Translations under genes and position numbers: made by a program
The notes under the pieces: generated by a model
The model's input: only the letters and a program-made list of their open reading frames with translations
Databases searched by the model: none
What the model was told of the DNA's origin: nothing
IMG/VR virus record: IMGVR_UViG_3300037461_000591
Direction: 5' to 3' (one strand)
DNA: 39,646 nucleotides
Origin: a virus
Shown here: positions 1-39,646 of the stretch, in pieces
Layout of the letters: every line of letters begins with the position of its first letter
Numbering within the stretch: the first letter of the stretch is position 1

Positions 1-127
1 TACTGACTTAAACCGTGGTATTTCTTCACCAGCTAAATACCTTGAAAAGGTTTCACATCCCATACATGGATCGGTAAGGACACAAGTAACGGCGGTACTG
101 TAAGGGCATGGATATAGTTTACTATTA
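1..127. repeat. Terminal direct repeat, copy 1 (identical to 39520..39646); contig closure overlap
   Basis: Read base by base: 1..127 is identical to 39520..39646. An ORF reads through the junction in frame. Confidence 0.95.
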
Positions 128-513
128 TCACATCTCTCCGGCTCCGTGAGGGCAGACTTAACTATCTGTTCTCGTTCATCTATTTCAGTCAAACAATCTT
201 TACCTCTTTGGGATTGTTCTATTTCAGGAGTCTGTCTTAATACCCATTTTGTAAATCTTTGATAGCTTTCAATAAGATCACGCATCACCCGTTCCCTTGT
301 AAGAGAGGGGAGTTCTGCTGATTCCCCCTCAAGGGATTGAAGCTCTTTCCTTATAGCGGATGCCTTATTTACACAATCAATTAACGGCTGATTATCCGTG
401 TCGTTGTTGTCTTTCCTTTCCTTAATCAAATTATTATCTGCTAAGAAATCAAGTGTTATTGTTAAACACTCTATCAGCTCCTTCGCTTTCTCGTATGCTA
501 ATTTGTAGTTCAT
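1..513 (-). CDS. Hypothetical Cys-rich protein, N-terminal part of a gene that wraps around the contig junction (continues at 39519..39289; 247 aa total)
   Basis: ATG at 513..511 and open to position 1 (171 codons; my translation is MNYKLAYEKAKELIECL...). It is in frame with the ORF ending at 39289 once the 127-bp overlap is collapsed. It carries the Cys cluster CDNSKLYPCPYSTAVTCVLTDPCMGC. No family recognised. Confidence 0.7.
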   Translation of the reverse strand, partial: MNYKLAYEKAKELIECLTITLDFLADNNLIKERKDNNDTDNQPLIDCVNKASAIRKELQSLEGESAELPSLTRERVMRDLIESYQRFTKWVLRQTPEIEQSQRGKDCLTEIDEREQIVKSALTEPERCDNSKLYPCPYSTAVTCVLTDPCMGCETFSRYLAGEEIPRFKSV

Positions 514-535
514 GGTTTATTGATTTATTGGTTAT

Positions 536-727
536 TTATCCTCGACAAGTACATTTTTCAACAGGCTTATTACACCCATGACAATGAAGTGTTTCCCCAA
601 TATACGGAGTAAAAGCATAATATGTTTGCCATTTACCATGACAACCTATACACATTGGAGTATGCCTATCTTTTCTTTCCCTTAGTGTATCCTCTAAGTC
701 TTTTGTGCTTATCTTGCTTAAATCCAT
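536..727 (-). CDS. Small Cys/His-rich (zinc-ribbon-like) protein, 63 aa
   Basis: ORF track. It has the pairs CIGCHG and CHGCNKPVEKCTC and is tightly packed against its neighbours. Confidence 0.65.
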   Translation of the reverse strand: MDLSKISTKDLEDTLRERKDRHTPMCIGCHGKWQTYYAFTPYIGETLHCHGCNKPVEKCTCRG

Positions 728-730
728 AGT

Positions 731-994
731 TTACTCTCCTATTGGTTTGCTTTTGGTTCGCTCTTTCATAAGCATATTGATAACTTCGAGTACATCTGTC
801 AGGCAGGTGTTGTTCCAAACAGTATCATATTCAAGACTTGGAAAGAAGCAATACTGCCTCCATGCTCCGTACCATTCGATTGTAGCAAGTGGATTGCCTG
901 ATGATTTATTAACCACATGAACAATCTTAGTTTTTCTGCCTCTAAATTGAGTGGCTTCAAAAATCAAATACTTTGTTTCTTTAATTATTGCCAT
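731..994 (-). CDS. Hypothetical phage protein, 87 aa
   Basis: ORF track, 3-nt gap to the next gene. The pattern RKTKIVHVVN...IEWYGAWRQYCFFP resembles a recurrent small phage protein of unknown function. Confidence 0.65.
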   Translation of the reverse strand: MAIIKETKYLIFEATQFRGRKTKIVHVVNKSSGNPLATIEWYGAWRQYCFFPSLEYDTVWNNTCLTDVLEVINMLMKERTKSKPIGE

Positions 995-1009
995 AGCTTT
1001 ATTGTTTAG

Positions 1010-1195
1010 TTATTGTTCCTTGGGCGGGGTTAATTCTATTTGATTAATATAATTTTCACATTCTTTAAATGTTCCAGTAAACCAAATACATCTGTGTCCG
1101 TCTTTAACGTGATATGTAGTTACTGCTGTTGAATTACCTGTTGTATAGTTAGCATCAATACAACGCCATCCTTGTTTTGTAATCATTCCACTCAT
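1010..1195 (-). CDS. Hypothetical protein, 61 aa
   Basis: ORF track; same strand and packing as its neighbours. Confidence 0.55.
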   Translation of the reverse strand: MSGMITKQGWRCIDANYTTGNSTAVTTYHVKDGHRCIWFTGTFKECENYINQIELTPPKEQ

Positions 1196-1263
1196 CCCTT
1201 TATCTGTTTTTCAAGTTTAGAAATACGTTTGTAGTACATAGCGTTTAGTCTTTAGCGGGTAAA

Positions 1264-1851
1264 TTATTGATTTGATTCCAACTTAGATAATTCGTCCTTA
1301 ATGGCTTTAATTTTTCTTTGCTTAACATCCTCTTTATTTAGTTCATAATATTTTGCCATAATGTCATCGAAGGAGTTAAATATATTTTTTGCATTTACAA
1401 TTCTCCAGTACAAGGAATTATTATGTGAATCAATATAATCAGGATTATAAGTCTTTAGGTCATCCCAAAATTTCTGAAAAAACTCTTGTGGGTATTCCTT
1501 ATTAAAGCCACTTCCGAAAGCAAAAATGTAAGGGCCTGTCGGGAAACTTATTTCAAGTAATAACTCATCCTCTGGTTGCTTGCCATTATCTAACCAACTA
1601 ATAGTTCTGTTATATTTCTCCCCCCACCAGCCAATATGAAGATACTCCTTAAATTTCAACCATTGTAAAGAATGCACTTCCTTTGGGTTAATGTCTAAAC
1701 CATAAGTCTCTTTTAATTCAATAGCAAAGAGATGGCATTTGGCCTTATCCTCCATGTCTTGAATATCAAAAACACAGATGTCTTTATGCTTTTTAATAGC
1801 ATCCAGAATTTCAGCATATGCCAATTTTGCATTAATTTTTTCTTTTTTCAT
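1264..1851 (-). CDS. Hypothetical protein, 195 aa
   Basis: ORF track. The TAAGATG stop-start junction with the upstream gene lies at 1849..1855. Confidence 0.75.
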   Translation of the reverse strand: MKKEKINAKLAYAEILDAIKKHKDICVFDIQDMEDKAKCHLFAIELKETYGLDINPKEVHSLQWLKFKEYLHIGWWGEKYNRTISWLDNGKQPEDELLLEISFPTGPYIFAFGSGFNKEYPQEFFQKFWDDLKTYNPDYIDSHNNSLYWRIVNAKNIFNSFDDIMAKYYELNKEDVKQRKIKAIKDELSKLESNQ

Positions 1852-1852
1852 C

Positions 1853-2167
1853 TTATTTATTTTTTGCGTTTAGTAACCAGTAATTATACAATTCGTTATC
1901 GTCAAATACTTTACGAGGTTCTCCATCCCAATCATCTACATCTTTTACAATAAACCATCTATTAAAATATTCAACTACTCCGTTTTTTACAGACTGTTTA
2001 GGACATGAATTACAATTATTTCTTATCCACTCCACAAACTCAAAGTAATGCTCCTTTGTAAGAGCATCTATCTCTGAGGCGAGTTTCTCAAGCGGAACAT
2101 CTACCCGAACATCATTCTCAGAATAGTAAATCCCTTTGTCTAATATTTCAAGAATAAGCTTCTCCAT
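1853..2167 (-). CDS. Hypothetical protein, 104 aa
   Basis: ORF track. Preceded by a 17-nt leader that is identical to the leader of the next gene upstream. Confidence 0.7.
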   Translation of the reverse strand: MEKLILEILDKGIYYSENDVRVDVPLEKLASEIDALTKEHYFEFVEWIRNNCNSCPKQSVKNGVVEYFNRWFIVKDVDDWDGEPRKVFDDNELYNYWLLNAKNK

Positions 2168-2175
2168 TGTCTTAG

Positions 2176-2352
2176 TTATTTTTTAATGAATATTATGTCT
2201 TTATTGCAAGGAAACTTAAATTTGTTTTTTACCTTCTCACAGCATGGATAAGGCCTCATCATAGACACTATTTCAAAATAACAACCATCACAATTTTCAT
2301 TTCCTGTATGAATTTGTTTCAGTTGTTGTCCCTTGTAAATATATTTTGACAT
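2176..2352 (-). CDS. Small Cys-rich protein, 58 aa (below the ORF-track cutoff)
   Basis: My translation is MSKYIYKGQQLKQIHTGNENCDGCYFEIVSMMRPYPCCEKVKNKFKFPCNKDIIFIKK. It fills the 2168..2391 gap and has the same 17-nt leader as 1853..2167. Confidence 0.55.
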   Translation of the reverse strand: MSKYIYKGQQLKQIHTGNENCDGCYFEIVSMMRPYPCCEKVKNKFKFPCNKDIIFIKK

Positions 2353-2391
2353 TGTCTTAGTTATTTAGTTAAATCTCTCAATCTCCTTGCC

Positions 2392-3078
2392 TCAAAGCAG
2401 ACGTGATAAATTTCTTTTCTGATCAATAACCGTAAATTCTTTTAATGCTTCAATAAGCTCTAAAAGTTTTTCTTTTGACGGTTCTGGTAAATGGTTATTC
2501 CCTGAATCAGCACCTATGTTTACTTGTTTTGGATTGCAAGCTTTAATTAATTGAATCATATCTTCTAAATCAAAATCCATAACAGGTTCAATAGTTACGA
2601 ATCTGTCATAAAAACTATCTATTAATTTGTGCATAAAACCGGCTCGCTCAACTGGACGAGGACAATTTTTCATTATATCTGGATAAAAACGATTTGTTTC
2701 AATAGTAGTGCAAATAGACGATCTATTAGGGATGTTTCCTAACAGGTTTAATATCCTTTTTGGATTTTTTGTTTGAAATAAATAACTACTAAACCAATAT
2801 TTATTACAATGTTCAATAGTCTTGTTTATCCATTCAATAGGAATGTCATCAGCAAATATATCACAACTTGACCCAACGAAAATAAAAGTATTTTTCCTTT
2901 GAAGCCAATTTTCTGAATTAAGTTGCGTTTTTAATTCTGATTCATCAAGCCTGACTGGTTTTTGTTTCCCCCAACGCTTCATATAGCAATAAGTACAACC
3001 GTGAGGACACTCCCCTTTTATCGGATTCCAAGTATGGGTAATCCAACTATACATATTCCCCTTTGATTCTCTTAACAT
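2392..3078 (-). CDS. Phage Gp37/Gp68 family (DUF5131) protein with a radical-SAM-like CX3CX2C triad
   Basis: 228 aa. The N-terminus SWITHTWNPIKGECPHGCTYCYMKRW matches the hallmark WNP..G C...GC..CY start of Gp37/Gp68 proteins. Confidence 0.75.
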   Translation of the reverse strand: MLRESKGNMYSWITHTWNPIKGECPHGCTYCYMKRWGKQKPVRLDESELKTQLNSENWLQRKNTFIFVGSSCDIFADDIPIEWINKTIEHCNKYWFSSYLFQTKNPKRILNLLGNIPNRSSICTTIETNRFYPDIMKNCPRPVERAGFMHKLIDSFYDRFVTIEPVMDFDLEDMIQLIKACNPKQVNIGADSGNNHLPEPSKEKLLELIEALKEFTVIDQKRNLSRLL

Positions 3079-3081
3079 ATC

Positions 3082-3234
3082 TTATGATTTATTTTCATTC
3101 ATTTCCTTTAATCTCCTTGCCTCTGCCCCGGCATCACGGTAAACTTTGTCATTGAATCTTCTGAACTTGTGTACCTTGTAGCCTACATACCACGCTAAAA
3201 GGATTATTACGATGATTATTAAAAAAACTGTCAT
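3082..3234 (-). CDS. Small single-pass membrane protein, 50 aa (below the ORF-track cutoff)
   Basis: My translation is MTVFLIIIVIILLAWYVGYKVHKFRRFNDKVYRDAGAEARRLKEMNENKS. It has an ATGA overlap with the upstream gene at 3231..3234, and its stop lies 3 nt before the next ATG. Confidence 0.55.
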   Translation of the reverse strand: MTVFLIIIVIILLAWYVGYKVHKFRRFNDKVYRDAGAEARRLKEMNENKS

Positions 3235-4004
3235 AATATTTCTTTTATAATTTTATAAAGTTTCGCTTCGCTCTCCTGCCAGCTGTGAAGTCCATATTCA
3301 TCAGGAGCAATATCTATATCTGCACCATAACCAAGCCGGGCAATAGTATGTAATGAACTAGCCCCATAACCTACCACCTTATCTTTAAAACTCCTTATAA
3401 ATCCGTGTCTTAAAAGCAGCATATATGTCTCGTAATCGACACGGGAGCTATAATATACCGGGGGGTCAAGGGCCCTGGGATCACGCTGAACGCCCTCATC
3501 GTAGCCATGATAAACAACATCAGGAATCCTTCCGCTATCATTTATAATCTTTGCACAAACAACAACATGATTGATCTTCTTATAAAACCACTCCCATAGT
3601 CGAATAAGTCTTTTATGTGGCTGAGTCTCTCTTGAAATACTATCCCGCATGTCAAGCAGAACCTTGCTCCCAAGTCTTTGCATAACCCATGCTGTAAGAA
3701 TCAAGCTCTCCGGGGGTGAAGTAAAAATGAAAAGATCATATTTCTTCCTGTGCTTAATACAGGGAATCAATGCCAACAGTCCCCAAAGTATTGCAGGAAG
3801 TTTTCTCCCGAACCTGAACACTCGGCCAAGAAACAAATAAGGCATAGTCTTGTCTCTCTGGCAATTTCTCGGAGAACGTGATGTCAGCACATGAAGCCGG
3901 ATGTCATTTCTCCAGCTCATATAACGTCCGAGGTTGATCCAGCGGAGCGACCCGGCACTCAGCCAGGGATACCAGTAATTAGTGACTAGAAGAATCTTTG
4001 TCAT
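3231..4004 (-). CDS. Glycosyltransferase-like protein (GT-B/GT4 N-terminal Rossmann-like domain), 257 aa
   Basis: The start KILLVTNYWYPWLSAGSLRWINLGRYM...IRLHVLT resembles the N-terminal domain of GT4 enzymes. It is too short for a full GT-B fold, so the assignment is tentative. Confidence 0.45.
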   Translation of the reverse strand: MTKILLVTNYWYPWLSAGSLRWINLGRYMSWRNDIRLHVLTSRSPRNCQRDKTMPYLFLGRVFRFGRKLPAILWGLLALIPCIKHRKKYDLFIFTSPPESLILTAWVMQRLGSKVLLDMRDSISRETQPHKRLIRLWEWFYKKINHVVVCAKIINDSGRIPDVVYHGYDEGVQRDPRALDPPVYYSSRVDYETYMLLLRHGFIRSFKDKVVGYGASSLHTIARLGYGADIDIAPDEYGLHSWQESEAKLYKIIKEIL

Positions 4005-4311
4005 TTTCTTTTTTTAAAAGTTCAAGGATCTCCATTATCACAGGATTTGTCTCAGATATGTTTCTCAGCTCCTCGCTTCTGAATCCTATCTTCGTATCTA
4101 AATAACCAATAAACAACGATATTGCAAGTATCGCAATCACTGCCAGAGGAATGGTCAGAATAGCATGTTGAAAGAATATCCGGGAAACATCACCTCCGAC
4201 GCTCTTAATAAGCACAATACCTATCAGCAAAAACTGAATCAGCGATACATATACCCGCGCTCTGTCAAGGTATATCTTCCAGCGAACAAGTGAACGTATA
4301 TTAATTTTCAT
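3979..4311 (-). CDS. Membrane protein with two predicted TM helices, 110 aa
   Basis: ORF track. The hydrophobic stretches are VYVSLIQFLLIGIVLI and AILTIPLAVIAILAISLFIGYL. It overlaps the next gene by 26 nt. Confidence 0.65.
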   Translation of the reverse strand: MKINIRSLVRWKIYLDRARVYVSLIQFLLIGIVLIKSVGGDVSRIFFQHAILTIPLAVIAILAISLFIGYLDTKIGFRSEELRNISETNPVIMEILELLKKENDKDSSSH

Positions 4312-4312
4312 A

Positions 4313-5110
4313 CTATATCCTCCAATTCATAGGGTGAACAATCATCTGATACCTCCCTCCTGTTTCCCATAAATCCCACGGAGGGGTCGTTTTCCATCCA
4401 TAATGCCCGTCAGCCAGATAGCCGTCAAAGGGCACATGGTATGCTTCGTATTCAAGCCGGAAATCCGACATAGGAAATATAATATCTCCCTTCCAGAAAT
4501 CCCAGCCCGGCGAAGGAAGTCCAAATACATTGTAATTCAGATACCTGTACTTTTTACAAAGCCGGTCGCCGTGTGCAGATGAGCCATTGATAACAGCCCC
4601 CATGCTCCTCAAATATTCAATTGGTTCGAGGATACAGGAGCGAATATCTTTTTTTGTCTCAAGAAATTCAGTGATAGCGTTATTGTGCCAACCGACCTCG
4701 TGACCTAATGACTGGATGTAAAGTATAGCATCTGTCATCTCATGTGATCCCCAGTAACGAGCCGTCCGGGTATTGAGAAAAAAGAATGTACTGTGAACCA
4801 ATCTTGTAGCTCCATGATTAAAAAGAGCCGCGTTAAGATCATCATTAATACCTGCTTCTATCTCAGCCATCCTGACCGCTTTATTAAGATCCTTGTCAAT
4901 ATCATGCCGAAGTAATATTCCCGGCCCGTCATCCGTGAATCTGATAAACCTGTGATCTTTTTTAAGAACTGTAAGGATAGATAAATAATAATCCTTCGTA
5001 AATTCTTTATTCAGAGTATATTTATCCGTTACCCTCCTAATTTGTTTTTTTAACCATTCCATAAAATCAATATTAAAATTGTTAATAATAATATGGCCCA
5101 GAAAAGACAT
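4313..5110 (-). CDS. Polysaccharide deacetylase-like (CE4 superfamily-like) protein, 265 aa
   Basis: The motifs LLRHDIDKD, GHEVGWHNN, SSAHGD and the C-terminal IVHPMNW follow the usual order of deacetylase-family metal and catalytic motifs. The start could instead be the internal Met at 5062. Confidence 0.55.
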   Translation of the reverse strand: MSFLGHIIINNFNIDFMEWLKKQIRRVTDKYTLNKEFTKDYYLSILTVLKKDHRFIRFTDDGPGILLRHDIDKDLNKAVRMAEIEAGINDDLNAALFNHGATRLVHSTFFFLNTRTARYWGSHEMTDAILYIQSLGHEVGWHNNAITEFLETKKDIRSCILEPIEYLRSMGAVINGSSAHGDRLCKKYRYLNYNVFGLPSPGWDFWKGDIIFPMSDFRLEYEAYHVPFDGYLADGHYGWKTTPPWDLWETGGRYQMIVHPMNWRI

Positions 5111-5143
5111 CCCTGAAAAGTAGCCCGTATCAATGCCAATGCG

Positions 5144-5707
5144 TTATTTATTTCTCTCGGCATAAACAATGTATATCCGCGGTGTGACCCATCGCAACAA
5201 AGTTCTGAATCCCAAAGCAAACGAAGGGCTTGTATATTTTGCCCGGTCAACGATTTCCCATCCTGCCTTCTCAAGCAACCAGTCAAATTGCCATTGTTCA
5301 AATTCGTGATAGTGCCATCCTGCAGGATTATTTTTATTTTTAAATGCAGGGGCAAACCATAGCCTTAAAGGAACCGAAGCAATAAGTTTCTTTCCGGGGA
5401 CGTTCTGTAATACCTGTAAAGGACTCATCAAGTGTTCAAGAACCTCAAGGGCAGTAACAGCATCGACAAGCTTATAAGACCTCAGCTCTTTATAATCAGT
5501 ATCAAAATCTTCGCCCCTGGTATTAACAACATTATACCCAGCCTCTGAAATAAAGTTACCTAAACCATTTTCTGTTCCGAGGTCAAGGATATTACTGCCT
5601 TCAGAAATATGCTTCTCAATAAAAGCCAGCGTTAAATTATATCTTCTCAGGCTCCAACGGTCATGAAGAAAGTCGTCGCGGTGAATAGGAAAATCTTTAT
5701 TTATCAT
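5144..5707 (-). CDS. Class I SAM-dependent methyltransferase, 187 aa
   Basis: Motif I is ILDLGTENGLGN, the acidic loop is DFD, and the post-I region is DAVTALEVLEHL. This is typical of the Methyltransf_11/23 type. Confidence 0.75.
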   Translation of the reverse strand: MINKDFPIHRDDFLHDRWSLRRYNLTLAFIEKHISEGSNILDLGTENGLGNFISEAGYNVVNTRGEDFDTDYKELRSYKLVDAVTALEVLEHLMSPLQVLQNVPGKKLIASVPLRLWFAPAFKNKNNPAGWHYHEFEQWQFDWLLEKAGWEIVDRAKYTSPSFALGFRTLLRWVTPRIYIVYAERNK

Positions 5708-6008
5708 TTGCTAAGAATTTTTGATATTCTATTTCTCTTTGAGAGAACCAATAATTGAGATGTATTTCTATTGCTTCCCCCGGTCTCCCTGTAAAAGAAA
5801 CAATTTTTAAAATCATTGCTTGTTCAAAATCAGTGCTTGTAATTTGTATCTTGTGATATTCTTTTGTCCTTAGTTTCCATTTACAGAAATCATTATAATT
5901 TCCAAATAGCTTAATAATAACACTATCTGTTCCAAGAATAAATTGAGTTTCGTTTTTTACAAATTCTCCATTTATTTTTGCCCTAAAATCTGATGCATTT
6001 ATTGCCAT
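5697..6008 (-). CDS. Hypothetical protein, 103 aa
   Basis: ORF track; overlaps the downstream gene by 11 nt. Confidence 0.65.
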   Translation of the reverse strand: MAINASDFRAKINGEFVKNETQFILGTDSVIIKLFGNYNDFCKWKLRTKEYHKIQITSTDFEQAMILKIVSFTGRPGEAIEIHLNYWFSQREIEYQKFLANDK

Positions 6009-6019
6009 GATGTTTAATT

Positions 6020-6415
6020 TTATACTTTCTTTGCTTTATAACGTGGCGACATATCCTGGTCATAATCGACCAGAAAATTAACTATCAGCTGGTTAAGCGT
6101 TCCCTTCCCTCCCCTGCTGTTCAATACTGCAGGAACGGCTTCAATGAATCTATCAATCTTACATCTGCGAAGCGGCCGTGTCGGCATGTCTGACTGTGCT
6201 ATGACGAAAGCCCCGGTAAGACCTTCATATACCCATACGTTACGCTTATTTCTCGAAATAAATAAATCATATTCTTCATATCCCGGAACGCGTAATGTTT
6301 TGGCCATAGGATCCCAAAGGAAAGTAATCTGTTTCTTCCCTGACTTGAGTTCTGTCACCCTTGAAAGATAATATCTCTCAGAGATACGCTCGTAGTATTC
6401 GTAGATAGTATTCAT
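6020..6415 (-). CDS. Hypothetical protein, 131 aa
   Basis: ORF track; 4-nt overlap with the upstream gene. Confidence 0.7.
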   Translation of the reverse strand: MNTIYEYYERISERYYLSRVTELKSGKKQITFLWDPMAKTLRVPGYEEYDLFISRNKRNVWVYEGLTGAFVIAQSDMPTRPLRRCKIDRFIEAVPAVLNSRGGKGTLNQLIVNFLVDYDQDMSPRYKAKKV

Positions 6416-6615
6416 TCTACTGTCTGGCCTGTAAGCTCGCTGATAATCGCATCGTTGAGATTCTTAACAACACTCGACATGAGTGAGTTAATTGTTTCTC
6501 TTCGCTTCTGGTCCCTTACAGAACCATTTATGTTCTCCAGCAATGTTATTGCTTCGGCGTGTAGTTTCTTCATTTCCGCTGCCGTTTCTTTCTTTATGTT
6601 CTCTTCTTCTCTCAT
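6412..6615 (-). CDS. Hypothetical coiled-coil protein, 67 aa
   Basis: ORF track; 4-nt overlaps on both sides. Confidence 0.6.
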   Translation of the reverse strand: MREEENIKKETAAEMKKLHAEAITLLENINGSVRDQKRRETINSLMSSVVKNLNDAIISELTGQTVE

Positions 6616-6869
6616 AGTTTCTGATATTTAGAATTTACCTGATCGACACATTTGAAGTTGATCTGTCCGCGCTCCCTGAGCATCCTCATAATACGGAAAA
6701 CAGTATCAGGATATACCGAGGGGCGCATCAGTTCACGGGCTGCCTGCCGGTGAATATCATAACCGCTGAAATATTCCGGCATCCTTAAGAAAGCTGATTT
6801 AACGGCCTGAATAACTGTTACCCGGCCTTTCTGTTTGAAATAACGCTGTTGAATCTCATTTGCTGTCAT
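6612..6869 (-). CDS. Hypothetical protein, possibly a winged-helix DNA binder, 85 aa
   Basis: ORF track; basic, with an RIMRMLRERGQI helix. The fold assignment is speculative. Confidence 0.6.
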   Translation of the reverse strand: MTANEIQQRYFKQKGRVTVIQAVKSAFLRMPEYFSGYDIHRQAARELMRPSVYPDTVFRIMRMLRERGQINFKCVDQVNSKYQKL

Positions 6870-7051
6870 AGCTTTATATGTATTGGTTCATTCTCAAATC
6901 TGCAATCAGGAACGGTATAATAGCTCTTTCCAAACCTGGTATATAAATATCTCTGTGATACACTATCCCATACCCTCTCTGCCCCGCAGTCAATACAGAT
7001 AAAATCCCGCCAGCCTCTTTGCTTCCAGGTATGATGGTTAAGTAGTTTCAT
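6866..7051 (-). CDS. Small zinc-ribbon-like protein, 61 aa
   Basis: ORF track. It has CIDCG ... PDC and a 1-nt overlap with dnaB. Confidence 0.55.
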   Translation of the reverse strand: MKLLNHHTWKQRGWRDFICIDCGAERVWDSVSQRYLYTRFGKSYYTVPDCRFENEPIHIKL

Positions 7052-8397
7052 TAATAGGGTTCTGTTTCTTCTTTTATTTCTGTCATCGCTATATTATGAA
7101 TAGCATAAAAACTACCTATTGCGCCGTTCCTGTTCTTGGCGATTATTAACTCAATAAGTCCGTTACTGTTTTTCTCTGTGCCATCGACAACAACACTGCG
7201 AAGTCCATAATAAGCCGGGCGATATGGAAATATTACCATGTCGGCGTCCTGTTCAATAGCTCCCGACTCTCTCAGATCAGAAAGTTGCGGTCTCTTTTCG
7301 CTCCGCGCCTCTGACTGTCTGTTCAATTGACTAAGAGCTATAACCGGCAGATCCATGTCTTTAGCAATAGCTTTCAGCCCCCTGGATATACTCGCCACCT
7401 CCTGCTCCCGCGATTGCCCCTCTCCTTTCATCAGTTGCAAATAGTCAACTATTATCATTTTAATGCCATGCTTCATAACCAGTTTCCGGGCCTTGCTACG
7501 AAGCTCCATAACTGAGATATTAGAAGAATCATCAATATAAACCGGCAGGTTAATGAGCTTTTCAGAATCGGTAAGTAACTTTTCAATATCGCAATGTCCC
7601 TGCATAAGTTCAACATTTGTTTTATCAGATACCGCCGATAGTGATCTTTGAGCCAGGGATTCCCCGGACATCTCACAAGAGAACAGAGCTACGGGTATAT
7701 TCATTTCAGCGTTATTTATGGCTATCTGTAAACCGAGTGCAGACTTACCCATCGAAGGCCGCCCGGCAATAATTATCAATTCACCATTTTTAAATCCTCC
7801 TGTCATGCGGTCCATCTTCATAAACCCGGAAGGGGTGCCAATAAGTTTTATCTCGTGATTTATGATCTTTTGAATTTTATCAATAAGCCAATCAACCAGC
7901 CTGCCAAGTTTTACAGGTTCTTTTTTATGGGTGTTCTCTGTTATCTGAAATAGGTTAGACTCTGCAAACTCAAGCATCTCGGATAATTCAAATGTCTCAT
8001 CAAAGGACTTACTTTGTAGTTCTGAAGAATAGCGTATCATCTCCCGTCTCAGGTACTTCTCTTTTATGATCATTGCATGGAACTCAATCTGGCTGCCGGA
8101 AATTATTTTTGATGTCAGCTGTGAAATAAAGACAGGGCCTCCAACCTTGTCAAGTTCATTGTTTGCCCTTAACTGTTCGGTAAGGGTGACCATATCGACA
8201 GAATTGAACTTTTTAAATACCTGGATAGCATTTCTGTAAACTGTCTTATGCGAATCTTTGTAAAACATATCCTCGGTGAGAATGGCAATAACATCATTCA
8301 TTGATTCAGGATAAATGAGGATGGTTCCCAAAACCGCCTCTTCACAATCAATAGCATGGGGCGGAACTTTGCCGAATGATATAATATCCTGCCTCAT
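7051..8397 (-). CDS. dnaB: Replicative DNA helicase, DnaB family
   Basis: 448 aa. It has the DnaB N-terminal pattern PPHAIDCEEAVLGTIL, Walker A GRPSMGKSALGLQ, Walker B MIIVDYLQLM, and RESGAIEQDADMV. Confidence 0.93.
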   Translation of the reverse strand: MRQDIISFGKVPPHAIDCEEAVLGTILIYPESMNDVIAILTEDMFYKDSHKTVYRNAIQVFKKFNSVDMVTLTEQLRANNELDKVGGPVFISQLTSKIISGSQIEFHAMIIKEKYLRREMIRYSSELQSKSFDETFELSEMLEFAESNLFQITENTHKKEPVKLGRLVDWLIDKIQKIINHEIKLIGTPSGFMKMDRMTGGFKNGELIIIAGRPSMGKSALGLQIAINNAEMNIPVALFSCEMSGESLAQRSLSAVSDKTNVELMQGHCDIEKLLTDSEKLINLPVYIDDSSNISVMELRSKARKLVMKHGIKMIIVDYLQLMKGEGQSREQEVASISRGLKAIAKDMDLPVIALSQLNRQSEARSEKRPQLSDLRESGAIEQDADMVIFPYRPAYYGLRSVVVDGTEKNSNGLIELIIAKNRNGAIGSFYAIHNIAMTEIKEETEPY

Positions 8398-9044
8398 ATT
8401 TTGTCTGCGGTTATGGGTTCGTCTTGTGGTAATACAACCTGGTATTTCCCCTCTTTCTTGGTCTTATCAATTACCCAATTTAGAATAGTGAGGTAATCGC
8501 TTTTATATGTTTTCCCCGTGGACCCCTTGTAGTTGTTTAAAACATCAATAAAGATTTTAGTGTTTCTCGCCCCATGAAAAGAAACAAGTTTTTTATATTC
8601 ATCTTCAAGCATTGAAACAAACTCGGCGTAAACCTTCTTTTCCTTCTTAATTTCTTCTTCTTCTTCTTGTTTGTTGTTAGTCGCTTGTTGGTCGTTTGTT
8701 AGTCGTTTGTTAGGTTGCTTGTTAGTTGCTTGTTGCTTCTGTTGGTACTCCTCATAATTACAGATAGTTATTATACTATATTGGTTTGTTGCTTGTATGT
8801 TGATTTCTTTCGTTTTTTCCAAACGCTTTAAACAGGTCCTTAAAGTTTGATAACTAATGCCGGTATGCTTATTCAAGGAACTTAACCCGGTTAATAGTTG
8901 ACCTCTCATAATCTTAACCCCCCTCCATTCTCCCGGTTCTTTATTGGCACTTATTAATAAGTAGATAAAAAGATGTACCATTTCTGAAATATTAAACCAT
9001 TCCCATTTTTCAAATTTCCTATAAAGTTTTATCCAGCCCTCCAT
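8394..9044 (-). CDS. Replication initiator / replisome organiser-like protein (N-terminal wHTH, Q/N/T/E-rich linker)
   Basis: 216 aa, lying immediately upstream of dnaB with a 4-nt overlap. The N-terminus is WIKLYRKFEKWEWF...GQLLTGLSSLNKHTGISYQTLRTCLKRLE, which is HTH-like. The linker is encoded by phased DNA repeats. Confidence 0.6.
   Translation of the reverse strand: MEGWIKLYRKFEKWEWFNISEMVHLFIYLLISANKEPGEWRGVKIMRGQLLTGLSSLNKHTGISYQTLRTCLKRLEKTKEINIQATNQYSIITICNYEEYQQKQQATNKQPNKRLTNDQQATNNKQEEEEEIKKEKKVYAEFVSMLEDEYKKLVSFHGARNTKIFIDVLNNYKGSTGKTYKSDYLTILNWVIDKTKKEGKYQVVLPQDEPITADKI
8674..8745. repeat. Phased TTGTTRG repeats (iteron-like) inside the initiator gene
   Basis: TTGTTAG/TTGTTGG/TTGTTGC copies start at 8674, 8685, 8696, 8707, 8719 and 8730, giving spacings of 11, 11, 11, 12 and 11 nt. 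This includes a perfect tandem TCGTTTGTTAG x2 at 8692..8713. A (TTC)n tract lies at 8651..8668. Confidence 0.6.
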
Positions 9045-9046
9045 GA

Positions 9047-9163
9047 TTAAAAAGTAAAGCCGGTCACAAACAACAAATCCACAAGGCAGATGCTACTCTG
9101 TAACCCGATGGATGTTGAAGCCGTGACCGGCCGTATTATTAAATAAATATTTACTTTTTTCAT
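9047..9163 (-). CDS. Possible 38-aa hydrophobic leader peptide or micro-protein upstream of the initiator gene
   Basis: My translation is MKKVNIYLIIRPVTASTSIGLQSSICLVDLLFVTGFTF. The stop is 2 nt before the ATG at 9044. The ORF contains the 9-bp inverted repeat, so it may be non-coding. Confidence 0.3.
   Translation of the reverse strand: MKKVNIYLIIRPVTASTSIGLQSSICLVDLLFVTGFTF
9059..9131 (-). other. Long stem-loop with a perfect 9-bp inverted repeat (GCCGGTCAC ... GTGACCGGC)
   Basis: The arms lie at 9059..9067 and 9123..9131. Inner pairing CAACA/TGTTG and CCA/TGG extends the helix. On the minus strand it is followed by TTTACTTTTT. Confidence 0.6.
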
Positions 9164-9185
9164 GTAGCACCTTTTAATACAGGAG

Positions 9186-9217
9186 CAAATATAAAACTTA
9201 TTTCAATACCATGCAAG
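9186..9217 (-). promoter_or_regulatory. Bacteroidota-type promoter (CTTG-N20-TATATTTG)
   Basis: On the minus strand, TATATTTG is at 9193..9186 and CTTG at 9217..9214, with a 20-nt spacer. The -33 element is embedded in TCTTGCAT, as in the two other promoters. Confidence 0.5.
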
Positions 9218-9259
9218 AAAGCGAAGAAAGTTATTAACATTTTTTTCTTTAATGTAAAT

Positions 9260-9637
9260 TCACGACTGAAATCTCATTTGCTCTTTCTCATAACTAAGCA
9301 GTGATCTCAGGGCATCAAGCTGATGGGTACAAGACTTGTTAATTCTCTCAAGCCAGTCAACCATAAAAGCTTCTTCTTCACATATAGAATCCAGGAGGGC
9401 ATTCTGAACAGTTGCAGAGAGGCATTGTTCTTTAGCAATGGCAATGATAGTCTTGCTTATCTCGGTCGTTTTCTTGGCCCTTAAAAGCCTCTTGGCCTGA
9501 GCCAGCATCTCGCCAGAACGGGACATATAACCCATAAGAGTAGATATTCTATCAATGATCTCGGCAGGATCATTTGAGACGGTAATATCAAGGTAGTTCT
9601 GAATTGCCCTTGCTTCCTCTTTAAACTTTTCCATCAC
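9260..9637 (-). CDS. Hypothetical helical protein, 125 aa
   Basis: ORF track; no family recognised. Confidence 0.7.
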   Translation of the reverse strand: MMEKFKEEARAIQNYLDITVSNDPAEIIDRISTLMGYMSRSGEMLAQAKRLLRAKKTTEISKTIIAIAKEQCLSATVQNALLDSICEEEAFMVDWLERINKSCTHQLDALRSLLSYEKEQMRFQS

Positions 9638-9688
9638 GAAAATTTAAAAGCCCCGGCTACCAATATTGATAACCGGAGCTGTGATAAC

Positions 9689-9883
9689 TTATTTAGTTTG
9701 ATTGTCAAGGGGCCCCTGTTGTGGGTTTTCTCTTTCCTTCTTTGGCTGTTTTGCCAGTTGATCAGGAACGACAGTCGCTTCCGGGATATCTTCAAAGATG
9801 GATGAATATTTATCGCTCTGGGGAGAAAGTTCAAGATACCACTTATCGGTCCATTTATCTGTATTTGTGAATCGGTAGGACAT
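9689..9883 (-). CDS. Hypothetical protein, 64 aa
   Basis: ORF track. It has a 1-nt overlap with the MBL gene and is preferred over the out-of-frame ORF at 9634..9834. Confidence 0.5.
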   Translation of the reverse strand: MSYRFTNTDKWTDKWYLELSPQSDKYSSIFEDIPEATVVPDQLAKQPKKERENPQQGPLDNQTK

Positions 9884-10620
9884 CAGAAGGGAGTGAGATC
9901 AAGATTAATATTAAGGCCGGGACTGGCCACATATACCTTCTTCCCTGTCAGCTGCTCAATGTCTTGGGTAAACTCTGGGGCATTTGAATTACTTGAAGAG
10001 AGATGGATGAGGATGATATTTCTTACTTGATGCAGATCGTTCATTGCAAGAAATTTTTTGCATGAGGAGAAGCTCATATGAGAGGATATGACCCTGTTTC
10101 TTACAAGAGGGATGAGCCGGGGTCTTTCAGGGTTTGTATCAAGAATCTCTTCAGAATAGTTTGCCTCTACTATGATGTGATTGATTCCTTTGAATTTATA
10201 ATTTGCATACAGTGTATCAGTTATAAATACAAGCTGGCCACATTCAGCATGCCTTACCAAATAGCCATAACATTTAACATCATGTATGAGGTTAAATGGC
10301 ATGAAGGAATAGGGCCCAGAATAGTGTGTGATTCTATCAGCCACAGGAATGAGATTGTGACTTGTGACAGCAAGCTCAGAGATGGTCTCTTTTGATGAAT
10401 AGCATTTAATCCCTGCCATGAGATATTCCACGGCCCTCCCAGAGTGATCCTTGTGGGAATGGCTGATGAGAGCCCCTGTGATCCTTTCAATATTAAAATT
10501 AAGTGACTCCTTAACTTTCATCAGCCTGATGCCCGTCTCGATAATAAGGGTATCTCCTGTCTTGGAGATCAGGAGATAACCATTGCCTGAGCTTGATGAG
10601 CCCAAAACTACCAGCCTCAT
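9883..10620 (-). CDS. MBL-fold metallo-hydrolase (probable recombination nuclease partner of RecT)
   Basis: 245 aa. It has the HSHKDHSG (HxHxDH) motif and a 4-nt overlap with recT. Confidence 0.8.
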   Translation of the reverse strand: MRLVVLGSSSSGNGYLLISKTGDTLIIETGIRLMKVKESLNFNIERITGALISHSHKDHSGRAVEYLMAGIKCYSSKETISELAVTSHNLIPVADRITHYSGPYSFMPFNLIHDVKCYGYLVRHAECGQLVFITDTLYANYKFKGINHIIVEANYSEEILDTNPERPRLIPLVRNRVISSHMSFSSCKKFLAMNDLHQVRNIILIHLSSSNSNAPEFTQDIEQLTGKKVYVASPGLNINLDLTPF

Positions 10621-11537
10621 TTGAATAACTCTGTGTGAGGACTCCCTGCTTGATCCTGATTCTTATGCTGTTCCTTGGTAGATGTGTCCAGCACTTCTGC
10701 AGCAGGGGCATCATCTTTTATCTCCAGCTCCTCTGGATGCTCCCCCAGCTCCCTGATCTTCATGTCTGCTGCTATAAGGGCAGGATCCTTTGCCTCTGGA
10801 ACAAGATCATCAAATAAAGCCTCATCATCAGAAGTACTGATGAATAACTTGCAGGCCCGGCCTATGACTGTCTTGATGGCCATCTGGTCGGGGAAGTTCA
10901 TATGTGCCGGGCTCTGCCCCTTTGTAGCCCCCTGCTTCCATGACTGTCTGATCTGATCTATATTCATGATCTCCACATAGCAATTGCCATCATCCAGTGT
11001 CAGTGTGGCATAGGCTCCCCTGATCTTATTAAGATCAATATTCTCAAATGACTGCTCATGTTTTATGACCTTCTTAAATCCTGATACAGAATCCAGAGTA
11101 TATTCAAATGTGTCATCCTCATAGATGACATTCCCTGCTACCTTCTTGACTCCTCCAAATCTTTTGGCCAGCGCCACCGTCCCGTGGTATTCCCTCTGCA
11201 TAACCAGTCTGTCCCCATAGGCAATAAAATCACATTGCTTCTTGACAGGATTGAGCCCCTGCAGTACCATATTGAGCAAAGAATTTGCAATGCTCTCCTT
11301 GGTGCACTTCTCAAGGACAGGCTCCTTATTTGAGTTCTTTGTCTCAAGAAGGATAAGCCATGCCGATTTAAGGGCATTCTCTGGGGAATAGTCTGCAGGC
11401 AGCCTGATATCTTTTGCCTGCTGAAAGTGTGAAATTTTCACAAGCACTGCATCTGCTACATTCTTCTGCAGCACTTCAAGGGGAGAGGTCTCTTGGGGCT
11501 TCTTCCCTGCTTTGGAATTCTCTTTTGTCTGTGTCAT
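10617..11537 (-). CDS. recT: RecT-family single-strand annealing protein
   Basis: 306 aa. The RecT-like core is LQGLNPVKKQCDFIAYGDRLVMQREYHG...YATLTLDDG...MNIDQI, with an acidic C-terminal tail. It sits between the ATPase and the nuclease. Confidence 0.8.
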   Translation of the reverse strand: MTQTKENSKAGKKPQETSPLEVLQKNVADAVLVKISHFQQAKDIRLPADYSPENALKSAWLILLETKNSNKEPVLEKCTKESIANSLLNMVLQGLNPVKKQCDFIAYGDRLVMQREYHGTVALAKRFGGVKKVAGNVIYEDDTFEYTLDSVSGFKKVIKHEQSFENIDLNKIRGAYATLTLDDGNCYVEIMNIDQIRQSWKQGATKGQSPAHMNFPDQMAIKTVIGRACKLFISTSDDEALFDDLVPEAKDPALIAADMKIRELGEHPEELEIKDDAPAAEVLDTSTKEQHKNQDQAGSPHTELFK

Positions 11538-13480
11538 TCTTCTATTATATAAGTTTTAAGATTCTGATCCTCTGTGACTATAAGCCTGATGAGCTGGGAT
11601 CCTGTTCTTATCAGACTATTCACTGCCTCTGCATTATCTACAAAAATAGGAGCATGGCAGTCATTGACCTGGGCCAGAGTGTTAATAATATCAATGCCAG
11701 CATTTATCTTCCCGGAATTATTTGCATCAGCAAATGGCACTCCATTTATGAGAATGTCACAAGCTGGCTCTGTGCCTCCATTGATAAGTCTGTTAAACAT
11801 CTTGAATCTGACATGCTCAAATAAAGAGTTTATATCTTCCTCTACCAAGTTAATGGATATCTTTTCCATCTCCTCCAGCAGGAATTCACTCTTCTCCATA
11901 TCTGCAAGCTGCTGTGCCAGCCCTTTCTCCTGAAACTCCAGCTCTGAGATCCGGGTATTAAGCTTAGCCTCATCATCCTTATGGGACAACAGCACATTAA
12001 GCTTATTGAGATCCACATACGCAGCACTCAGTTTCTCCTTCAGTGGCTTGACATTTGGGATCTCTTCATCACTTCCAGCCGTAGCCTCCATTTCTGAGAT
12101 CTGCCTCCTTACATCTTTCTCCTGCTCTGTCTCCTCTGGAATATTATTTTTTTCTTTCTCAAGCAAGTCTTCCAGCTGGGAGAGAATGGATCTCTGATTG
12201 TTTATAATAAATTTAGAGTCCTCTATGCTCTTCGAGATCTCTTCAGCATCTGTTTTTTTATTGGCTATAATGCCATCCAGCCCCTTGCCATACTCTTCAA
12301 TATTCTTAAGCTGCTGGATCTTATTGTCATTGAATGACCTCTCAAGGGCTTCTTTGGCAGAGACAATATCCTCCTGATCCAGCTGCCTCTTGCATGTGGG
12401 GCATGTGTCATATCCCCTAGGCAGGGATAAAGATGATTCATTGATGATAGCCCAGTGATCCCGGGCCTTCTTCTGCTCCTTCTCATCTGACTCCCAGTCT
12501 ATGGACTTAAGGGCCTGCTCATTTGTTCTTATCAGGCTTTCATGGTTTGATATAGAAAGTTTTGCAGTCTGGATCTTGTTTTGCAGCTCCTGCATTCTTT
12601 TATTCACTCCCAGCTTAGATTCATTCTCTAGCTTAAGCAGAAGATGCCTGAGCTCAGAGAGCTTCCTCTCATTCTCAAGCAGCTCCTTGTGTCTTGCCTC
12701 ATATCTGGAATTCTTGGATCTAATCTGCCTTTCAATATCCTCTATCTCTTTGGATAGCAAACCTATATGATCCTCCGTATTCTTGTAGTCGGCCAGCTCT
12801 GGCATTGATTTTTTAAGCTCATCAATTCTGGGGGGGATTCCTGCAAGACTGTCCTTGAGCTGCTTCTTTTTTGATGAGAGTTCTCTTTTGAAGAGATCTA
12901 TTTTCTTCTCCCCCATCTCATCCAGAAGATCCCTGAATTCTGGCTTGTAAGCAGAGAGTGTCTCATTTGTCACAAGGGGGACCATCCTCAGCAGGATCTC
13001 CCTTCTGAGGTCCCATCTCATAGAGCTGAAATAGAATGGATTTGTAAGCAGCTTAAATGTCTCCTCAGAGATGATGGAGTCCACTGCCTTCTTGTATTCA
13101 TTCTGAAGCATGGGCACTCCATCAATAAAGAATAAAGTCTCATGCCCTGTGAATTCATGATCTTCCTCTCCTCTCTTCTTCTGCCACTTCTCCCTGAATA
13201 CTCTTTTGAAGTTTTTCTTTCTTCCATCCATCTCCATGTCTCCTGAGACAGATGTCTCCTGCCTATGGATGGCCTCCCCTGAGGGCTCAATGCATTTGAT
13301 GCTGAAGTCTTTCTTGTCCTCGCTGTCCTTGCCAAAGAACAGCCATGTGAATGCATCAAAGATTCTGGTCTTCCCTGTGGCATTTGCCCCAAGGATATTA
13401 GTCTCCTGACCAAAGTTAATGGTCAGATCTTTGCAGCCCTTGAAGTTTATAAGCTTAAGGGCATGGATTTTGATTCTCAT
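11534..13480 (-). CDS. Rad50/SbcC-like AAA ATPase with a coiled coil and a CPTC hook-like motif
   Basis: 648 aa. Walker A is GANATGKTRIFDA. A long heptad-rich middle is interrupted by CPTC (12392..12403). The C-terminal Walker B is PIFVDNAE. Confidence 0.8.
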   Translation of the reverse strand: MRIKIHALKLINFKGCKDLTINFGQETNILGANATGKTRIFDAFTWLFFGKDSEDKKDFSIKCIEPSGEAIHRQETSVSGDMEMDGRKKNFKRVFREKWQKKRGEEDHEFTGHETLFFIDGVPMLQNEYKKAVDSIISEETFKLLTNPFYFSSMRWDLRREILLRMVPLVTNETLSAYKPEFRDLLDEMGEKKIDLFKRELSSKKKQLKDSLAGIPPRIDELKKSMPELADYKNTEDHIGLLSKEIEDIERQIRSKNSRYEARHKELLENERKLSELRHLLLKLENESKLGVNKRMQELQNKIQTAKLSISNHESLIRTNEQALKSIDWESDEKEQKKARDHWAIINESSLSLPRGYDTCPTCKRQLDQEDIVSAKEALERSFNDNKIQQLKNIEEYGKGLDGIIANKKTDAEEISKSIEDSKFIINNQRSILSQLEDLLEKEKNNIPEETEQEKDVRRQISEMEATAGSDEEIPNVKPLKEKLSAAYVDLNKLNVLLSHKDDEAKLNTRISELEFQEKGLAQQLADMEKSEFLLEEMEKISINLVEEDINSLFEHVRFKMFNRLINGGTEPACDILINGVPFADANNSGKINAGIDIINTLAQVNDCHAPIFVDNAEAVNSLIRTGSQLIRLIVTEDQNLKTYIIEE

Positions 13481-13516
13481 ATTTTAGAAGGGTTAAATTA
13501 ATAATAAATATATCTA

Positions 13517-13771
13517 TTACGACGTCCAGTCGATCAGGTCGTTTGGTGTGCAGTTAAGGGCATAGCAAATGTCAACAATATCTATCAGTCGCACAAGCTT
13601 TGCCCGGCCTGTATTCATCCTGTAAAGCATCACATACCGGGAGCGAATGTCGCCTTTGTTATTTTTCAGTACCTCGGAAGCCAGCGACTTCATGGTTTTC
13701 TTTGGCAGTTCCTGATCCCTGGCAGTGTTCCATCTCTTGATGTTCTCAGTAATTTTTAGTCTTATTTCCAT
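13517..13771 (-). CDS. XRE/Cro-CI-type helix-turn-helix transcriptional regulator
   Basis: 84 aa, with an HTH-like KTMKSLASEVL...RSRYVMLYRMNTG. It lies directly downstream of a canonical promoter with repeated GTTTGCA elements. Confidence 0.7.
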   Translation of the reverse strand: MEIRLKITENIKRWNTARDQELPKKTMKSLASEVLKNNKGDIRSRYVMLYRMNTGRAKLVRLIDIVDICYALNCTPNDLIDWTS

Positions 13772-13781
13772 CTTTTTATTG

Positions 13782-13813
13782 CAAACATATACTATTATAT
13801 ATAATAATGCAAA
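13782..13813 (-). promoter_or_regulatory. Bacteroidota-type promoter (TTTG-N20-TATGTTTG) with repeated GTTTGCAWT elements
   Basis: On the minus strand, TATGTTTG is at 13789..13782 and TTTG at 13813..13810, with an exact 20-nt spacer. The ATG of the HTH gene lies 10 nt downstream of the -7 element. Confidence 0.65.
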
Positions 13814-13840
13814 CTATTTTATTAACATCAGTTAATAACT

Positions 13841-14137
13841 TTAAAAGAATATACCTCCTCGCTGTACCGGGTTTTCTCCCATAAGTTTAACGATAAGATA
13901 GTTCGTGATCTTTGCATAAAAATCTTCTGCATGGTAAAGATTGAGAAAATTGATAGTTGCCGTAATTTCGTCAAGCTGGAAGAAAGCAACCTCATCAATG
14001 TAATATCTTTCCGGTTTTATAATCTTTGCCTCAACCATTTCTGAAAATAAAGCCATTGGCATTTTCACCCAGTGCTTAAACTTTTTTGGCTTCTTCCGTC
14101 CGCCCTGAATAAAGTTTGCAAAAAAATCATTATTCAT
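13841..14137 (-). CDS. Hypothetical protein, about 98 aa
   Basis: ORF track 13841..14176. The start is moved to the internal Met (MNNDFF...) to limit overlap with 14130..14312. Start uncertain. Confidence 0.6.
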   Translation of the reverse strand: MNNDFFANFIQGGRKKPKKFKHWVKMPMALFSEMVEAKIIKPERYYIDEVAFFQLDEITATINFLNLYHAEDFYAKITNYLIVKLMGENPVQRGGIFF

Positions 14138-14312
14138 AATCTTTCTTTTTTGAATCCTTATAGAAAATCCCTGCAAATATTAAAAGGATACATACCATTG
14201 GCAGATAATCGAACCTGATGTTCGCCATAACAATAGAACGAAGGAATATCACGAGTGCTGTTATCCCAAGCAATAAGAAAATAATGAAAAGAGAAAATGA
14301 TATTTTATTCAT
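14130..14312 (-). CDS. Small membrane protein with two TM helices, 60 aa
   Basis: ORF track; ATGA overlap with the upstream gene; FSLFIIFLLLGITALVIFL and MVCILLIFAGIF. Confidence 0.55.
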   Translation of the reverse strand: MNKISFSLFIIFLLLGITALVIFLRSIVMANIRFDYLPMVCILLIFAGIFYKDSKKKDYE

Positions 14313-14587
14313 CGTAGTTTATTTATTTCTGTTTTAAGTTCTGATTCTGCTCTTTTGATTTTTGCTTTGTAATCCCGGATACAATTATCAAAATAAAGTA
14401 TCTCGCCATGATGCCGGGTCTGACAGTTAAAATTTCCTTTGTCAGGATCAAGCCGGAATGCTTCTTTTGCCTGAGCCGATGCATCCTCGGCGTCAAGGAT
14501 AAGCTTATTGTAAGTATCTTTAATTTTAAGAAAGCTACTGTATAGCTCGCTTATTCTCCGGGCTTTTTCGATGAAGGGTTTTTTCAT
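14309..14587 (-). CDS. Hypothetical coiled-coil protein, 92 aa
   Basis: ORF track. Confidence 0.65.
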   Translation of the reverse strand: MKKPFIEKARRISELYSSFLKIKDTYNKLILDAEDASAQAKEAFRLDPDKGNFNCQTRHHGEILYFDNCIRDYKAKIKRAESELKTEINKLR

Positions 14588-14659
14588 AGTATATAATTTA
14601 GCGGTAACGAGTGCGCCTTTAATCCTGATCTAAGCAGGGACGCACCCGACCGCAAAATA

Positions 14660-14869
14660 TTATTGAATTTCTATTAAAAAGGCTTTAATCATAATGGTTT
14701 TAGTAATTAAATGCCTGTCAAAATTATCAGTAGCCATAATTTCCCATGCTTTTGCAATTGCATCTTCGTTAGATATTTCAGATTTCCCATAATAAGTTGC
14801 TTCCATAGTGGAATCATCATTAAAATAAAATCTGAAACTAATTTTTGCAGTTGTGATTGTTGCTTTCAT
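14660..14869 (-). CDS. Hypothetical protein, 69 aa (first gene of the early unit)
   Basis: ORF track; it lies downstream of the promoter-like element at 14913..14944. Confidence 0.6.
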   Translation of the reverse strand: MKATITTAKISFRFYFNDDSTMEATYYGKSEISNEDAIAKAWEIMATDNFDRHLITKTIMIKAFLIEIQ

Positions 14870-14912
14870 TTCTTTGCGGTTTTTAGTGAATAATCAATTA
14901 ACTATTGTACAG

Positions 14913-14944
14913 CGAATATATAACGGCTTTTTATATAATGCAAA
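14913..14944 (-). promoter_or_regulatory. Bacteroidota-type promoter, near-consensus (TTTG-N20-TATATTCG)
   Basis: On the minus strand, TTTG is at 14944..14941 (within ATTTGCAT) and TATATTCG at 14920..13, with a 20-nt spacer and one mismatch in the -7 element. It lies in the 316-bp non-coding gap. Confidence 0.45.
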
Positions 14945-15120
14945 TATTAGGAGCATTAATATATACATTATGATATAATTTTAACATTATTTAACATTTA
15001 AACCATCAAAACTTGAAATAAAGCGATTTAAGGCATTTTGTCAGAAAGGCAGTACAATACGTCAGTTTATGTCAGATCGTTTAAAATCGCCCCCTTTCTG
15101 CCTTGGTCAGGGGCATTATA

Positions 15121-15152
15121 AGAAAAGGGCCCCAACTAACCAGCGAGGCCCC
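15121..15152 (-). terminator. Candidate intrinsic terminator at the end of the late/lysis operon
   Basis: The GC stem GGGCC/GGCCC (15127..15131 with 15147..15151) is followed on the minus strand by TTTTCT. A second weaker hairpin GCCCC/GGGGC lies at 15089..15114, followed by ATTTTAAA. Confidence 0.45.
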
Positions 15153-15185
15153 TCCATGAAAAAAGACTAACCGACCCTTCAGCAG

Positions 15186-15767
15186 TTAGCTTTTCACCCT
15201 GAATATAGATTTGAGAAATCCACCTGATTTAATTCTTAAATACAACCAAAGCACCCCGAAAGCAGTCAGGAAGATCAAAGACCACAAAGCATACTTATAA
15301 ATCTTTGGAACATATTTAACCGGCTCCGGGACTTCAGTAATCTTCTCATATTCTGACCTCCAGTGATATGCTTCTTTGAGTGCCAGCTGTAGCCGGGTAA
15401 GTATTGTAGTATCTTTTTGAGTAAGGTTAAGCATCAGAAAGCTATTTGCGATCCATGCCTCGGCTGTTGCCAGGGGCGTATCTGACCGGAGCGTATCGGA
15501 ATTAATAGGAACCGGGGTGTTTATAAATATAGAATCATGCTTTCTCTCCCCCGGAAGATAAGTAGTAATCACAGTATCGCGATGATGATATACAATAGAA
15601 TCCCTTGTCTGTACTATTTTAATCGTATCCCTGGCAGGAGGGAATTTCTCGGCACATCGCTTCTGGGTGACACACCCCGCAAGAAATACTGTCAGGATTA
15701 ACAGGCATACGGCTGTTTTAAACGAACTGCCCCTCAAACGAACTGACCCTTTACTTTGTGTTTGCAT
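15186..15767 (-). CDS. Candidate unimolecular spanin (N-terminal lipoprotein signal plus C-terminal TM anchor)
   Basis: 193 aa. It has the signal and lipobox LILTVFLAGC and a C-terminal helix ALWSLIFLTAFGVLWLYL. It is the last gene of the lysis cassette. Confidence 0.55.
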   Translation of the reverse strand: MQTQSKGSVRLRGSSFKTAVCLLILTVFLAGCVTQKRCAEKFPPARDTIKIVQTRDSIVYHHRDTVITTYLPGERKHDSIFINTPVPINSDTLRSDTPLATAEAWIANSFLMLNLTQKDTTILTRLQLALKEAYHWRSEYEKITEVPEPVKYVPKIYKYALWSLIFLTAFGVLWLYLRIKSGGFLKSIFRVKS

Positions 15768-15790
15768 CGCTTAAATCGCTTTAAAATAGA

Positions 15791-16030
15791 TTATTCTTGC
15801 ATAGGAGGAAGCTTGGAGATTATTTCTGTCTTCTCTGCACTGCCCTTAGTGCTATTAAAAAAGTAAGCAATGACATCCCCGAACTTCATCACAAGAGCAC
15901 CTATGACCATCAATGCTATGTCTTTATTCTCTGCTGGCAACGGAGTTTTAAAGACCACATAGATTAGGACTACCACTACAATCACAATCAATGCTGCCAG
16001 AGCATACTGAAAAACATCTTTAATTTTCAT
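15791..16030 (-). CDS. Holin-like membrane protein with two TM helices, 79 aa
   Basis: ALAALIVIVVVVLIYVVF and IALMVIGALVMKFGDVIAYFF, with a charged C-terminus; adjacent to the endolysin. Confidence 0.6.
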   Translation of the reverse strand: MKIKDVFQYALAALIVIVVVVLIYVVFKTPLPAENKDIALMVIGALVMKFGDVIAYFFNSTKGSAEKTEIISKLPPMQE

Positions 16031-16034
16031 ATAA

Positions 16035-16247
16035 TTATTTATTTGTTATAATATCTTCATAAAATTTACCATCCTTAAGAGGACTAGGGTTGCTCAGATG
16101 GACTTTCCAGATTGAGAATGCAGTCCAGAAAAATCCGACACAGGCAGCACCCCGGATGAATCCATGAGTAAAGGCTCCGCATAAAATACAAGCAAGGAAT
16201 AAAAACCATCGCCAGTATTTAACTAAAACAATTAGAATTGATTTCAT
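16035..16247 (-). CDS. Holin/antiholin-like membrane protein, 70 aa
   Basis: WRWFLFLACILCGAF and GAACVGFFWTAFSIW; lies immediately downstream of the amidase. Confidence 0.55.
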   Translation of the reverse strand: MKSILIVLVKYWRWFLFLACILCGAFTHGFIRGAACVGFFWTAFSIWKVHLSNPSPLKDGKFYEDIITNK

Positions 16248-16249
16248 AT

Positions 16250-16702
16250 TTATTTTTTATTAAGCATGGCAAGTTGTCCGGGAGTAAGTCTGGCACAATA
16301 TGGCTTTCTGACAGGATCATGATCAGAGTGCTGGGATATATGTATTTCCCCAAATATCTCTCTTATCCATTCACAGGATTTTTTTAACGAAAGAACCTGT
16401 GCCGATGTAAATTTCCCCGGCTTACCGATAAGACATATTTGTACACAGTTATTCTTTCCCAGCGTGGCCGCTGCCGTTTCGTCAAATTCAAACTTATCAT
16501 CATCGTCCATGGCCCTGCCTGTTTCGATAAGCCCGTCAAAATACTTATTAAATTTATTAGATGTCAGCCATCCATTAAGAATAACCAGGTGATAGCCAAT
16601 ATGGATGCCTTCAGCATTTTTAAAGCCACGAATGTTATGCCATCCGTCAATCATGACTGCATTGCCAAATTTTGAATCAGAGCAGTGAATAATTACTTCC
16701 AT
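16250..16702 (-). CDS. N-acetylmuramoyl-L-alanine amidase endolysin (Amidase_2/PGRP, T7-lysozyme-like)
   Basis: 150 aa. The motifs are IIHCSDS, DGWHNIRGF, IGYHLVI and a C-terminal HSDHDPVRKPYC, consistent with zinc ligands. Confidence 0.85.
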   Translation of the reverse strand: MEVIIHCSDSKFGNAVMIDGWHNIRGFKNAEGIHIGYHLVILNGWLTSNKFNKYFDGLIETGRAMDDDDKFEFDETAAATLGKNNCVQICLIGKPGKFTSAQVLSLKKSCEWIREIFGEIHISQHSDHDPVRKPYCARLTPGQLAMLNKK

Positions 16703-16715
16703 TGTCTTATATTTT

Positions 16716-16859
16716 TCAGTTTATATTCTTCGTGCCGATGCGTACCGGATCAACGGTTTGCTTCTCATTAAATTTAATATACTCATCAATCTTCAGGCAA
16801 TGTGTTTCTCCATCGTCCCATTCAAAAGTAACATAACCATTTTTAATTGATTTTATCAT
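16716..16859 (-). CDS. Small hypothetical protein, 47 aa (below the ORF-track cutoff)
   Basis: My translation is MIKSIKNGYVTFEWDDGETHCLKIDEYIKFNEKQTVDPVRIGTKNIN. It has an ATGA overlap with the upstream gene at 16856..16859. Confidence 0.45.
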   Translation of the reverse strand: MIKSIKNGYVTFEWDDGETHCLKIDEYIKFNEKQTVDPVRIGTKNIN

Positions 16860-19027
16860 AGTGAGGTTAAAGCAAATTGTAAATTACCACAAACACTTAA
16901 TCCAACAAACCCGCCTGCTGTTGGGGAATAATAACACATTATCACATTATTCTTCAATATATCTCTATTTATATCATCAGTAACAACAAATGGAGTATCA
17001 AGTGCTAATAGTCCTAATTGTGTAAAAGTCGAAGTGGTTTTTATAAATGTTCTTTCATCTTCGTGAAACGTTGGATTTGGGCAAGAAAATAATTCCAGAG
17101 AATCAACTGCACCCTGCCTGCGTGTTATTATCATGTAATAAATAGAACCTTGTTTGAATATTCCAGGGCAATAATAATGATTATTAACCCCTCCCATTGA
17201 AACAGGATTAAATACTGGATTCTGAGGATCACGAGTCCAATTAATCAAATCAGTTGACCATGCTACTCCAACCTTTCGAGTTGAAGCACCCGGCCCATTT
17301 GTGACAAACATATAATAGGTACTACCTACTTTTATTACAGCCTCAACATCAAGATGGTTTGTATTATCATCCCATTGCCCTGGCGCACCGTGAGCATAAA
17401 CCGGATTCCCTGCATATTTAGACCACGTAAGACCATCTACTGAAGTTGCCAATCCTATCTGTCTCAATAAACCTGTATCTGCATTTGCCCCTGCATAAAG
17501 CATATACCACGTTGCCCCTTCTTTCCAAACCTGTGGAACATATAACATAGTATGATCCCATGTTCCATGAGCACCAAAATTCAATAACGGTTTATTCACC
17601 GTATCTTCTGTCCAATTAAATCCATCTGGCGAAGTGATTCTATTTATTAATGTATTTGGGAACGTCCCATAAACCCCGTACATATTATACGTACCACTTT
17701 CAACCCAAATAGATGACCAGATTGTGCGAACTGTAACACTACTTATTGGTCTGAATATTGCAGGCCATTGATTGAGTAATGAATAATCACCAGAATATTG
17801 TGTGGCATTTTTTATATTAGCTTTTGAAAGGTTTTCATCAAATGAGAATATTTCTTTTAATATTACCCTGTCATCATGCGAATTATTATCACATTTTACA
17901 TAACATCTCGTATTCAGACTACCCCCAAATGCTATCAATTTAATTTGATCAAGTTCCTCAATATGCCATGCATCAGGATTAGTGGAGTCATATCTGCCTC
18001 TCCCTGTTGAATTAGTCACCCTCGCAAGTGCATTCCATAAACTTACATTTGATCGATCCCAAGCAGAATATGGAATATTAAGCATGGAATCTGCAAGATT
18101 ATGATTTGATGAATCTCCTGCATGGTTTGAATCAAGTTCATACCCTGCCGTTGTATAATATGTTGGAATTGTTGATGGGGTATCGTCAGACTTATAGGGT
18201 AAATATATTTCTCTGAGATAACTGGCTCCTGCCGTGACTTTATAAAGTGAATAACCATGATCCAGCATCCATGAACTTGCTTCTGCACAATAATAAGCAT
18301 TATCTTCACCAACAAGTGAAGGAGTTAATATCTCATTAGATAATATATTTATACAATTACTACCCAAAAACAAAAACCAATCAACATCAGGAGTACCACT
18401 TTTTGCATTTGCAGGAGTTTGAACAGTTGAATATATCTTTATCTGTGTTAATGGAGTAAACATATAGGGCGGAGCAAACAAACAATTATAAGTAAGATGT
18501 TCATTTGATGCCATTGTAAGATTCCCACCGTATTGAGTTCCATCAATATATAACTGGCATATCGTCCCATTCCTTATAAAAACAAAATCATGGAATAGAT
18601 TGTCATAATAATATTCATTAGGAATACACACCCCTGATTGAACATAAACATTATTAGCCTTATGATACCATATCCTTAAATTCCCAGGATTGCCAGTTCC
18701 ATAAGGTATCTGAATCAAATAATTCTGACCATTGGATGTCCTGACGATAGAGTTTTGATTAACATTACGTAACTTTCCTTGCCAATAAGCAGTAAACACA
18801 GTCCCAATATCTTTTGAAGATGCCGGGGTAAAATTCTCATCCTCTGCCCCCAAAGCCTGTGCCGACTTAAAACAAGAAGGTAATATTGTAACAGGAGAAC
18901 CTCCTAAAGAATCAGGTAAAGACAACCCACTTCGAGTTCCCTCTTTAACCCATAAGTCATTATGTTGCGTCCAGTACGCACTCCACGAAAAACCTGTGAG
19001 AAATTTCTGAATTATCTCTCGTCTCAT
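16856..19027 (-). CDS. Tail-associated LamG-like plus five-bladed beta-propeller glycoside-hydrolase-like protein (candidate depolymerase/receptor-binding protein)
   Basis: 723 aa. The N-terminal half has a concanavalin/LamG-like pattern (FVFIRNGTICQLYIDG). The C-terminal ~280 aa has blade-like repeats (GTWDHTMLYVPQVWKEGATWYMLYAG; IGLATSVDGLTWSKYAGNPV; VGVAWSTDLINWTRDPQNPVF), as in GH43/GH32/GH130-type propellers. Confidence 0.65.
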   Translation of the reverse strand: MRREIIQKFLTGFSWSAYWTQHNDLWVKEGTRSGLSLPDSLGGSPVTILPSCFKSAQALGAEDENFTPASSKDIGTVFTAYWQGKLRNVNQNSIVRTSNGQNYLIQIPYGTGNPGNLRIWYHKANNVYVQSGVCIPNEYYYDNLFHDFVFIRNGTICQLYIDGTQYGGNLTMASNEHLTYNCLFAPPYMFTPLTQIKIYSTVQTPANAKSGTPDVDWFLFLGSNCINILSNEILTPSLVGEDNAYYCAEASSWMLDHGYSLYKVTAGASYLREIYLPYKSDDTPSTIPTYYTTAGYELDSNHAGDSSNHNLADSMLNIPYSAWDRSNVSLWNALARVTNSTGRGRYDSTNPDAWHIEELDQIKLIAFGGSLNTRCYVKCDNNSHDDRVILKEIFSFDENLSKANIKNATQYSGDYSLLNQWPAIFRPISSVTVRTIWSSIWVESGTYNMYGVYGTFPNTLINRITSPDGFNWTEDTVNKPLLNFGAHGTWDHTMLYVPQVWKEGATWYMLYAGANADTGLLRQIGLATSVDGLTWSKYAGNPVYAHGAPGQWDDNTNHLDVEAVIKVGSTYYMFVTNGPGASTRKVGVAWSTDLINWTRDPQNPVFNPVSMGGVNNHYYCPGIFKQGSIYYMIITRRQGAVDSLELFSCPNPTFHEDERTFIKTTSTFTQLGLLALDTPFVVTDDINRDILKNNVIMCYYSPTAGGFVGLSVCGNLQFALTSL

Positions 19028-19028
19028 T

Positions 19029-19631
19029 TTAACTTATTTGAGATATTGAATATACTATATCACTTCCTACCTTCATCCATGCAATTATATTATCTGCGCT
19101 GGCCGTTGTATCTATCGTCCCTCCGCCGGAGTTCTTTGTAAACATTGTCCCTAGTGCCACAGTATAGCCTCCTGTACCATCTATGATCAGTTCTATAAAC
19201 CCTCCGTCACCGTCCGAGGCCCCTGTTAGGTTGACGGTAGTATTCCCGGTTATTGTTGCAGCTTTAAAGTCTTTATGTGTCGTTGCGTCCAGTGCCAGAG
19301 GATTAGCAAAAGCCGGAGCCTGTGCTGCTGATGGAGCCGGGGCATAAGCTGTTGTCTCTGTATATGCAGCCGATCCAAGACCCAGTATAGACTTCACTTC
19401 AGCCAGTGTCTTCTTCACCCATGAACCTGAAGATCCCACTTGAAAATCACTAGCAGCATCCGTCGTCGGTATCCCTAGTATCGTCTTAACCTGAGCCAAT
19501 GTTTTAACTAACCATGAGAACGTAGTAGGGCCGCTAACTATAAAACTGCTTTCGGCTGATGCAGTCGGTTTGCCGGAAATCCCATCCCAGGTTCCACCTC
19601 CTTCTATTGTAACATTGATAGTGTCTGCCAT
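19029..19631 (-). CDS. Tail fibre protein, 200 aa
   Basis: It has a duplicated motif SWLVKTLAQVKTILGI / SWVKKTLAEVKSILGL (19374..19520), a Gly/Thr-rich C-terminal domain, and a position inside the tail module. Confidence 0.6.
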   Translation of the reverse strand: MADTINVTIEGGGTWDGISGKPTASAESSFIVSGPTTFSWLVKTLAQVKTILGIPTTDAASDFQVGSSGSWVKKTLAEVKSILGLGSAAYTETTAYAPAPSAAQAPAFANPLALDATTHKDFKAATITGNTTVNLTGASDGDGGFIELIIDGTGGYTVALGTMFTKNSGGGTIDTTASADNIIAWMKVGSDIVYSISQIS

Positions 19632-19642
19632 ATCATTTTATA

Positions 19643-19999
19643 TTATGATGTTCGTTTAGTAACTATTTCCTTAACTGTCAAAAGCCCCTGAACAGAATTG
19701 AGCTGTACAAGAGGGGATGCCTGGTAAATACGGAGATCATATTTATAATCTCCCTTTGCAATATTAGTCTGCGAGGCAGTGAGCTCCAGAACCGTGATCC
19801 CCGCCGTCGGGTTTGTATGGCTGGTTATGTCTTTCGTGATCAAAGCATCAGCATCATCGCTATCCTCATCATCAAAATTCTTGACTGTAAAGAATACGAT
19901 TTTCCCGGTCAGGTCATAAACATTCTCGGCAGAATCAGTGACAGTCATTGTCCCTGCATACGGGTTGCCCTTATATATGGTTATTGCACTTGCTGCCAT
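19643..19999 (-). CDS. Beta-sandwich-like virion protein, 118 aa (hypothetical)
   Basis: ORF track; beta-rich, with an acidic loop DDEDSDDAD; lies in the tail module. Confidence 0.65.
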   Translation of the reverse strand: MAASAITIYKGNPYAGTMTVTDSAENVYDLTGKIVFFTVKNFDDEDSDDADALITKDITSHTNPTAGITVLELTASQTNIAKGDYKYDLRIYQASPLVQLNSVQGLLTVKEIVTKRTS

Positions 20000-20343
20000 T
20001 ATGTTACGGTTTTAATTGCATTAATAATATCTTTCAAAGAATAAAGTTCAAAGAGCGAATAAATCAAATATAAAGATATAAGTCCGATTATTACAGTGGC
20101 TTTCCAGTGCTTCTTGATCCAGCTTCCCATATTGCCGTTCTCCACTTCTTTAAGCCGTATTTCATGTTCTTTAATACAACCGTTGGTATGATCCTGGCGT
20201 TCTATCACCTGTTTAAATTTTATCTTCATCTGGTCATTCACGGCTCCTATTTCTGCTGCCGTGAGTTTTTGATTCATGTCGATCACTGCACGGATGTCTG
20301 CATGCATCGTCTCCAGTACCCTGATTGTCTCTTCGTTTTTCAT
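19999..20343 (-). CDS. Hypothetical protein with a C-terminal TM helix, 114 aa
   Basis: ORF track; coiled N-terminus and ATVIIGLISLYLIYSLF. Confidence 0.65.
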   Translation of the reverse strand: MKNEETIRVLETMHADIRAVIDMNQKLTAAEIGAVNDQMKIKFKQVIERQDHTNGCIKEHEIRLKEVENGNMGSWIKKHWKATVIIGLISLYLIYSLFELYSLKDIINAIKTVT

Positions 20344-20379
20344 TGACTTTCGTTTTTATAGTTATAGCCCCGCCAGAGG

Positions 20380-23300
20380 CTATCGTAAAATTTCGATTAA
20401 GTCAATATCCCATCTCCTATTCTTCACGTCAAAACTCCCTCTGTTAAAAGCAAATGCCCTGCTAAATCCTACCCAGTCTATGTCTATGACCAGCGGATGT
20501 GCCTCGTCAAGGTCAAATCTGATATTTGTGATCAGGTTATCCATCCAGTCAGTCCCCCCGGCATCCAGTGAACTCATGTCTAAAATGAGCGTATGCCATT
20601 CTCCGTCTGAGATTAAAGCCAATGCTTTATAATAAGAAGCAGAATATCCATGTCCCGCTGTTTTGTAAAATATTTCTCCGTAAGAAGGAGTCCCGCTGAT
20701 AACTTTATATCTGATATTTATATACCTGTAATCCTTTCCTTTGATGCTTATATCACTATGAAGATAAAATACAGGGTCTCCTGCTGTAGTGGTCTGCCTT
20801 ATATATCCCCCTGTCAGGGCTAGTGTGCAGTTTGTAAGATCCCATGATGCTATGTTTCTGATGTCTGTGATGCTCTCATCCACATTACGGTCATCATAAT
20901 AACATCCAAGCACATCAATGTTCGGCTCATTTGAAGATATGTTTGTCTCCTGAATAGGAAGGGATAGCATCCTCCTTGGCTTGGCCAGCTGATGACCCAG
21001 CTCGTCGGCTATCAGTGCCAGCAGTGATTTTGAAGTGCTCTCTCCCCGATGACACCAGCTGGAAGATTTATCAATGACACCTGTAAGCAACGCCAGCTTA
21101 GTCACATAATCACATTTTATATTTGCCGTCCCCGAAGTCCCGGTAAGAGTAATCGTATCAATCCTTACTACGGCCACGACTGCATCTTGTGTATCCTGCG
21201 CTCCATTAGAGTCCCAATTCAAATCTCCAGTTAATTGCTGGAGATTCGGAAACACTGTAAATTCCACACCAACAACAGTAGTAAATATAAGACTATCTCC
21301 GTCCCTGGTTAGCGTTACGCCGACAGCAACAAATGCAGATCCTTCATTGGCAATAAAGCTATCAATGGTATTAGCCACAGATCCGCCATACCACGCCATC
21401 TCTTTAGTTTCCCCATTACAACTTATATCAACAGATCCCCCTGTTCCTTCTATTGTCATTGTACATATTGCAGCCTTTCCGGTGATGTGTGCCTGTGTGT
21501 GTTCAATAATGCCGGACATATCCCCGGAAACATTAACTATCGTAGTACTGTCGGTGAAATCATTGCCATCGTCCTCTGTAAATATAACATCATCCCCTGA
21601 ATGAGTGACAGTGATCCCCGGATAAGCAGATGAATGATCTGTATCGAAATTCTCAGCAGCCTGAGCTTTTGAATATAGTGGATAAATAGCTAGAGCTCCC
21701 TTGAATTGTTCGATGATATTTTCAATATTGACATCAGGATCAGCAGCCGGGGACGACGTGTCGAGGACATCACCCAAGTCGACATCCAACTCAATTTCTT
21801 CACCGTTCACTGTGTTAGTACGTTCGTGAGTGTATTCGACTATATTCAGTTGTTCGTCGACAATGCGTTCTTTGACGGAATAATATTTGTTCCTCAAATA
21901 TATGCCGTATTCTCCCATATACCCTCCAGAAATCCTCAGCCGCTGCCAGAAGCTACGTGACTTTTGTTTCGCCACCGTCGCCGTAGAGGATGCGTAAAAA
22001 CGAATATTCCTGAAACAGACATAAACATCTCCGGCGGAACCTAATATGTTCCCTTTGAGGTTTATCCTGATGGTGGCCGCATCTTCTATTCCTATAAATT
22101 GTTTTTTATATGTAGTCCATCCGCTCCAACCGGGGTCGCGACTCAACACGAACGATAGCGCACTCGGGACGGTTGCCGACCAGTGCGCGTTCAGCCCGTC
22201 ACCGCTGCTCTTTAAATGTTTCGTTTGGTAAATGTCTATCCCGAATTCTGTACTCAAAGCCCCAGAAGTGGTGTTGATGGAAGCATATTCAAATTCGATA
22301 ATAAAAGCATCCACTGCACTAATCTTGGAATAAACTCCAAAGTCCTGATACAATAATTTATCGCTAATAAGTGCTATGCCTTGTTTTTCTCCAATCACAT
22401 AATCACCGACCGGGCGATAATAATCTCCTGCCGTAGCCCTCGTCCATCCTTCCCATTCCGTCCCATCGAAAGTATCTGCATCAAAGCGGTAATTACTGAT
22501 CCAGCTGTCTTTAAAACCGTAATCATGAATTAAGCTGAGCTTCTTAGCCGGGTCAATGATTGTCATACAACCTCCGTTAATATCCCGTATCTCGCTCGAC
22601 ACGGTAGCTCGTTTGATAAATTTATACAAGTCCAGAGATACACTGCTCTTTGTCGTCTCTGCTGTAAAATGCCTGCCATAGACGGTTGAAAGTAATTCGT
22701 TGGGCCGATAGATATAAAATACCCCGTCACGCTGACGGATCAGAGCGTTCCACTTTGTAAGGATTTTCTCAAGCATGTCGTAGCATGTGAAATCTTCTCC
22801 GACAGCAGCATCGATAAGTGTTTGCTCTGCCGGGGAATCGTCAACAGAATCAGCCATATAATCTTCATAGATATTGACTGATTCAATAAACTCCGTAAAT
22901 CCTATCTTTCCTAGTATGTCGAGCAGTATTTTTGATTCCCGCTGGCGTCCCGTATAATGTTCACCATCATCATCATACATCACATTCTTGAGATAACCGA
23001 GGGCATCGGTAGCAGTAAAATCTATGTCATAAGGCGTATCGTTGTAAGCCTCCTTATAGCTGGAATCCAGATAACCCCGGAATTTAAGTTGTGAGTCAGC
23101 AAAGCCGAACATATCAGTAAAAGAGAAATTTGTTGCTGCATCGTTAAGCAGATAAAGAAAATATGTTGCTGCCGTGGTTGCTGTCAGCGTGATATAATTA
23201 AGTCCCTCGGCAACGGTATCAGAGTCTGCGTCTGCCGACGTATCTGTGTTCCAGAGATGAATACCAGGAAGCTGACCGCTGTTCTTTGTAAACAGGAACA

Positions 23301-23736
23301 TCAGTGTAATCGACTCCCCTGCCAGCAATGTAAAATTATTTGAGTGTGCTTCTCCCAGCGTTCCTGTTTCGATAGCAGAAGTAACAGCCGGACCATTGGA
23401 AGTAAACGTCTCATAACGTCCTGAGTAATTTGCCCAGCTCGTGATCTTATTCCCTCCTTTAAAAATAGAAAGCCGGTATGTAAGATCATTGGCATTGTAG
23501 AGTCTGAGATACTGGAACGGCCTGGTACATTTAACCGTTAATGTAGCCATAGTACCTCGTACACGTCTAACCATAAGATTGTCTGCATCAGCCAGCGGCT
23601 CTATCCTCAGAGGACTGCCGGAGGGCTGCATTGCTTCAGGAGCTACTGTGATATCCTGCTCCTCAATATAAGCACCCCACTCAAGGGCATGTATGTCAAG
23701 TATCTCGGCTTTATATTTTATCCCCCAGGTTCCCAT
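20380..23736 (-). CDS. Distal-tail-protein (Dit)-like baseplate protein with multiple inserted carbohydrate-binding-like modules, 1118 aa
   Basis: It lies immediately after the tape measure (TAATG junction). It has an inserted module at aa ~100-212 similar to the C-terminal module of 26045..26812, an internal tandem repeat at aa ~691-885, and a C-terminal jelly-roll-like domain (...EWHTLILDMS...IRFDLDE...IDIDWVGF). Confidence 0.6.
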   Translation of the reverse strand: MGTWGIKYKAEILDIHALEWGAYIEEQDITVAPEAMQPSGSPLRIEPLADADNLMVRRVRGTMATLTVKCTRPFQYLRLYNANDLTYRLSIFKGGNKITSWANYSGRYETFTSNGPAVTSAIETGTLGEAHSNNFTLLAGESITLMFLFTKNSGQLPGIHLWNTDTSADADSDTVAEGLNYITLTATTAATYFLYLLNDAATNFSFTDMFGFADSQLKFRGYLDSSYKEAYNDTPYDIDFTATDALGYLKNVMYDDDGEHYTGRQRESKILLDILGKIGFTEFIESVNIYEDYMADSVDDSPAEQTLIDAAVGEDFTCYDMLEKILTKWNALIRQRDGVFYIYRPNELLSTVYGRHFTAETTKSSVSLDLYKFIKRATVSSEIRDINGGCMTIIDPAKKLSLIHDYGFKDSWISNYRFDADTFDGTEWEGWTRATAGDYYRPVGDYVIGEKQGIALISDKLLYQDFGVYSKISAVDAFIIEFEYASINTTSGALSTEFGIDIYQTKHLKSSGDGLNAHWSATVPSALSFVLSRDPGWSGWTTYKKQFIGIEDAATIRINLKGNILGSAGDVYVCFRNIRFYASSTATVAKQKSRSFWQRLRISGGYMGEYGIYLRNKYYSVKERIVDEQLNIVEYTHERTNTVNGEEIELDVDLGDVLDTSSPAADPDVNIENIIEQFKGALAIYPLYSKAQAAENFDTDHSSAYPGITVTHSGDDVIFTEDDGNDFTDSTTIVNVSGDMSGIIEHTQAHITGKAAICTMTIEGTGGSVDISCNGETKEMAWYGGSVANTIDSFIANEGSAFVAVGVTLTRDGDSLIFTTVVGVEFTVFPNLQQLTGDLNWDSNGAQDTQDAVVAVVRIDTITLTGTSGTANIKCDYVTKLALLTGVIDKSSSWCHRGESTSKSLLALIADELGHQLAKPRRMLSLPIQETNISSNEPNIDVLGCYYDDRNVDESITDIRNIASWDLTNCTLALTGGYIRQTTTAGDPVFYLHSDISIKGKDYRYINIRYKVISGTPSYGEIFYKTAGHGYSASYYKALALISDGEWHTLILDMSSLDAGGTDWMDNLITNIRFDLDEAHPLVIDIDWVGFSRAFAFNRGSFDVKNRRWDIDLIEILR

Positions 23737-25337
23737 TATGTATGTTTGTTAAGTTTCTCAGCATAACGTTTGTTTGACAGGTAGATGACATCCCCCCGGA
23801 TCTCTCCCTCTACCTTTATAGTAGCCATCTTCTCACTGCTTGACGCCACATAAGTACCACTGCCGGAATAAGAAGAGCCTCCTCCCATGTTCGAAGAGAC
23901 GGTAGATTTGGCATTGCTCCCGGCTCCTTTGATAAGTCCTGCAAGAAGTATCAATGCAGCACCGGCAGCAAGAGCAGCATAAGGATTTTCAAAAGTTTCT
24001 TCAAAGGCTAACGTAGCAGCCCCATAAGCGACGAGCAGGGCTCCGAATTGCTGAAGAAAACCGGCCATTGCATTTAAAAGGGACTGTCCTAGATTCTCAA
24101 CATTACCGCTTCCAAGGGCCTCGCCGAGGGCAAAGATCACATCTTCAGCACTACTAAGGAGCATCATTCTAGCATCATCCATAATACCTTTAGTTTCTTG
24201 AAATCCCTGGTAGAGAGACATGTTGACTTTGTGTAACTGGTTGTCTATTTGGTCAGGACTTATTCCATTCGCTCCGAGGATGATTGATGAAATAGCATCA
24301 AGTTCCTCCATCTTCATCTGACCGGTAGATTTTATATCTGGTATCTCTATCTTTGAAGTGTTTATTGTCTTCGGGACGAACGCCTCTCTTTTTATTTGCC
24401 TGACTGTTTTGAGCTGGTCTTCAAGTATTTTTAAACCTTCTCTATAAAATTCCAGCATAGGGTTCGGTTCCTGTACACCAGCCATGCCCGGTCTTACGAA
24501 AGATTCTTTTTCAAGCAAAGCTATCTGTGCCTCTGTCTGTTGTTTCAACGCGAGTAATTGGTCTTTGGGTAGGTTGCGCCAAAGAGCGTAAGGGTCGTTG
24601 ATGCCTGCATTCTTAGGAGAGACACCGATGAGACTGGATACTATTTCAAGGGCATGGATAAATAGTGGGCTCTCTGCAATAAACTTACCGACTCCCTCTT
24701 TAAATGTCTCCCATGCATTTGAAAGCTGGCCAAATTTTGTGGCAGTTGTATCAGCAACATCACCCATTTTTTTCAATTCTTCGGCAACAATATCTCCCAC
24801 GACCATAGCCACATCTCCCACGGTAGCAGTCTCAACACCAAGATCACCAAATTTTTCACGGAGACGAACAGCAGAGATGCCGAGATTATAAAGAATCAAA
24901 GGACTCTTTCTGCCTATTCCAAGCACAATACTCTCTACCAAATAATCTACCGATTCCCCGGTTTGCTGTGCTCTTTTTTGTGCAAACTCAAAGAGTGTGG
25001 CAAGCTGTTCCATAGGAAGTTGAAAGTTACTGGCCCGGACAGCACTCTGCATCAACGCAAGGTCAGTGACTGTATTACGTGTGGCTTTACGCAGATTGGC
25101 AAGAAAATCTTTGTCCGCAATTCTATCAAAGGCTTGTTTTATACCCTCGGCTTTAGCTGCCAGCAGTACCGCTTCCTTTCCAAAGTTGACGATCTGCTGA
25201 ACTCCAAAAGCGATGCCTATGGCTGCACCAACTTTTTTAGCCCATGACAAAACAGACCCTTCGCTCTTCTTAAGAGTGCTATCAAGGTGCGCTGAATCCC
25301 CGCGGATACGAACAAGTAAATTATTTAACAGCCCCAT
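23736..25337 (-). CDS. Tail tape measure protein, 533 aa
   Basis: It follows the G/GT chaperone pair. It is helical and Ala/Gly-rich, with hydrophobic segments near both ends. Confidence 0.8.
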   Translation of the reverse strand: MGLLNNLLVRIRGDSAHLDSTLKKSEGSVLSWAKKVGAAIGIAFGVQQIVNFGKEAVLLAAKAEGIKQAFDRIADKDFLANLRKATRNTVTDLALMQSAVRASNFQLPMEQLATLFEFAQKRAQQTGESVDYLVESIVLGIGRKSPLILYNLGISAVRLREKFGDLGVETATVGDVAMVVGDIVAEELKKMGDVADTTATKFGQLSNAWETFKEGVGKFIAESPLFIHALEIVSSLIGVSPKNAGINDPYALWRNLPKDQLLALKQQTEAQIALLEKESFVRPGMAGVQEPNPMLEFYREGLKILEDQLKTVRQIKREAFVPKTINTSKIEIPDIKSTGQMKMEELDAISSIILGANGISPDQIDNQLHKVNMSLYQGFQETKGIMDDARMMLLSSAEDVIFALGEALGSGNVENLGQSLLNAMAGFLQQFGALLVAYGAATLAFEETFENPYAALAAGAALILLAGLIKGAGSNAKSTVSSNMGGGSSYSGSGTYVASSSEKMATIKVEGEIRGDVIYLSNKRYAEKLNKHT

Positions 25338-25668
25338 CGTTTAACTGTTTTAAAAGGTTCTGATGTATCTCTTCCATATCTTCCGGTGATACCTGGCATT
25401 CTGCTTTTTTCTTTTCTATCTGTTTCAAATCATCACGTATCTTGTAAATGTCCATCACGCTTCCCGGCTTGTCTTCTCTCTTTATGTTCGGGTTGCCGAT
25501 AATGAGATGGAATACTATCTCTCGCATCAGCCATGCTGTCGACCGCTCCCAGTTTGTCCAGTACCCTCGTGCTGCTGTGTTAAATTCAGGGAGTGTTGCC
25601 GACCTCCATCTATCTGTTGTCCATCCCAACTCTCCCAGGGCAAACTCCCGAAGCTCCACGAGGGTCAC
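25321..25668 (-). CDS. Tail assembly chaperone, frameshift extension (gpT-like; expressed as a G-T fusion)
   Basis: It lies in the -1 frame relative to 25665..26048 and has no ATG (the ORF-track Met is a GTG at 25668..25666). The slippery heptamer sits 2 codons upstream. Confidence 0.75.
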   Translation of the reverse strand: MTLVELREFALGELGWTTDRWRSATLPEFNTAARGYWTNWERSTAWLMREIVFHLIIGNPNIKREDKPGSVMDIYKIRDDLKQIEKKKAECQVSPEDMEEIHQNLLKQLNDGAVK

Positions 25669-26048
25669 TCTTTTTTTGGCTCCTCGCCCTCCTTCGGCTT
25701 CTCTGCGCTCTTTTTCAACTTGCCAAGCAACTCAGTAACTCCTTTGAGATACAGATCACGGCTCTTGACGCTCATATACTCATGCCATACAACAGCATTC
25801 GAGTGCTTGTATTTTGGCTTTTTCTTAAGTACCATACAAGCAGAAAGATATGCCTGCCACAATATGCTCAGTGACACATCATAAGTGCCCACGTTCTTTT
25901 TATCAAAGAGATCAAAGAAATCCAGCCCCAGTTCATCGCTCGTAAGTTCAAGGGTCATGATCCGAAACAGGAATGGTACATTTTTTTCGTACATCAATCC
26001 AAATTTCTTGAAGGGCATCTGGACCATCAGTATATCATCTTTTGTCAT
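25665..26048 (-). CDS. Tail assembly chaperone (gpG-like), 127 aa
   Basis: It sits between the tail tube genes and the tape measure, has an acidic/lysine-rich C-terminus, and has a slippery site at its 3' end. Confidence 0.8.
   Translation of the reverse strand: MTKDDILMVQMPFKKFGLMYEKNVPFLFRIMTLELTSDELGLDFFDLFDKKNVGTYDVSLSILWQAYLSACMVLKKKPKYKHSNAVVWHEYMSVKSRDLYLKGVTELLGKLKKSAEKPKEGEEPKKE
25671..25677 (-). promoter_or_regulatory. -1 programmed ribosomal frameshift slippery site A_AAA_AAA
   Basis: The minus strand reads GAG CCA AAA AAA GAG TGA. The heptamer is in X_XXY_YYZ phase in the zero frame. The -1 frame continues AGA GTG ACC CTC GTG GAG, which is RVTLVE... of the downstream ORF. Confidence 0.8.
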
Positions 26049-26812
26049 GAAGCAACATGTTTAAAAGCGTAAATTGAAGACAAGGCCCAATTTGCTGCTC
26101 CTGAATTCCTCCATCTGAGTGAGGCCGAGGCATCATTCCCTGTCACTGTTAATGTCAGGATATTAAGCCCTGCCACAAGGGTAGCCACATTTGATATATC
26201 TGCACTTGTATTGTCCCAGATGGCTACTGATGGAACCTCCCCGGAATTCAGTGTCAGGAATACAGCTACCTTGATCACATCCCCCAAGCTCACACTGAAA
26301 GTATTTGAATTACAATAGGCTGCCCCTGCTGCATTTATAGCAGATGTTATCGCAATACCTGAGACAGTCAGTGTATCATAATCAGTACCCCCGGCATCCG
26401 GGTCTGTGACCAGTGCTGCTGATGTACCTTTAAGCTGATACAGTGGCCCCTTGAGTTTCAAAGAACCTGAAAGAGCAAATGGGTTTTCCTGTGGTGCAGA
26501 TAGCTTAACACTTTTAACATCCACCTCTCCGACAAAAGGATAAGTGACCCCCCCGGTGATGACCATGAGCAATGAAGTCCTCGATGTTATATATGCAATC
26601 AGCTCTCCGCCTGAAAGACCGGTCGTTGAGAACAAAGCATCAAAGTCTATCGAAGCTCTTCTAAGTCCGTTCATGTGCTCCTCCCACCCCCCTGACTCTT
26701 TATTCGTGACATCCGGGAGGTCTTGCTCTGCCGAGACATCCAGACCTTTTTGCAAGGCAATAGCGACACCATCAGCATAGAGCAGAACGAGTGTTCCGTT
26801 GATCTTTGCCAT
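26045..26812 (-). CDS. Major tail (tube) protein paralog 2, TP901-1 family core plus a ~125-aa C-terminal beta-sandwich-like module
   Basis: 255 aa. The N-terminus MAKINGTL...EQDLPDVTNKESGGWEEHMNGLRRASIDF parallels 26817..27218. The C-terminal module resembles aa ~100-212 of 20380..23736. Confidence 0.75.
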   Translation of the reverse strand: MAKINGTLVLLYADGVAIALQKGLDVSAEQDLPDVTNKESGGWEEHMNGLRRASIDFDALFSTTGLSGGELIAYITSRTSLLMVITGGVTYPFVGEVDVKSVKLSAPQENPFALSGSLKLKGPLYQLKGTSAALVTDPDAGGTDYDTLTVSGIAITSAINAAGAAYCNSNTFSVSLGDVIKVAVFLTLNSGEVPSVAIWDNTSADISNVATLVAGLNILTLTVTGNDASASLRWRNSGAANWALSSIYAFKHVAS

Positions 26813-26816
26813 GACG

Positions 26817-27218
26817 TTAGGTTATTAATGCCAGTGCTCCGTTGCCCTTTATTGAGCCGGAATAATCATTTCCTGCCTCCATTGGTGCGCCAAGTTTTAT
26901 ATTCTTGAACGTACCATTGCCTTGCCAGCCTTTTGTCGAGCCGGATGTAGGTTTAAAACCTATCACCGTATCAGCGGTCCGGGCAATGATGATAGCCATA
27001 ACCTCGTCGGCTGTAAGTCCTGAACCGGACTCATCATACTTACCGCTGAAGTCAATGCCCCATCTTCGGATTCCGTTAATATGTTCATCCCATCCTGCCG
27101 AGTCTTTATTAGTTACATCCGGCAGATCCTGCTCCAGGTTTAGTGAAGCATCGGTGAGGCAGATCATCTTATCACTGCCTGAGTACACCGCATACAAAGT
27201 TCCATTAATCTTTGCCAT
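26817..27218 (-). CDS. Major tail (tube) protein, TP901-1 family
   Basis: 133 aa. MAKINGTL...EQDLPDVTNKDSAGWDEHINGIRRWGIDFSG matches the Phage_tail_2-type signature. Confidence 0.8.
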   Translation of the reverse strand: MAKINGTLYAVYSGSDKMICLTDASLNLEQDLPDVTNKDSAGWDEHINGIRRWGIDFSGKYDESGSGLTADEVMAIIIARTADTVIGFKPTSGSTKGWQGNGTFKNIKLGAPMEAGNDYSGSIKGNGALALIT

Positions 27219-27221
27219 AGT

Positions 27222-27656
27222 TTATTCAATTAAAAAATTATATATATCAACCAACCTTATTCTTGTTTTTCCTGTGTCACCGAGATCCTCAACAAAGTTT
27301 AAAGGACCAGGAGTAAATGTTATCAACGTCCTTCCCCCACAAGAGAACGTCGTCAATCGAGCAGGCTTTAAAAGTCCCCTGACAGTATTAAGCACTGCCT
27401 GCGCCCGCTCACGAATAGCTTTCATATTAGCAGCATCACAAACGATAATCTGGACAGTCCCGTAGTAAACAAAGTCATCCTTAGTGCCATCCTCATCCTG
27501 AAGTACGTCACCGATATAAACATAAAGTTCCGGTGGAGCTTTTGGTACTGTCTTATAAACAGGGACCTCCACGCCTCCATAGGTCACCTCTCCGTCAAGG
27601 ACTGCAAATATCCCTGTTATAAGATCTGCTGATATATCAACGTGTGCGGTGCTCAT
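27222..27656 (-). CDS. Tail completion/terminator-like protein, 144 aa
   Basis: Assigned from its position between the gp10-like protein and the tail tube protein. The assignment is positional only. Confidence 0.5.
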   Translation of the reverse strand: MSTAHVDISADLITGIFAVLDGEVTYGGVEVPVYKTVPKAPPELYVYIGDVLQDEDGTKDDFVYYGTVQIIVCDAANMKAIRERAQAVLNTVRGLLKPARLTTFSCGGRTLITFTPGPLNFVEDLGDTGKTRIRLVDIYNFLIE

Positions 27657-28096
27657 CCTTTAATAACTTTATTGATCTCTTCTGTAACTCTCTCTCTGAG
27701 TAGTTTATCTTGTTTCACAGCAGCATAACCCAAATAAGAGTCTGCTGCTATTTTTGATGTTCCAAATTCAATATAAGGGGCATATTCAACATTTGTCCCT
27801 GCGACAGCCTCTACCTCTCCAATTTGCTCACGGAGCGAGCCGTCAAAAGCATTTCCGTCCTTATCTGAATAATTGAACGACTGCCCCTCTTTTGTCTCTG
27901 CATGTATCGAGGCCCGGAGCCGTCCGGTAATTATATGACCGTCAGATGTAAGTTTCTTTTTAGCATCTGTTTCAATAGCCAGGGCAGTACGGTTAACTCC
28001 ACGCTTGACCGCTTTCTGTACCTCGACCCCGACTTTTTTCATGTCGGCAATAAGACCGGGAACACCCTCTACTATAACTGCCTTGCCGTAAATCAT
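27653..28096 (-). CDS. HK97 gp10-family head-tail joining protein
   Basis: 147 aa; TGRLRASI ... GTNVEYAPYIEFGT is the signature of the HK97 gp10 family. Confidence 0.8.
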   Translation of the reverse strand: MIYGKAVIVEGVPGLIADMKKVGVEVQKAVKRGVNRTALAIETDAKKKLTSDGHIITGRLRASIHAETKEGQSFNYSDKDGNAFDGSLREQIGEVEAVAGTNVEYAPYIEFGTSKIAADSYLGYAAVKQDKLLRERVTEEINKVIKG

Positions 28097-28413
28097 ACTT
28101 TCGTTGCTGTAATAATTTCTACTACCCCCCTCTGTGAATTGTCCTTAACCCTCCGGGGGGGCATGATGGGGTATAAGGTTTTACCGTTATAAACAATCTT
28201 GATCTTGCTATCCCAGCTGTTGTCCCAGAGTTTTATACTATAAACTTCCCTGTCAACAAGCTGATCTACCGAGTAATATCTTGAACCTGAAATCTGATTG
28301 ACCTCTGCCCTGCACTCGACACCCGTCCCCCAGGTCTCAACATCATTGCCTGAGACGGTTGTCTCAACAAGGGTATAAATGGTTATAATATCAAACAGAT
28401 TGCCGGTTCTCAT
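28093..28413 (-). CDS. Head closure / head-tail adaptor protein (SPP1 gp16 / HK97 gp9-like)
   Basis: 106 aa; supported by position and size. The pattern ...W....A.V...SG.... is typical of Phage_H_T_join proteins. Confidence 0.65.
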   Translation of the reverse strand: MRTGNLFDIITIYTLVETTVSGNDVETWGTGVECRAEVNQISGSRYYSVDQLVDREVYSIKLWDNSWDSKIKIVYNGKTLYPIMPPRRVKDNSQRGVVEIITATKV

Positions 28414-28961
28414 AATCCTGTATTCTGATCAATTGAATCAATAAGCTGAAGAGTATCATAAGGAATCCTCGACAGCGAGACCTCTGATCCGTCCTGCGGG
28501 TTGTTGAACATCGTATTCACTATACGACGGATACACTCGTTAGCTGTCTTATTTGCGGCTCCTGCTGTAAAAACAACCTCTACATAATAAGTCTCCGACC
28601 CCCCTCCGATCTGAATTGTACCGTAAGTTACTGCCGGACGCACCTTAACCTGGTTCATCCCTTTTTGTTCATAAGTTGTTGATACCCCGCAAACCGAAAG
28701 TGCAATAGCAGGAGCGGAAGCAACAGGACTCACCGGCAGTTCATACCAGCCGGACGAGTCCCTGTCTCCCTTTTCAAAGTAAGCCGTATATTCTTTTGAT
28801 ACACAAGACAGACCTGTCCGGTTTTCAAGCCACTCACGGGCTACAGTGATAAGATCACGAATCCGAGAATCCATGTCTGTACCCTTATAACCCATGAGAG
28901 TTTTCATCTCTTCAACAGTCACGGGCTCCTGAATCCCGGTAGAATTAACTTTTAAGTCCAT
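28410..28961 (-). CDS. Head-tail connector protein (gp6-like)
   Basis: 183 aa. VTVEEMKTLMGYKGTDMDSRIRDLITVAREWLENRTG matches the N-terminal signature of gp6-like connector proteins. Confidence 0.75.
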   Translation of the reverse strand: MDLKVNSTGIQEPVTVEEMKTLMGYKGTDMDSRIRDLITVAREWLENRTGLSCVSKEYTAYFEKGDRDSSGWYELPVSPVASAPAIALSVCGVSTTYEQKGMNQVKVRPAVTYGTIQIGGGSETYYVEVVFTAGAANKTANECIRRIVNTMFNNPQDGSEVSLSRIPYDTLQLIDSIDQNTGL

Positions 28962-28973
28962 CCTGATAGGTAT

Positions 28974-29147
28974 TTACTTCGTTTCTCTTTCTCTGGCTTC
29001 TTTGTCCTCTTTGCCCTTGACCTCTTCTGCAAAGCCCTGCTCTTTAAGCCTGGTAGCATGATTGTCAGTGACAAGTTTCACGGTTCCTTTTTTGTCAACA
29101 TGCTTGTTGCCGTGCTTGAAATCCTTGATAAATCTTACTTTTTTCAT
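28974..29147 (-). CDS. Small Lys-rich protein, 57 aa
   Basis: ORF track 28974..29213. The start is moved to MKKVRFIKDF because the upstream part overlaps a terminator hairpin. Confidence 0.5.
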   Translation of the reverse strand: MKKVRFIKDFKHGNKHVDKKGTVKLVTDNHATRLKEQGFAEEVKGKEDKEARERETK

Positions 29148-29164
29148 GGTTTGTATTTTTTTGT

Positions 29165-29201
29165 TTTTAAAAATAAGAGGGAGAGGGTTGCTCCCCCTCT
29201 C
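29165..29201 (-). terminator. Intrinsic terminator / attenuator after the capsid gene pair
   Basis: A 7-bp GC-rich stem GAGAGGG/CCCTCTC (29181..29187 with 29195..29201) is followed on the minus strand by CCTCTTATTTTTAAAAAC. Confidence 0.55.
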
Positions 29202-29228
29202 GATGACTGGCATTTTAAAGAGTGCCCT

Positions 29229-29762
29229 CTAATAACGAAGTCCGATTTTGAGAGCGAGTTTTGATGTTATTGAGCAAGTATTTGCATCACCACCCACAGC
29301 CTCAAATTTAAGGTAACGCCATAGTACGCCGGTCGTTACATCTTTAAGCGACTGTGAATGACTTGTAGCAGTAGTAAGCTGTGCAGCAGGAAGATAAGCG
29401 GTAGTTGGATGCATTAGACATGAATCCAGCTTTGTCCAGTATGTCCCGTTAACACTGCCATAAGTGTTATAAGTCACATGGTTGCCTGCAGCCCTGCCGA
29501 CGGTGAGCACTGTATCATATTCAAAAAGAAACTGATAATAATACAGTGCGCTCTTATTGACTGCAAAGATCCAGTAGAGGGTTGTTGCCCCTCCGATGGA
29601 GTCTTTCAGCGACGTAGCATCCCAGTCCCCGGTATGGGTATAGTTGAATGCCACTTTATAGGTCTCGTTTGTTCCGAGCGTGTAAGTCGTCCCGGTTGTC
29701 TGTCCGAGGGAAATTGTCATCAGCGCAAATATCCCTGCAAGAATTAAGATTAACTTTTTCAT
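29229..29762 (-). CDS. Signal-peptide-bearing beta-rich protein, 177 aa (function unknown)
   Basis: It has the N-terminal signal-like MKKLILILAGIFALMTISLG, an aromatic-rich beta pattern, and ends ...KLALKIGLRY. It lies between the major capsid and connector genes. Confidence 0.7.
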   Translation of the reverse strand: MKKLILILAGIFALMTISLGQTTGTTYTLGTNETYKVAFNYTHTGDWDATSLKDSIGGATTLYWIFAVNKSALYYYQFLFEYDTVLTVGRAAGNHVTYNTYGSVNGTYWTKLDSCLMHPTTAYLPAAQLTTATSHSQSLKDVTTGVLWRYLKFEAVGGDANTCSITSKLALKIGLRY

Positions 29763-29782
29763 CGTATTGTCCTCCTTTGTTT

Positions 29783-31042
29783 TTATGATGCTGTTATTTC
29801 TGCGAGTATATCTGCTATTGCATCGTAAACGAATGCATAGATGTTCGGAGCCGGGAATTTAACGGCTGCCCTCACTGAAGCAGTGATGGTCTTGAGATCA
29901 TATTCCGGGTCTGTGCTGTCCTGATCCCATATCTTCAGTTCAAGTCCTCTCTTTATGTAGAGGGTGACACGCTTAAAGTCACCGACAAGAACATGAGTGT
30001 CTGCTATCAGGCTCGAAGGAACGATCCTCATTCCTGAAACATTCATCCCGCCCGATGTTACAAATGGAGGGATTATGTACTGACCGTTTGCATCCTTTGT
30101 CATTTCCATCTCTGCAAAAGTAGCAGGGCTGACAAATGTAGCATTTGGAACGAAGTTGTATTCTGCAATCTGGTTGGCAGCTGCACGGATAGCATCAAAG
30201 ATGTTAGCTTTGAATATCTTACCGTCGAGCGAGTTGCTGGCATAAGCCGAAGCGGTGGTTATAATACCGTCCAGCTCAGGACTTGTCCCGTTGCCTTCAT
30301 AAAGCTGATCCTCAAGGTCGCGCTCTACCATCGGCAATAGTTCATTCTTGATCTGTGTCAGCATCTCATCCCAGTCCTCAAGTGCTTCGTTGGTGACCTT
30401 GATAAAGGTTCCTATTTTTTCTACCTCTGCACTCTTCTGGATGTATGTCATGTCGCTCTGTCCGTACTGTCCTGCTTCAGCAACAGAGTCTGCTCCTGCT
30501 GTACGTGCAGAACGTTCTACCCATGTCACACGGTTCGAGTTGGTAGTTCCGCGGTTTACAACGTCGAGCATCAGTATCTGACGATCCGGGAGCTTCTCGA
30601 CTCCTGGAGTACGCATCGGAACGATAACGGCATTTGCCAGGGCACTGTCACTAAGTTCCGTATATGTATCAATCGTCGATACCTTTAGTAAAAGCCTGGG
30701 ATCGAAGTCCTTCATCTCAAAGACGAACGCGCCTCCGGGTTTCAGGTTCTTGCCTTCAAGAAGCTGGGCTTTCCCTTTCTCCTTGTAAGCTTTTTCAAAC
30801 TCTCCGAATAGAGAGACAGGTTTGCCCAGGGGCTTGTCTTTCTCGAGCTGGATGGCATCAAGCTGATCGCTCAGTTTCTTGATCGAGAGTTCTCCAGCAT
30901 TTGCTTTGTTCACAAGCTCTTCGATCTTATCCTTTGGAGCTTTCTCTTCAATGAGCTTCTTCATCGCTTCCGTAGCATCATTGAACTTTTTGACCTCCGC
31001 ACTGATCTGGTCTGTCAGAGCTTTGATTTCAATGTCTGTCAT
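29783..31042 (-). CDS. Major capsid protein, HK97 family
   Basis: 419 aa. An N-terminal coiled-coil delta-domain-like region is followed by a Phage_capsid-like body. It lies directly after the HK97 prohead protease. Confidence 0.88.
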   Translation of the reverse strand: MTDIEIKALTDQISAEVKKFNDATEAMKKLIEEKAPKDKIEELVNKANAGELSIKKLSDQLDAIQLEKDKPLGKPVSLFGEFEKAYKEKGKAQLLEGKNLKPGGAFVFEMKDFDPRLLLKVSTIDTYTELSDSALANAVIVPMRTPGVEKLPDRQILMLDVVNRGTTNSNRVTWVERSARTAGADSVAEAGQYGQSDMTYIQKSAEVEKIGTFIKVTNEALEDWDEMLTQIKNELLPMVERDLEDQLYEGNGTSPELDGIITTASAYASNSLDGKIFKANIFDAIRAAANQIAEYNFVPNATFVSPATFAEMEMTKDANGQYIIPPFVTSGGMNVSGMRIVPSSLIADTHVLVGDFKRVTLYIKRGLELKIWDQDSTDPEYDLKTITASVRAAVKFPAPNIYAFVYDAIADILAEITAS

Positions 31043-31043
31043 G

Positions 31044-31763
31044 TTAATGATTTTTTAAAGTTGATAATATAGATTCCAGTATTTGTTTCGGCTCAACGGC
31101 CTTCAGAGTGGGATTAGCTCCCGGCTCCTGTACCTTGAGTGAATTTACAATGTTTTGAATTTTCCCTATCTCGGCTTCAAACTGCTCGCAGGTCTCGTCG
31201 GTATATTTACCGTTCTTAAGTCCCCGGTTCAAAGCATCGAGTCTTTTGTTAAGGTTGGCCATTATATCAGCTATCTCTCCTTTTGCCGATATAACCTCTG
31301 TCAATGAATTTGATCCCCAGGTTACAGATGAGTATTCCCATAGTTTCAGTTCAATGAGCTTTCGATATTGAAGATTGCCATTAGCATCCAGGACGTCTTC
31401 GCGCTTGACAATGTTATATCCGATAGAAAGCTCGGTGATGATCTTGTCAACATGAAGCTGGAACTTATCCTGAGAAAACGTATCCTTGCCGAACATAGTC
31501 TCAAAATACAACCCTTTATCATCTTCCTTGAGTACCTTCGGTATCCCGATAGGCTCCCACGAAGAATGCTGCCACAGATGTTTTATCCGTGGCCGTTCTG
31601 CTGATGGTCCTCGCTCCTGAATGGTCTTAAGAAAAGCACCGGGAAGCACCATGTCATTGTCACTGTCGATAGTATTAAAGACAGAACAATAACCCGTCAC
31701 GATGCCTTGCTTCTCATCGACATCCTTGAGTTCAAAATTACTCTTTATCTCGAAGTTTTTCAT
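31044..31763 (-). CDS. Prohead maturation protease, HK97 family (S78)
   Basis: 239 aa; GIVTGYCSVFNTIDSDNDMVLPGAF and HLWQH are characteristic. Confidence 0.85.
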   Translation of the reverse strand: MKNFEIKSNFELKDVDEKQGIVTGYCSVFNTIDSDNDMVLPGAFLKTIQERGPSAERPRIKHLWQHSSWEPIGIPKVLKEDDKGLYFETMFGKDTFSQDKFQLHVDKIITELSIGYNIVKREDVLDANGNLQYRKLIELKLWEYSSVTWGSNSLTEVISAKGEIADIMANLNKRLDALNRGLKNGKYTDETCEQFEAEIGKIQNIVNSLKVQEPGANPTLKAVEPKQILESILSTLKNH

Positions 31764-31774
31764 ATCCTATGTAT

Positions 31775-32527
31775 TTAAACATCAACATTATATATAATCG
31801 TACATCTGCAGTTCACGATCTCTTCAGCAGATCCGTTAGGATCGCACGGAAACAAAAGGCCCGGAGCATACTTATATTTCATGTCAACTTCTCCGAGGGC
31901 CTCATAAGCCAGGTGTGTAGGGCGTATTCCGGGAAGATGTGACGTGAACCATAATTTCTTAATCTCGTAATCTTCAGCTACCGCAGCGTCATAACTTCCT
32001 TTATTGCTTGAACTCATAACCTCTGTACGTGCGATCCTTTCTGCCTGGTACTTGTTTATCTCTGTCAACCCGTTGACAAGCTCCCGTCGCATATTTCGCT
32101 GAATCTCAGGTATCCCCAGTCCCCGCTGAATACCATCCTCAAGAATTTTGTCTATCATACCATTGACTATCTTAGTCTGAGAGTCCATCAGAAGACCAAG
32201 AACTTTAACAGATCGCTCCCGGATGTATAAACGAAAATAATCCTCCCAGTAATCAATATTTTCATTTGCCTTTTTTGTCATCCTCTCGATTCGCTTCAGA
32301 GTATCAACGGCAAATATCGATCCGGTCTTAATCCAAAGGTCTGTAATATAATCACTGAGATAATCAGGCTTCATCAATTTCGGGACCCGCTGCTTGAGGC
32401 TGTCGATGTCCATGTCTCCAGCGACATCAATTACGCTTTGCTGAGTCTTGAGCAATACCCGCTGACCTTGTTTCCAAAATAATCGTGTCAAAGAACTTCG
32501 TTTTATCTCATCAGTTATTAACTGCAT
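31775..32527 (-). CDS. Minor head protein, SPP1 gp7 / Mu F-like
   Basis: 250 aa; the C-terminal NCRCTIIY motif and the position after the portal gene support the call. Confidence 0.8.
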   Translation of the reverse strand: MQLITDEIKRSSLTRLFWKQGQRVLLKTQQSVIDVAGDMDIDSLKQRVPKLMKPDYLSDYITDLWIKTGSIFAVDTLKRIERMTKKANENIDYWEDYFRLYIRERSVKVLGLLMDSQTKIVNGMIDKILEDGIQRGLGIPEIQRNMRRELVNGLTEINKYQAERIARTEVMSSSNKGSYDAAVAEDYEIKKLWFTSHLPGIRPTHLAYEALGEVDMKYKYAPGLLFPCDPNGSAEEIVNCRCTIIYNVDV

Positions 32528-33845
32528 GGCGATAATCCTTTATTTTCAATGCTTTTAAAACTCCTTCTGTCAACGCACTGTCAGGCATAAGTCCCAGCTC
32601 GTCAAGCGGAACAGTACCGGCTGATTCATAAACAATATCCATCCGCGGATCGTCCATTCTCTCAGCACCGGCAGCCTCACGAATCTCATTCTTTGTAAAG
32701 CTCCTTGAAAGTACCATCCATGCGACAAGCTCTGCTTTATTCTTCTGCAATACCGGTATATGTGAATAATCAGCCCTGATAGTCTGTCCCTCTTCACCAA
32801 AAAGAGGAGCCAGCCATCTTGTCAGTTTCTCAAGGTAAGCATCAAGTGAAGGCATTATAGCATCTTCATACAGAGCTTTCTTTGCTTCGAGATAATTCAT
32901 GTATGTCCTGTCTTTTGACCCTGAGATCAACATTGAAGGAACATTATACGCATCACATATACGGCCACCAAAAGCAGACAGCGAGTCCAATATAGCCATC
33001 TCTTTAGCTGTCATCCCGAAGCTCGTCCACTTATGATCCTTGCTTGTTATTACTATTGATCCTGCTTTTGACGCTCCGCTGTACTCTTCGCGAAACTGTT
33101 CTTTTATCTTGCTCATCAGAGGCTTACCGATACCTCCGGGATTTGGCTTTCCGTCCTCTCCGAGTATCGTTAATATGCCGACTGCTCCCTGATGCTGAAA
33201 CGAAGATACCAAAGCATCATAAGCAGACCCGGAACCGACAACTGACTTAAGGATAGGCTTCAGTCGGCTCATTCCCAAAAGATGACCGCTGCCCTGAGTA
33301 TCATAGTCAGGATTAAACTCTTTCCAATGCAGTACCTGTTTCTTTTCGTAATCCATGACACTGCCATTCATCAGGAACTTATAACCCTGAATAGGACTAA
33401 GAACTGTTCCCAGAACAAACTCCATCCATTGAGGAGGAAGGACGTCCAACCGAATGGGGAGGTTGGCATTAAGTCCATTAGGTACGGTCTCGAATGCATT
33501 AAAACAATTTCCAAATATAAAGTAAAACGTTAGTGAAGCCTCAATAAACTCTGCACGGCTCATGTAAGGATTTGGATTGTTCAACAGCTGGATCATCCTC
33601 CCGGCCTCAACAATCTCACCGTCTTTGTCATACTGAAATACAGGAACGGTGCTAGCTGGTTCTGTTATCTTATTAATCACTGTGAATACATCTCCATTAC
33701 CGGTATATCCTTTAAGATAAGTGTCGTTCCCATAATCAGGATATATTGCTATGTTAGCTATCTGTCGAAGCACATAGTCATCCAATGTGCTTACCTTTGA
33801 GAGCTTTGAAGGGAATAGGTTTGATATTCTGCTGAATAATCCCAT
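32511..33845 (-). CDS. Portal protein
   Basis: ORF track 32511..33911. The start is moved to MGLFSRISNLF (ATG 33845..33843), just downstream of the TerL stop. The ~444-aa size and its position between TerL and the MuF-like gene fit a portal. Confidence 0.85.
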   Translation of the reverse strand: MGLFSRISNLFPSKLSKVSTLDDYVLRQIANIAIYPDYGNDTYLKGYTGNGDVFTVINKITEPASTVPVFQYDKDGEIVEAGRMIQLLNNPNPYMSRAEFIEASLTFYFIFGNCFNAFETVPNGLNANLPIRLDVLPPQWMEFVLGTVLSPIQGYKFLMNGSVMDYEKKQVLHWKEFNPDYDTQGSGHLLGMSRLKPILKSVVGSGSAYDALVSSFQHQGAVGILTILGEDGKPNPGGIGKPLMSKIKEQFREEYSGASKAGSIVITSKDHKWTSFGMTAKEMAILDSLSAFGGRICDAYNVPSMLISGSKDRTYMNYLEAKKALYEDAIMPSLDAYLEKLTRWLAPLFGEEGQTIRADYSHIPVLQKNKAELVAWMVLSRSFTKNEIREAAGAERMDDPRMDIVYESAGTVPLDELGLMPDSALTEGVLKALKIKDYRHAVNN

Positions 33846-33856
33846 ATAATAGTTTT

Positions 33857-35149
33857 TTATACTACATCCCCCTGGTCGTTGTCCGTCCCTGTCAGATATG
33901 CTACAAGCCATACAAGAGCATCTATCCTGTTCGGGCTCTTTCCCTCTTTAGGTATCCATGTACACATCTCATCTTCAAGTTTTGGAAGTGAACCGACATG
34001 ATGAATCCTCTTTTGTTCATAAAGAGACTGAACAGGCTCGGCCCTTGTCACCTTGCCCCGTGAAGCCCATACCCCTTTATAAGAGACATTGCGGTCAATC
34101 TGACGAATGACTGTCTCTACCAGGTCGCCTCCGTTATTTGTCTCAGCAACTATACGATCGAGTTTCTGTTTGTTATAAACGTCAATAGCTTTACCGGCCC
34201 AGACAAGCGGAGAGAATATCCCGGAGAGGTCTTCAGTTATATATATCTCTCCCATAGCATCCATGCCACCTATCATAATACCACACTCGTCGGATTCATC
34301 TGTAGAAGTTACTGAGGGGTCTATTGCTACAGCTGCCTTAACAAGCTCAGGACACTTGAACACACGTGAAGCATCAATCATCTTCAGTGACCACAATGCC
34401 CCCTCAATATCCTCAAGTACCTCGGCGTTAAGTTCCTGACGTCCCAGCCGTGTTCCTTCATATTTCTTGACTATCGTATTGAGGAAGGCAGGAGCAAGGT
34501 TTTGAATGTTCTCGTAGGTAGTGCCGGATGTAACATATACTGTCGGGTCTTTGATCATTGCACGGATCATCTTTGTAGGCCGGGGCGTTGTCGTTGCTAT
34601 GACCCGCGGATGAGTGCCAAGACGGAGACCGAGCATCATATTATCCCATGTCTCCTCGGCATACCGCCATGAGGCCAGCTCGTCGCACCAGGCAGCATGA
34701 CACTGAGGACCACGCAACCTATCCGGCTCGTCAGCTGTGAAGATCAAAGCATGAGCCCCGTTTTTCCATGTGAGTTTACGTTTTGAAGGTTCATACTTTG
34801 GCATGTCCCAGGGAGGAGAACAGCGAAGTATCCCAGACTCCCCTTCGATCATAATGTCACGGGCGTCGCCTGCTGTTGCTCCTATGAAGTGAAGAATAGG
34901 GTACTGATCTTTCCAGATACGCATTGTCTCAGCTCCCGTGCGGGTTTTCCCGTTTCCGCGGCCTGCCTTGATGAACCATACTGTCCAGTCACCGGGAGGC
35001 TCGATCTGCGAAGGTCGTGCGTTGAGCGACCAGCGATACTGAGCTACCTGGAGAAGCTGATTAAGCTCTGTCTTTGCTTCCGGTCTTAATGAGCTTACTA
35101 ATTCTCTTGATAAGTTCATCATCAGACAAAGTATTAAAACTATTACCAT
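33857..35149 (-). CDS. terL: Terminase large subunit
   Basis: It has a Walker A-like KAGRGNGKTRTGAE, a Walker B-like region, and a C-terminal nuclease-like part. The real start is probably an internal Met at 35122 or 35119. Confidence 0.88.
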   Translation of the reverse strand: MVIVLILCLMMNLSRELVSSLRPEAKTELNQLLQVAQYRWSLNARPSQIEPPGDWTVWFIKAGRGNGKTRTGAETMRIWKDQYPILHFIGATAGDARDIMIEGESGILRCSPPWDMPKYEPSKRKLTWKNGAHALIFTADEPDRLRGPQCHAAWCDELASWRYAEETWDNMMLGLRLGTHPRVIATTTPRPTKMIRAMIKDPTVYVTSGTTYENIQNLAPAFLNTIVKKYEGTRLGRQELNAEVLEDIEGALWSLKMIDASRVFKCPELVKAAVAIDPSVTSTDESDECGIMIGGMDAMGEIYITEDLSGIFSPLVWAGKAIDVYNKQKLDRIVAETNNGGDLVETVIRQIDRNVSYKGVWASRGKVTRAEPVQSLYEQKRIHHVGSLPKLEDEMCTWIPKEGKSPNRIDALVWLVAYLTGTDNDQGDVV

Positions 35150-35468
35150 TGTTTGTGAGATCTAACTGTTGTGTTTCAATATATCCTCGTTTCTTTCCCT
35201 TAGTCTTTAAAAAAAATATCGTAGCGATTGTATCTTTATCCTGTATCTGTTTATGAAGCATTGATTCAGCAAAATCAAGAGTTACCTCTGCAATATCATC
35301 TACTGCGGCTTTATACTTAATATCAGCCTTATACCAGTCATAATGGGTACTTCTCTTGATACCAACTTTCTCACACGCCAACGTAATAACACCAAGTGCT
35401 TTAATAAGAGCTTTTATCATCTCTTTCTTTTTTAAGGCCGTTTGTTGTTTAGTGTAAGACATTGCCAT
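35061..35468 (-). CDS. terS: Terminase small subunit (HTH-containing)
   Basis: 135 aa, lying directly upstream of and overlapping terL. The N-terminal HTH-like segment is ITLACEKVGIKRSTHYDWYK, followed by ...IFFLKTKGKKRGY. Confidence 0.7.
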   Translation of the reverse strand: MAMSYTKQQTALKKKEMIKALIKALGVITLACEKVGIKRSTHYDWYKADIKYKAAVDDIAEVTLDFAESMLHKQIQDKDTIATIFFLKTKGKKRGYIETQQLDLTNNGNSFNTLSDDELIKRISKLIKTGSKDRA

Positions 35469-35988
35469 TCTTTCTAATTACTATCTCAGGATCGAGCTTT
35501 CTCATCCTGTCTATTATTACCTGACAGTATTTAGGGTCAATCTCCATTCCGTAACACTTTCGGTTGAGTTGATGTGAGGCTATCATTGTCGTCCCGCTTC
35601 CCGCAAACCCATCAAGAACAATATCTCCCTCCTTGGTGCTATTAGATATCTGATAAGCAAATAAACCCACTGGCTTCATAGTTGGGTGTTCTGCATTTCT
35701 ATTTGGCCTCTCAAAGTTTAACACAGTTGTTTGTTTTCTATCTCCATACCATCCATGCGCAGCACCCTCAACCCATCCATATAAACAAGGCTCATGCTTC
35801 CATTGATAATCCTGTCTCCCCATTACCATTGAGTTCTTAACCCACACCAAACACTGTTTCATCATTATCCCTGCCTCTTTCATTGCCCTTCTAAAATTGT
35901 ACCCCTCCGAATCAGCATGCCATATATATGAATATCTGATAATCTTATCTTCTTTGGAATCGTCATCAGATTGTAATATTAAATACTT
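35449..35988 (-). pseudogene. N6/N4 DNA methyltransferase lacking its N-terminal DPPY-containing region (truncated or remnant)
   Basis: The C-terminal part has the SAM motif VLDGFAGSGTTMIA and EHPTMKP. The frame is open upstream only to the stop at 35989..35991 and reads KYLILQSDDDSKEDKIIRYSYIWHADSEGYNFRRAMKEAG, with no DPPY and no ATG before 35883. Confidence 0.6.
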
Positions 35989-36119
35989 TCAATCAGCATC
36001 TTGAGTGAAAATGGTTTTTCACAACAGTAAAAAATAATTATAACTTAAATCACAGAGAAAATGAAATTAACTTATTAACATAGTTATCAACATATATAGA
36101 TAGTTAAATATACTACAAT

Positions 36120-36146
36120 AAAAAAAGCCTCCTGGTCAGGGAGGCT
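36120..36146 (-). terminator. Rho-independent terminator ending the early/middle transcription unit
   Basis: On the minus strand, AGCCTCC-CTGACCA-GGAGGCT is followed by TTTTTTATTG. It lies 54 nt downstream of the stop of 36200..36421. Confidence 0.8.
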
Positions 36147-36199
36147 CCGCTTAAAGATCAATGATTACTTTCTCATAGGCAAAGAATAACTGGTTAATA

Positions 36200-36421
36200 C
36201 TAGAACTTGACACCGTTAAAGACCGTGTCGGGCCATTTATCTTTGTCTGGCTCGTAAATATCTATAGATCGTTTCGATGCCAGGAACTCTATATTGTCGT
36301 CTCTGAGTAACAGATAATACCGATCTTCTTCGACAATCTCATAAACCCCTTTCAGTGGATCCCCGTTTTTCTTTGGAGGGTGTATCTCAAAATAAGCAAG
36401 GCCGGGTTTATAGTCTGTCAT
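36200..36421 (-). CDS. Hypothetical protein, 73 aa
   Basis: ORF track; last gene before the terminator. Confidence 0.65.
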   Translation of the reverse strand: MTDYKPGLAYFEIHPPKKNGDPLKGVYEIVEEDRYYLLLRDDNIEFLASKRSIDIYEPDKDKWPDTVFNGVKF

Positions 36422-36443
36422 TTGACTGGTTCTTTAGAGGGAG

Positions 36444-36785
36444 TTATTCATCCTGCCCATACTCGGGAATATCGTCTGATTCTTTTGGTTGATTAAGTGC
36501 CAGTTTATTTTTTTCCATAAATTCCCGCACGTCCCATGCAGACAGTGGCGCACAATGAAGCATCTTAGCCCAATGCTTTGCGACCTCTTCCGTGACAGGA
36601 TTTATAGCGTATATGGCAGCATGACCAAGTAGCCGACTAAATCCCGGATTATGTTCTGTTTCGGGTACATCAATACGAAGCATATTAGCCCCTGCAATGT
36701 TCTGCTCTGAACATTTACCTGCAATTCTGTTATGACCGAACAATTCTACGATTGCCCATGATTCAAATTTTTCTGTTAAATCCAT
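36444..36785 (-). CDS. Conserved phage hypothetical protein, 113 aa
   Basis: The pattern VELFGHNRIAGKCSE...MLRIDVP...AIYAINPVTEE recurs in many unrelated phages, to my recollection. Function unknown. Confidence 0.7.
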   Translation of the reverse strand: MDLTEKFESWAIVELFGHNRIAGKCSEQNIAGANMLRIDVPETEHNPGFSRLLGHAAIYAINPVTEEVAKHWAKMLHCAPLSAWDVREFMEKNKLALNQPKESDDIPEYGQDE

Positions 36786-36814
36786 CTTTCTTGTTATTAG
36801 TTTGTTTCTTTAGC
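36783..36814 (-). repeat. Junction repeat copy A (30/32 identical to 37637..37668)
   Basis: catctttcttgttattagtttgtttctttagc. The 24-nt core 36791..36814 is identical to 37645..37668. It spans the start codon of 36444..36785 and the last six codons plus stop of the radical SAM gene. Confidence 0.9.
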
Positions 36815-37639
36815 TAATTTATATTTTAAATATCCTTCAATTATAAAGTATTCATCACTACAAGTGCCATCTGTAAAATAATTAAGAGAATTACAACTTG
36901 TTTCTACTGTTCTCCAAAAAACAACATCTTTCCCATATACATTAAATTGTTGTGCGCCACAAAATTGTCCTGTTTGTCTATAATTATGAGAAAAATTCTT
37001 ACAATATTCTTCAAATAAATCAATATCTTCTTGAAGAAAACTTAATCTTGTATCTGTTGAAATTCTTCGTATCTGAATGTATTTTACATTGGGGAATTTT
37101 GCTGTAAACACTATAAGATTATAAACTTCGTTAATATTATACCGGTTTAAAACAATAGAAATACGCACATTCTCCCCTGATTGTGGTATGATCTTGTCCC
37201 ATCGGGGTATTTTTTTAGTTGTCATAATCTTATAATTTGTGGCAGGATTTAATGTGTGTATTGAATAACCTATTTCTCCATGCATTTTTTGTATAGACAA
37301 TATTTTTTTCTCAGCTAAATATCCATTTGTACGTACTCCCACAATAAACCCGTATGTTTGTAGGTGATCTATAATTTCGTCAAGATACTTATATTGTAAT
37401 CCATCGGCAGTTTGTCCTGTTAAATATAGTTTATCAATATTATTATCTCGACATTGTTGTAAAAATAACCCAAAATTTAACCAATTATTAAAATGAACAT
37501 TAAGTTGATTTTTCCCCTGTAATTCACATTGAATGTCCTTGCCTAAACAAAAATAGCAATCCACATTACACCTTCCTAACAAATTTATGTTAGCGAATGA
37601 ATACTTGTCCCTTTTTCTATTTTTATTTATTACTTGCAT
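36797..37639 (-). CDS. Radical SAM protein, 280 aa (subfamily not recognised)
   Basis: It has the CX3CX2C site in LLGRCNVDCYFCLGKD and a GGEP-like LYLTGQTADGL. It is very AT-rich. Confidence 0.75.
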   Translation of the reverse strand: MQVINKNRKRDKYSFANINLLGRCNVDCYFCLGKDIQCELQGKNQLNVHFNNWLNFGLFLQQCRDNNIDKLYLTGQTADGLQYKYLDEIIDHLQTYGFIVGVRTNGYLAEKKILSIQKMHGEIGYSIHTLNPATNYKIMTTKKIPRWDKIIPQSGENVRISIVLNRYNINEVYNLIVFTAKFPNVKYIQIRRISTDTRLSFLQEDIDLFEEYCKNFSHNYRQTGQFCGAQQFNVYGKDVVFWRTVETSCNSLNYFTDGTCSDEYFIIEGYLKYKLAKETN

Positions 37640-37668
37640 CTTATTTGTTATTAGTTTGTTTCTTTAGC
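37637..37668 (-). repeat. Junction repeat copy B
   Basis: catcttatttgttattagtttgtttctttagc. It spans the start codon of the radical SAM gene and the stop region of the nucleotidyltransferase gene. Confidence 0.9.
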
Positions 37669-38758
37669 GGGGGTTACGCATTTCTATTAAAAGATTGTGT
37701 ACGAATTTAGGATTAACATGAGTTGGTAATTCTGACCTCTCGAATGCCTCATCCATTTGAACTTTTTTTTGTTCTATCAATCCGATTATTTCTTCATAGC
37801 TCGCCTCCCCACGTCTGACACTCAGTAGCCATTCTCTATTAGGACGGACAAGATTGATTCCCTTGCCTTGTGCTACTTCAATAGCCATATCAAGCATCCG
37901 TAAACAATGCATAAGGTTCTTTCCATCATAACCTTTGCCATGCTGTGCGTTATCGTTATATCGCACCGGATTACGTTTTTCCACCCACTCCCAATATTCT
38001 TTATATTCCTTGCAATATTGAGAATACCCGTTAAGATTGTAGTAAAGAAATCCCTCTAACATAAGACCTTTGGGAATTTCACTATGCCGTAATTGGTTGC
38101 TTTCATCTAATTCTATCCCCCTAAAGTTGTGTGTTTCTATATCGGCATATCGGGGATTCTCATTCTTGGTTTCTGCAAGATAGTCATAGTAAACCTTATA
38201 AATTTGTTCACCATTAGGAAGTTCGGCTAATCCACAAAATTCCTGTTTCTTTTTATGCTTATCTAACCACTGTTTTGCCAACATGGTATATCCATCTTCC
38301 TTTTCAAAAATATAGCAGAAGTCTAAAGGTGTTTTGCGTTCCTTATCTATCGGGTTAACTATTTTTTTATTCAGCCCCCTTGCTTTCTTTATTTGTGAGA
38401 TAGAATATCCACCAAAGGTATTACGGCACTTTGTTGTCAAAAACTTATCCTTATTATCATATAATAGTTTAATTTTGGGGGACATAAATAAAATCTTGTC
38501 TTTGGGCACGAATAATTCCTCAAGAATATTGGGGTTATTCTGTTCAAGTAAGTGAACGAACCTGTTAAGTTCATAATAAACTATATCACTTGTAGTATTA
38601 TTAATCTGTTCTGAATATCCTTTACCTAAAAGAAATTCATTAGGAAGCATATAAATCCCCCTAATGTCGGTATCGGATGTAGGTAAATCAAGTCCGTAAG
38701 CCTTGCTCCCAGCGATAACTTCATAAATTAAATATGGTCGAACTTCTTCTATTGTCAT
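37664..38758 (-). CDS. Pol-beta superfamily nucleotidyltransferase (PF10127 / RlaP-like)
   Basis: 364 aa. The N-terminus VIAGSKAYGLDLPTSDTDIRGIYMLP matches the GS..YG....SD.D.RG signature of this family. Confidence 0.7.
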   Translation of the reverse strand: MTIEEVRPYLIYEVIAGSKAYGLDLPTSDTDIRGIYMLPNEFLLGKGYSEQINNTTSDIVYYELNRFVHLLEQNNPNILEELFVPKDKILFMSPKIKLLYDNKDKFLTTKCRNTFGGYSISQIKKARGLNKKIVNPIDKERKTPLDFCYIFEKEDGYTMLAKQWLDKHKKKQEFCGLAELPNGEQIYKVYYDYLAETKNENPRYADIETHNFRGIELDESNQLRHSEIPKGLMLEGFLYYNLNGYSQYCKEYKEYWEWVEKRNPVRYNDNAQHGKGYDGKNLMHCLRMLDMAIEVAQGKGINLVRPNREWLLSVRRGEASYEEIIGLIEQKKVQMDEAFERSELPTHVNPKFVHNLLIEMRNPR

Positions 38759-38790
38759 CTTACTTGTTATTAGTTAGTTGTTTCTATTCT
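38756..38790 (-). repeat. Junction repeat copy C (degenerate, with a 3-nt insertion)
   Basis: catcttacttgttattagttagttgtttctattc aligns to copies A and B with an agt insertion and a few substitutions. This copy is entirely intergenic. Confidence 0.6.
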
Positions 38791-38801
38791 GTGGAATTAG
38801 T

Positions 38802-39287
38802 TTATTTTATTGTCTCTAACTGCTTTTGCAAACAGATTTCGAGTTCATCTATACATCTTTGTATCCTACAAAATTCACACTCTGGCTTATTACAATCACC
38901 AATACCTTCTATCCAATTAGGACAACTATCTGGTTGTTTCTTAAATAACAAATAGATAGCTTCATTTATTAATGTCTTCTCAATCATTTCATCGGTTATC
39001 TCTTGGCTCAAAGGATCAGGATGAGAGGAGAGGTAGTCGTCAACAAACTCTCCTAATCCCTTTAATGAATAATCTACCTTTAGTGCATTATGGAAAGTCC
39101 AATCAGCAAAATTTACAAGCTCTTCCCTCCGGTCTATTCTCTGACTGGCAATTACTTTATTTTCAAGCCACTCGGCATACATCTTAGTAAATGTAATTGG
39201 CTCATCTATAAAAGACGGTATTTCTGATCCCTTGCCAGTTTCGTTTTCAAATTTCTGTCTTATTTTTTTTCTTTCTGCTGTCTTCAT
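38802..39287 (-). CDS. Hypothetical protein with a C-terminal Cys cluster, ~161 aa
   Basis: ORF track 38802..39332. The start is moved to MKTAERKK (ATG 39287..39285), which forms a TAAGATG junction with the upstream stop. It has CPNWIEGIGDCNKPECEFCRIQRC. Confidence 0.65.
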   Translation of the reverse strand: MKTAERKKIRQKFENETGKGSEIPSFIDEPITFTKMYAEWLENKVIASQRIDRREELVNFADWTFHNALKVDYSLKGLGEFVDDYLSSHPDPLSQEITDEMIEKTLINEAIYLLFKKQPDSCPNWIEGIGDCNKPECEFCRIQRCIDELEICLQKQLETIK

Positions 39288-39288
39288 C

Positions 39289-39646
39289 TTATTGGTGTTT
39301 AAATTGGTTAGCATATTCTTCCATAGCTTCAATAATAAGAGGCCAATTATAGTTTACTGTTGTGCAATCAACGTGCTTTAGTAGAATTGAATCCGCTGTC
39401 ATCTCTGGCTCTACTGACTTAAATTGCTTGGCGTTCTTTGAAGTATCTGGAAATTGTTCTGTGATGTCTATTCTGTTAACATCAGGATTAAGTACGTTGG
39501 TGTCTTTTATGTTTGGATATACTGACTTAAACCGTGGTATTTCTTCACCAGCTAAATACCTTGAAAAGGTTTCACATCCCATACATGGATCGGTAAGGAC
39601 ACAAGTAACGGCGGTACTGTAAGGGCATGGATATAGTTTACTATTA
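39289..39646 (-). CDS. C-terminal part of the wrap-around gene that starts at 513
   Basis: The frame is open from the window end to the stop at 39289..39291. The ORF-track Met at 39582 is internal and equals position 63 in copy 1 of the overlap. Confidence 0.7.
   Translation of the reverse strand, partial: NSKLYPCPYSTAVTCVLTDPCMGCETFSRYLAGEEIPRFKSVYPNIKDTNVLNPDVNRIDITEQFPDTSKNAKQFKSVEPEMTADSILLKHVDCTTVNYNWPLIIEAMEEYANQFKHQ
39520..39646. repeat. Terminal direct repeat, copy 2 (identical to 1..127)
   Basis: Exact 127/127 match to the window start. Confidence 0.95.

Follow-up and report, generated by a model that had tools for sequence, protein, structure and literature searches.

Three genes of a conserved phage cassette, probably for an amino-sugar glycan, within a mosaic region of a phage genome

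The region between positions 2,392 and 5,707 of the phage genome analyzed here (IMG/VR record IMGVR_UViG_3300037461_000591; 39,646 nucleotides, hereafter the window) is a mosaic rather than a six-gene system. Three of its six genes encode a methyltransferase (MT), a polysaccharide-deacetylase-like protein (PDA-like) and a glycosyltransferase-like protein whose C-terminal domain is reduced (GT-half). They represent what is left of a conserved phage cassette, probably for the synthesis and tailoring of an amino-sugar glycan. The remaining three, a radical SAM gene (rSAM) and two membrane ORFs, appear to be unrelated insertions, which argues against one six-gene system. The best explanation, which we hold tentatively, is a mosaic with a phage-restricted glycan cassette acting on virion proteins.

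Gene content and packing of the region

All six ORFs were found on the minus strand. In order of transcription they are:

5144..5707, minus strand: class I SAM-dependent methyltransferase (MT), 187 aa, core cassette gene (Pfam Methyltransf_23)
4313..5110, minus strand: CE4-like sugar N-deacetylase candidate (PDA-like), 265 aa, core cassette gene (motifs, Foldseek, fusions, gene context)
3979..4311, minus strand: 110-aa ORF with two TM segments, orphan insertion at the PDA-like/GT-half junction (KD19 2.2 and 2.8)
3231..4004, minus strand: GT-B-fold glycosyltransferase-like protein with reduced C-terminal domain (GT-half), 257 aa, core cassette gene (sub-threshold Pfam, fold)
3082..3234, minus strand: 50-aa ORF with an N-terminal TM segment, orphan (KD19 2.55)
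2392..3078, minus strand: radical SAM enzyme of the DUF5131 (Gp37/Gp68) family (rSAM), 228 aa (Pfam DUF5131 and Radical_SAM)

Junction distances in this order are +33, +1, -26, -4 and +3 nt, which upholds the original prediction of six tightly spaced minus-strand genes with gaps of 33 nt or less. Its description of all overlaps as ATGA-type fails at the junction between the two-TM ORF and GT-half, an overlap of 26 nt. The PDA-like gene likely starts at M17 (position 5062), the start used in the NCBI copy (P0001) and all homologues, which would give a protein of 249 aa and an MT/PDA-like gap of 81 nt. The upstream neighbor (5697-6008) overlaps the start of MT by 11 nt, and all junctions from 9044 to 536 measure 68 nt or less. 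Close packing thus extends over 19 genes and delimits no discrete six-gene operon of the kind first proposed. Hydropathy gave two TM segments for the 110-aa ORF and one for the 50-aa ORF, as had been predicted, and none for the four enzymes.

Sigma-70 promoter and terminator scans returned matches at chance level. A regular-expression scan of the minus strand for TAnnTTTG gave 23 matches versus about 19 expected, four of them in the few intergenic gaps (9193, 13789, 14726 and 16830). No such box was found at the cassette start, and the only one near the region lies upstream of the whole gene chain:

9186..9193, minus strand: candidate Bacteroidota-type -7 box TATATTTG (TAnnTTTG match) in the 215-nt gap upstream of the cassette-containing gene chain; tentative

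The genome is complete (39.5 kb, with a 127-bp direct terminal repeat). No integrase family was present among its ORFs of at least 90 aa, in line with the predicted phage without integrase, and no recognizable lysogeny gene was found. A tail protein (16856-19027) has a sub-threshold GH43 match, a hint of a polysaccharide receptor. An N6_N4 methylase just upstream of the terminase looks truncated, and low-GC insertions and orphan ORFs are abundant around the cassette.

The conserved cassette and its insertions

MT, PDA-like and GT-half occur together in the window and in related loci L009, L019-21 and L022, with varying gene order. Partial sets comprise PDA-like with GT-half in L025, a locus truncated at its 5' end by the contig edge, and MT with PDA-like in L028; L058, L062, L063 and L066/67 have MT and GT-half but no PDA-like. 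In all the loci named other than L025, MT adjoins one or both partners. Only these three genes co-occur across related phages, and the proposal that all six form one coherent system is not supported. The combination had also been called undescribed. This stands: no PDA-like or GT-half homologue was detected by tblastn in 50,697 GenBank phage records, and our literature search found no paper on the function of any DUF5131 member.

The MT assignment was confirmed by Pfam Methyltransf_23 (E 3e-6; 27.4 bits, cutoff 27), and homologues of the protein number over 2,900. A 173-aa methyltransferase encoded on the chromosome of Flavobacteriaceae shows about 55% identity to MT; its gene has a GT2 gene next downstream and, in Maribacter, lies near bamA, skp and uppS.

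The polysaccharide-deacetylase-like identity of the second protein has remote support from motifs, Foldseek, fusions and gene context; searches of the window protein against Pfam, PHROG, NCBIfam and PDB sequences gave no match. Conserved motifs are RHDxD, HExGxHN, AHGD, YEA and HPxxW. The best high-probability Foldseek matches of its AF2 model (pLDDT 92) were CE4 deacetylases (1ny1, probability 0.90; 2cc0, probability 0.87), at non-significant E values of 0.014 or worse. Pfam Polysacc_deac_1 touched 2 of 42 family members (E 0.0013 or worse). Deacetylase activity is a prediction from motifs and a weak fold match. A profile search recovered 5,987 representatives, and in many of them the domain is joined to Sulfotransfer_3 or GT2. 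The Sulfotransfer_3 fusions, found in many cellular members in either domain order, are prokaryotic and annotated only as "hypothetical protein". Cellular members reside in surface-polysaccharide loci with WecA-like, Polysacc_synt_2, GT4, GT2, GT9, methyltransferase and sulfotransferase genes. In other phages PDA-like is paired with GT-A enzymes and a GNAT-like protein, whose family also adjoins it in the cellular locus L023. Among about 23 viral lineages, the PDA-like cassette lies between TerL and portal genes in nine and just upstream of the terminase in five more. The close clade of the window protein was found on phage-like contigs only.

Sub-threshold Pfam matches (Glyco_trans_4_4, E 5e-5) and a GT-B fold bear out the predicted GT4-like half-protein. 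In Foldseek searches the AF2 model of GT-half (pLDDT 86) matched GT-B enzymes of the PDB (E down to 4e-5, TMq 0.45-0.53) as well as viral GT1/GT4 proteins. An EYGxHSWxE (E-x7-E) motif is kept in 9 of 11 members. All 11 homologues are on phage-like contigs; GT-half was present in 20 metagenome loci and, across 185,579 reference genomes, on one 1.2-kb MAG contig only.

The donor-binding domain of GT-half is much reduced. In five related uncultured phage lineages a full-length GT4 joins the cassette (41% identity between the L009 and L022 copies) and resembles EPS/LPS GT4 families. It is absent from the window genome (tblastn E > 0.8), which has lost it, leaving the cassette incomplete relative to its relatives. 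Because of the reduced domain and the absent GT4, the cassette may be partly disabled. It is improbable, in our judgment, that the cassette is a decaying remnant that makes no product and drifts as accessory DNA. The missing GT4, surroundings rich in low-GC insertions and orphan ORFs, and the apparently truncated neighboring DNA methylase fit such decay, but the three core ORFs are intact and keep family-invariant residues. Moreover, several other contigs carry MT and GT-half without GT4 or PDA-like, and L028 carries GT4 without GT-half, which suggests that either transferase can suffice.

The last gene was correctly predicted as a radical SAM/DUF5131 protein. Both Pfam models scored above cutoff (DUF5131, E 5e-13, 49.6 bits; Radical_SAM, E 7e-9, 36.5 bits), the former over the N-terminal 140 of 243 model positions only, and C24-x3-C28-x2-C31 is a canonical CX3CX2C motif. 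An integrated system, in which this enzyme and the membrane proteins cooperate with the sugar enzymes, would account for rSAM directly following GT-half in two lineages, for its place in L009/L019, where GT-half and GT4 flank it and the stop and start codons overlap, and for a GT25 gene after the rSAM copy of L006. We nevertheless regard such cooperation as quite unlikely. Homologues of rSAM (38-64% identity) occur in 16 viral loci, of which L009 alone shares the sugar genes; the other 15 lack the cassette and have unrelated neighbors, including MmcB-like nuclease, GT25 with GIY-YIG, DnaA_C, portal/MuF and N6_N4 MTase genes. The gene also occupies 420-aa-gene/portal and portal/MuF junctions. 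A co-occurrence check proposed with the original prediction, of DUF5131 with deacetylase and GT-like genes, was thus positive in L009/L019 and negative in those 15 loci and in L022 and L025, whose cassettes lack rSAM. Base composition differs strongly: the GC fraction in the window is 0.32 for rSAM versus 0.40-0.43 for the sugar genes, and in L009/L019 it is 0.35 for rSAM, 0.36-0.42 for three interleaved DNA methyltransferases and 0.46-0.51 for four sugar genes. The absences in L022 and L025, the lone loci and the GC break all speak against a six-gene cassette with rSAM as a member. By these sequence comparisons, rSAM appears to be a free-standing mobile insertion beside the cassette, with no demonstrated link to it.

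Both membrane ORFs are confined to the window. Searches with phmmer and jackhmmer found no homologue of the 110-aa ORF in any fetched locus, and the 50-aa ORF had no significant homologue in related loci. At the PDA-like/GT-half junction, L009 has a C5 DNA methyltransferase, L025 a 56-aa ORF and L019 nothing; the 50-aa ORF marks the very point at which composition shifts from the sugar genes to rSAM. The two would likewise be insertions outside the conserved cassette, with no demonstrated link to it.

Proposed chemistry and acceptor

Sugar chemistry, as originally proposed for the MT, deacetylase-like and GT-like proteins, is supported. Beyond the gene content, co-occurrence, folds, fusions and base composition observed directly, we infer a reaction order, a substrate sugar and an acceptor. 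A transferase would place a sugar containing N-acetyl-hexosamine on the acceptor, the deacetylase would strip the N-acetyl group to leave a free amine, and MT would methylate the glycan, at a hydroxyl or at the freed amine, the latter in the manner of NodS acting after NodB. Three of the recurring kinds of PDA-like partner, sulfotransferase in cells, GNAT-like protein and MT, could act on a freed amine. The three cassette enzymes have no TM segments and are predicted to be soluble and cytoplasmic. The original list of targets, host envelope glycan, DNA and virion glycans, still holds as a list, with DNA now unlikely. We estimate that virion proteins are a possible acceptor, host glycoconjugates an only slightly less probable one and DNA a very improbable one.

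DNA hypermodification would have the transferase or transferases glycosylate phage DNA, with the deacetylase and MT tailoring the bound sugar to block restriction. The L009 cassette is interspersed with three DNA methyltransferase genes, a C5 methylase lies near the GT-half gene in L029, and the truncated N6_N4 methylase is near the window terminase. Phage DNA-glycosylating clusters are known near terminase and structural genes (bioRxiv 10.1101/2023.12.21.572611), and one BFVD match of GT-half is annotated as DNA alpha-glucosyltransferase (E ~1e-3). The interleaved methyltransferases, however, differ in composition from the sugar genes and thus look like later insertions. Known DNA sugar modifications all need a 5-hydroxymethylpyrimidine made by a ThyS-like or 5mYOX/TET enzyme, neither of which is among the ORFs of at least 90 aa of the complete genome. 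No deacetylase relative examined adjoins such a gene; the partners are glycosyltransferases, sulfotransferases, GNAT-like proteins and methyltransferases. These data make DNA hypermodification the least probable of the explanations considered.

In host envelope remodeling, the cassette would hijack lipid-linked intermediates that the host makes in its cytoplasm for a surface polysaccharide, LPS or glycolipid, with a sugar added, or de-N-acetylated and methylated. An altered surface of the infected cell could then provide superinfection exclusion or keep progeny off debris. The kinship of MT to a conserved, apparently housekeeping host enzyme beside GT2 (near bamA, skp and uppS in Maribacter) and the PDA-like relatives in polysaccharide loci with WecA-like, Polysacc_synt_2, GT4, GT2 and GT9 genes fit a host-glycan target equally well as a virion one. 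The EPS/LPS resemblance of the relatives' GT4s, the GH43 match of the tail protein and the two small membrane ORFs also favor this explanation. Those ORFs had been taken to indicate an envelope target, but their lack of homologues in any related locus speaks against that argument. Further points against are the complete genome without integrase or recognizable lysogeny gene, the failure to find a flippase, polytopic GT or Gtr/Oac-type acyltransferase, and the near-absence from reference genomes of cellular or prophage copies of GT-half and the close PDA-like clade (the one MAG contig excepted), which is unusual for host-glycan enzymes. On balance we find envelope remodeling possible, only slightly less probable than a virion acceptor and more probable than the explanations above.

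Virion proteins are the favored acceptor. The restriction of GT-half and the close PDA-like clade to phage-like contigs suggests a phage-specific acceptor, and we count in favor of virion proteins the lack of an integrase in a complete genome, the enzymes without TM segments and the PDA-like cassettes by TerL and portal genes. Head-gene junctions are general insertion hot spots, where rSAM is found too, and cassette location is thus weak evidence. Counted against virion proteins are the only upstream promoter-like box in the window, which puts the cassette with replication rather than structural genes, and the absence of a deacetylase from the precedent, the mycobacteriophage operons as summarized in PMC11600133.

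Comparison with known systems

CE4 enzymes (Polysacc_deac_1: PdaA, PgdA, NodB, PgaB) share with PDA-like the Asp-Asp RHDxD motif, the two His of HExGxH, a C-terminal His and the top Foldseek probabilities; the five-residue spacing of HExGxH presumably matches that of PgaB. Unlike them, the window protein has no Pfam match, no significant Foldseek E value and no signal peptide. Cellular PDA-like/Sulfotransfer_3 fusions resemble, by architecture alone, the NDST-like arrangement in which deacetylation is followed by derivatization of the amine, whereas the window PDA-like is a stand-alone domain. In synthesis of the rhizobial Nod factor, the glycosyltransferase NodC makes a HexNAc glycan, the CE4 enzyme NodB removes one N-acetyl group, and the class I SAM methyltransferase NodS N-methylates or NodA N-acylates the amine. 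A similar cytoplasmic logic can be read in a phage deacetylase paired with MT in the window lineage or with a GNAT-like protein in TerL/portal cassettes, although sequence relationship to NodB or NodS is undetectable and the window has a GT-B enzyme where NodC is GT2.

Temperate-phage O-antigen cassettes (GtrABC, Oac) consist of polytopic membrane proteins and belong to prophages that integrate. They too are phage genes altering a glycan, but the window enzymes are soluble and match neither GtrA/B/C nor acyltransferase-3, in a complete genome without integrase. The rSAM protein resembles the DUF5131 family in matching both its model and Radical_SAM and in its CX3CX2C motif, and differs in its match to the N-terminal part of the model only. 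Phage DNA glycosylation, by T-even alpha- and beta-glucosyltransferases or by clusters of C5-MT, 5mYOX and GT genes (bioRxiv 10.1101/2023.12.21.572611), likewise repurposes GT-A and GT-B enzymes of host polysaccharide synthesis, sometimes near the terminase, but the complete window genome lacks the hydroxymethylpyrimidine-forming enzyme that these pathways require.

Of lytic phages that make a glycan of their own, the closest precedent lies in the virion-glycosylation operons of cluster O/F mycobacteriophages, as summarized in PMC11600133 (citing Freeman et al. 2023). In cluster O, capsid and tail-tube proteins are modified by an operon in which three glycosyltransferase genes come after an O-methyltransferase gene. 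Shared features are a soluble phage MT and GT cassette, a siphophage setting and a position outside any DNA-modification pathway. Differences are the Actinobacteria hosts and the operons as summarized there having neither deacetylase nor truncated GT-B; tblastn against GenBank phages revealed no sequence relationship. Should the acceptor of the window cassette indeed be virion proteins, the cassette would represent a Bacteroidota-phage counterpart of these methyltransferase and glycosyltransferase operons.

Genome and gene layout

An exact 127-bp direct terminal repeat (1-127 and 39520-39646) indicates that the window represents an entire phage genome, circularly closed and ~39.5 kb in length. 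The phage is an HK97-type siphophage that encodes DnaB, RecT and an SMC-like ATPase. A search of its ORFs of at least 90 aa found no integrase, TET/JBP or thymidylate-synthase-like gene, in agreement with the original prediction of a phage without an integrase. The six minus-strand ORFs that were proposed to form one sugar/SAM operon were all recovered where they had been placed:

5144-5707, minus strand, ORF: class I methyltransferase (MT)
4313-5110, minus strand, ORF: polysaccharide-deacetylase-like protein (PDA-like), start probably M17
3979-4311, minus strand: 110-aa ORF with two transmembrane segments by hydropathy
3231-4004, minus strand, ORF: GT-B glycosyltransferase-like protein with a reduced C-terminal domain (GT-half)
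3082-3234, minus strand: 50-aa ORF with one transmembrane segment by hydropathy
2392-3078, minus strand, ORF: DUF5131 (Gp37/Gp68) radical-SAM protein (rSAM)

Consistent with that prediction, hydropathy assigned transmembrane segments to the two small ORFs and none to the enzymes. The tight spacing also held (junctions of +33, +1, -26, -4 and +3 nt), although the 26-nt overlap is not of the ATGA type. The gap between MT and PDA-like becomes 81 nt if the latter starts at M17, as do the NCBI copy and all homologues. The start of MT is itself overlapped by 11 nt by the upstream gene at 5697-6008, and every separation is ≤68 nt across 19 genes running from 9044 to 536. Scans for sigma-70 promoters and terminators gave chance levels only, and the sole -7 box of Bacteroidota type in the vicinity is at 9193, in a gap that lies upstream of the replication genes. 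Thus, packing that is not specific to the six genes, scans at chance level and the location of the -7 box do not support a discrete operon of six genes.

The genome has few intergenic gaps, and four of them contain TAnnTTTG boxes, the Bacteroidota -7 element, on the minus strand (9193, 13789, 14726 and 16830); a TTTG lies 20 nt upstream of the box at 13789. These candidate transcription starts are compatible with a Bacteroidota host. The 103-aa gene at 5697-6008 (minus strand) has a GC content of 0.28 (GC3 0.17) and is likely another recent insertion flanking the sugar genes. A separate accessory pair between the sugar-gene region and the terminase consists of an RlaP-family nucleotidyltransferase (37664-38758, minus; Pfam E 5e-20) and an adjoining second radical-SAM protein (36797-37639, minus; GC 0.285), whose weak MoaA/viperin-like NCBIfam matches are far under cutoff. 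Just upstream of the terminase, an N6_N4 DNA methyltransferase ORF (35449-36443, minus) covers just the C-terminal half of its family model and lacks the DPPY part. The 560 nt directly upstream contain no ORF, which suggests a methylase gene that has been truncated or disrupted. Directly after the major capsid gene, a 177-aa protein (29229-29762, minus) begins with a signal-peptide-like/lipoprotein-like N-terminus (MKKLILILAGIFALMTISLG...), which is unusual in a head module. Two tandem tail-tube paralogues (Phage_tail_2; 26045-27218, minus) both begin MAKINGTL, the second with a C-terminal extension of ~120 aa. A 723-aa tail protein (16856-19027, minus) has a sub-threshold GH43 match (E 3e-6) and may be a polysaccharide-degrading receptor-binding protein.

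A sugar-gene cassette with later insertions

The original prediction treated the six genes as one system and looked to co-occurrence of rSAM with the deacetylase and GT-like genes in other phages. A scan of viral contigs with rSAM returned 16 loci, of which only L009, on a 39.7-kb contig, adds MT, the deacetylase and a GT-like gene; in the other 15 phage loci rSAM is solo. Contexts of the sugar genes in relatives, taken from exact-protein look-ups and metagenome scans, were as follows:

Gene content of related loci
L009 and L019-21: MT, PDA-like, GT-half, rSAM and full-length GT4, with interleaved DNA methyltransferases (three in L009, one in L019-21)
L022: MT, GT-half, PDA-like, GT4
L025: GT4, PDA-like, GT-half
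L028: MT, PDA-like, GT4
L058, L062, L063 and L066/67: MT and GT-half, without PDA-like

The relatives' full-length GT4 (41% identity between L009 and L022) was not found in the window. Neither membrane ORF has a homologue in any locus compared; their positions in relatives are taken by a C5 DNA methylase or a 56-aa ORF, or are empty. Base composition divides the genes in the same manner. The four sugar genes of L009/L019 have a GC content of 0.46-0.51 (GC3 0.53-0.63), and the interleaved genes are lower, at 0.36-0.42 for three DNA methyltransferases and 0.35 for rSAM (GC3 0.29). In the window, sugar genes of 0.40-0.43 contrast with 0.32 for rSAM and the small downstream genes. Collectively, co-occurrence and base composition indicate that the sugar cassette is older and that rSAM and the methylases were inserted into it later. 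What had been read as a single system consists of three genes left from a cassette of four, together with two orphan ORFs and a hitch-hiking rSAM. The methyltransferase genes interleaved singly among the sugar genes of L009 (1482-5273) are of N6/N4, Dam and C5 type, all with lower GC.

The view that this combination had not been described withstood further searching, which found no relevant literature. Among 50,697 GenBank phage records, no nucleotide match to the region was found, and tblastn with PDA-like and GT-half as queries also found none in that collection (INPHARED). NCBIfam models returned only noise for the six proteins, including a spurious beta-lactamase match for the 50-aa ORF.

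The assignment of rSAM to both DUF5131 (PF07505; 49.6 bits, cutoff 28.9) and Radical_SAM (PF04055; 36.5 bits, cutoff 29.5) was confirmed, with a canonical CX3CX2C motif (C24-PHG-C28-TY-C31). Tblastn against GenBank phage records gave nine weak matches only, and no functional study was found in literature on DUF5131, Gp37Gp68 or TcmP. Neighbors of solo rSAM genes include an MmcB-like nuclease, GT25 with a GIY-YIG endonuclease, a DnaA_C protein, an N6_N4 methylase and head genes. At head-gene junctions, rSAM lies between portal and MuF (L011 1331-4560) or between a 420-aa gene and portal (L016 3681-7189), which marks such junctions as general hot spots for accessory genes. The gene behaves as an independent mobile gene, and the sugar genes beside it are therefore no guide to its function. 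In L009/L019, rSAM is embedded between GT-half and GT4, its stop and start codons overlapping with theirs, and DNA methyltransferases are interleaved. This position would fit a new route of nucleic-acid hypermodification, with radical chemistry making the attachment point for an amino sugar that would then be de-N-acetylated and methylated, with no 5-hydroxymethylpyrimidines involved. We give very little credence to rSAM being wired into the cassette in this way.

Cassette enzymes and predicted chemistry

MT narrowly passes the Pfam Methyltransf_23 threshold (27.4 bits, cutoff 27; E 3e-6, residues 25-153), which upholds its predicted class. Its putative glycine-rich SAM motif I, ILDLGTENG, diverges from E/DxGxGxG and is followed by VLEHL. 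Homologues exceed 2,900. MT shares ~55% identity with a Flavobacteriaceae protein of 173 aa whose gene is followed by a GT2 gene, a likeness that likewise favors a Bacteroidota host. The gene for this homologue is conserved beside that for a ~285-aa GT2, downstream of fabH, in Flavobacteriaceae chromosomes (L026 6810-9403; L027 6153-9448).

GT-half had been called a GT4-like half-protein. Its best Pfam match to a GT4 N-domain (Glyco_transf_4/Glyco_trans_4_4) stays below threshold (E 5e-5; 24.2 bits, cutoff 29.7), but its AlphaFold model (pLDDT 86) resembles GT-B enzymes in Foldseek (E 4e-5 to 1e-3, prob 1.00), among them GtfB, an LPS glycosyltransferase, PimB', BshA and MshA. This 257-aa protein lacks the second, donor-binding Rossmann-like domain and any Pfam Glycos_transf_1 match; its C-domain is reduced to ~80 residues, and residues 160-240 are modeled as just two short strands and a few helices. 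A candidate E-x7-E motif (EYGxHSWxE; EYGLHSWQE at 236-244) is kept in 9 of 11 family members. A search of PDB sequences with the GT-half profile found nothing. A bacillithiol-like route (BshA-type GT4, then deacetylase, then methyltransferase) was considered and rejected: the BshA/MshA matches are generic to GT4, there is no BshC-like ligase, and the BshC match at 35061-35468 (E 0.0036) is not credible.

PDA-like has no match in Pfam, PHROG, NCBIfam or PDB sequences. Its 42 word-index homologues keep RHDxD, HExGxHN, AHGD, YEA and HPxxW, and the candidate residues for an Asp-His-His metal triad with catalytic Asp and His motifs (H53-D54-x-D56, H121-E-x-G-x-H126 and H243) are invariant or nearly so across the 42 sequences. 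The CE4 model Polysacc_deac_1 does not match the window protein and matches only 2 of 42 relatives (best E 0.0013). In Foldseek, the top high-probability matches of the AF2 model (pLDDT 92) are CE4 deacetylases (1ny1, prob 0.90, E 0.023; 2cc0, prob 0.87, TMt 0.48) at non-significant E-values, none ≤0.001. PDB matches of PDA-like to ribosomal uL13 arise by chance through the short HEVGW motif.

An exhaustive profile search (E ≤1e-3) places PDA-like in a family of 5,987 representatives at 50% identity that has no Pfam model (P0182-P0324; L031 9001-11070). Many members are 640-715-aa fusions with Sulfotransfer_3, on either side of it, and a single member carries a GT2/Anp1 domain instead. These prokaryotic fusions share their deacetylase-plus-sulfotransferase architecture with animal heparan-sulfate NDST, an enzyme that sulfates the amine once it is freed. 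Cellular members reside in classic surface-polysaccharide loci, such as L023 (GT1_2-, GT9-, GT4- and GT2-family glycosyltransferases) and L031 (a WecA-like enzyme, Polysacc_synt_2, three GT4s, ManC, PGM, a sulfotransferase and two methyltransferases). A sugar-deacetylase-like family of ~6,000 representatives without a Pfam model is a useful by-product whatever the acceptor.

Since partners that recur with the deacetylase include some that might act on an amine (sulfotransferase, GNAT-like protein, methyltransferase), we infer an order of transfer, de-N-acetylation and methylation. A sugar containing N-acetyl-hexosamine would be transferred to the acceptor, PDA-like would remove the N-acetyl group, and MT would methylate either a hydroxyl or, by analogy with NodB/NodS, the amine. 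Every step would be cytoplasmic, because the enzymes lack transmembrane segments and signal peptides and need SAM and nucleotide sugars.

The acceptor and relation to known systems

A profile scan of viral contigs with PDA-like found 22 further loci; all viral loci form 24 clusters at 80% identity, or ~23 lineages (L033/34 has two copies). In at least nine lineages a glycan cassette lies exactly between TerL and portal (carriers L024, L033-L036, L038-L040, L042/43, L046 and L050-L052). It comprises one or two divergent GT-A proteins, PDA-like and a GNAT-like protein with the signature INTS..RQG..GHxxxLKxGIM. The latter family shows homology both to a protein that matches LPG_synthase_C (GNAT-fold) weakly and to the gene adjoining PDA-like in L023 (hhalign E ~1e-38). 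Searches of PDB sequences with the GNAT-like and GT-A-like families found nothing convincing. This recurrent cassette is a second by-product useful regardless of acceptor.

We tentatively favor virion proteins as a possible acceptor. GT-half and the close PDA-like clade occur only on phage-like contigs, with one 1.2-kb MAG contig among 185,579 reference genomes; the phage is complete and lacks an integrase; in 14 of ~23 viral lineages the cassette sits within or just upstream of packaging/head genes; and a precedent exists in mycobacteriophages, where, according to PMC11600133, an O-methyltransferase followed by three glycosyltransferases modifies capsid and tail-tube proteins. The narrower argument that a site between TerL and portal implies a virion target is weakened by insertion of the unrelated rSAM at the same type of junction. 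That head-gene junctions are general hot spots, and that the sole upstream promoter-like box is shared with replication genes, both weaken the case for virions from location. Host glycoconjugates are slightly less probable as acceptor than virion proteins; the GT2 gene beside the close host homologue of MT, the polysaccharide loci of cellular PDA-like relatives and the sub-threshold GH43 match of the tail protein fit this reading. DNA is a highly improbable acceptor: described DNA sugar modifications all need a 5-hydroxymethylpyrimidine from a ThyS-like or 5mYOX/TET enzyme (bioRxiv 10.1101/2023.12.21.572611), and neither was found among minus-strand ORFs ≥90 aa of the complete genome (Pfam E ≤1e-3). 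The remaining probability goes to a cassette that makes a small molecule or is a disabled remnant; the missing GT4 suits a remnant, but MT and GT-half occur elsewhere without GT4.

If virion proteins are the acceptor, phage virion glycosylation would extend from actinobacteriophages to Bacteroidota-type siphophages, with a new tailoring step in which the N-acetyl of an amino sugar is exchanged for methyl or another acyl group. Such glycosylation would bear on phage stability, host and immune recognition, and phage engineering.

Gtr/Oac O-antigen cassettes combine a polytopic membrane flippase, GT or acyltransferase with an integrating prophage; in contrast, no Pfam families of this type were found in the window, its enzymes lack transmembrane segments and its complete genome lacks an integrase. 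DNA sugar-hypermodification clusters are defined by a 5-hydroxymethylpyrimidine enzyme that this genome does not have. The logic of the cassette appears analogous to Nod-factor tailoring (GT, CE4 deacetylase, N-methyl-/N-acyl-transferase) and to NDST. Judged by sequence, it falls outside the Nod-factor, NDST and mycobacteriophage-operon families; PDA-like fails the CE4 Pfam test and GT-half has no second Rossmann domain. The nearest biological precedent for this cassette is the mycobacteriophage virion-glycosylation operon, with which it shares adjacent methyltransferase and glycosyltransferase genes; at least eight lineages besides the window pair MT with GT-half, GT4 or both.

Follow-up and report, generated by a model that had tools for sequence, protein, structure and literature searches.

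Three ORFs, all on the minus strand, were confirmed near one end of the window (the whole stretch of viral DNA analysed, 39,646 nucleotides), encoding a nucleotidyltransferase (NTase), a radical SAM protein (rSAM) and a protein of 113 aa. Together with a smaller ORF and several short sequence elements, they make up the locus as follows:

37664..38758, minus strand: RlaP-family (PF10127) Pol-beta nucleotidyltransferase, 364 aa, a predicted single-gene accessory cassette (Pfam RlaP, phrog_388)
36797..37639, minus strand: radical SAM enzyme, 280 aa, from a highly conserved, uncharacterised family (CxxxCxxC motif, AF2 barrel)
36444..36785, minus strand: 113-aa phage protein, phrog_29525 (PHROG match, 3e-10)
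36200..36421, minus strand: 73-aa ORF, the last before a terminator-like hairpin (ORF list)
38756..38775, minus strand: 20-nt leader or junction AACTAATAACAAGTAAG-ATG preceding the NTase gene (exact match)
37637..37656, minus strand: identical 20-nt leader preceding the rSAM gene, also the downstream breakpoint of a swap between the NTase and a 74-aa cassette (alignment breakpoints with contig L067)
36783..36802, minus strand: identical 20-nt leader preceding the 113-aa gene (exact match)
36124..36148, minus strand: hairpin resembling an intrinsic terminator, with a 9-bp stem, five G-C pairs and a T-run (consensus scan, pattern match only)

Gene layout and composition

The 20-nt leader has three exact matches in the window, against 0.07 expected, and is common to the NTase and rSAM genes, which lie on the same strand with a gap of 24 bp. 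The hairpin (36148..36124, minus strand) is located downstream of the 73-aa gene, just ahead of the methylase and terminase genes, and, as a pattern match, may close the accessory gene unit. A scan of the locus for sigma-70 promoters gave matches at chance level; an early or accessory transcription unit plausibly ends here. Contig L067, assembled independently, comes from the same phage (99.99% identity over 8.9 kb). The 73-aa ORF, which had no family match in Pfam, NCBIfam and PHROG-type profile searches, is 100% conserved in this sister contig, and the 113-aa gene also accompanies the rSAM there, adjoining it in no other locus examined.

The G+C counts given in the earlier note for two 60-nt stretches were exact (16/60 at 36841..36900 and 34/60 at 34621..34680). 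The rSAM gene is a true outlier in composition (28.5% GC, GC3 0.19; the genes average 40.0% GC, sd 5.3), whereas the NTase gene, with 36.1% GC, is mildly AT-rich, so that the description of both enzyme genes as much more AT-rich was overstated for the NTase.

The NTase and its adjacency to the rSAM gene

The RlaP family is common in phages, with homologs of the NTase in 652 GenBank phages, and includes NrdC.11 of T4. Assignment of the 364-aa protein to PF10127, made earlier from its motif, was borne out by profile searches, in which residues 10-208 matched Pfam RlaP with 72.7 bits (E 5e-20; cut-off 23) and the protein matched phrog_388 at 1e-52. The Pol-beta catalytic signature hG[GS]...DxD is present as G17-S18 and D29-T-D31, inside GSKAYGLDLPTSDTDIRG, and is also conserved in the homologous protein of locus L060. 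The distribution of RlaP in phages has been surveyed (PMC7824862), and RlaP was recently shown to extend the 3' ends of damaged RNA by one or two nucleotides and is active alone in vitro; addition of one or two NMPs to an RNA 3'-OH is known only for PfRlaP and PaRlaP of Pseudomonas (PMC12776372). In keeping with the earlier note, the scanned parts of the window showed neither a ligase nor a kinase as partner; no RNA ligase family was detected among ORFs at positions 536-19631 (profile scan) or 28797-37677 (precomputed Pfam labels), the stretches on either side of the tail module (19.6-28.8 kb). The NTase appears from its profile and neighbours to be of a known RNA-repair type and to be gained and lost as a cassette of one gene.

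The proposal that the NTase and the rSAM form one functional module did not survive comparison with other loci, and the two genes are independent of each other. L067 retains the rSAM and the genes downstream, while its NTase slot holds an unrelated 74-aa ORF preceded by the same 20-nt leader. Among 71 non-redundant rSAM loci (80 of 201 JGI loci were fetched), RlaP was found near the rSAM in two, the window and L060, and no rSAM was found in any of the 12 other distinct NTase loci. The four closest relatives of the NTase (86, 85, 81 and 81% identity) are followed by four different genes, and their DNA similarity to the window ends at the boundaries of the NTase ORF (window 37679-38760). A 278-aa gene that follows the 85%-identical NTase (L162) was considered as a diverged rSAM and rejected, as it has neither the Cys motif nor any similarity. 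Synteny in relatives is nevertheless not strictly absent: L060 encodes RlaP, a 250-aa protein and then an rSAM, and its NTase and rSAM are 77% and 74% identical to those of the window. This recurrence at similar divergence indicates some lineage-level linkage, present in one lineage but dispensable. Because the natural knockout L067 has another ORF in place of the NTase, the adjacency in the window is probably a by-product of cassette shuffling. A described pair of an NTase and an rSAM, of which the earlier note knew none, was not found in the literature either.

The rSAM family and its genomic neighbourhoods

The 280-aa protein is a genuine radical SAM enzyme. Its cluster motif, C24-N-V-D-C28-Y-F-C31, has all three cysteines invariant across the family, and its AlphaFold (AF2) model is a six-stranded (beta/alpha)6 barrel (pLDDT 80.7, pTM 0.81) for which all significant matches in the PDB (Foldseek) were rSAM enzymes. 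The window protein scores 24.4 bits against Pfam PF04055, below the cut-off of 29.5, which its close homologs exceed in precomputed Pfam. At least 720 homologous proteins were found, the best-scoring 120 of them at 60-74% identity, and the family has 209 representatives at E<=1e-3 among 1.84 billion; its members come from phages, DPANN archaea, CPR bacteria and Firmicutes from anoxic habitats. Conserved motifs include FANINLLGxCN, TGQTAD, RTNGYLA and RRISTDTR, many Arg/Lys residues are invariant, and C63 is the sole additional invariant Cys. DNA and protein searches of GenBank phages with the locus and the rSAM gave no match; records of cultured phages therefore contain neither this phage nor the rSAM family.

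Sequence and profile searches of the PDB with the rSAM gave no match, and against the PDB and BFVD its model showed generic rSAM similarity with TM-scores of about 0.5, so that no subfamily placement is possible by structure. The nearest folds were those of MoaA, DesII, BlsE and viperin, all of which abstract a hydrogen from a nucleotide or nucleotide-sugar; folds of PFL activases were also in the list, at E about 1e-3. The best weak profile matches were to PADLOC pVip (41.9 bits, 2e-11), NCBIfam viperin (7e-8) and NCBIfam archaeal MoaA (3e-8), and the JGI label for the protein is 'MoaA-like'. Scores were nonetheless far below the curated cut-offs, and the protein does not map to a housekeeping family: 32 bits against 180 for viperin (NF038283), 27-33 against 284-325 for MoaA, about a tenth of the cut-off, and 15 against 131 for the activase NrdG2. 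Nor was a recurrent glycyl-radical enzyme partner found, as would be expected for a glycyl-radical activase; at a single locus (L032), a small protein encoded upstream of the rSAM matches the glycyl-radical C-terminus of NrdD (5e-6). No conserved small partner ORF was found adjoining the rSAM. The rSAM belongs to a small, highly conserved and undescribed family that has no NCBIfam match and, judged by curated cut-offs, is neither viperin, MoaA nor an activase.

Same-strand adjacency of this family to NAD+ salvage genes recurs in unrelated genomes. Genes for NAMPT/NAPRTase, NMNAT-Nudix, NrtR, NadE, PncA or PncC lie on the strand of the rSAM at 19 of the 71 loci (5/19 from IMG/VR phages, 5/13 from GTDB genomes and 9/38 from other metagenome contigs), against 0/15 of the NTase-only control loci, while 52 of the rSAM loci (73%) have no NAD gene in the sampled flank. 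NAMPT/NAPRTase genes account for 15 loci, all of them same-strand and 12 within 600 bp, and the position of NAD-linked rSAM genes is most often directly after a nicotinamide or nicotinate phosphoribosyltransferase gene. Among the arrangements, there are NrtR, NMNAT-Nudix and NAMPT followed by the rSAM, with NAMPT abutting it (L063-L066 and L089), an rSAM within or beside the same gene set (L034, L040 and L135), NAPRTase, Nudix, NadE, NMNAT, rSAM, CinA/PncC and then NrtR (L052 and L054), rSAM followed by an isochorismatase of the PncA family and NAPRTase (L104), and, in DPANN archaea, rSAM followed by NrtR (L051 and L056). The rSAM of L063 shares 71% identity with that of the window.

In two giant ORFs, P0125 and P0134, the rSAM is continuous with PncB, PncA, NMNAT, NadE, HAD and a NUDT9-type Nudix, amounting to a complete salvage pathway; both occur on a contig that has several such ORFs in a row and may be operon read-through instead of true fusions. 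Searches of all locus ORFs with the non-rSAM parts (HAD, Nudix, epimerase and N-terminal regions) returned essentially nothing, and HAD is not a separate neighbour, so that the link to HAD does not generalise. Phage contexts of the rSAM are very heterogeneous, and a few viral loci carry RNA-related genes (RNA ligase twice, PTH2 and cREC). The scanned ORFs of the window (positions 536-19631; labels 28797-37677) include no gene for NAMPT, NMNAT, Nudix or NrtR, so that the NAD link of its rSAM is drawn by association from what other genomes show.

Interpretation and comparison with known systems

The explanation that we prefer, with confidence slightly better than even, is that the locus holds two independent accessory cassettes and that the rSAM acts on an NAD-related nucleotide. 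The end of the early region would be a variable accessory stretch in which single-gene cassettes, independent of one another, each follow a copy of the 20-nt leader. Judged from its characterised RlaP homologs, the first cassette would extend RNA or tRNA damaged by nucleases, adding one or two nucleotides at the 3'-OH so that a host ligase could restore function, and it may serve as a countermeasure against defences of the anticodon-nuclease type. The second would be a stand-alone rSAM of an undescribed family that elsewhere is embedded in NAD+ salvage operons. For this enzyme we infer an attack by the 5'-deoxyadenosyl radical on a ribose; the nucleotide that carries it would be anionic and related to NAD (NMN/NaMN, NAD(H) or a derivative of ADP-ribose), a substrate class supported by the invariant Arg/Lys residues and by the nearest folds. 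The product of the enzyme might feed or protect a phosphoribosyltransferase-dependent route to NAD+, and the phage enzyme, alongside the salvage enzymes of the host, could keep NAD+ available during infection. A more specific and tentative proposal, possible but not what we would expect, is that the rSAM catalyses an oxygen-sensitive step of NAD+ salvage or reconstitution in DPANN, CPR and anaerobic Firmicutes, which phages borrow as a single-gene counter-defence. The candidate chemistry would be a reaction that makes an NAD-derived or pyridine nucleotide, otherwise lost to salvage, usable by NAMPT/NAPRTase, or supply of the pyridine or ribosyl moiety, and the phage rSAM would then be a fourth kind of NAD+-restoring counter-defence.

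Linkage to NAD genes could instead reflect co-residence in accessory or auxiliary-metabolism islands and in NrtR stress regulons, the rSAM having an unrelated role as activase, cofactor maturase or DNA/RNA-modifying enzyme. The many loci with no NAD gene, the heterogeneity of phage contexts, the NrdD-like protein of L032 and the PFL-activase folds all agree with this. It is made unlikely, in our judgement, by linkage not only in phages but also in the genomes of cells from three distant lineages, and with both NadV-type and PncA/PncB-type routes, the ORFs often overlapping or abutting; by the empty control loci; and by the low NrdG score and the lack of a conserved small partner protein. We consider it quite improbable that the rSAM is a viperin- or MoaA-like enzyme converting an ordinary NTP into a modified nucleotide, such as a chain terminator of the ddhNTP type or a cyclised purine, with an incidental NAD neighbourhood. 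The phage could use such a product to shut off the host, to exclude superinfection or to modify the genome. Although viperin and MoaA provide the best weak profiles and are among the top structural matches, the scores fall far short of either family, the TM-scores are about 0.5, C63 being the sole extra invariant Cys there is no C-terminal cluster of the MoaA type, and it would be left unexplained why the gene is so closely coupled, on one strand, to NAMPT/NAPRTase in different domains of life.

A joint action of RlaP and rSAM as one counter-defence module, for RNA repair, RNA modification or nucleotide modification, was already weakened by the comparisons above and appears very improbable to us. 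The adjacency of the two genes behind a common leader, the recurrence of their order in L060 with one gene between them, and the few viral rSAM loci with RNA ligase, PTH2 or cREC genes are what such a module would offer in its favour, to be set against the natural variant that keeps the rSAM and lacks the NTase, the rarity of co-occurrence from either side, cassette boundaries that coincide with the NTase ORF, the activity of RlaP alone in vitro, and a set of dominant rSAM partners made up of NAD genes and not of RNA-repair genes. This negative result is useful in itself; the NTase is a probable RNA-repair cassette of known type.

NAD+ is a central battleground between bacteria and phages, on which phages are known, from work since 2024, to use three NAD+-restoring pathways (NARP1-3). 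To our knowledge, all three are built from conventional enzymes, and we know of no NAD salvage step that needs radical chemistry. In the literature, nothing was found that links radical SAM enzymes to NrtR, NadV, NAMPT, NAPRTase, NAD+ salvage or NAD+ depletion, and the word 'radical' is absent from both the NARP2 paper (bioRxiv 10.1101/2024.02.11.579819) and the NrtR-regulon paper (PMC2330246). NARP3 consists of PnuC and NadR, without an rSAM, and the nrtX and nrtY genes of the NrtR regulons (Rodionov 2008) are from aerobes and are given no description there. The gene neighbourhoods suggest that the NAD-linked rSAM family, which spans phages, ultra-small archaea and bacteria, and anaerobes of gut and sediment, may have a newly recognised part in the contest between phage and host for NAD+. 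If so, current maps of NAD metabolism would lack the chemistry of an rSAM in NAMPT/NAPRTase operons, and the counter-defence would be visible only under anoxic conditions, where little phage-defence work is done.

Similarly to characterised RlaPs, the NTase has a profile score well above the cut-off and the Pol-beta GS...DxD motif; PfRlaP and PaRlaP, however, are found within operons of RtcB or other RNA ligases, the association that gave the family its name, whereas the scan of the phage genome, over the parts it covered, turned up no partner ligase, kinase or phosphatase, so that the RlaP of the window would need host enzymes. The rSAM resembles viperin and the pVips in being a single-cluster enzyme of similar size, with weak profile similarity and a partial structural match, and differs from them in its conserved motifs and genomic context. 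MoaA is its best Foldseek match (1tv7, E 3e-7, TM-score 0.55, 16% identity) in addition to the weak NCBIfam match, but the rSAM has neither the C-terminal cysteines of the auxiliary [4Fe-4S] cluster nor molybdopterin genes nearby. The NrtR, NMNAT-Nudix and NAMPT set known from NARP2 and nadV-nadM (NatV) phages such as KVP40, and from NrtR prs-nadV and nadM-nadV operons, also surrounds the rSAM in L063-L066, L089, L034, L040 and L135 (bioRxiv 10.1101/2024.02.11.579819; PMC2330246); the phage of the window, unlike NARP2 phages, carries the rSAM alone, with no NAMPT or NMNAT in the scanned parts. Finally, in the extended NARP1 pathway the phosphatase Adpp counters aRES by acting on ADPR-1''-phosphate; its chemistry and protein family differ from those of the rSAM, and the analogy is conceptual only, but it sets a precedent for a phage NAD operon gaining an enzyme that turns an unusable NAD fragment into a substrate for salvage (bioRxiv 10.64898/2026.01.28.702374).

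Layout of the locus and the RlaP-type gene

ORF calling placed every gene in this part of the window on the minus strand.

Features of the locus, in order of transcription
38802..39332, minus strand: 176-aa ORF, first in transcription order, upstream of NTase
37664..38758, minus strand: Pol-beta nucleotidyltransferase (NTase), 364 aa, with G17-S18...D29-x-D31
36797..37639, minus strand: radical SAM gene (rSAM), 280 aa, with C24-x3-C28-x2-C31
36444..36785, minus strand: 113-aa ORF, 3' of rSAM
36200..36421, minus strand: 73-aa ORF, last ahead of the hairpin
36148..36124, minus strand: strong terminator-like hairpin (pattern scan), ending the gene run

ORFs and translations bear out the three ORFs from NTase to the 113-aa gene and the two enzyme motifs reported in the earlier note, and its G+C spot counts (16/60 and 34/60) were exact on recount. 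The statement that both enzyme genes are much more AT-rich holds for rSAM, which at 28.5% GC (GC3 0.19) is among the most AT-rich genes of the genome (gene mean 40.0%, sd 5.3), but not for NTase, which at 36.1% is only mildly below the mean. A second radical-SAM-like gene (2392..3078, minus strand, 228 aa, N-terminal THTWNPIKGECPHGCTYCYMK), of the DUF5131/Gp37Gp68 type (PF07505, 4.9e-13; Radical_SAM, 7e-9; phrog_2045, 6.5e-20), is likewise AT-rich (32% GC, GC3 0.23) and lies inside another low-GC accessory stretch (0.5-3 kb).

The hairpin is followed by a short ORF for a DNA methylase and by the genes for terminase (small and large subunits), portal, protease and capsid. The methylase ORF (35449..35883, minus strand) has only 144 aa and covers just positions 148-219 of the 221 in the N6_N4_Mtase profile (the C-terminal third), and the approximately 300 bp upstream (35884..36199) contain no ORF; the methylase may have lost its N-terminal part or carry a frameshift.

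NTase is an already-known kind of gene, correctly assigned to PF10127/RlaP in the earlier note (72.7 bits, Pfam cut-off 23; phrog_388, 1e-52), with homologs in 652 GenBank phages and 4,657 proteins at E<=1e-10 in a large protein collection (identity up to 86%). Homology thus places it in a family of known RNA 3'-end nucleotide adders: RlaP enzymes, among them T4 NrdC.11, extend damaged RNA at its 3'-OH by one or two NMPs and help to restore aminoacylation of over-trimmed tRNA (December 2025 preprint, PMC12776372). In a jumbo-phage survey RlaP presence tracks RNA ligases (PMC7824862). The earlier note had remarked that no ligase partner is visible; a Pfam census of ORFs 536-19631 and precomputed labels for 28.8-37.7 kb, the parts on either side of the tail module (19.6-28.8 kb), contained no RNA ligase.

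NTase and rSAM are independent cassettes

NTase and rSAM, which had been proposed as a paired counter-defence or nucleotide-modifying module, are not a conserved functional unit, and the locus consists of independent cassettes. An independent assembly of the same phage (L067; contig JAOQIB010003496.1, NCBI GCA_025490975.1) matches window 28797-37677 with 99.99% identity along 8,881 bp and keeps rSAM, while in the slot upstream a 74-aa ORF without family match replaces NTase. Similarity picks up again within the 36 bp preceding the NTase leader, and L067 97-321 and window 37678-38795 are allelic cassettes in one slot of two near-identical phage genomes.

Surveys from both sides agree in separating the two genes in nearly all relatives. 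The 145 loci fetched for rSAM formed 101 clusters at 95% identity, 71 of which had at least 4 kb of flank, and RlaP was found in two of these 71, the window and L060; the 19 loci fetched for NTase represented 12 other distinct loci, none of which carries rSAM. The four closest NTase relatives have four different downstream genes, namely an SLT-like gene (L078, 86% identity), an unrelated 278-aa gene (L162, 85%), portal (L080, 81%) and a 74-aa ORF followed by an HNH gene (L164, 81%), and DNA similarity of the closest relatives to the window is restricted to the NTase ORF (37679-38760). L060, the closest rSAM relative (74%), has the order RlaP (77%), a 250-aa unknown gene and rSAM, and nothing else in common with the window; since it carries both genes, their linkage is real in one lineage, yet dispensable and not a property of either family. 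Although L060 and RNA-related neighbours at a few rSAM loci (RNA ligase twice, PTH2, cREC) would be in line with the two enzymes acting as a pair, the natural variant lacking NTase and the co-occurrence counts from either side make this highly unlikely.

The NTase/74-aa ORF swap is delimited by a 20-nt leader, AACTAATAACAA[GA]NAAG-ATG, with exactly three copies in the window (0.07 expected by chance), all on the minus strand, before NTase (38756..38775), rSAM (37637..37656) and the 113-aa gene (36783..36802). L067 also has three copies (81-99, 340-358 and 1194-1212), one preceding the 74-aa replacement ORF, and none was found in 80 other loci. The leader has no Shine-Dalgarno-like purine run and its position matches the cassette-swap breakpoints; it may serve the exchange of cassettes as a module for recombination or translation initiation.

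The rSAM family and its NAD+ salvage neighbours

The radical SAM assignment is correct, as the cluster motif is accompanied by a (beta/alpha)6 rSAM barrel in the AlphaFold model (pLDDT 80.7). Subfamily placement by HMM and structure searches reached no characterised family, all scores being far under curated cut-offs (archaeal MoaA, 33 versus 325 bits; viperin, 32 versus 180; NrdG2, 15 versus 131), and the archaeal MoaA and NrdG2 values speak against a housekeeping enzyme or activase, the outcome considered in the earlier note. PADLOC pVip gave only 42 bits. The best structural neighbours are MoaA, DesII, SkfB, SuiB, BlsE, TYW1 and viperin (TM ~0.5, identity 12-19%); sequence and profile searches found no relatives in the PDB, BFVD contained no nearer structure, and tblastn gave no match in GenBank phages.

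Judged by sequence, the family is sharply bounded, very conserved and uncharacterised. A 5.8-billion-protein collection contained 720 matches, the best-scoring 120 of the 720 at 60-74% identity, and a set of 1.84 billion cluster representatives gave no more than 209 matches at E<=1e-3, with 55 at E<=1e-30. FANINLLGxCNxxCxFCxGKDI, C63, TGQTAD, RTNGxLA, YxQxRR and FWRT are among the invariant motifs, and many Arg/Lys positions are conserved. Its members occur in IMG/VR phage contigs (15-375 kb) and in MAGs of DPANN archaea (Aenigmatarchaeota, Woesearchaeota, Nanoarchaeia, Pacearchaeota), CPR bacteria (Saccharibacteria, Sungbacteria), Clostridia, Bacilli, Erysipelotrichaceae and Peptococcaceae.

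In its gene neighbourhoods the family is coupled to NAD+ salvage at the phosphoribosyltransferase step, for the amide (NadV) as well as the acid (PncA/PncB) route.

NAD+ salvage genes at rSAM loci
L063-L066, L089: NrtR, NMNAT-Nudix (NadM/NatV-like), NAMPT, rSAM; NAMPT abutting or overlapping rSAM
L052, L054: NAPRTase, Nudix, NadE, NMNAT, rSAM, CinA/PncC, NrtR
L104: rSAM, isochorismatase (PncA family), NAPRTase
L051, L056 (DPANN): rSAM, NrtR; in L056 also a NAPRTase-like gene two ORFs upstream
L011, L012, L034, L040, L085, L135 (viral): NAMPT/NAPRTase, one or two tiny non-conserved ORFs, rSAM
L002 (316-kb phage): Nudix, rSAM

Exemplar-seeded phmmer (E<=1e-5), whose counts are lower bounds, detected one or more NAD salvage genes at at least 19 of the 71 rSAM loci (27%), distributed over IMG/VR phages (5/19), GTDB genomes (5/13) and other metagenome contigs (9/38). 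NAMPT/NAPRTase was present at at least 15 of the 71, on the same strand every time and within 600 bp in 12, and the same screen found no NAD salvage gene in 15 NTase-anchored control loci from like sources (168 kb).

Predicted giant homologs have similar content: P0134 (2,927 aa) contains in line NAPRTase, isochorismatase, NAPRTase_N, rSAM, HAD, Nudix, CN-hydrolase and NAD synthase domains, P0125 (4,008 aa) has this set plus NMNAT, and P0130, P0131 and P0136 combine rSAM with HAD, with or without Nudix and NAD-dependent epimerase. Because these may be operon read-through instead of true fusions, they were scored solely as same-strand co-linearity. The P0134 contig (ENA ERZ1426844) has four giant ORFs in succession (3,894, 2,927, 940 and at least 2,895 aa), all of them with many unrelated enzyme domains (for example NadB-like FAD_binding_2, B12-rSAM and PHP), which suggests either that the polyproteins are unusual or that the genes were called with an incorrect or reassigned genetic code.

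Other genes were also seen at these loci. In the viral contig L040 a 339-aa ORF with a Hint/intein-type domain (1451-2470) lies upstream of the clustered NMNAT-Nudix, NAMPT and rSAM genes. In L011, L012 and L085 a second, different rSAM (L011 3268-4167, 299 aa, Radical_SAM 1e-14) precedes the NAPRTase-rSAM cluster and a PTH2 peptidyl-tRNA hydrolase (L011 6821-7252) follows it, overlapping the rSAM stop.

Proposed role of rSAM

As the coupling is independent of the pyridine base, rSAM probably handles something common to both routes, candidate targets being the ribosyl/nucleotide part, a fragment derived from NAD or a precursor that lies upstream of the two bases. It is reasonable to suppose that the enzyme would abstract an H atom from ribose in an anionic nucleotide, which fits its Arg-rich conserved surface, the action of its nearest folds on nucleotides and the repeated occurrence of Nudix partners; the P0134 Nudix is of the NUDT9/ADPR-pyrophosphatase type. 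The strictly anoxic provenance of the family agrees with an enzyme that is labile to O2. rSAM stands alone in the window phage and would thus need host salvage enzymes, together with which it would sustain NAD+ through infection.

A viperin/MoaA-like modification of NTPs, to which the weak profile and fold similarity could point, is quite unlikely in view of the scores against these two families. There is somewhat more room for the NAD association being island hitchhiking, with a true function unrelated to it, possibly as an activase, but this too we regard as improbable. A lead towards an activase-type role is the 142-aa gene directly upstream of rSAM in L032 (5556-5984), whose product resembles the C-terminal end of the anaerobic ribonucleotide reductase NrdD (glycyl-radical region, 5e-6), though this is a single case and the NrdG2 score argues against an activase.

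A role of rSAM in NAD+ salvage is directly testable, and it is on this link, rather than on the proposed NTase pairing, that the interest of the locus rests. The link appears undescribed so far: full-text searches found no literature joining a radical SAM enzyme to NAD+ salvage in phages or to NrtR, NadV, NAMPT or NAPRTase, and the papers on NARP1/2, NARP3 and the NrtR regulon mention no such enzyme. A useful precedent for rSAM as an extra salvage enzyme is the Adpp phosphatase, which extends the phage NAD+-restoring pathway NARP1 by turning ADPR-1''-phosphate into a usable substrate (bioRxiv 10.64898/2026.01.28.702374).
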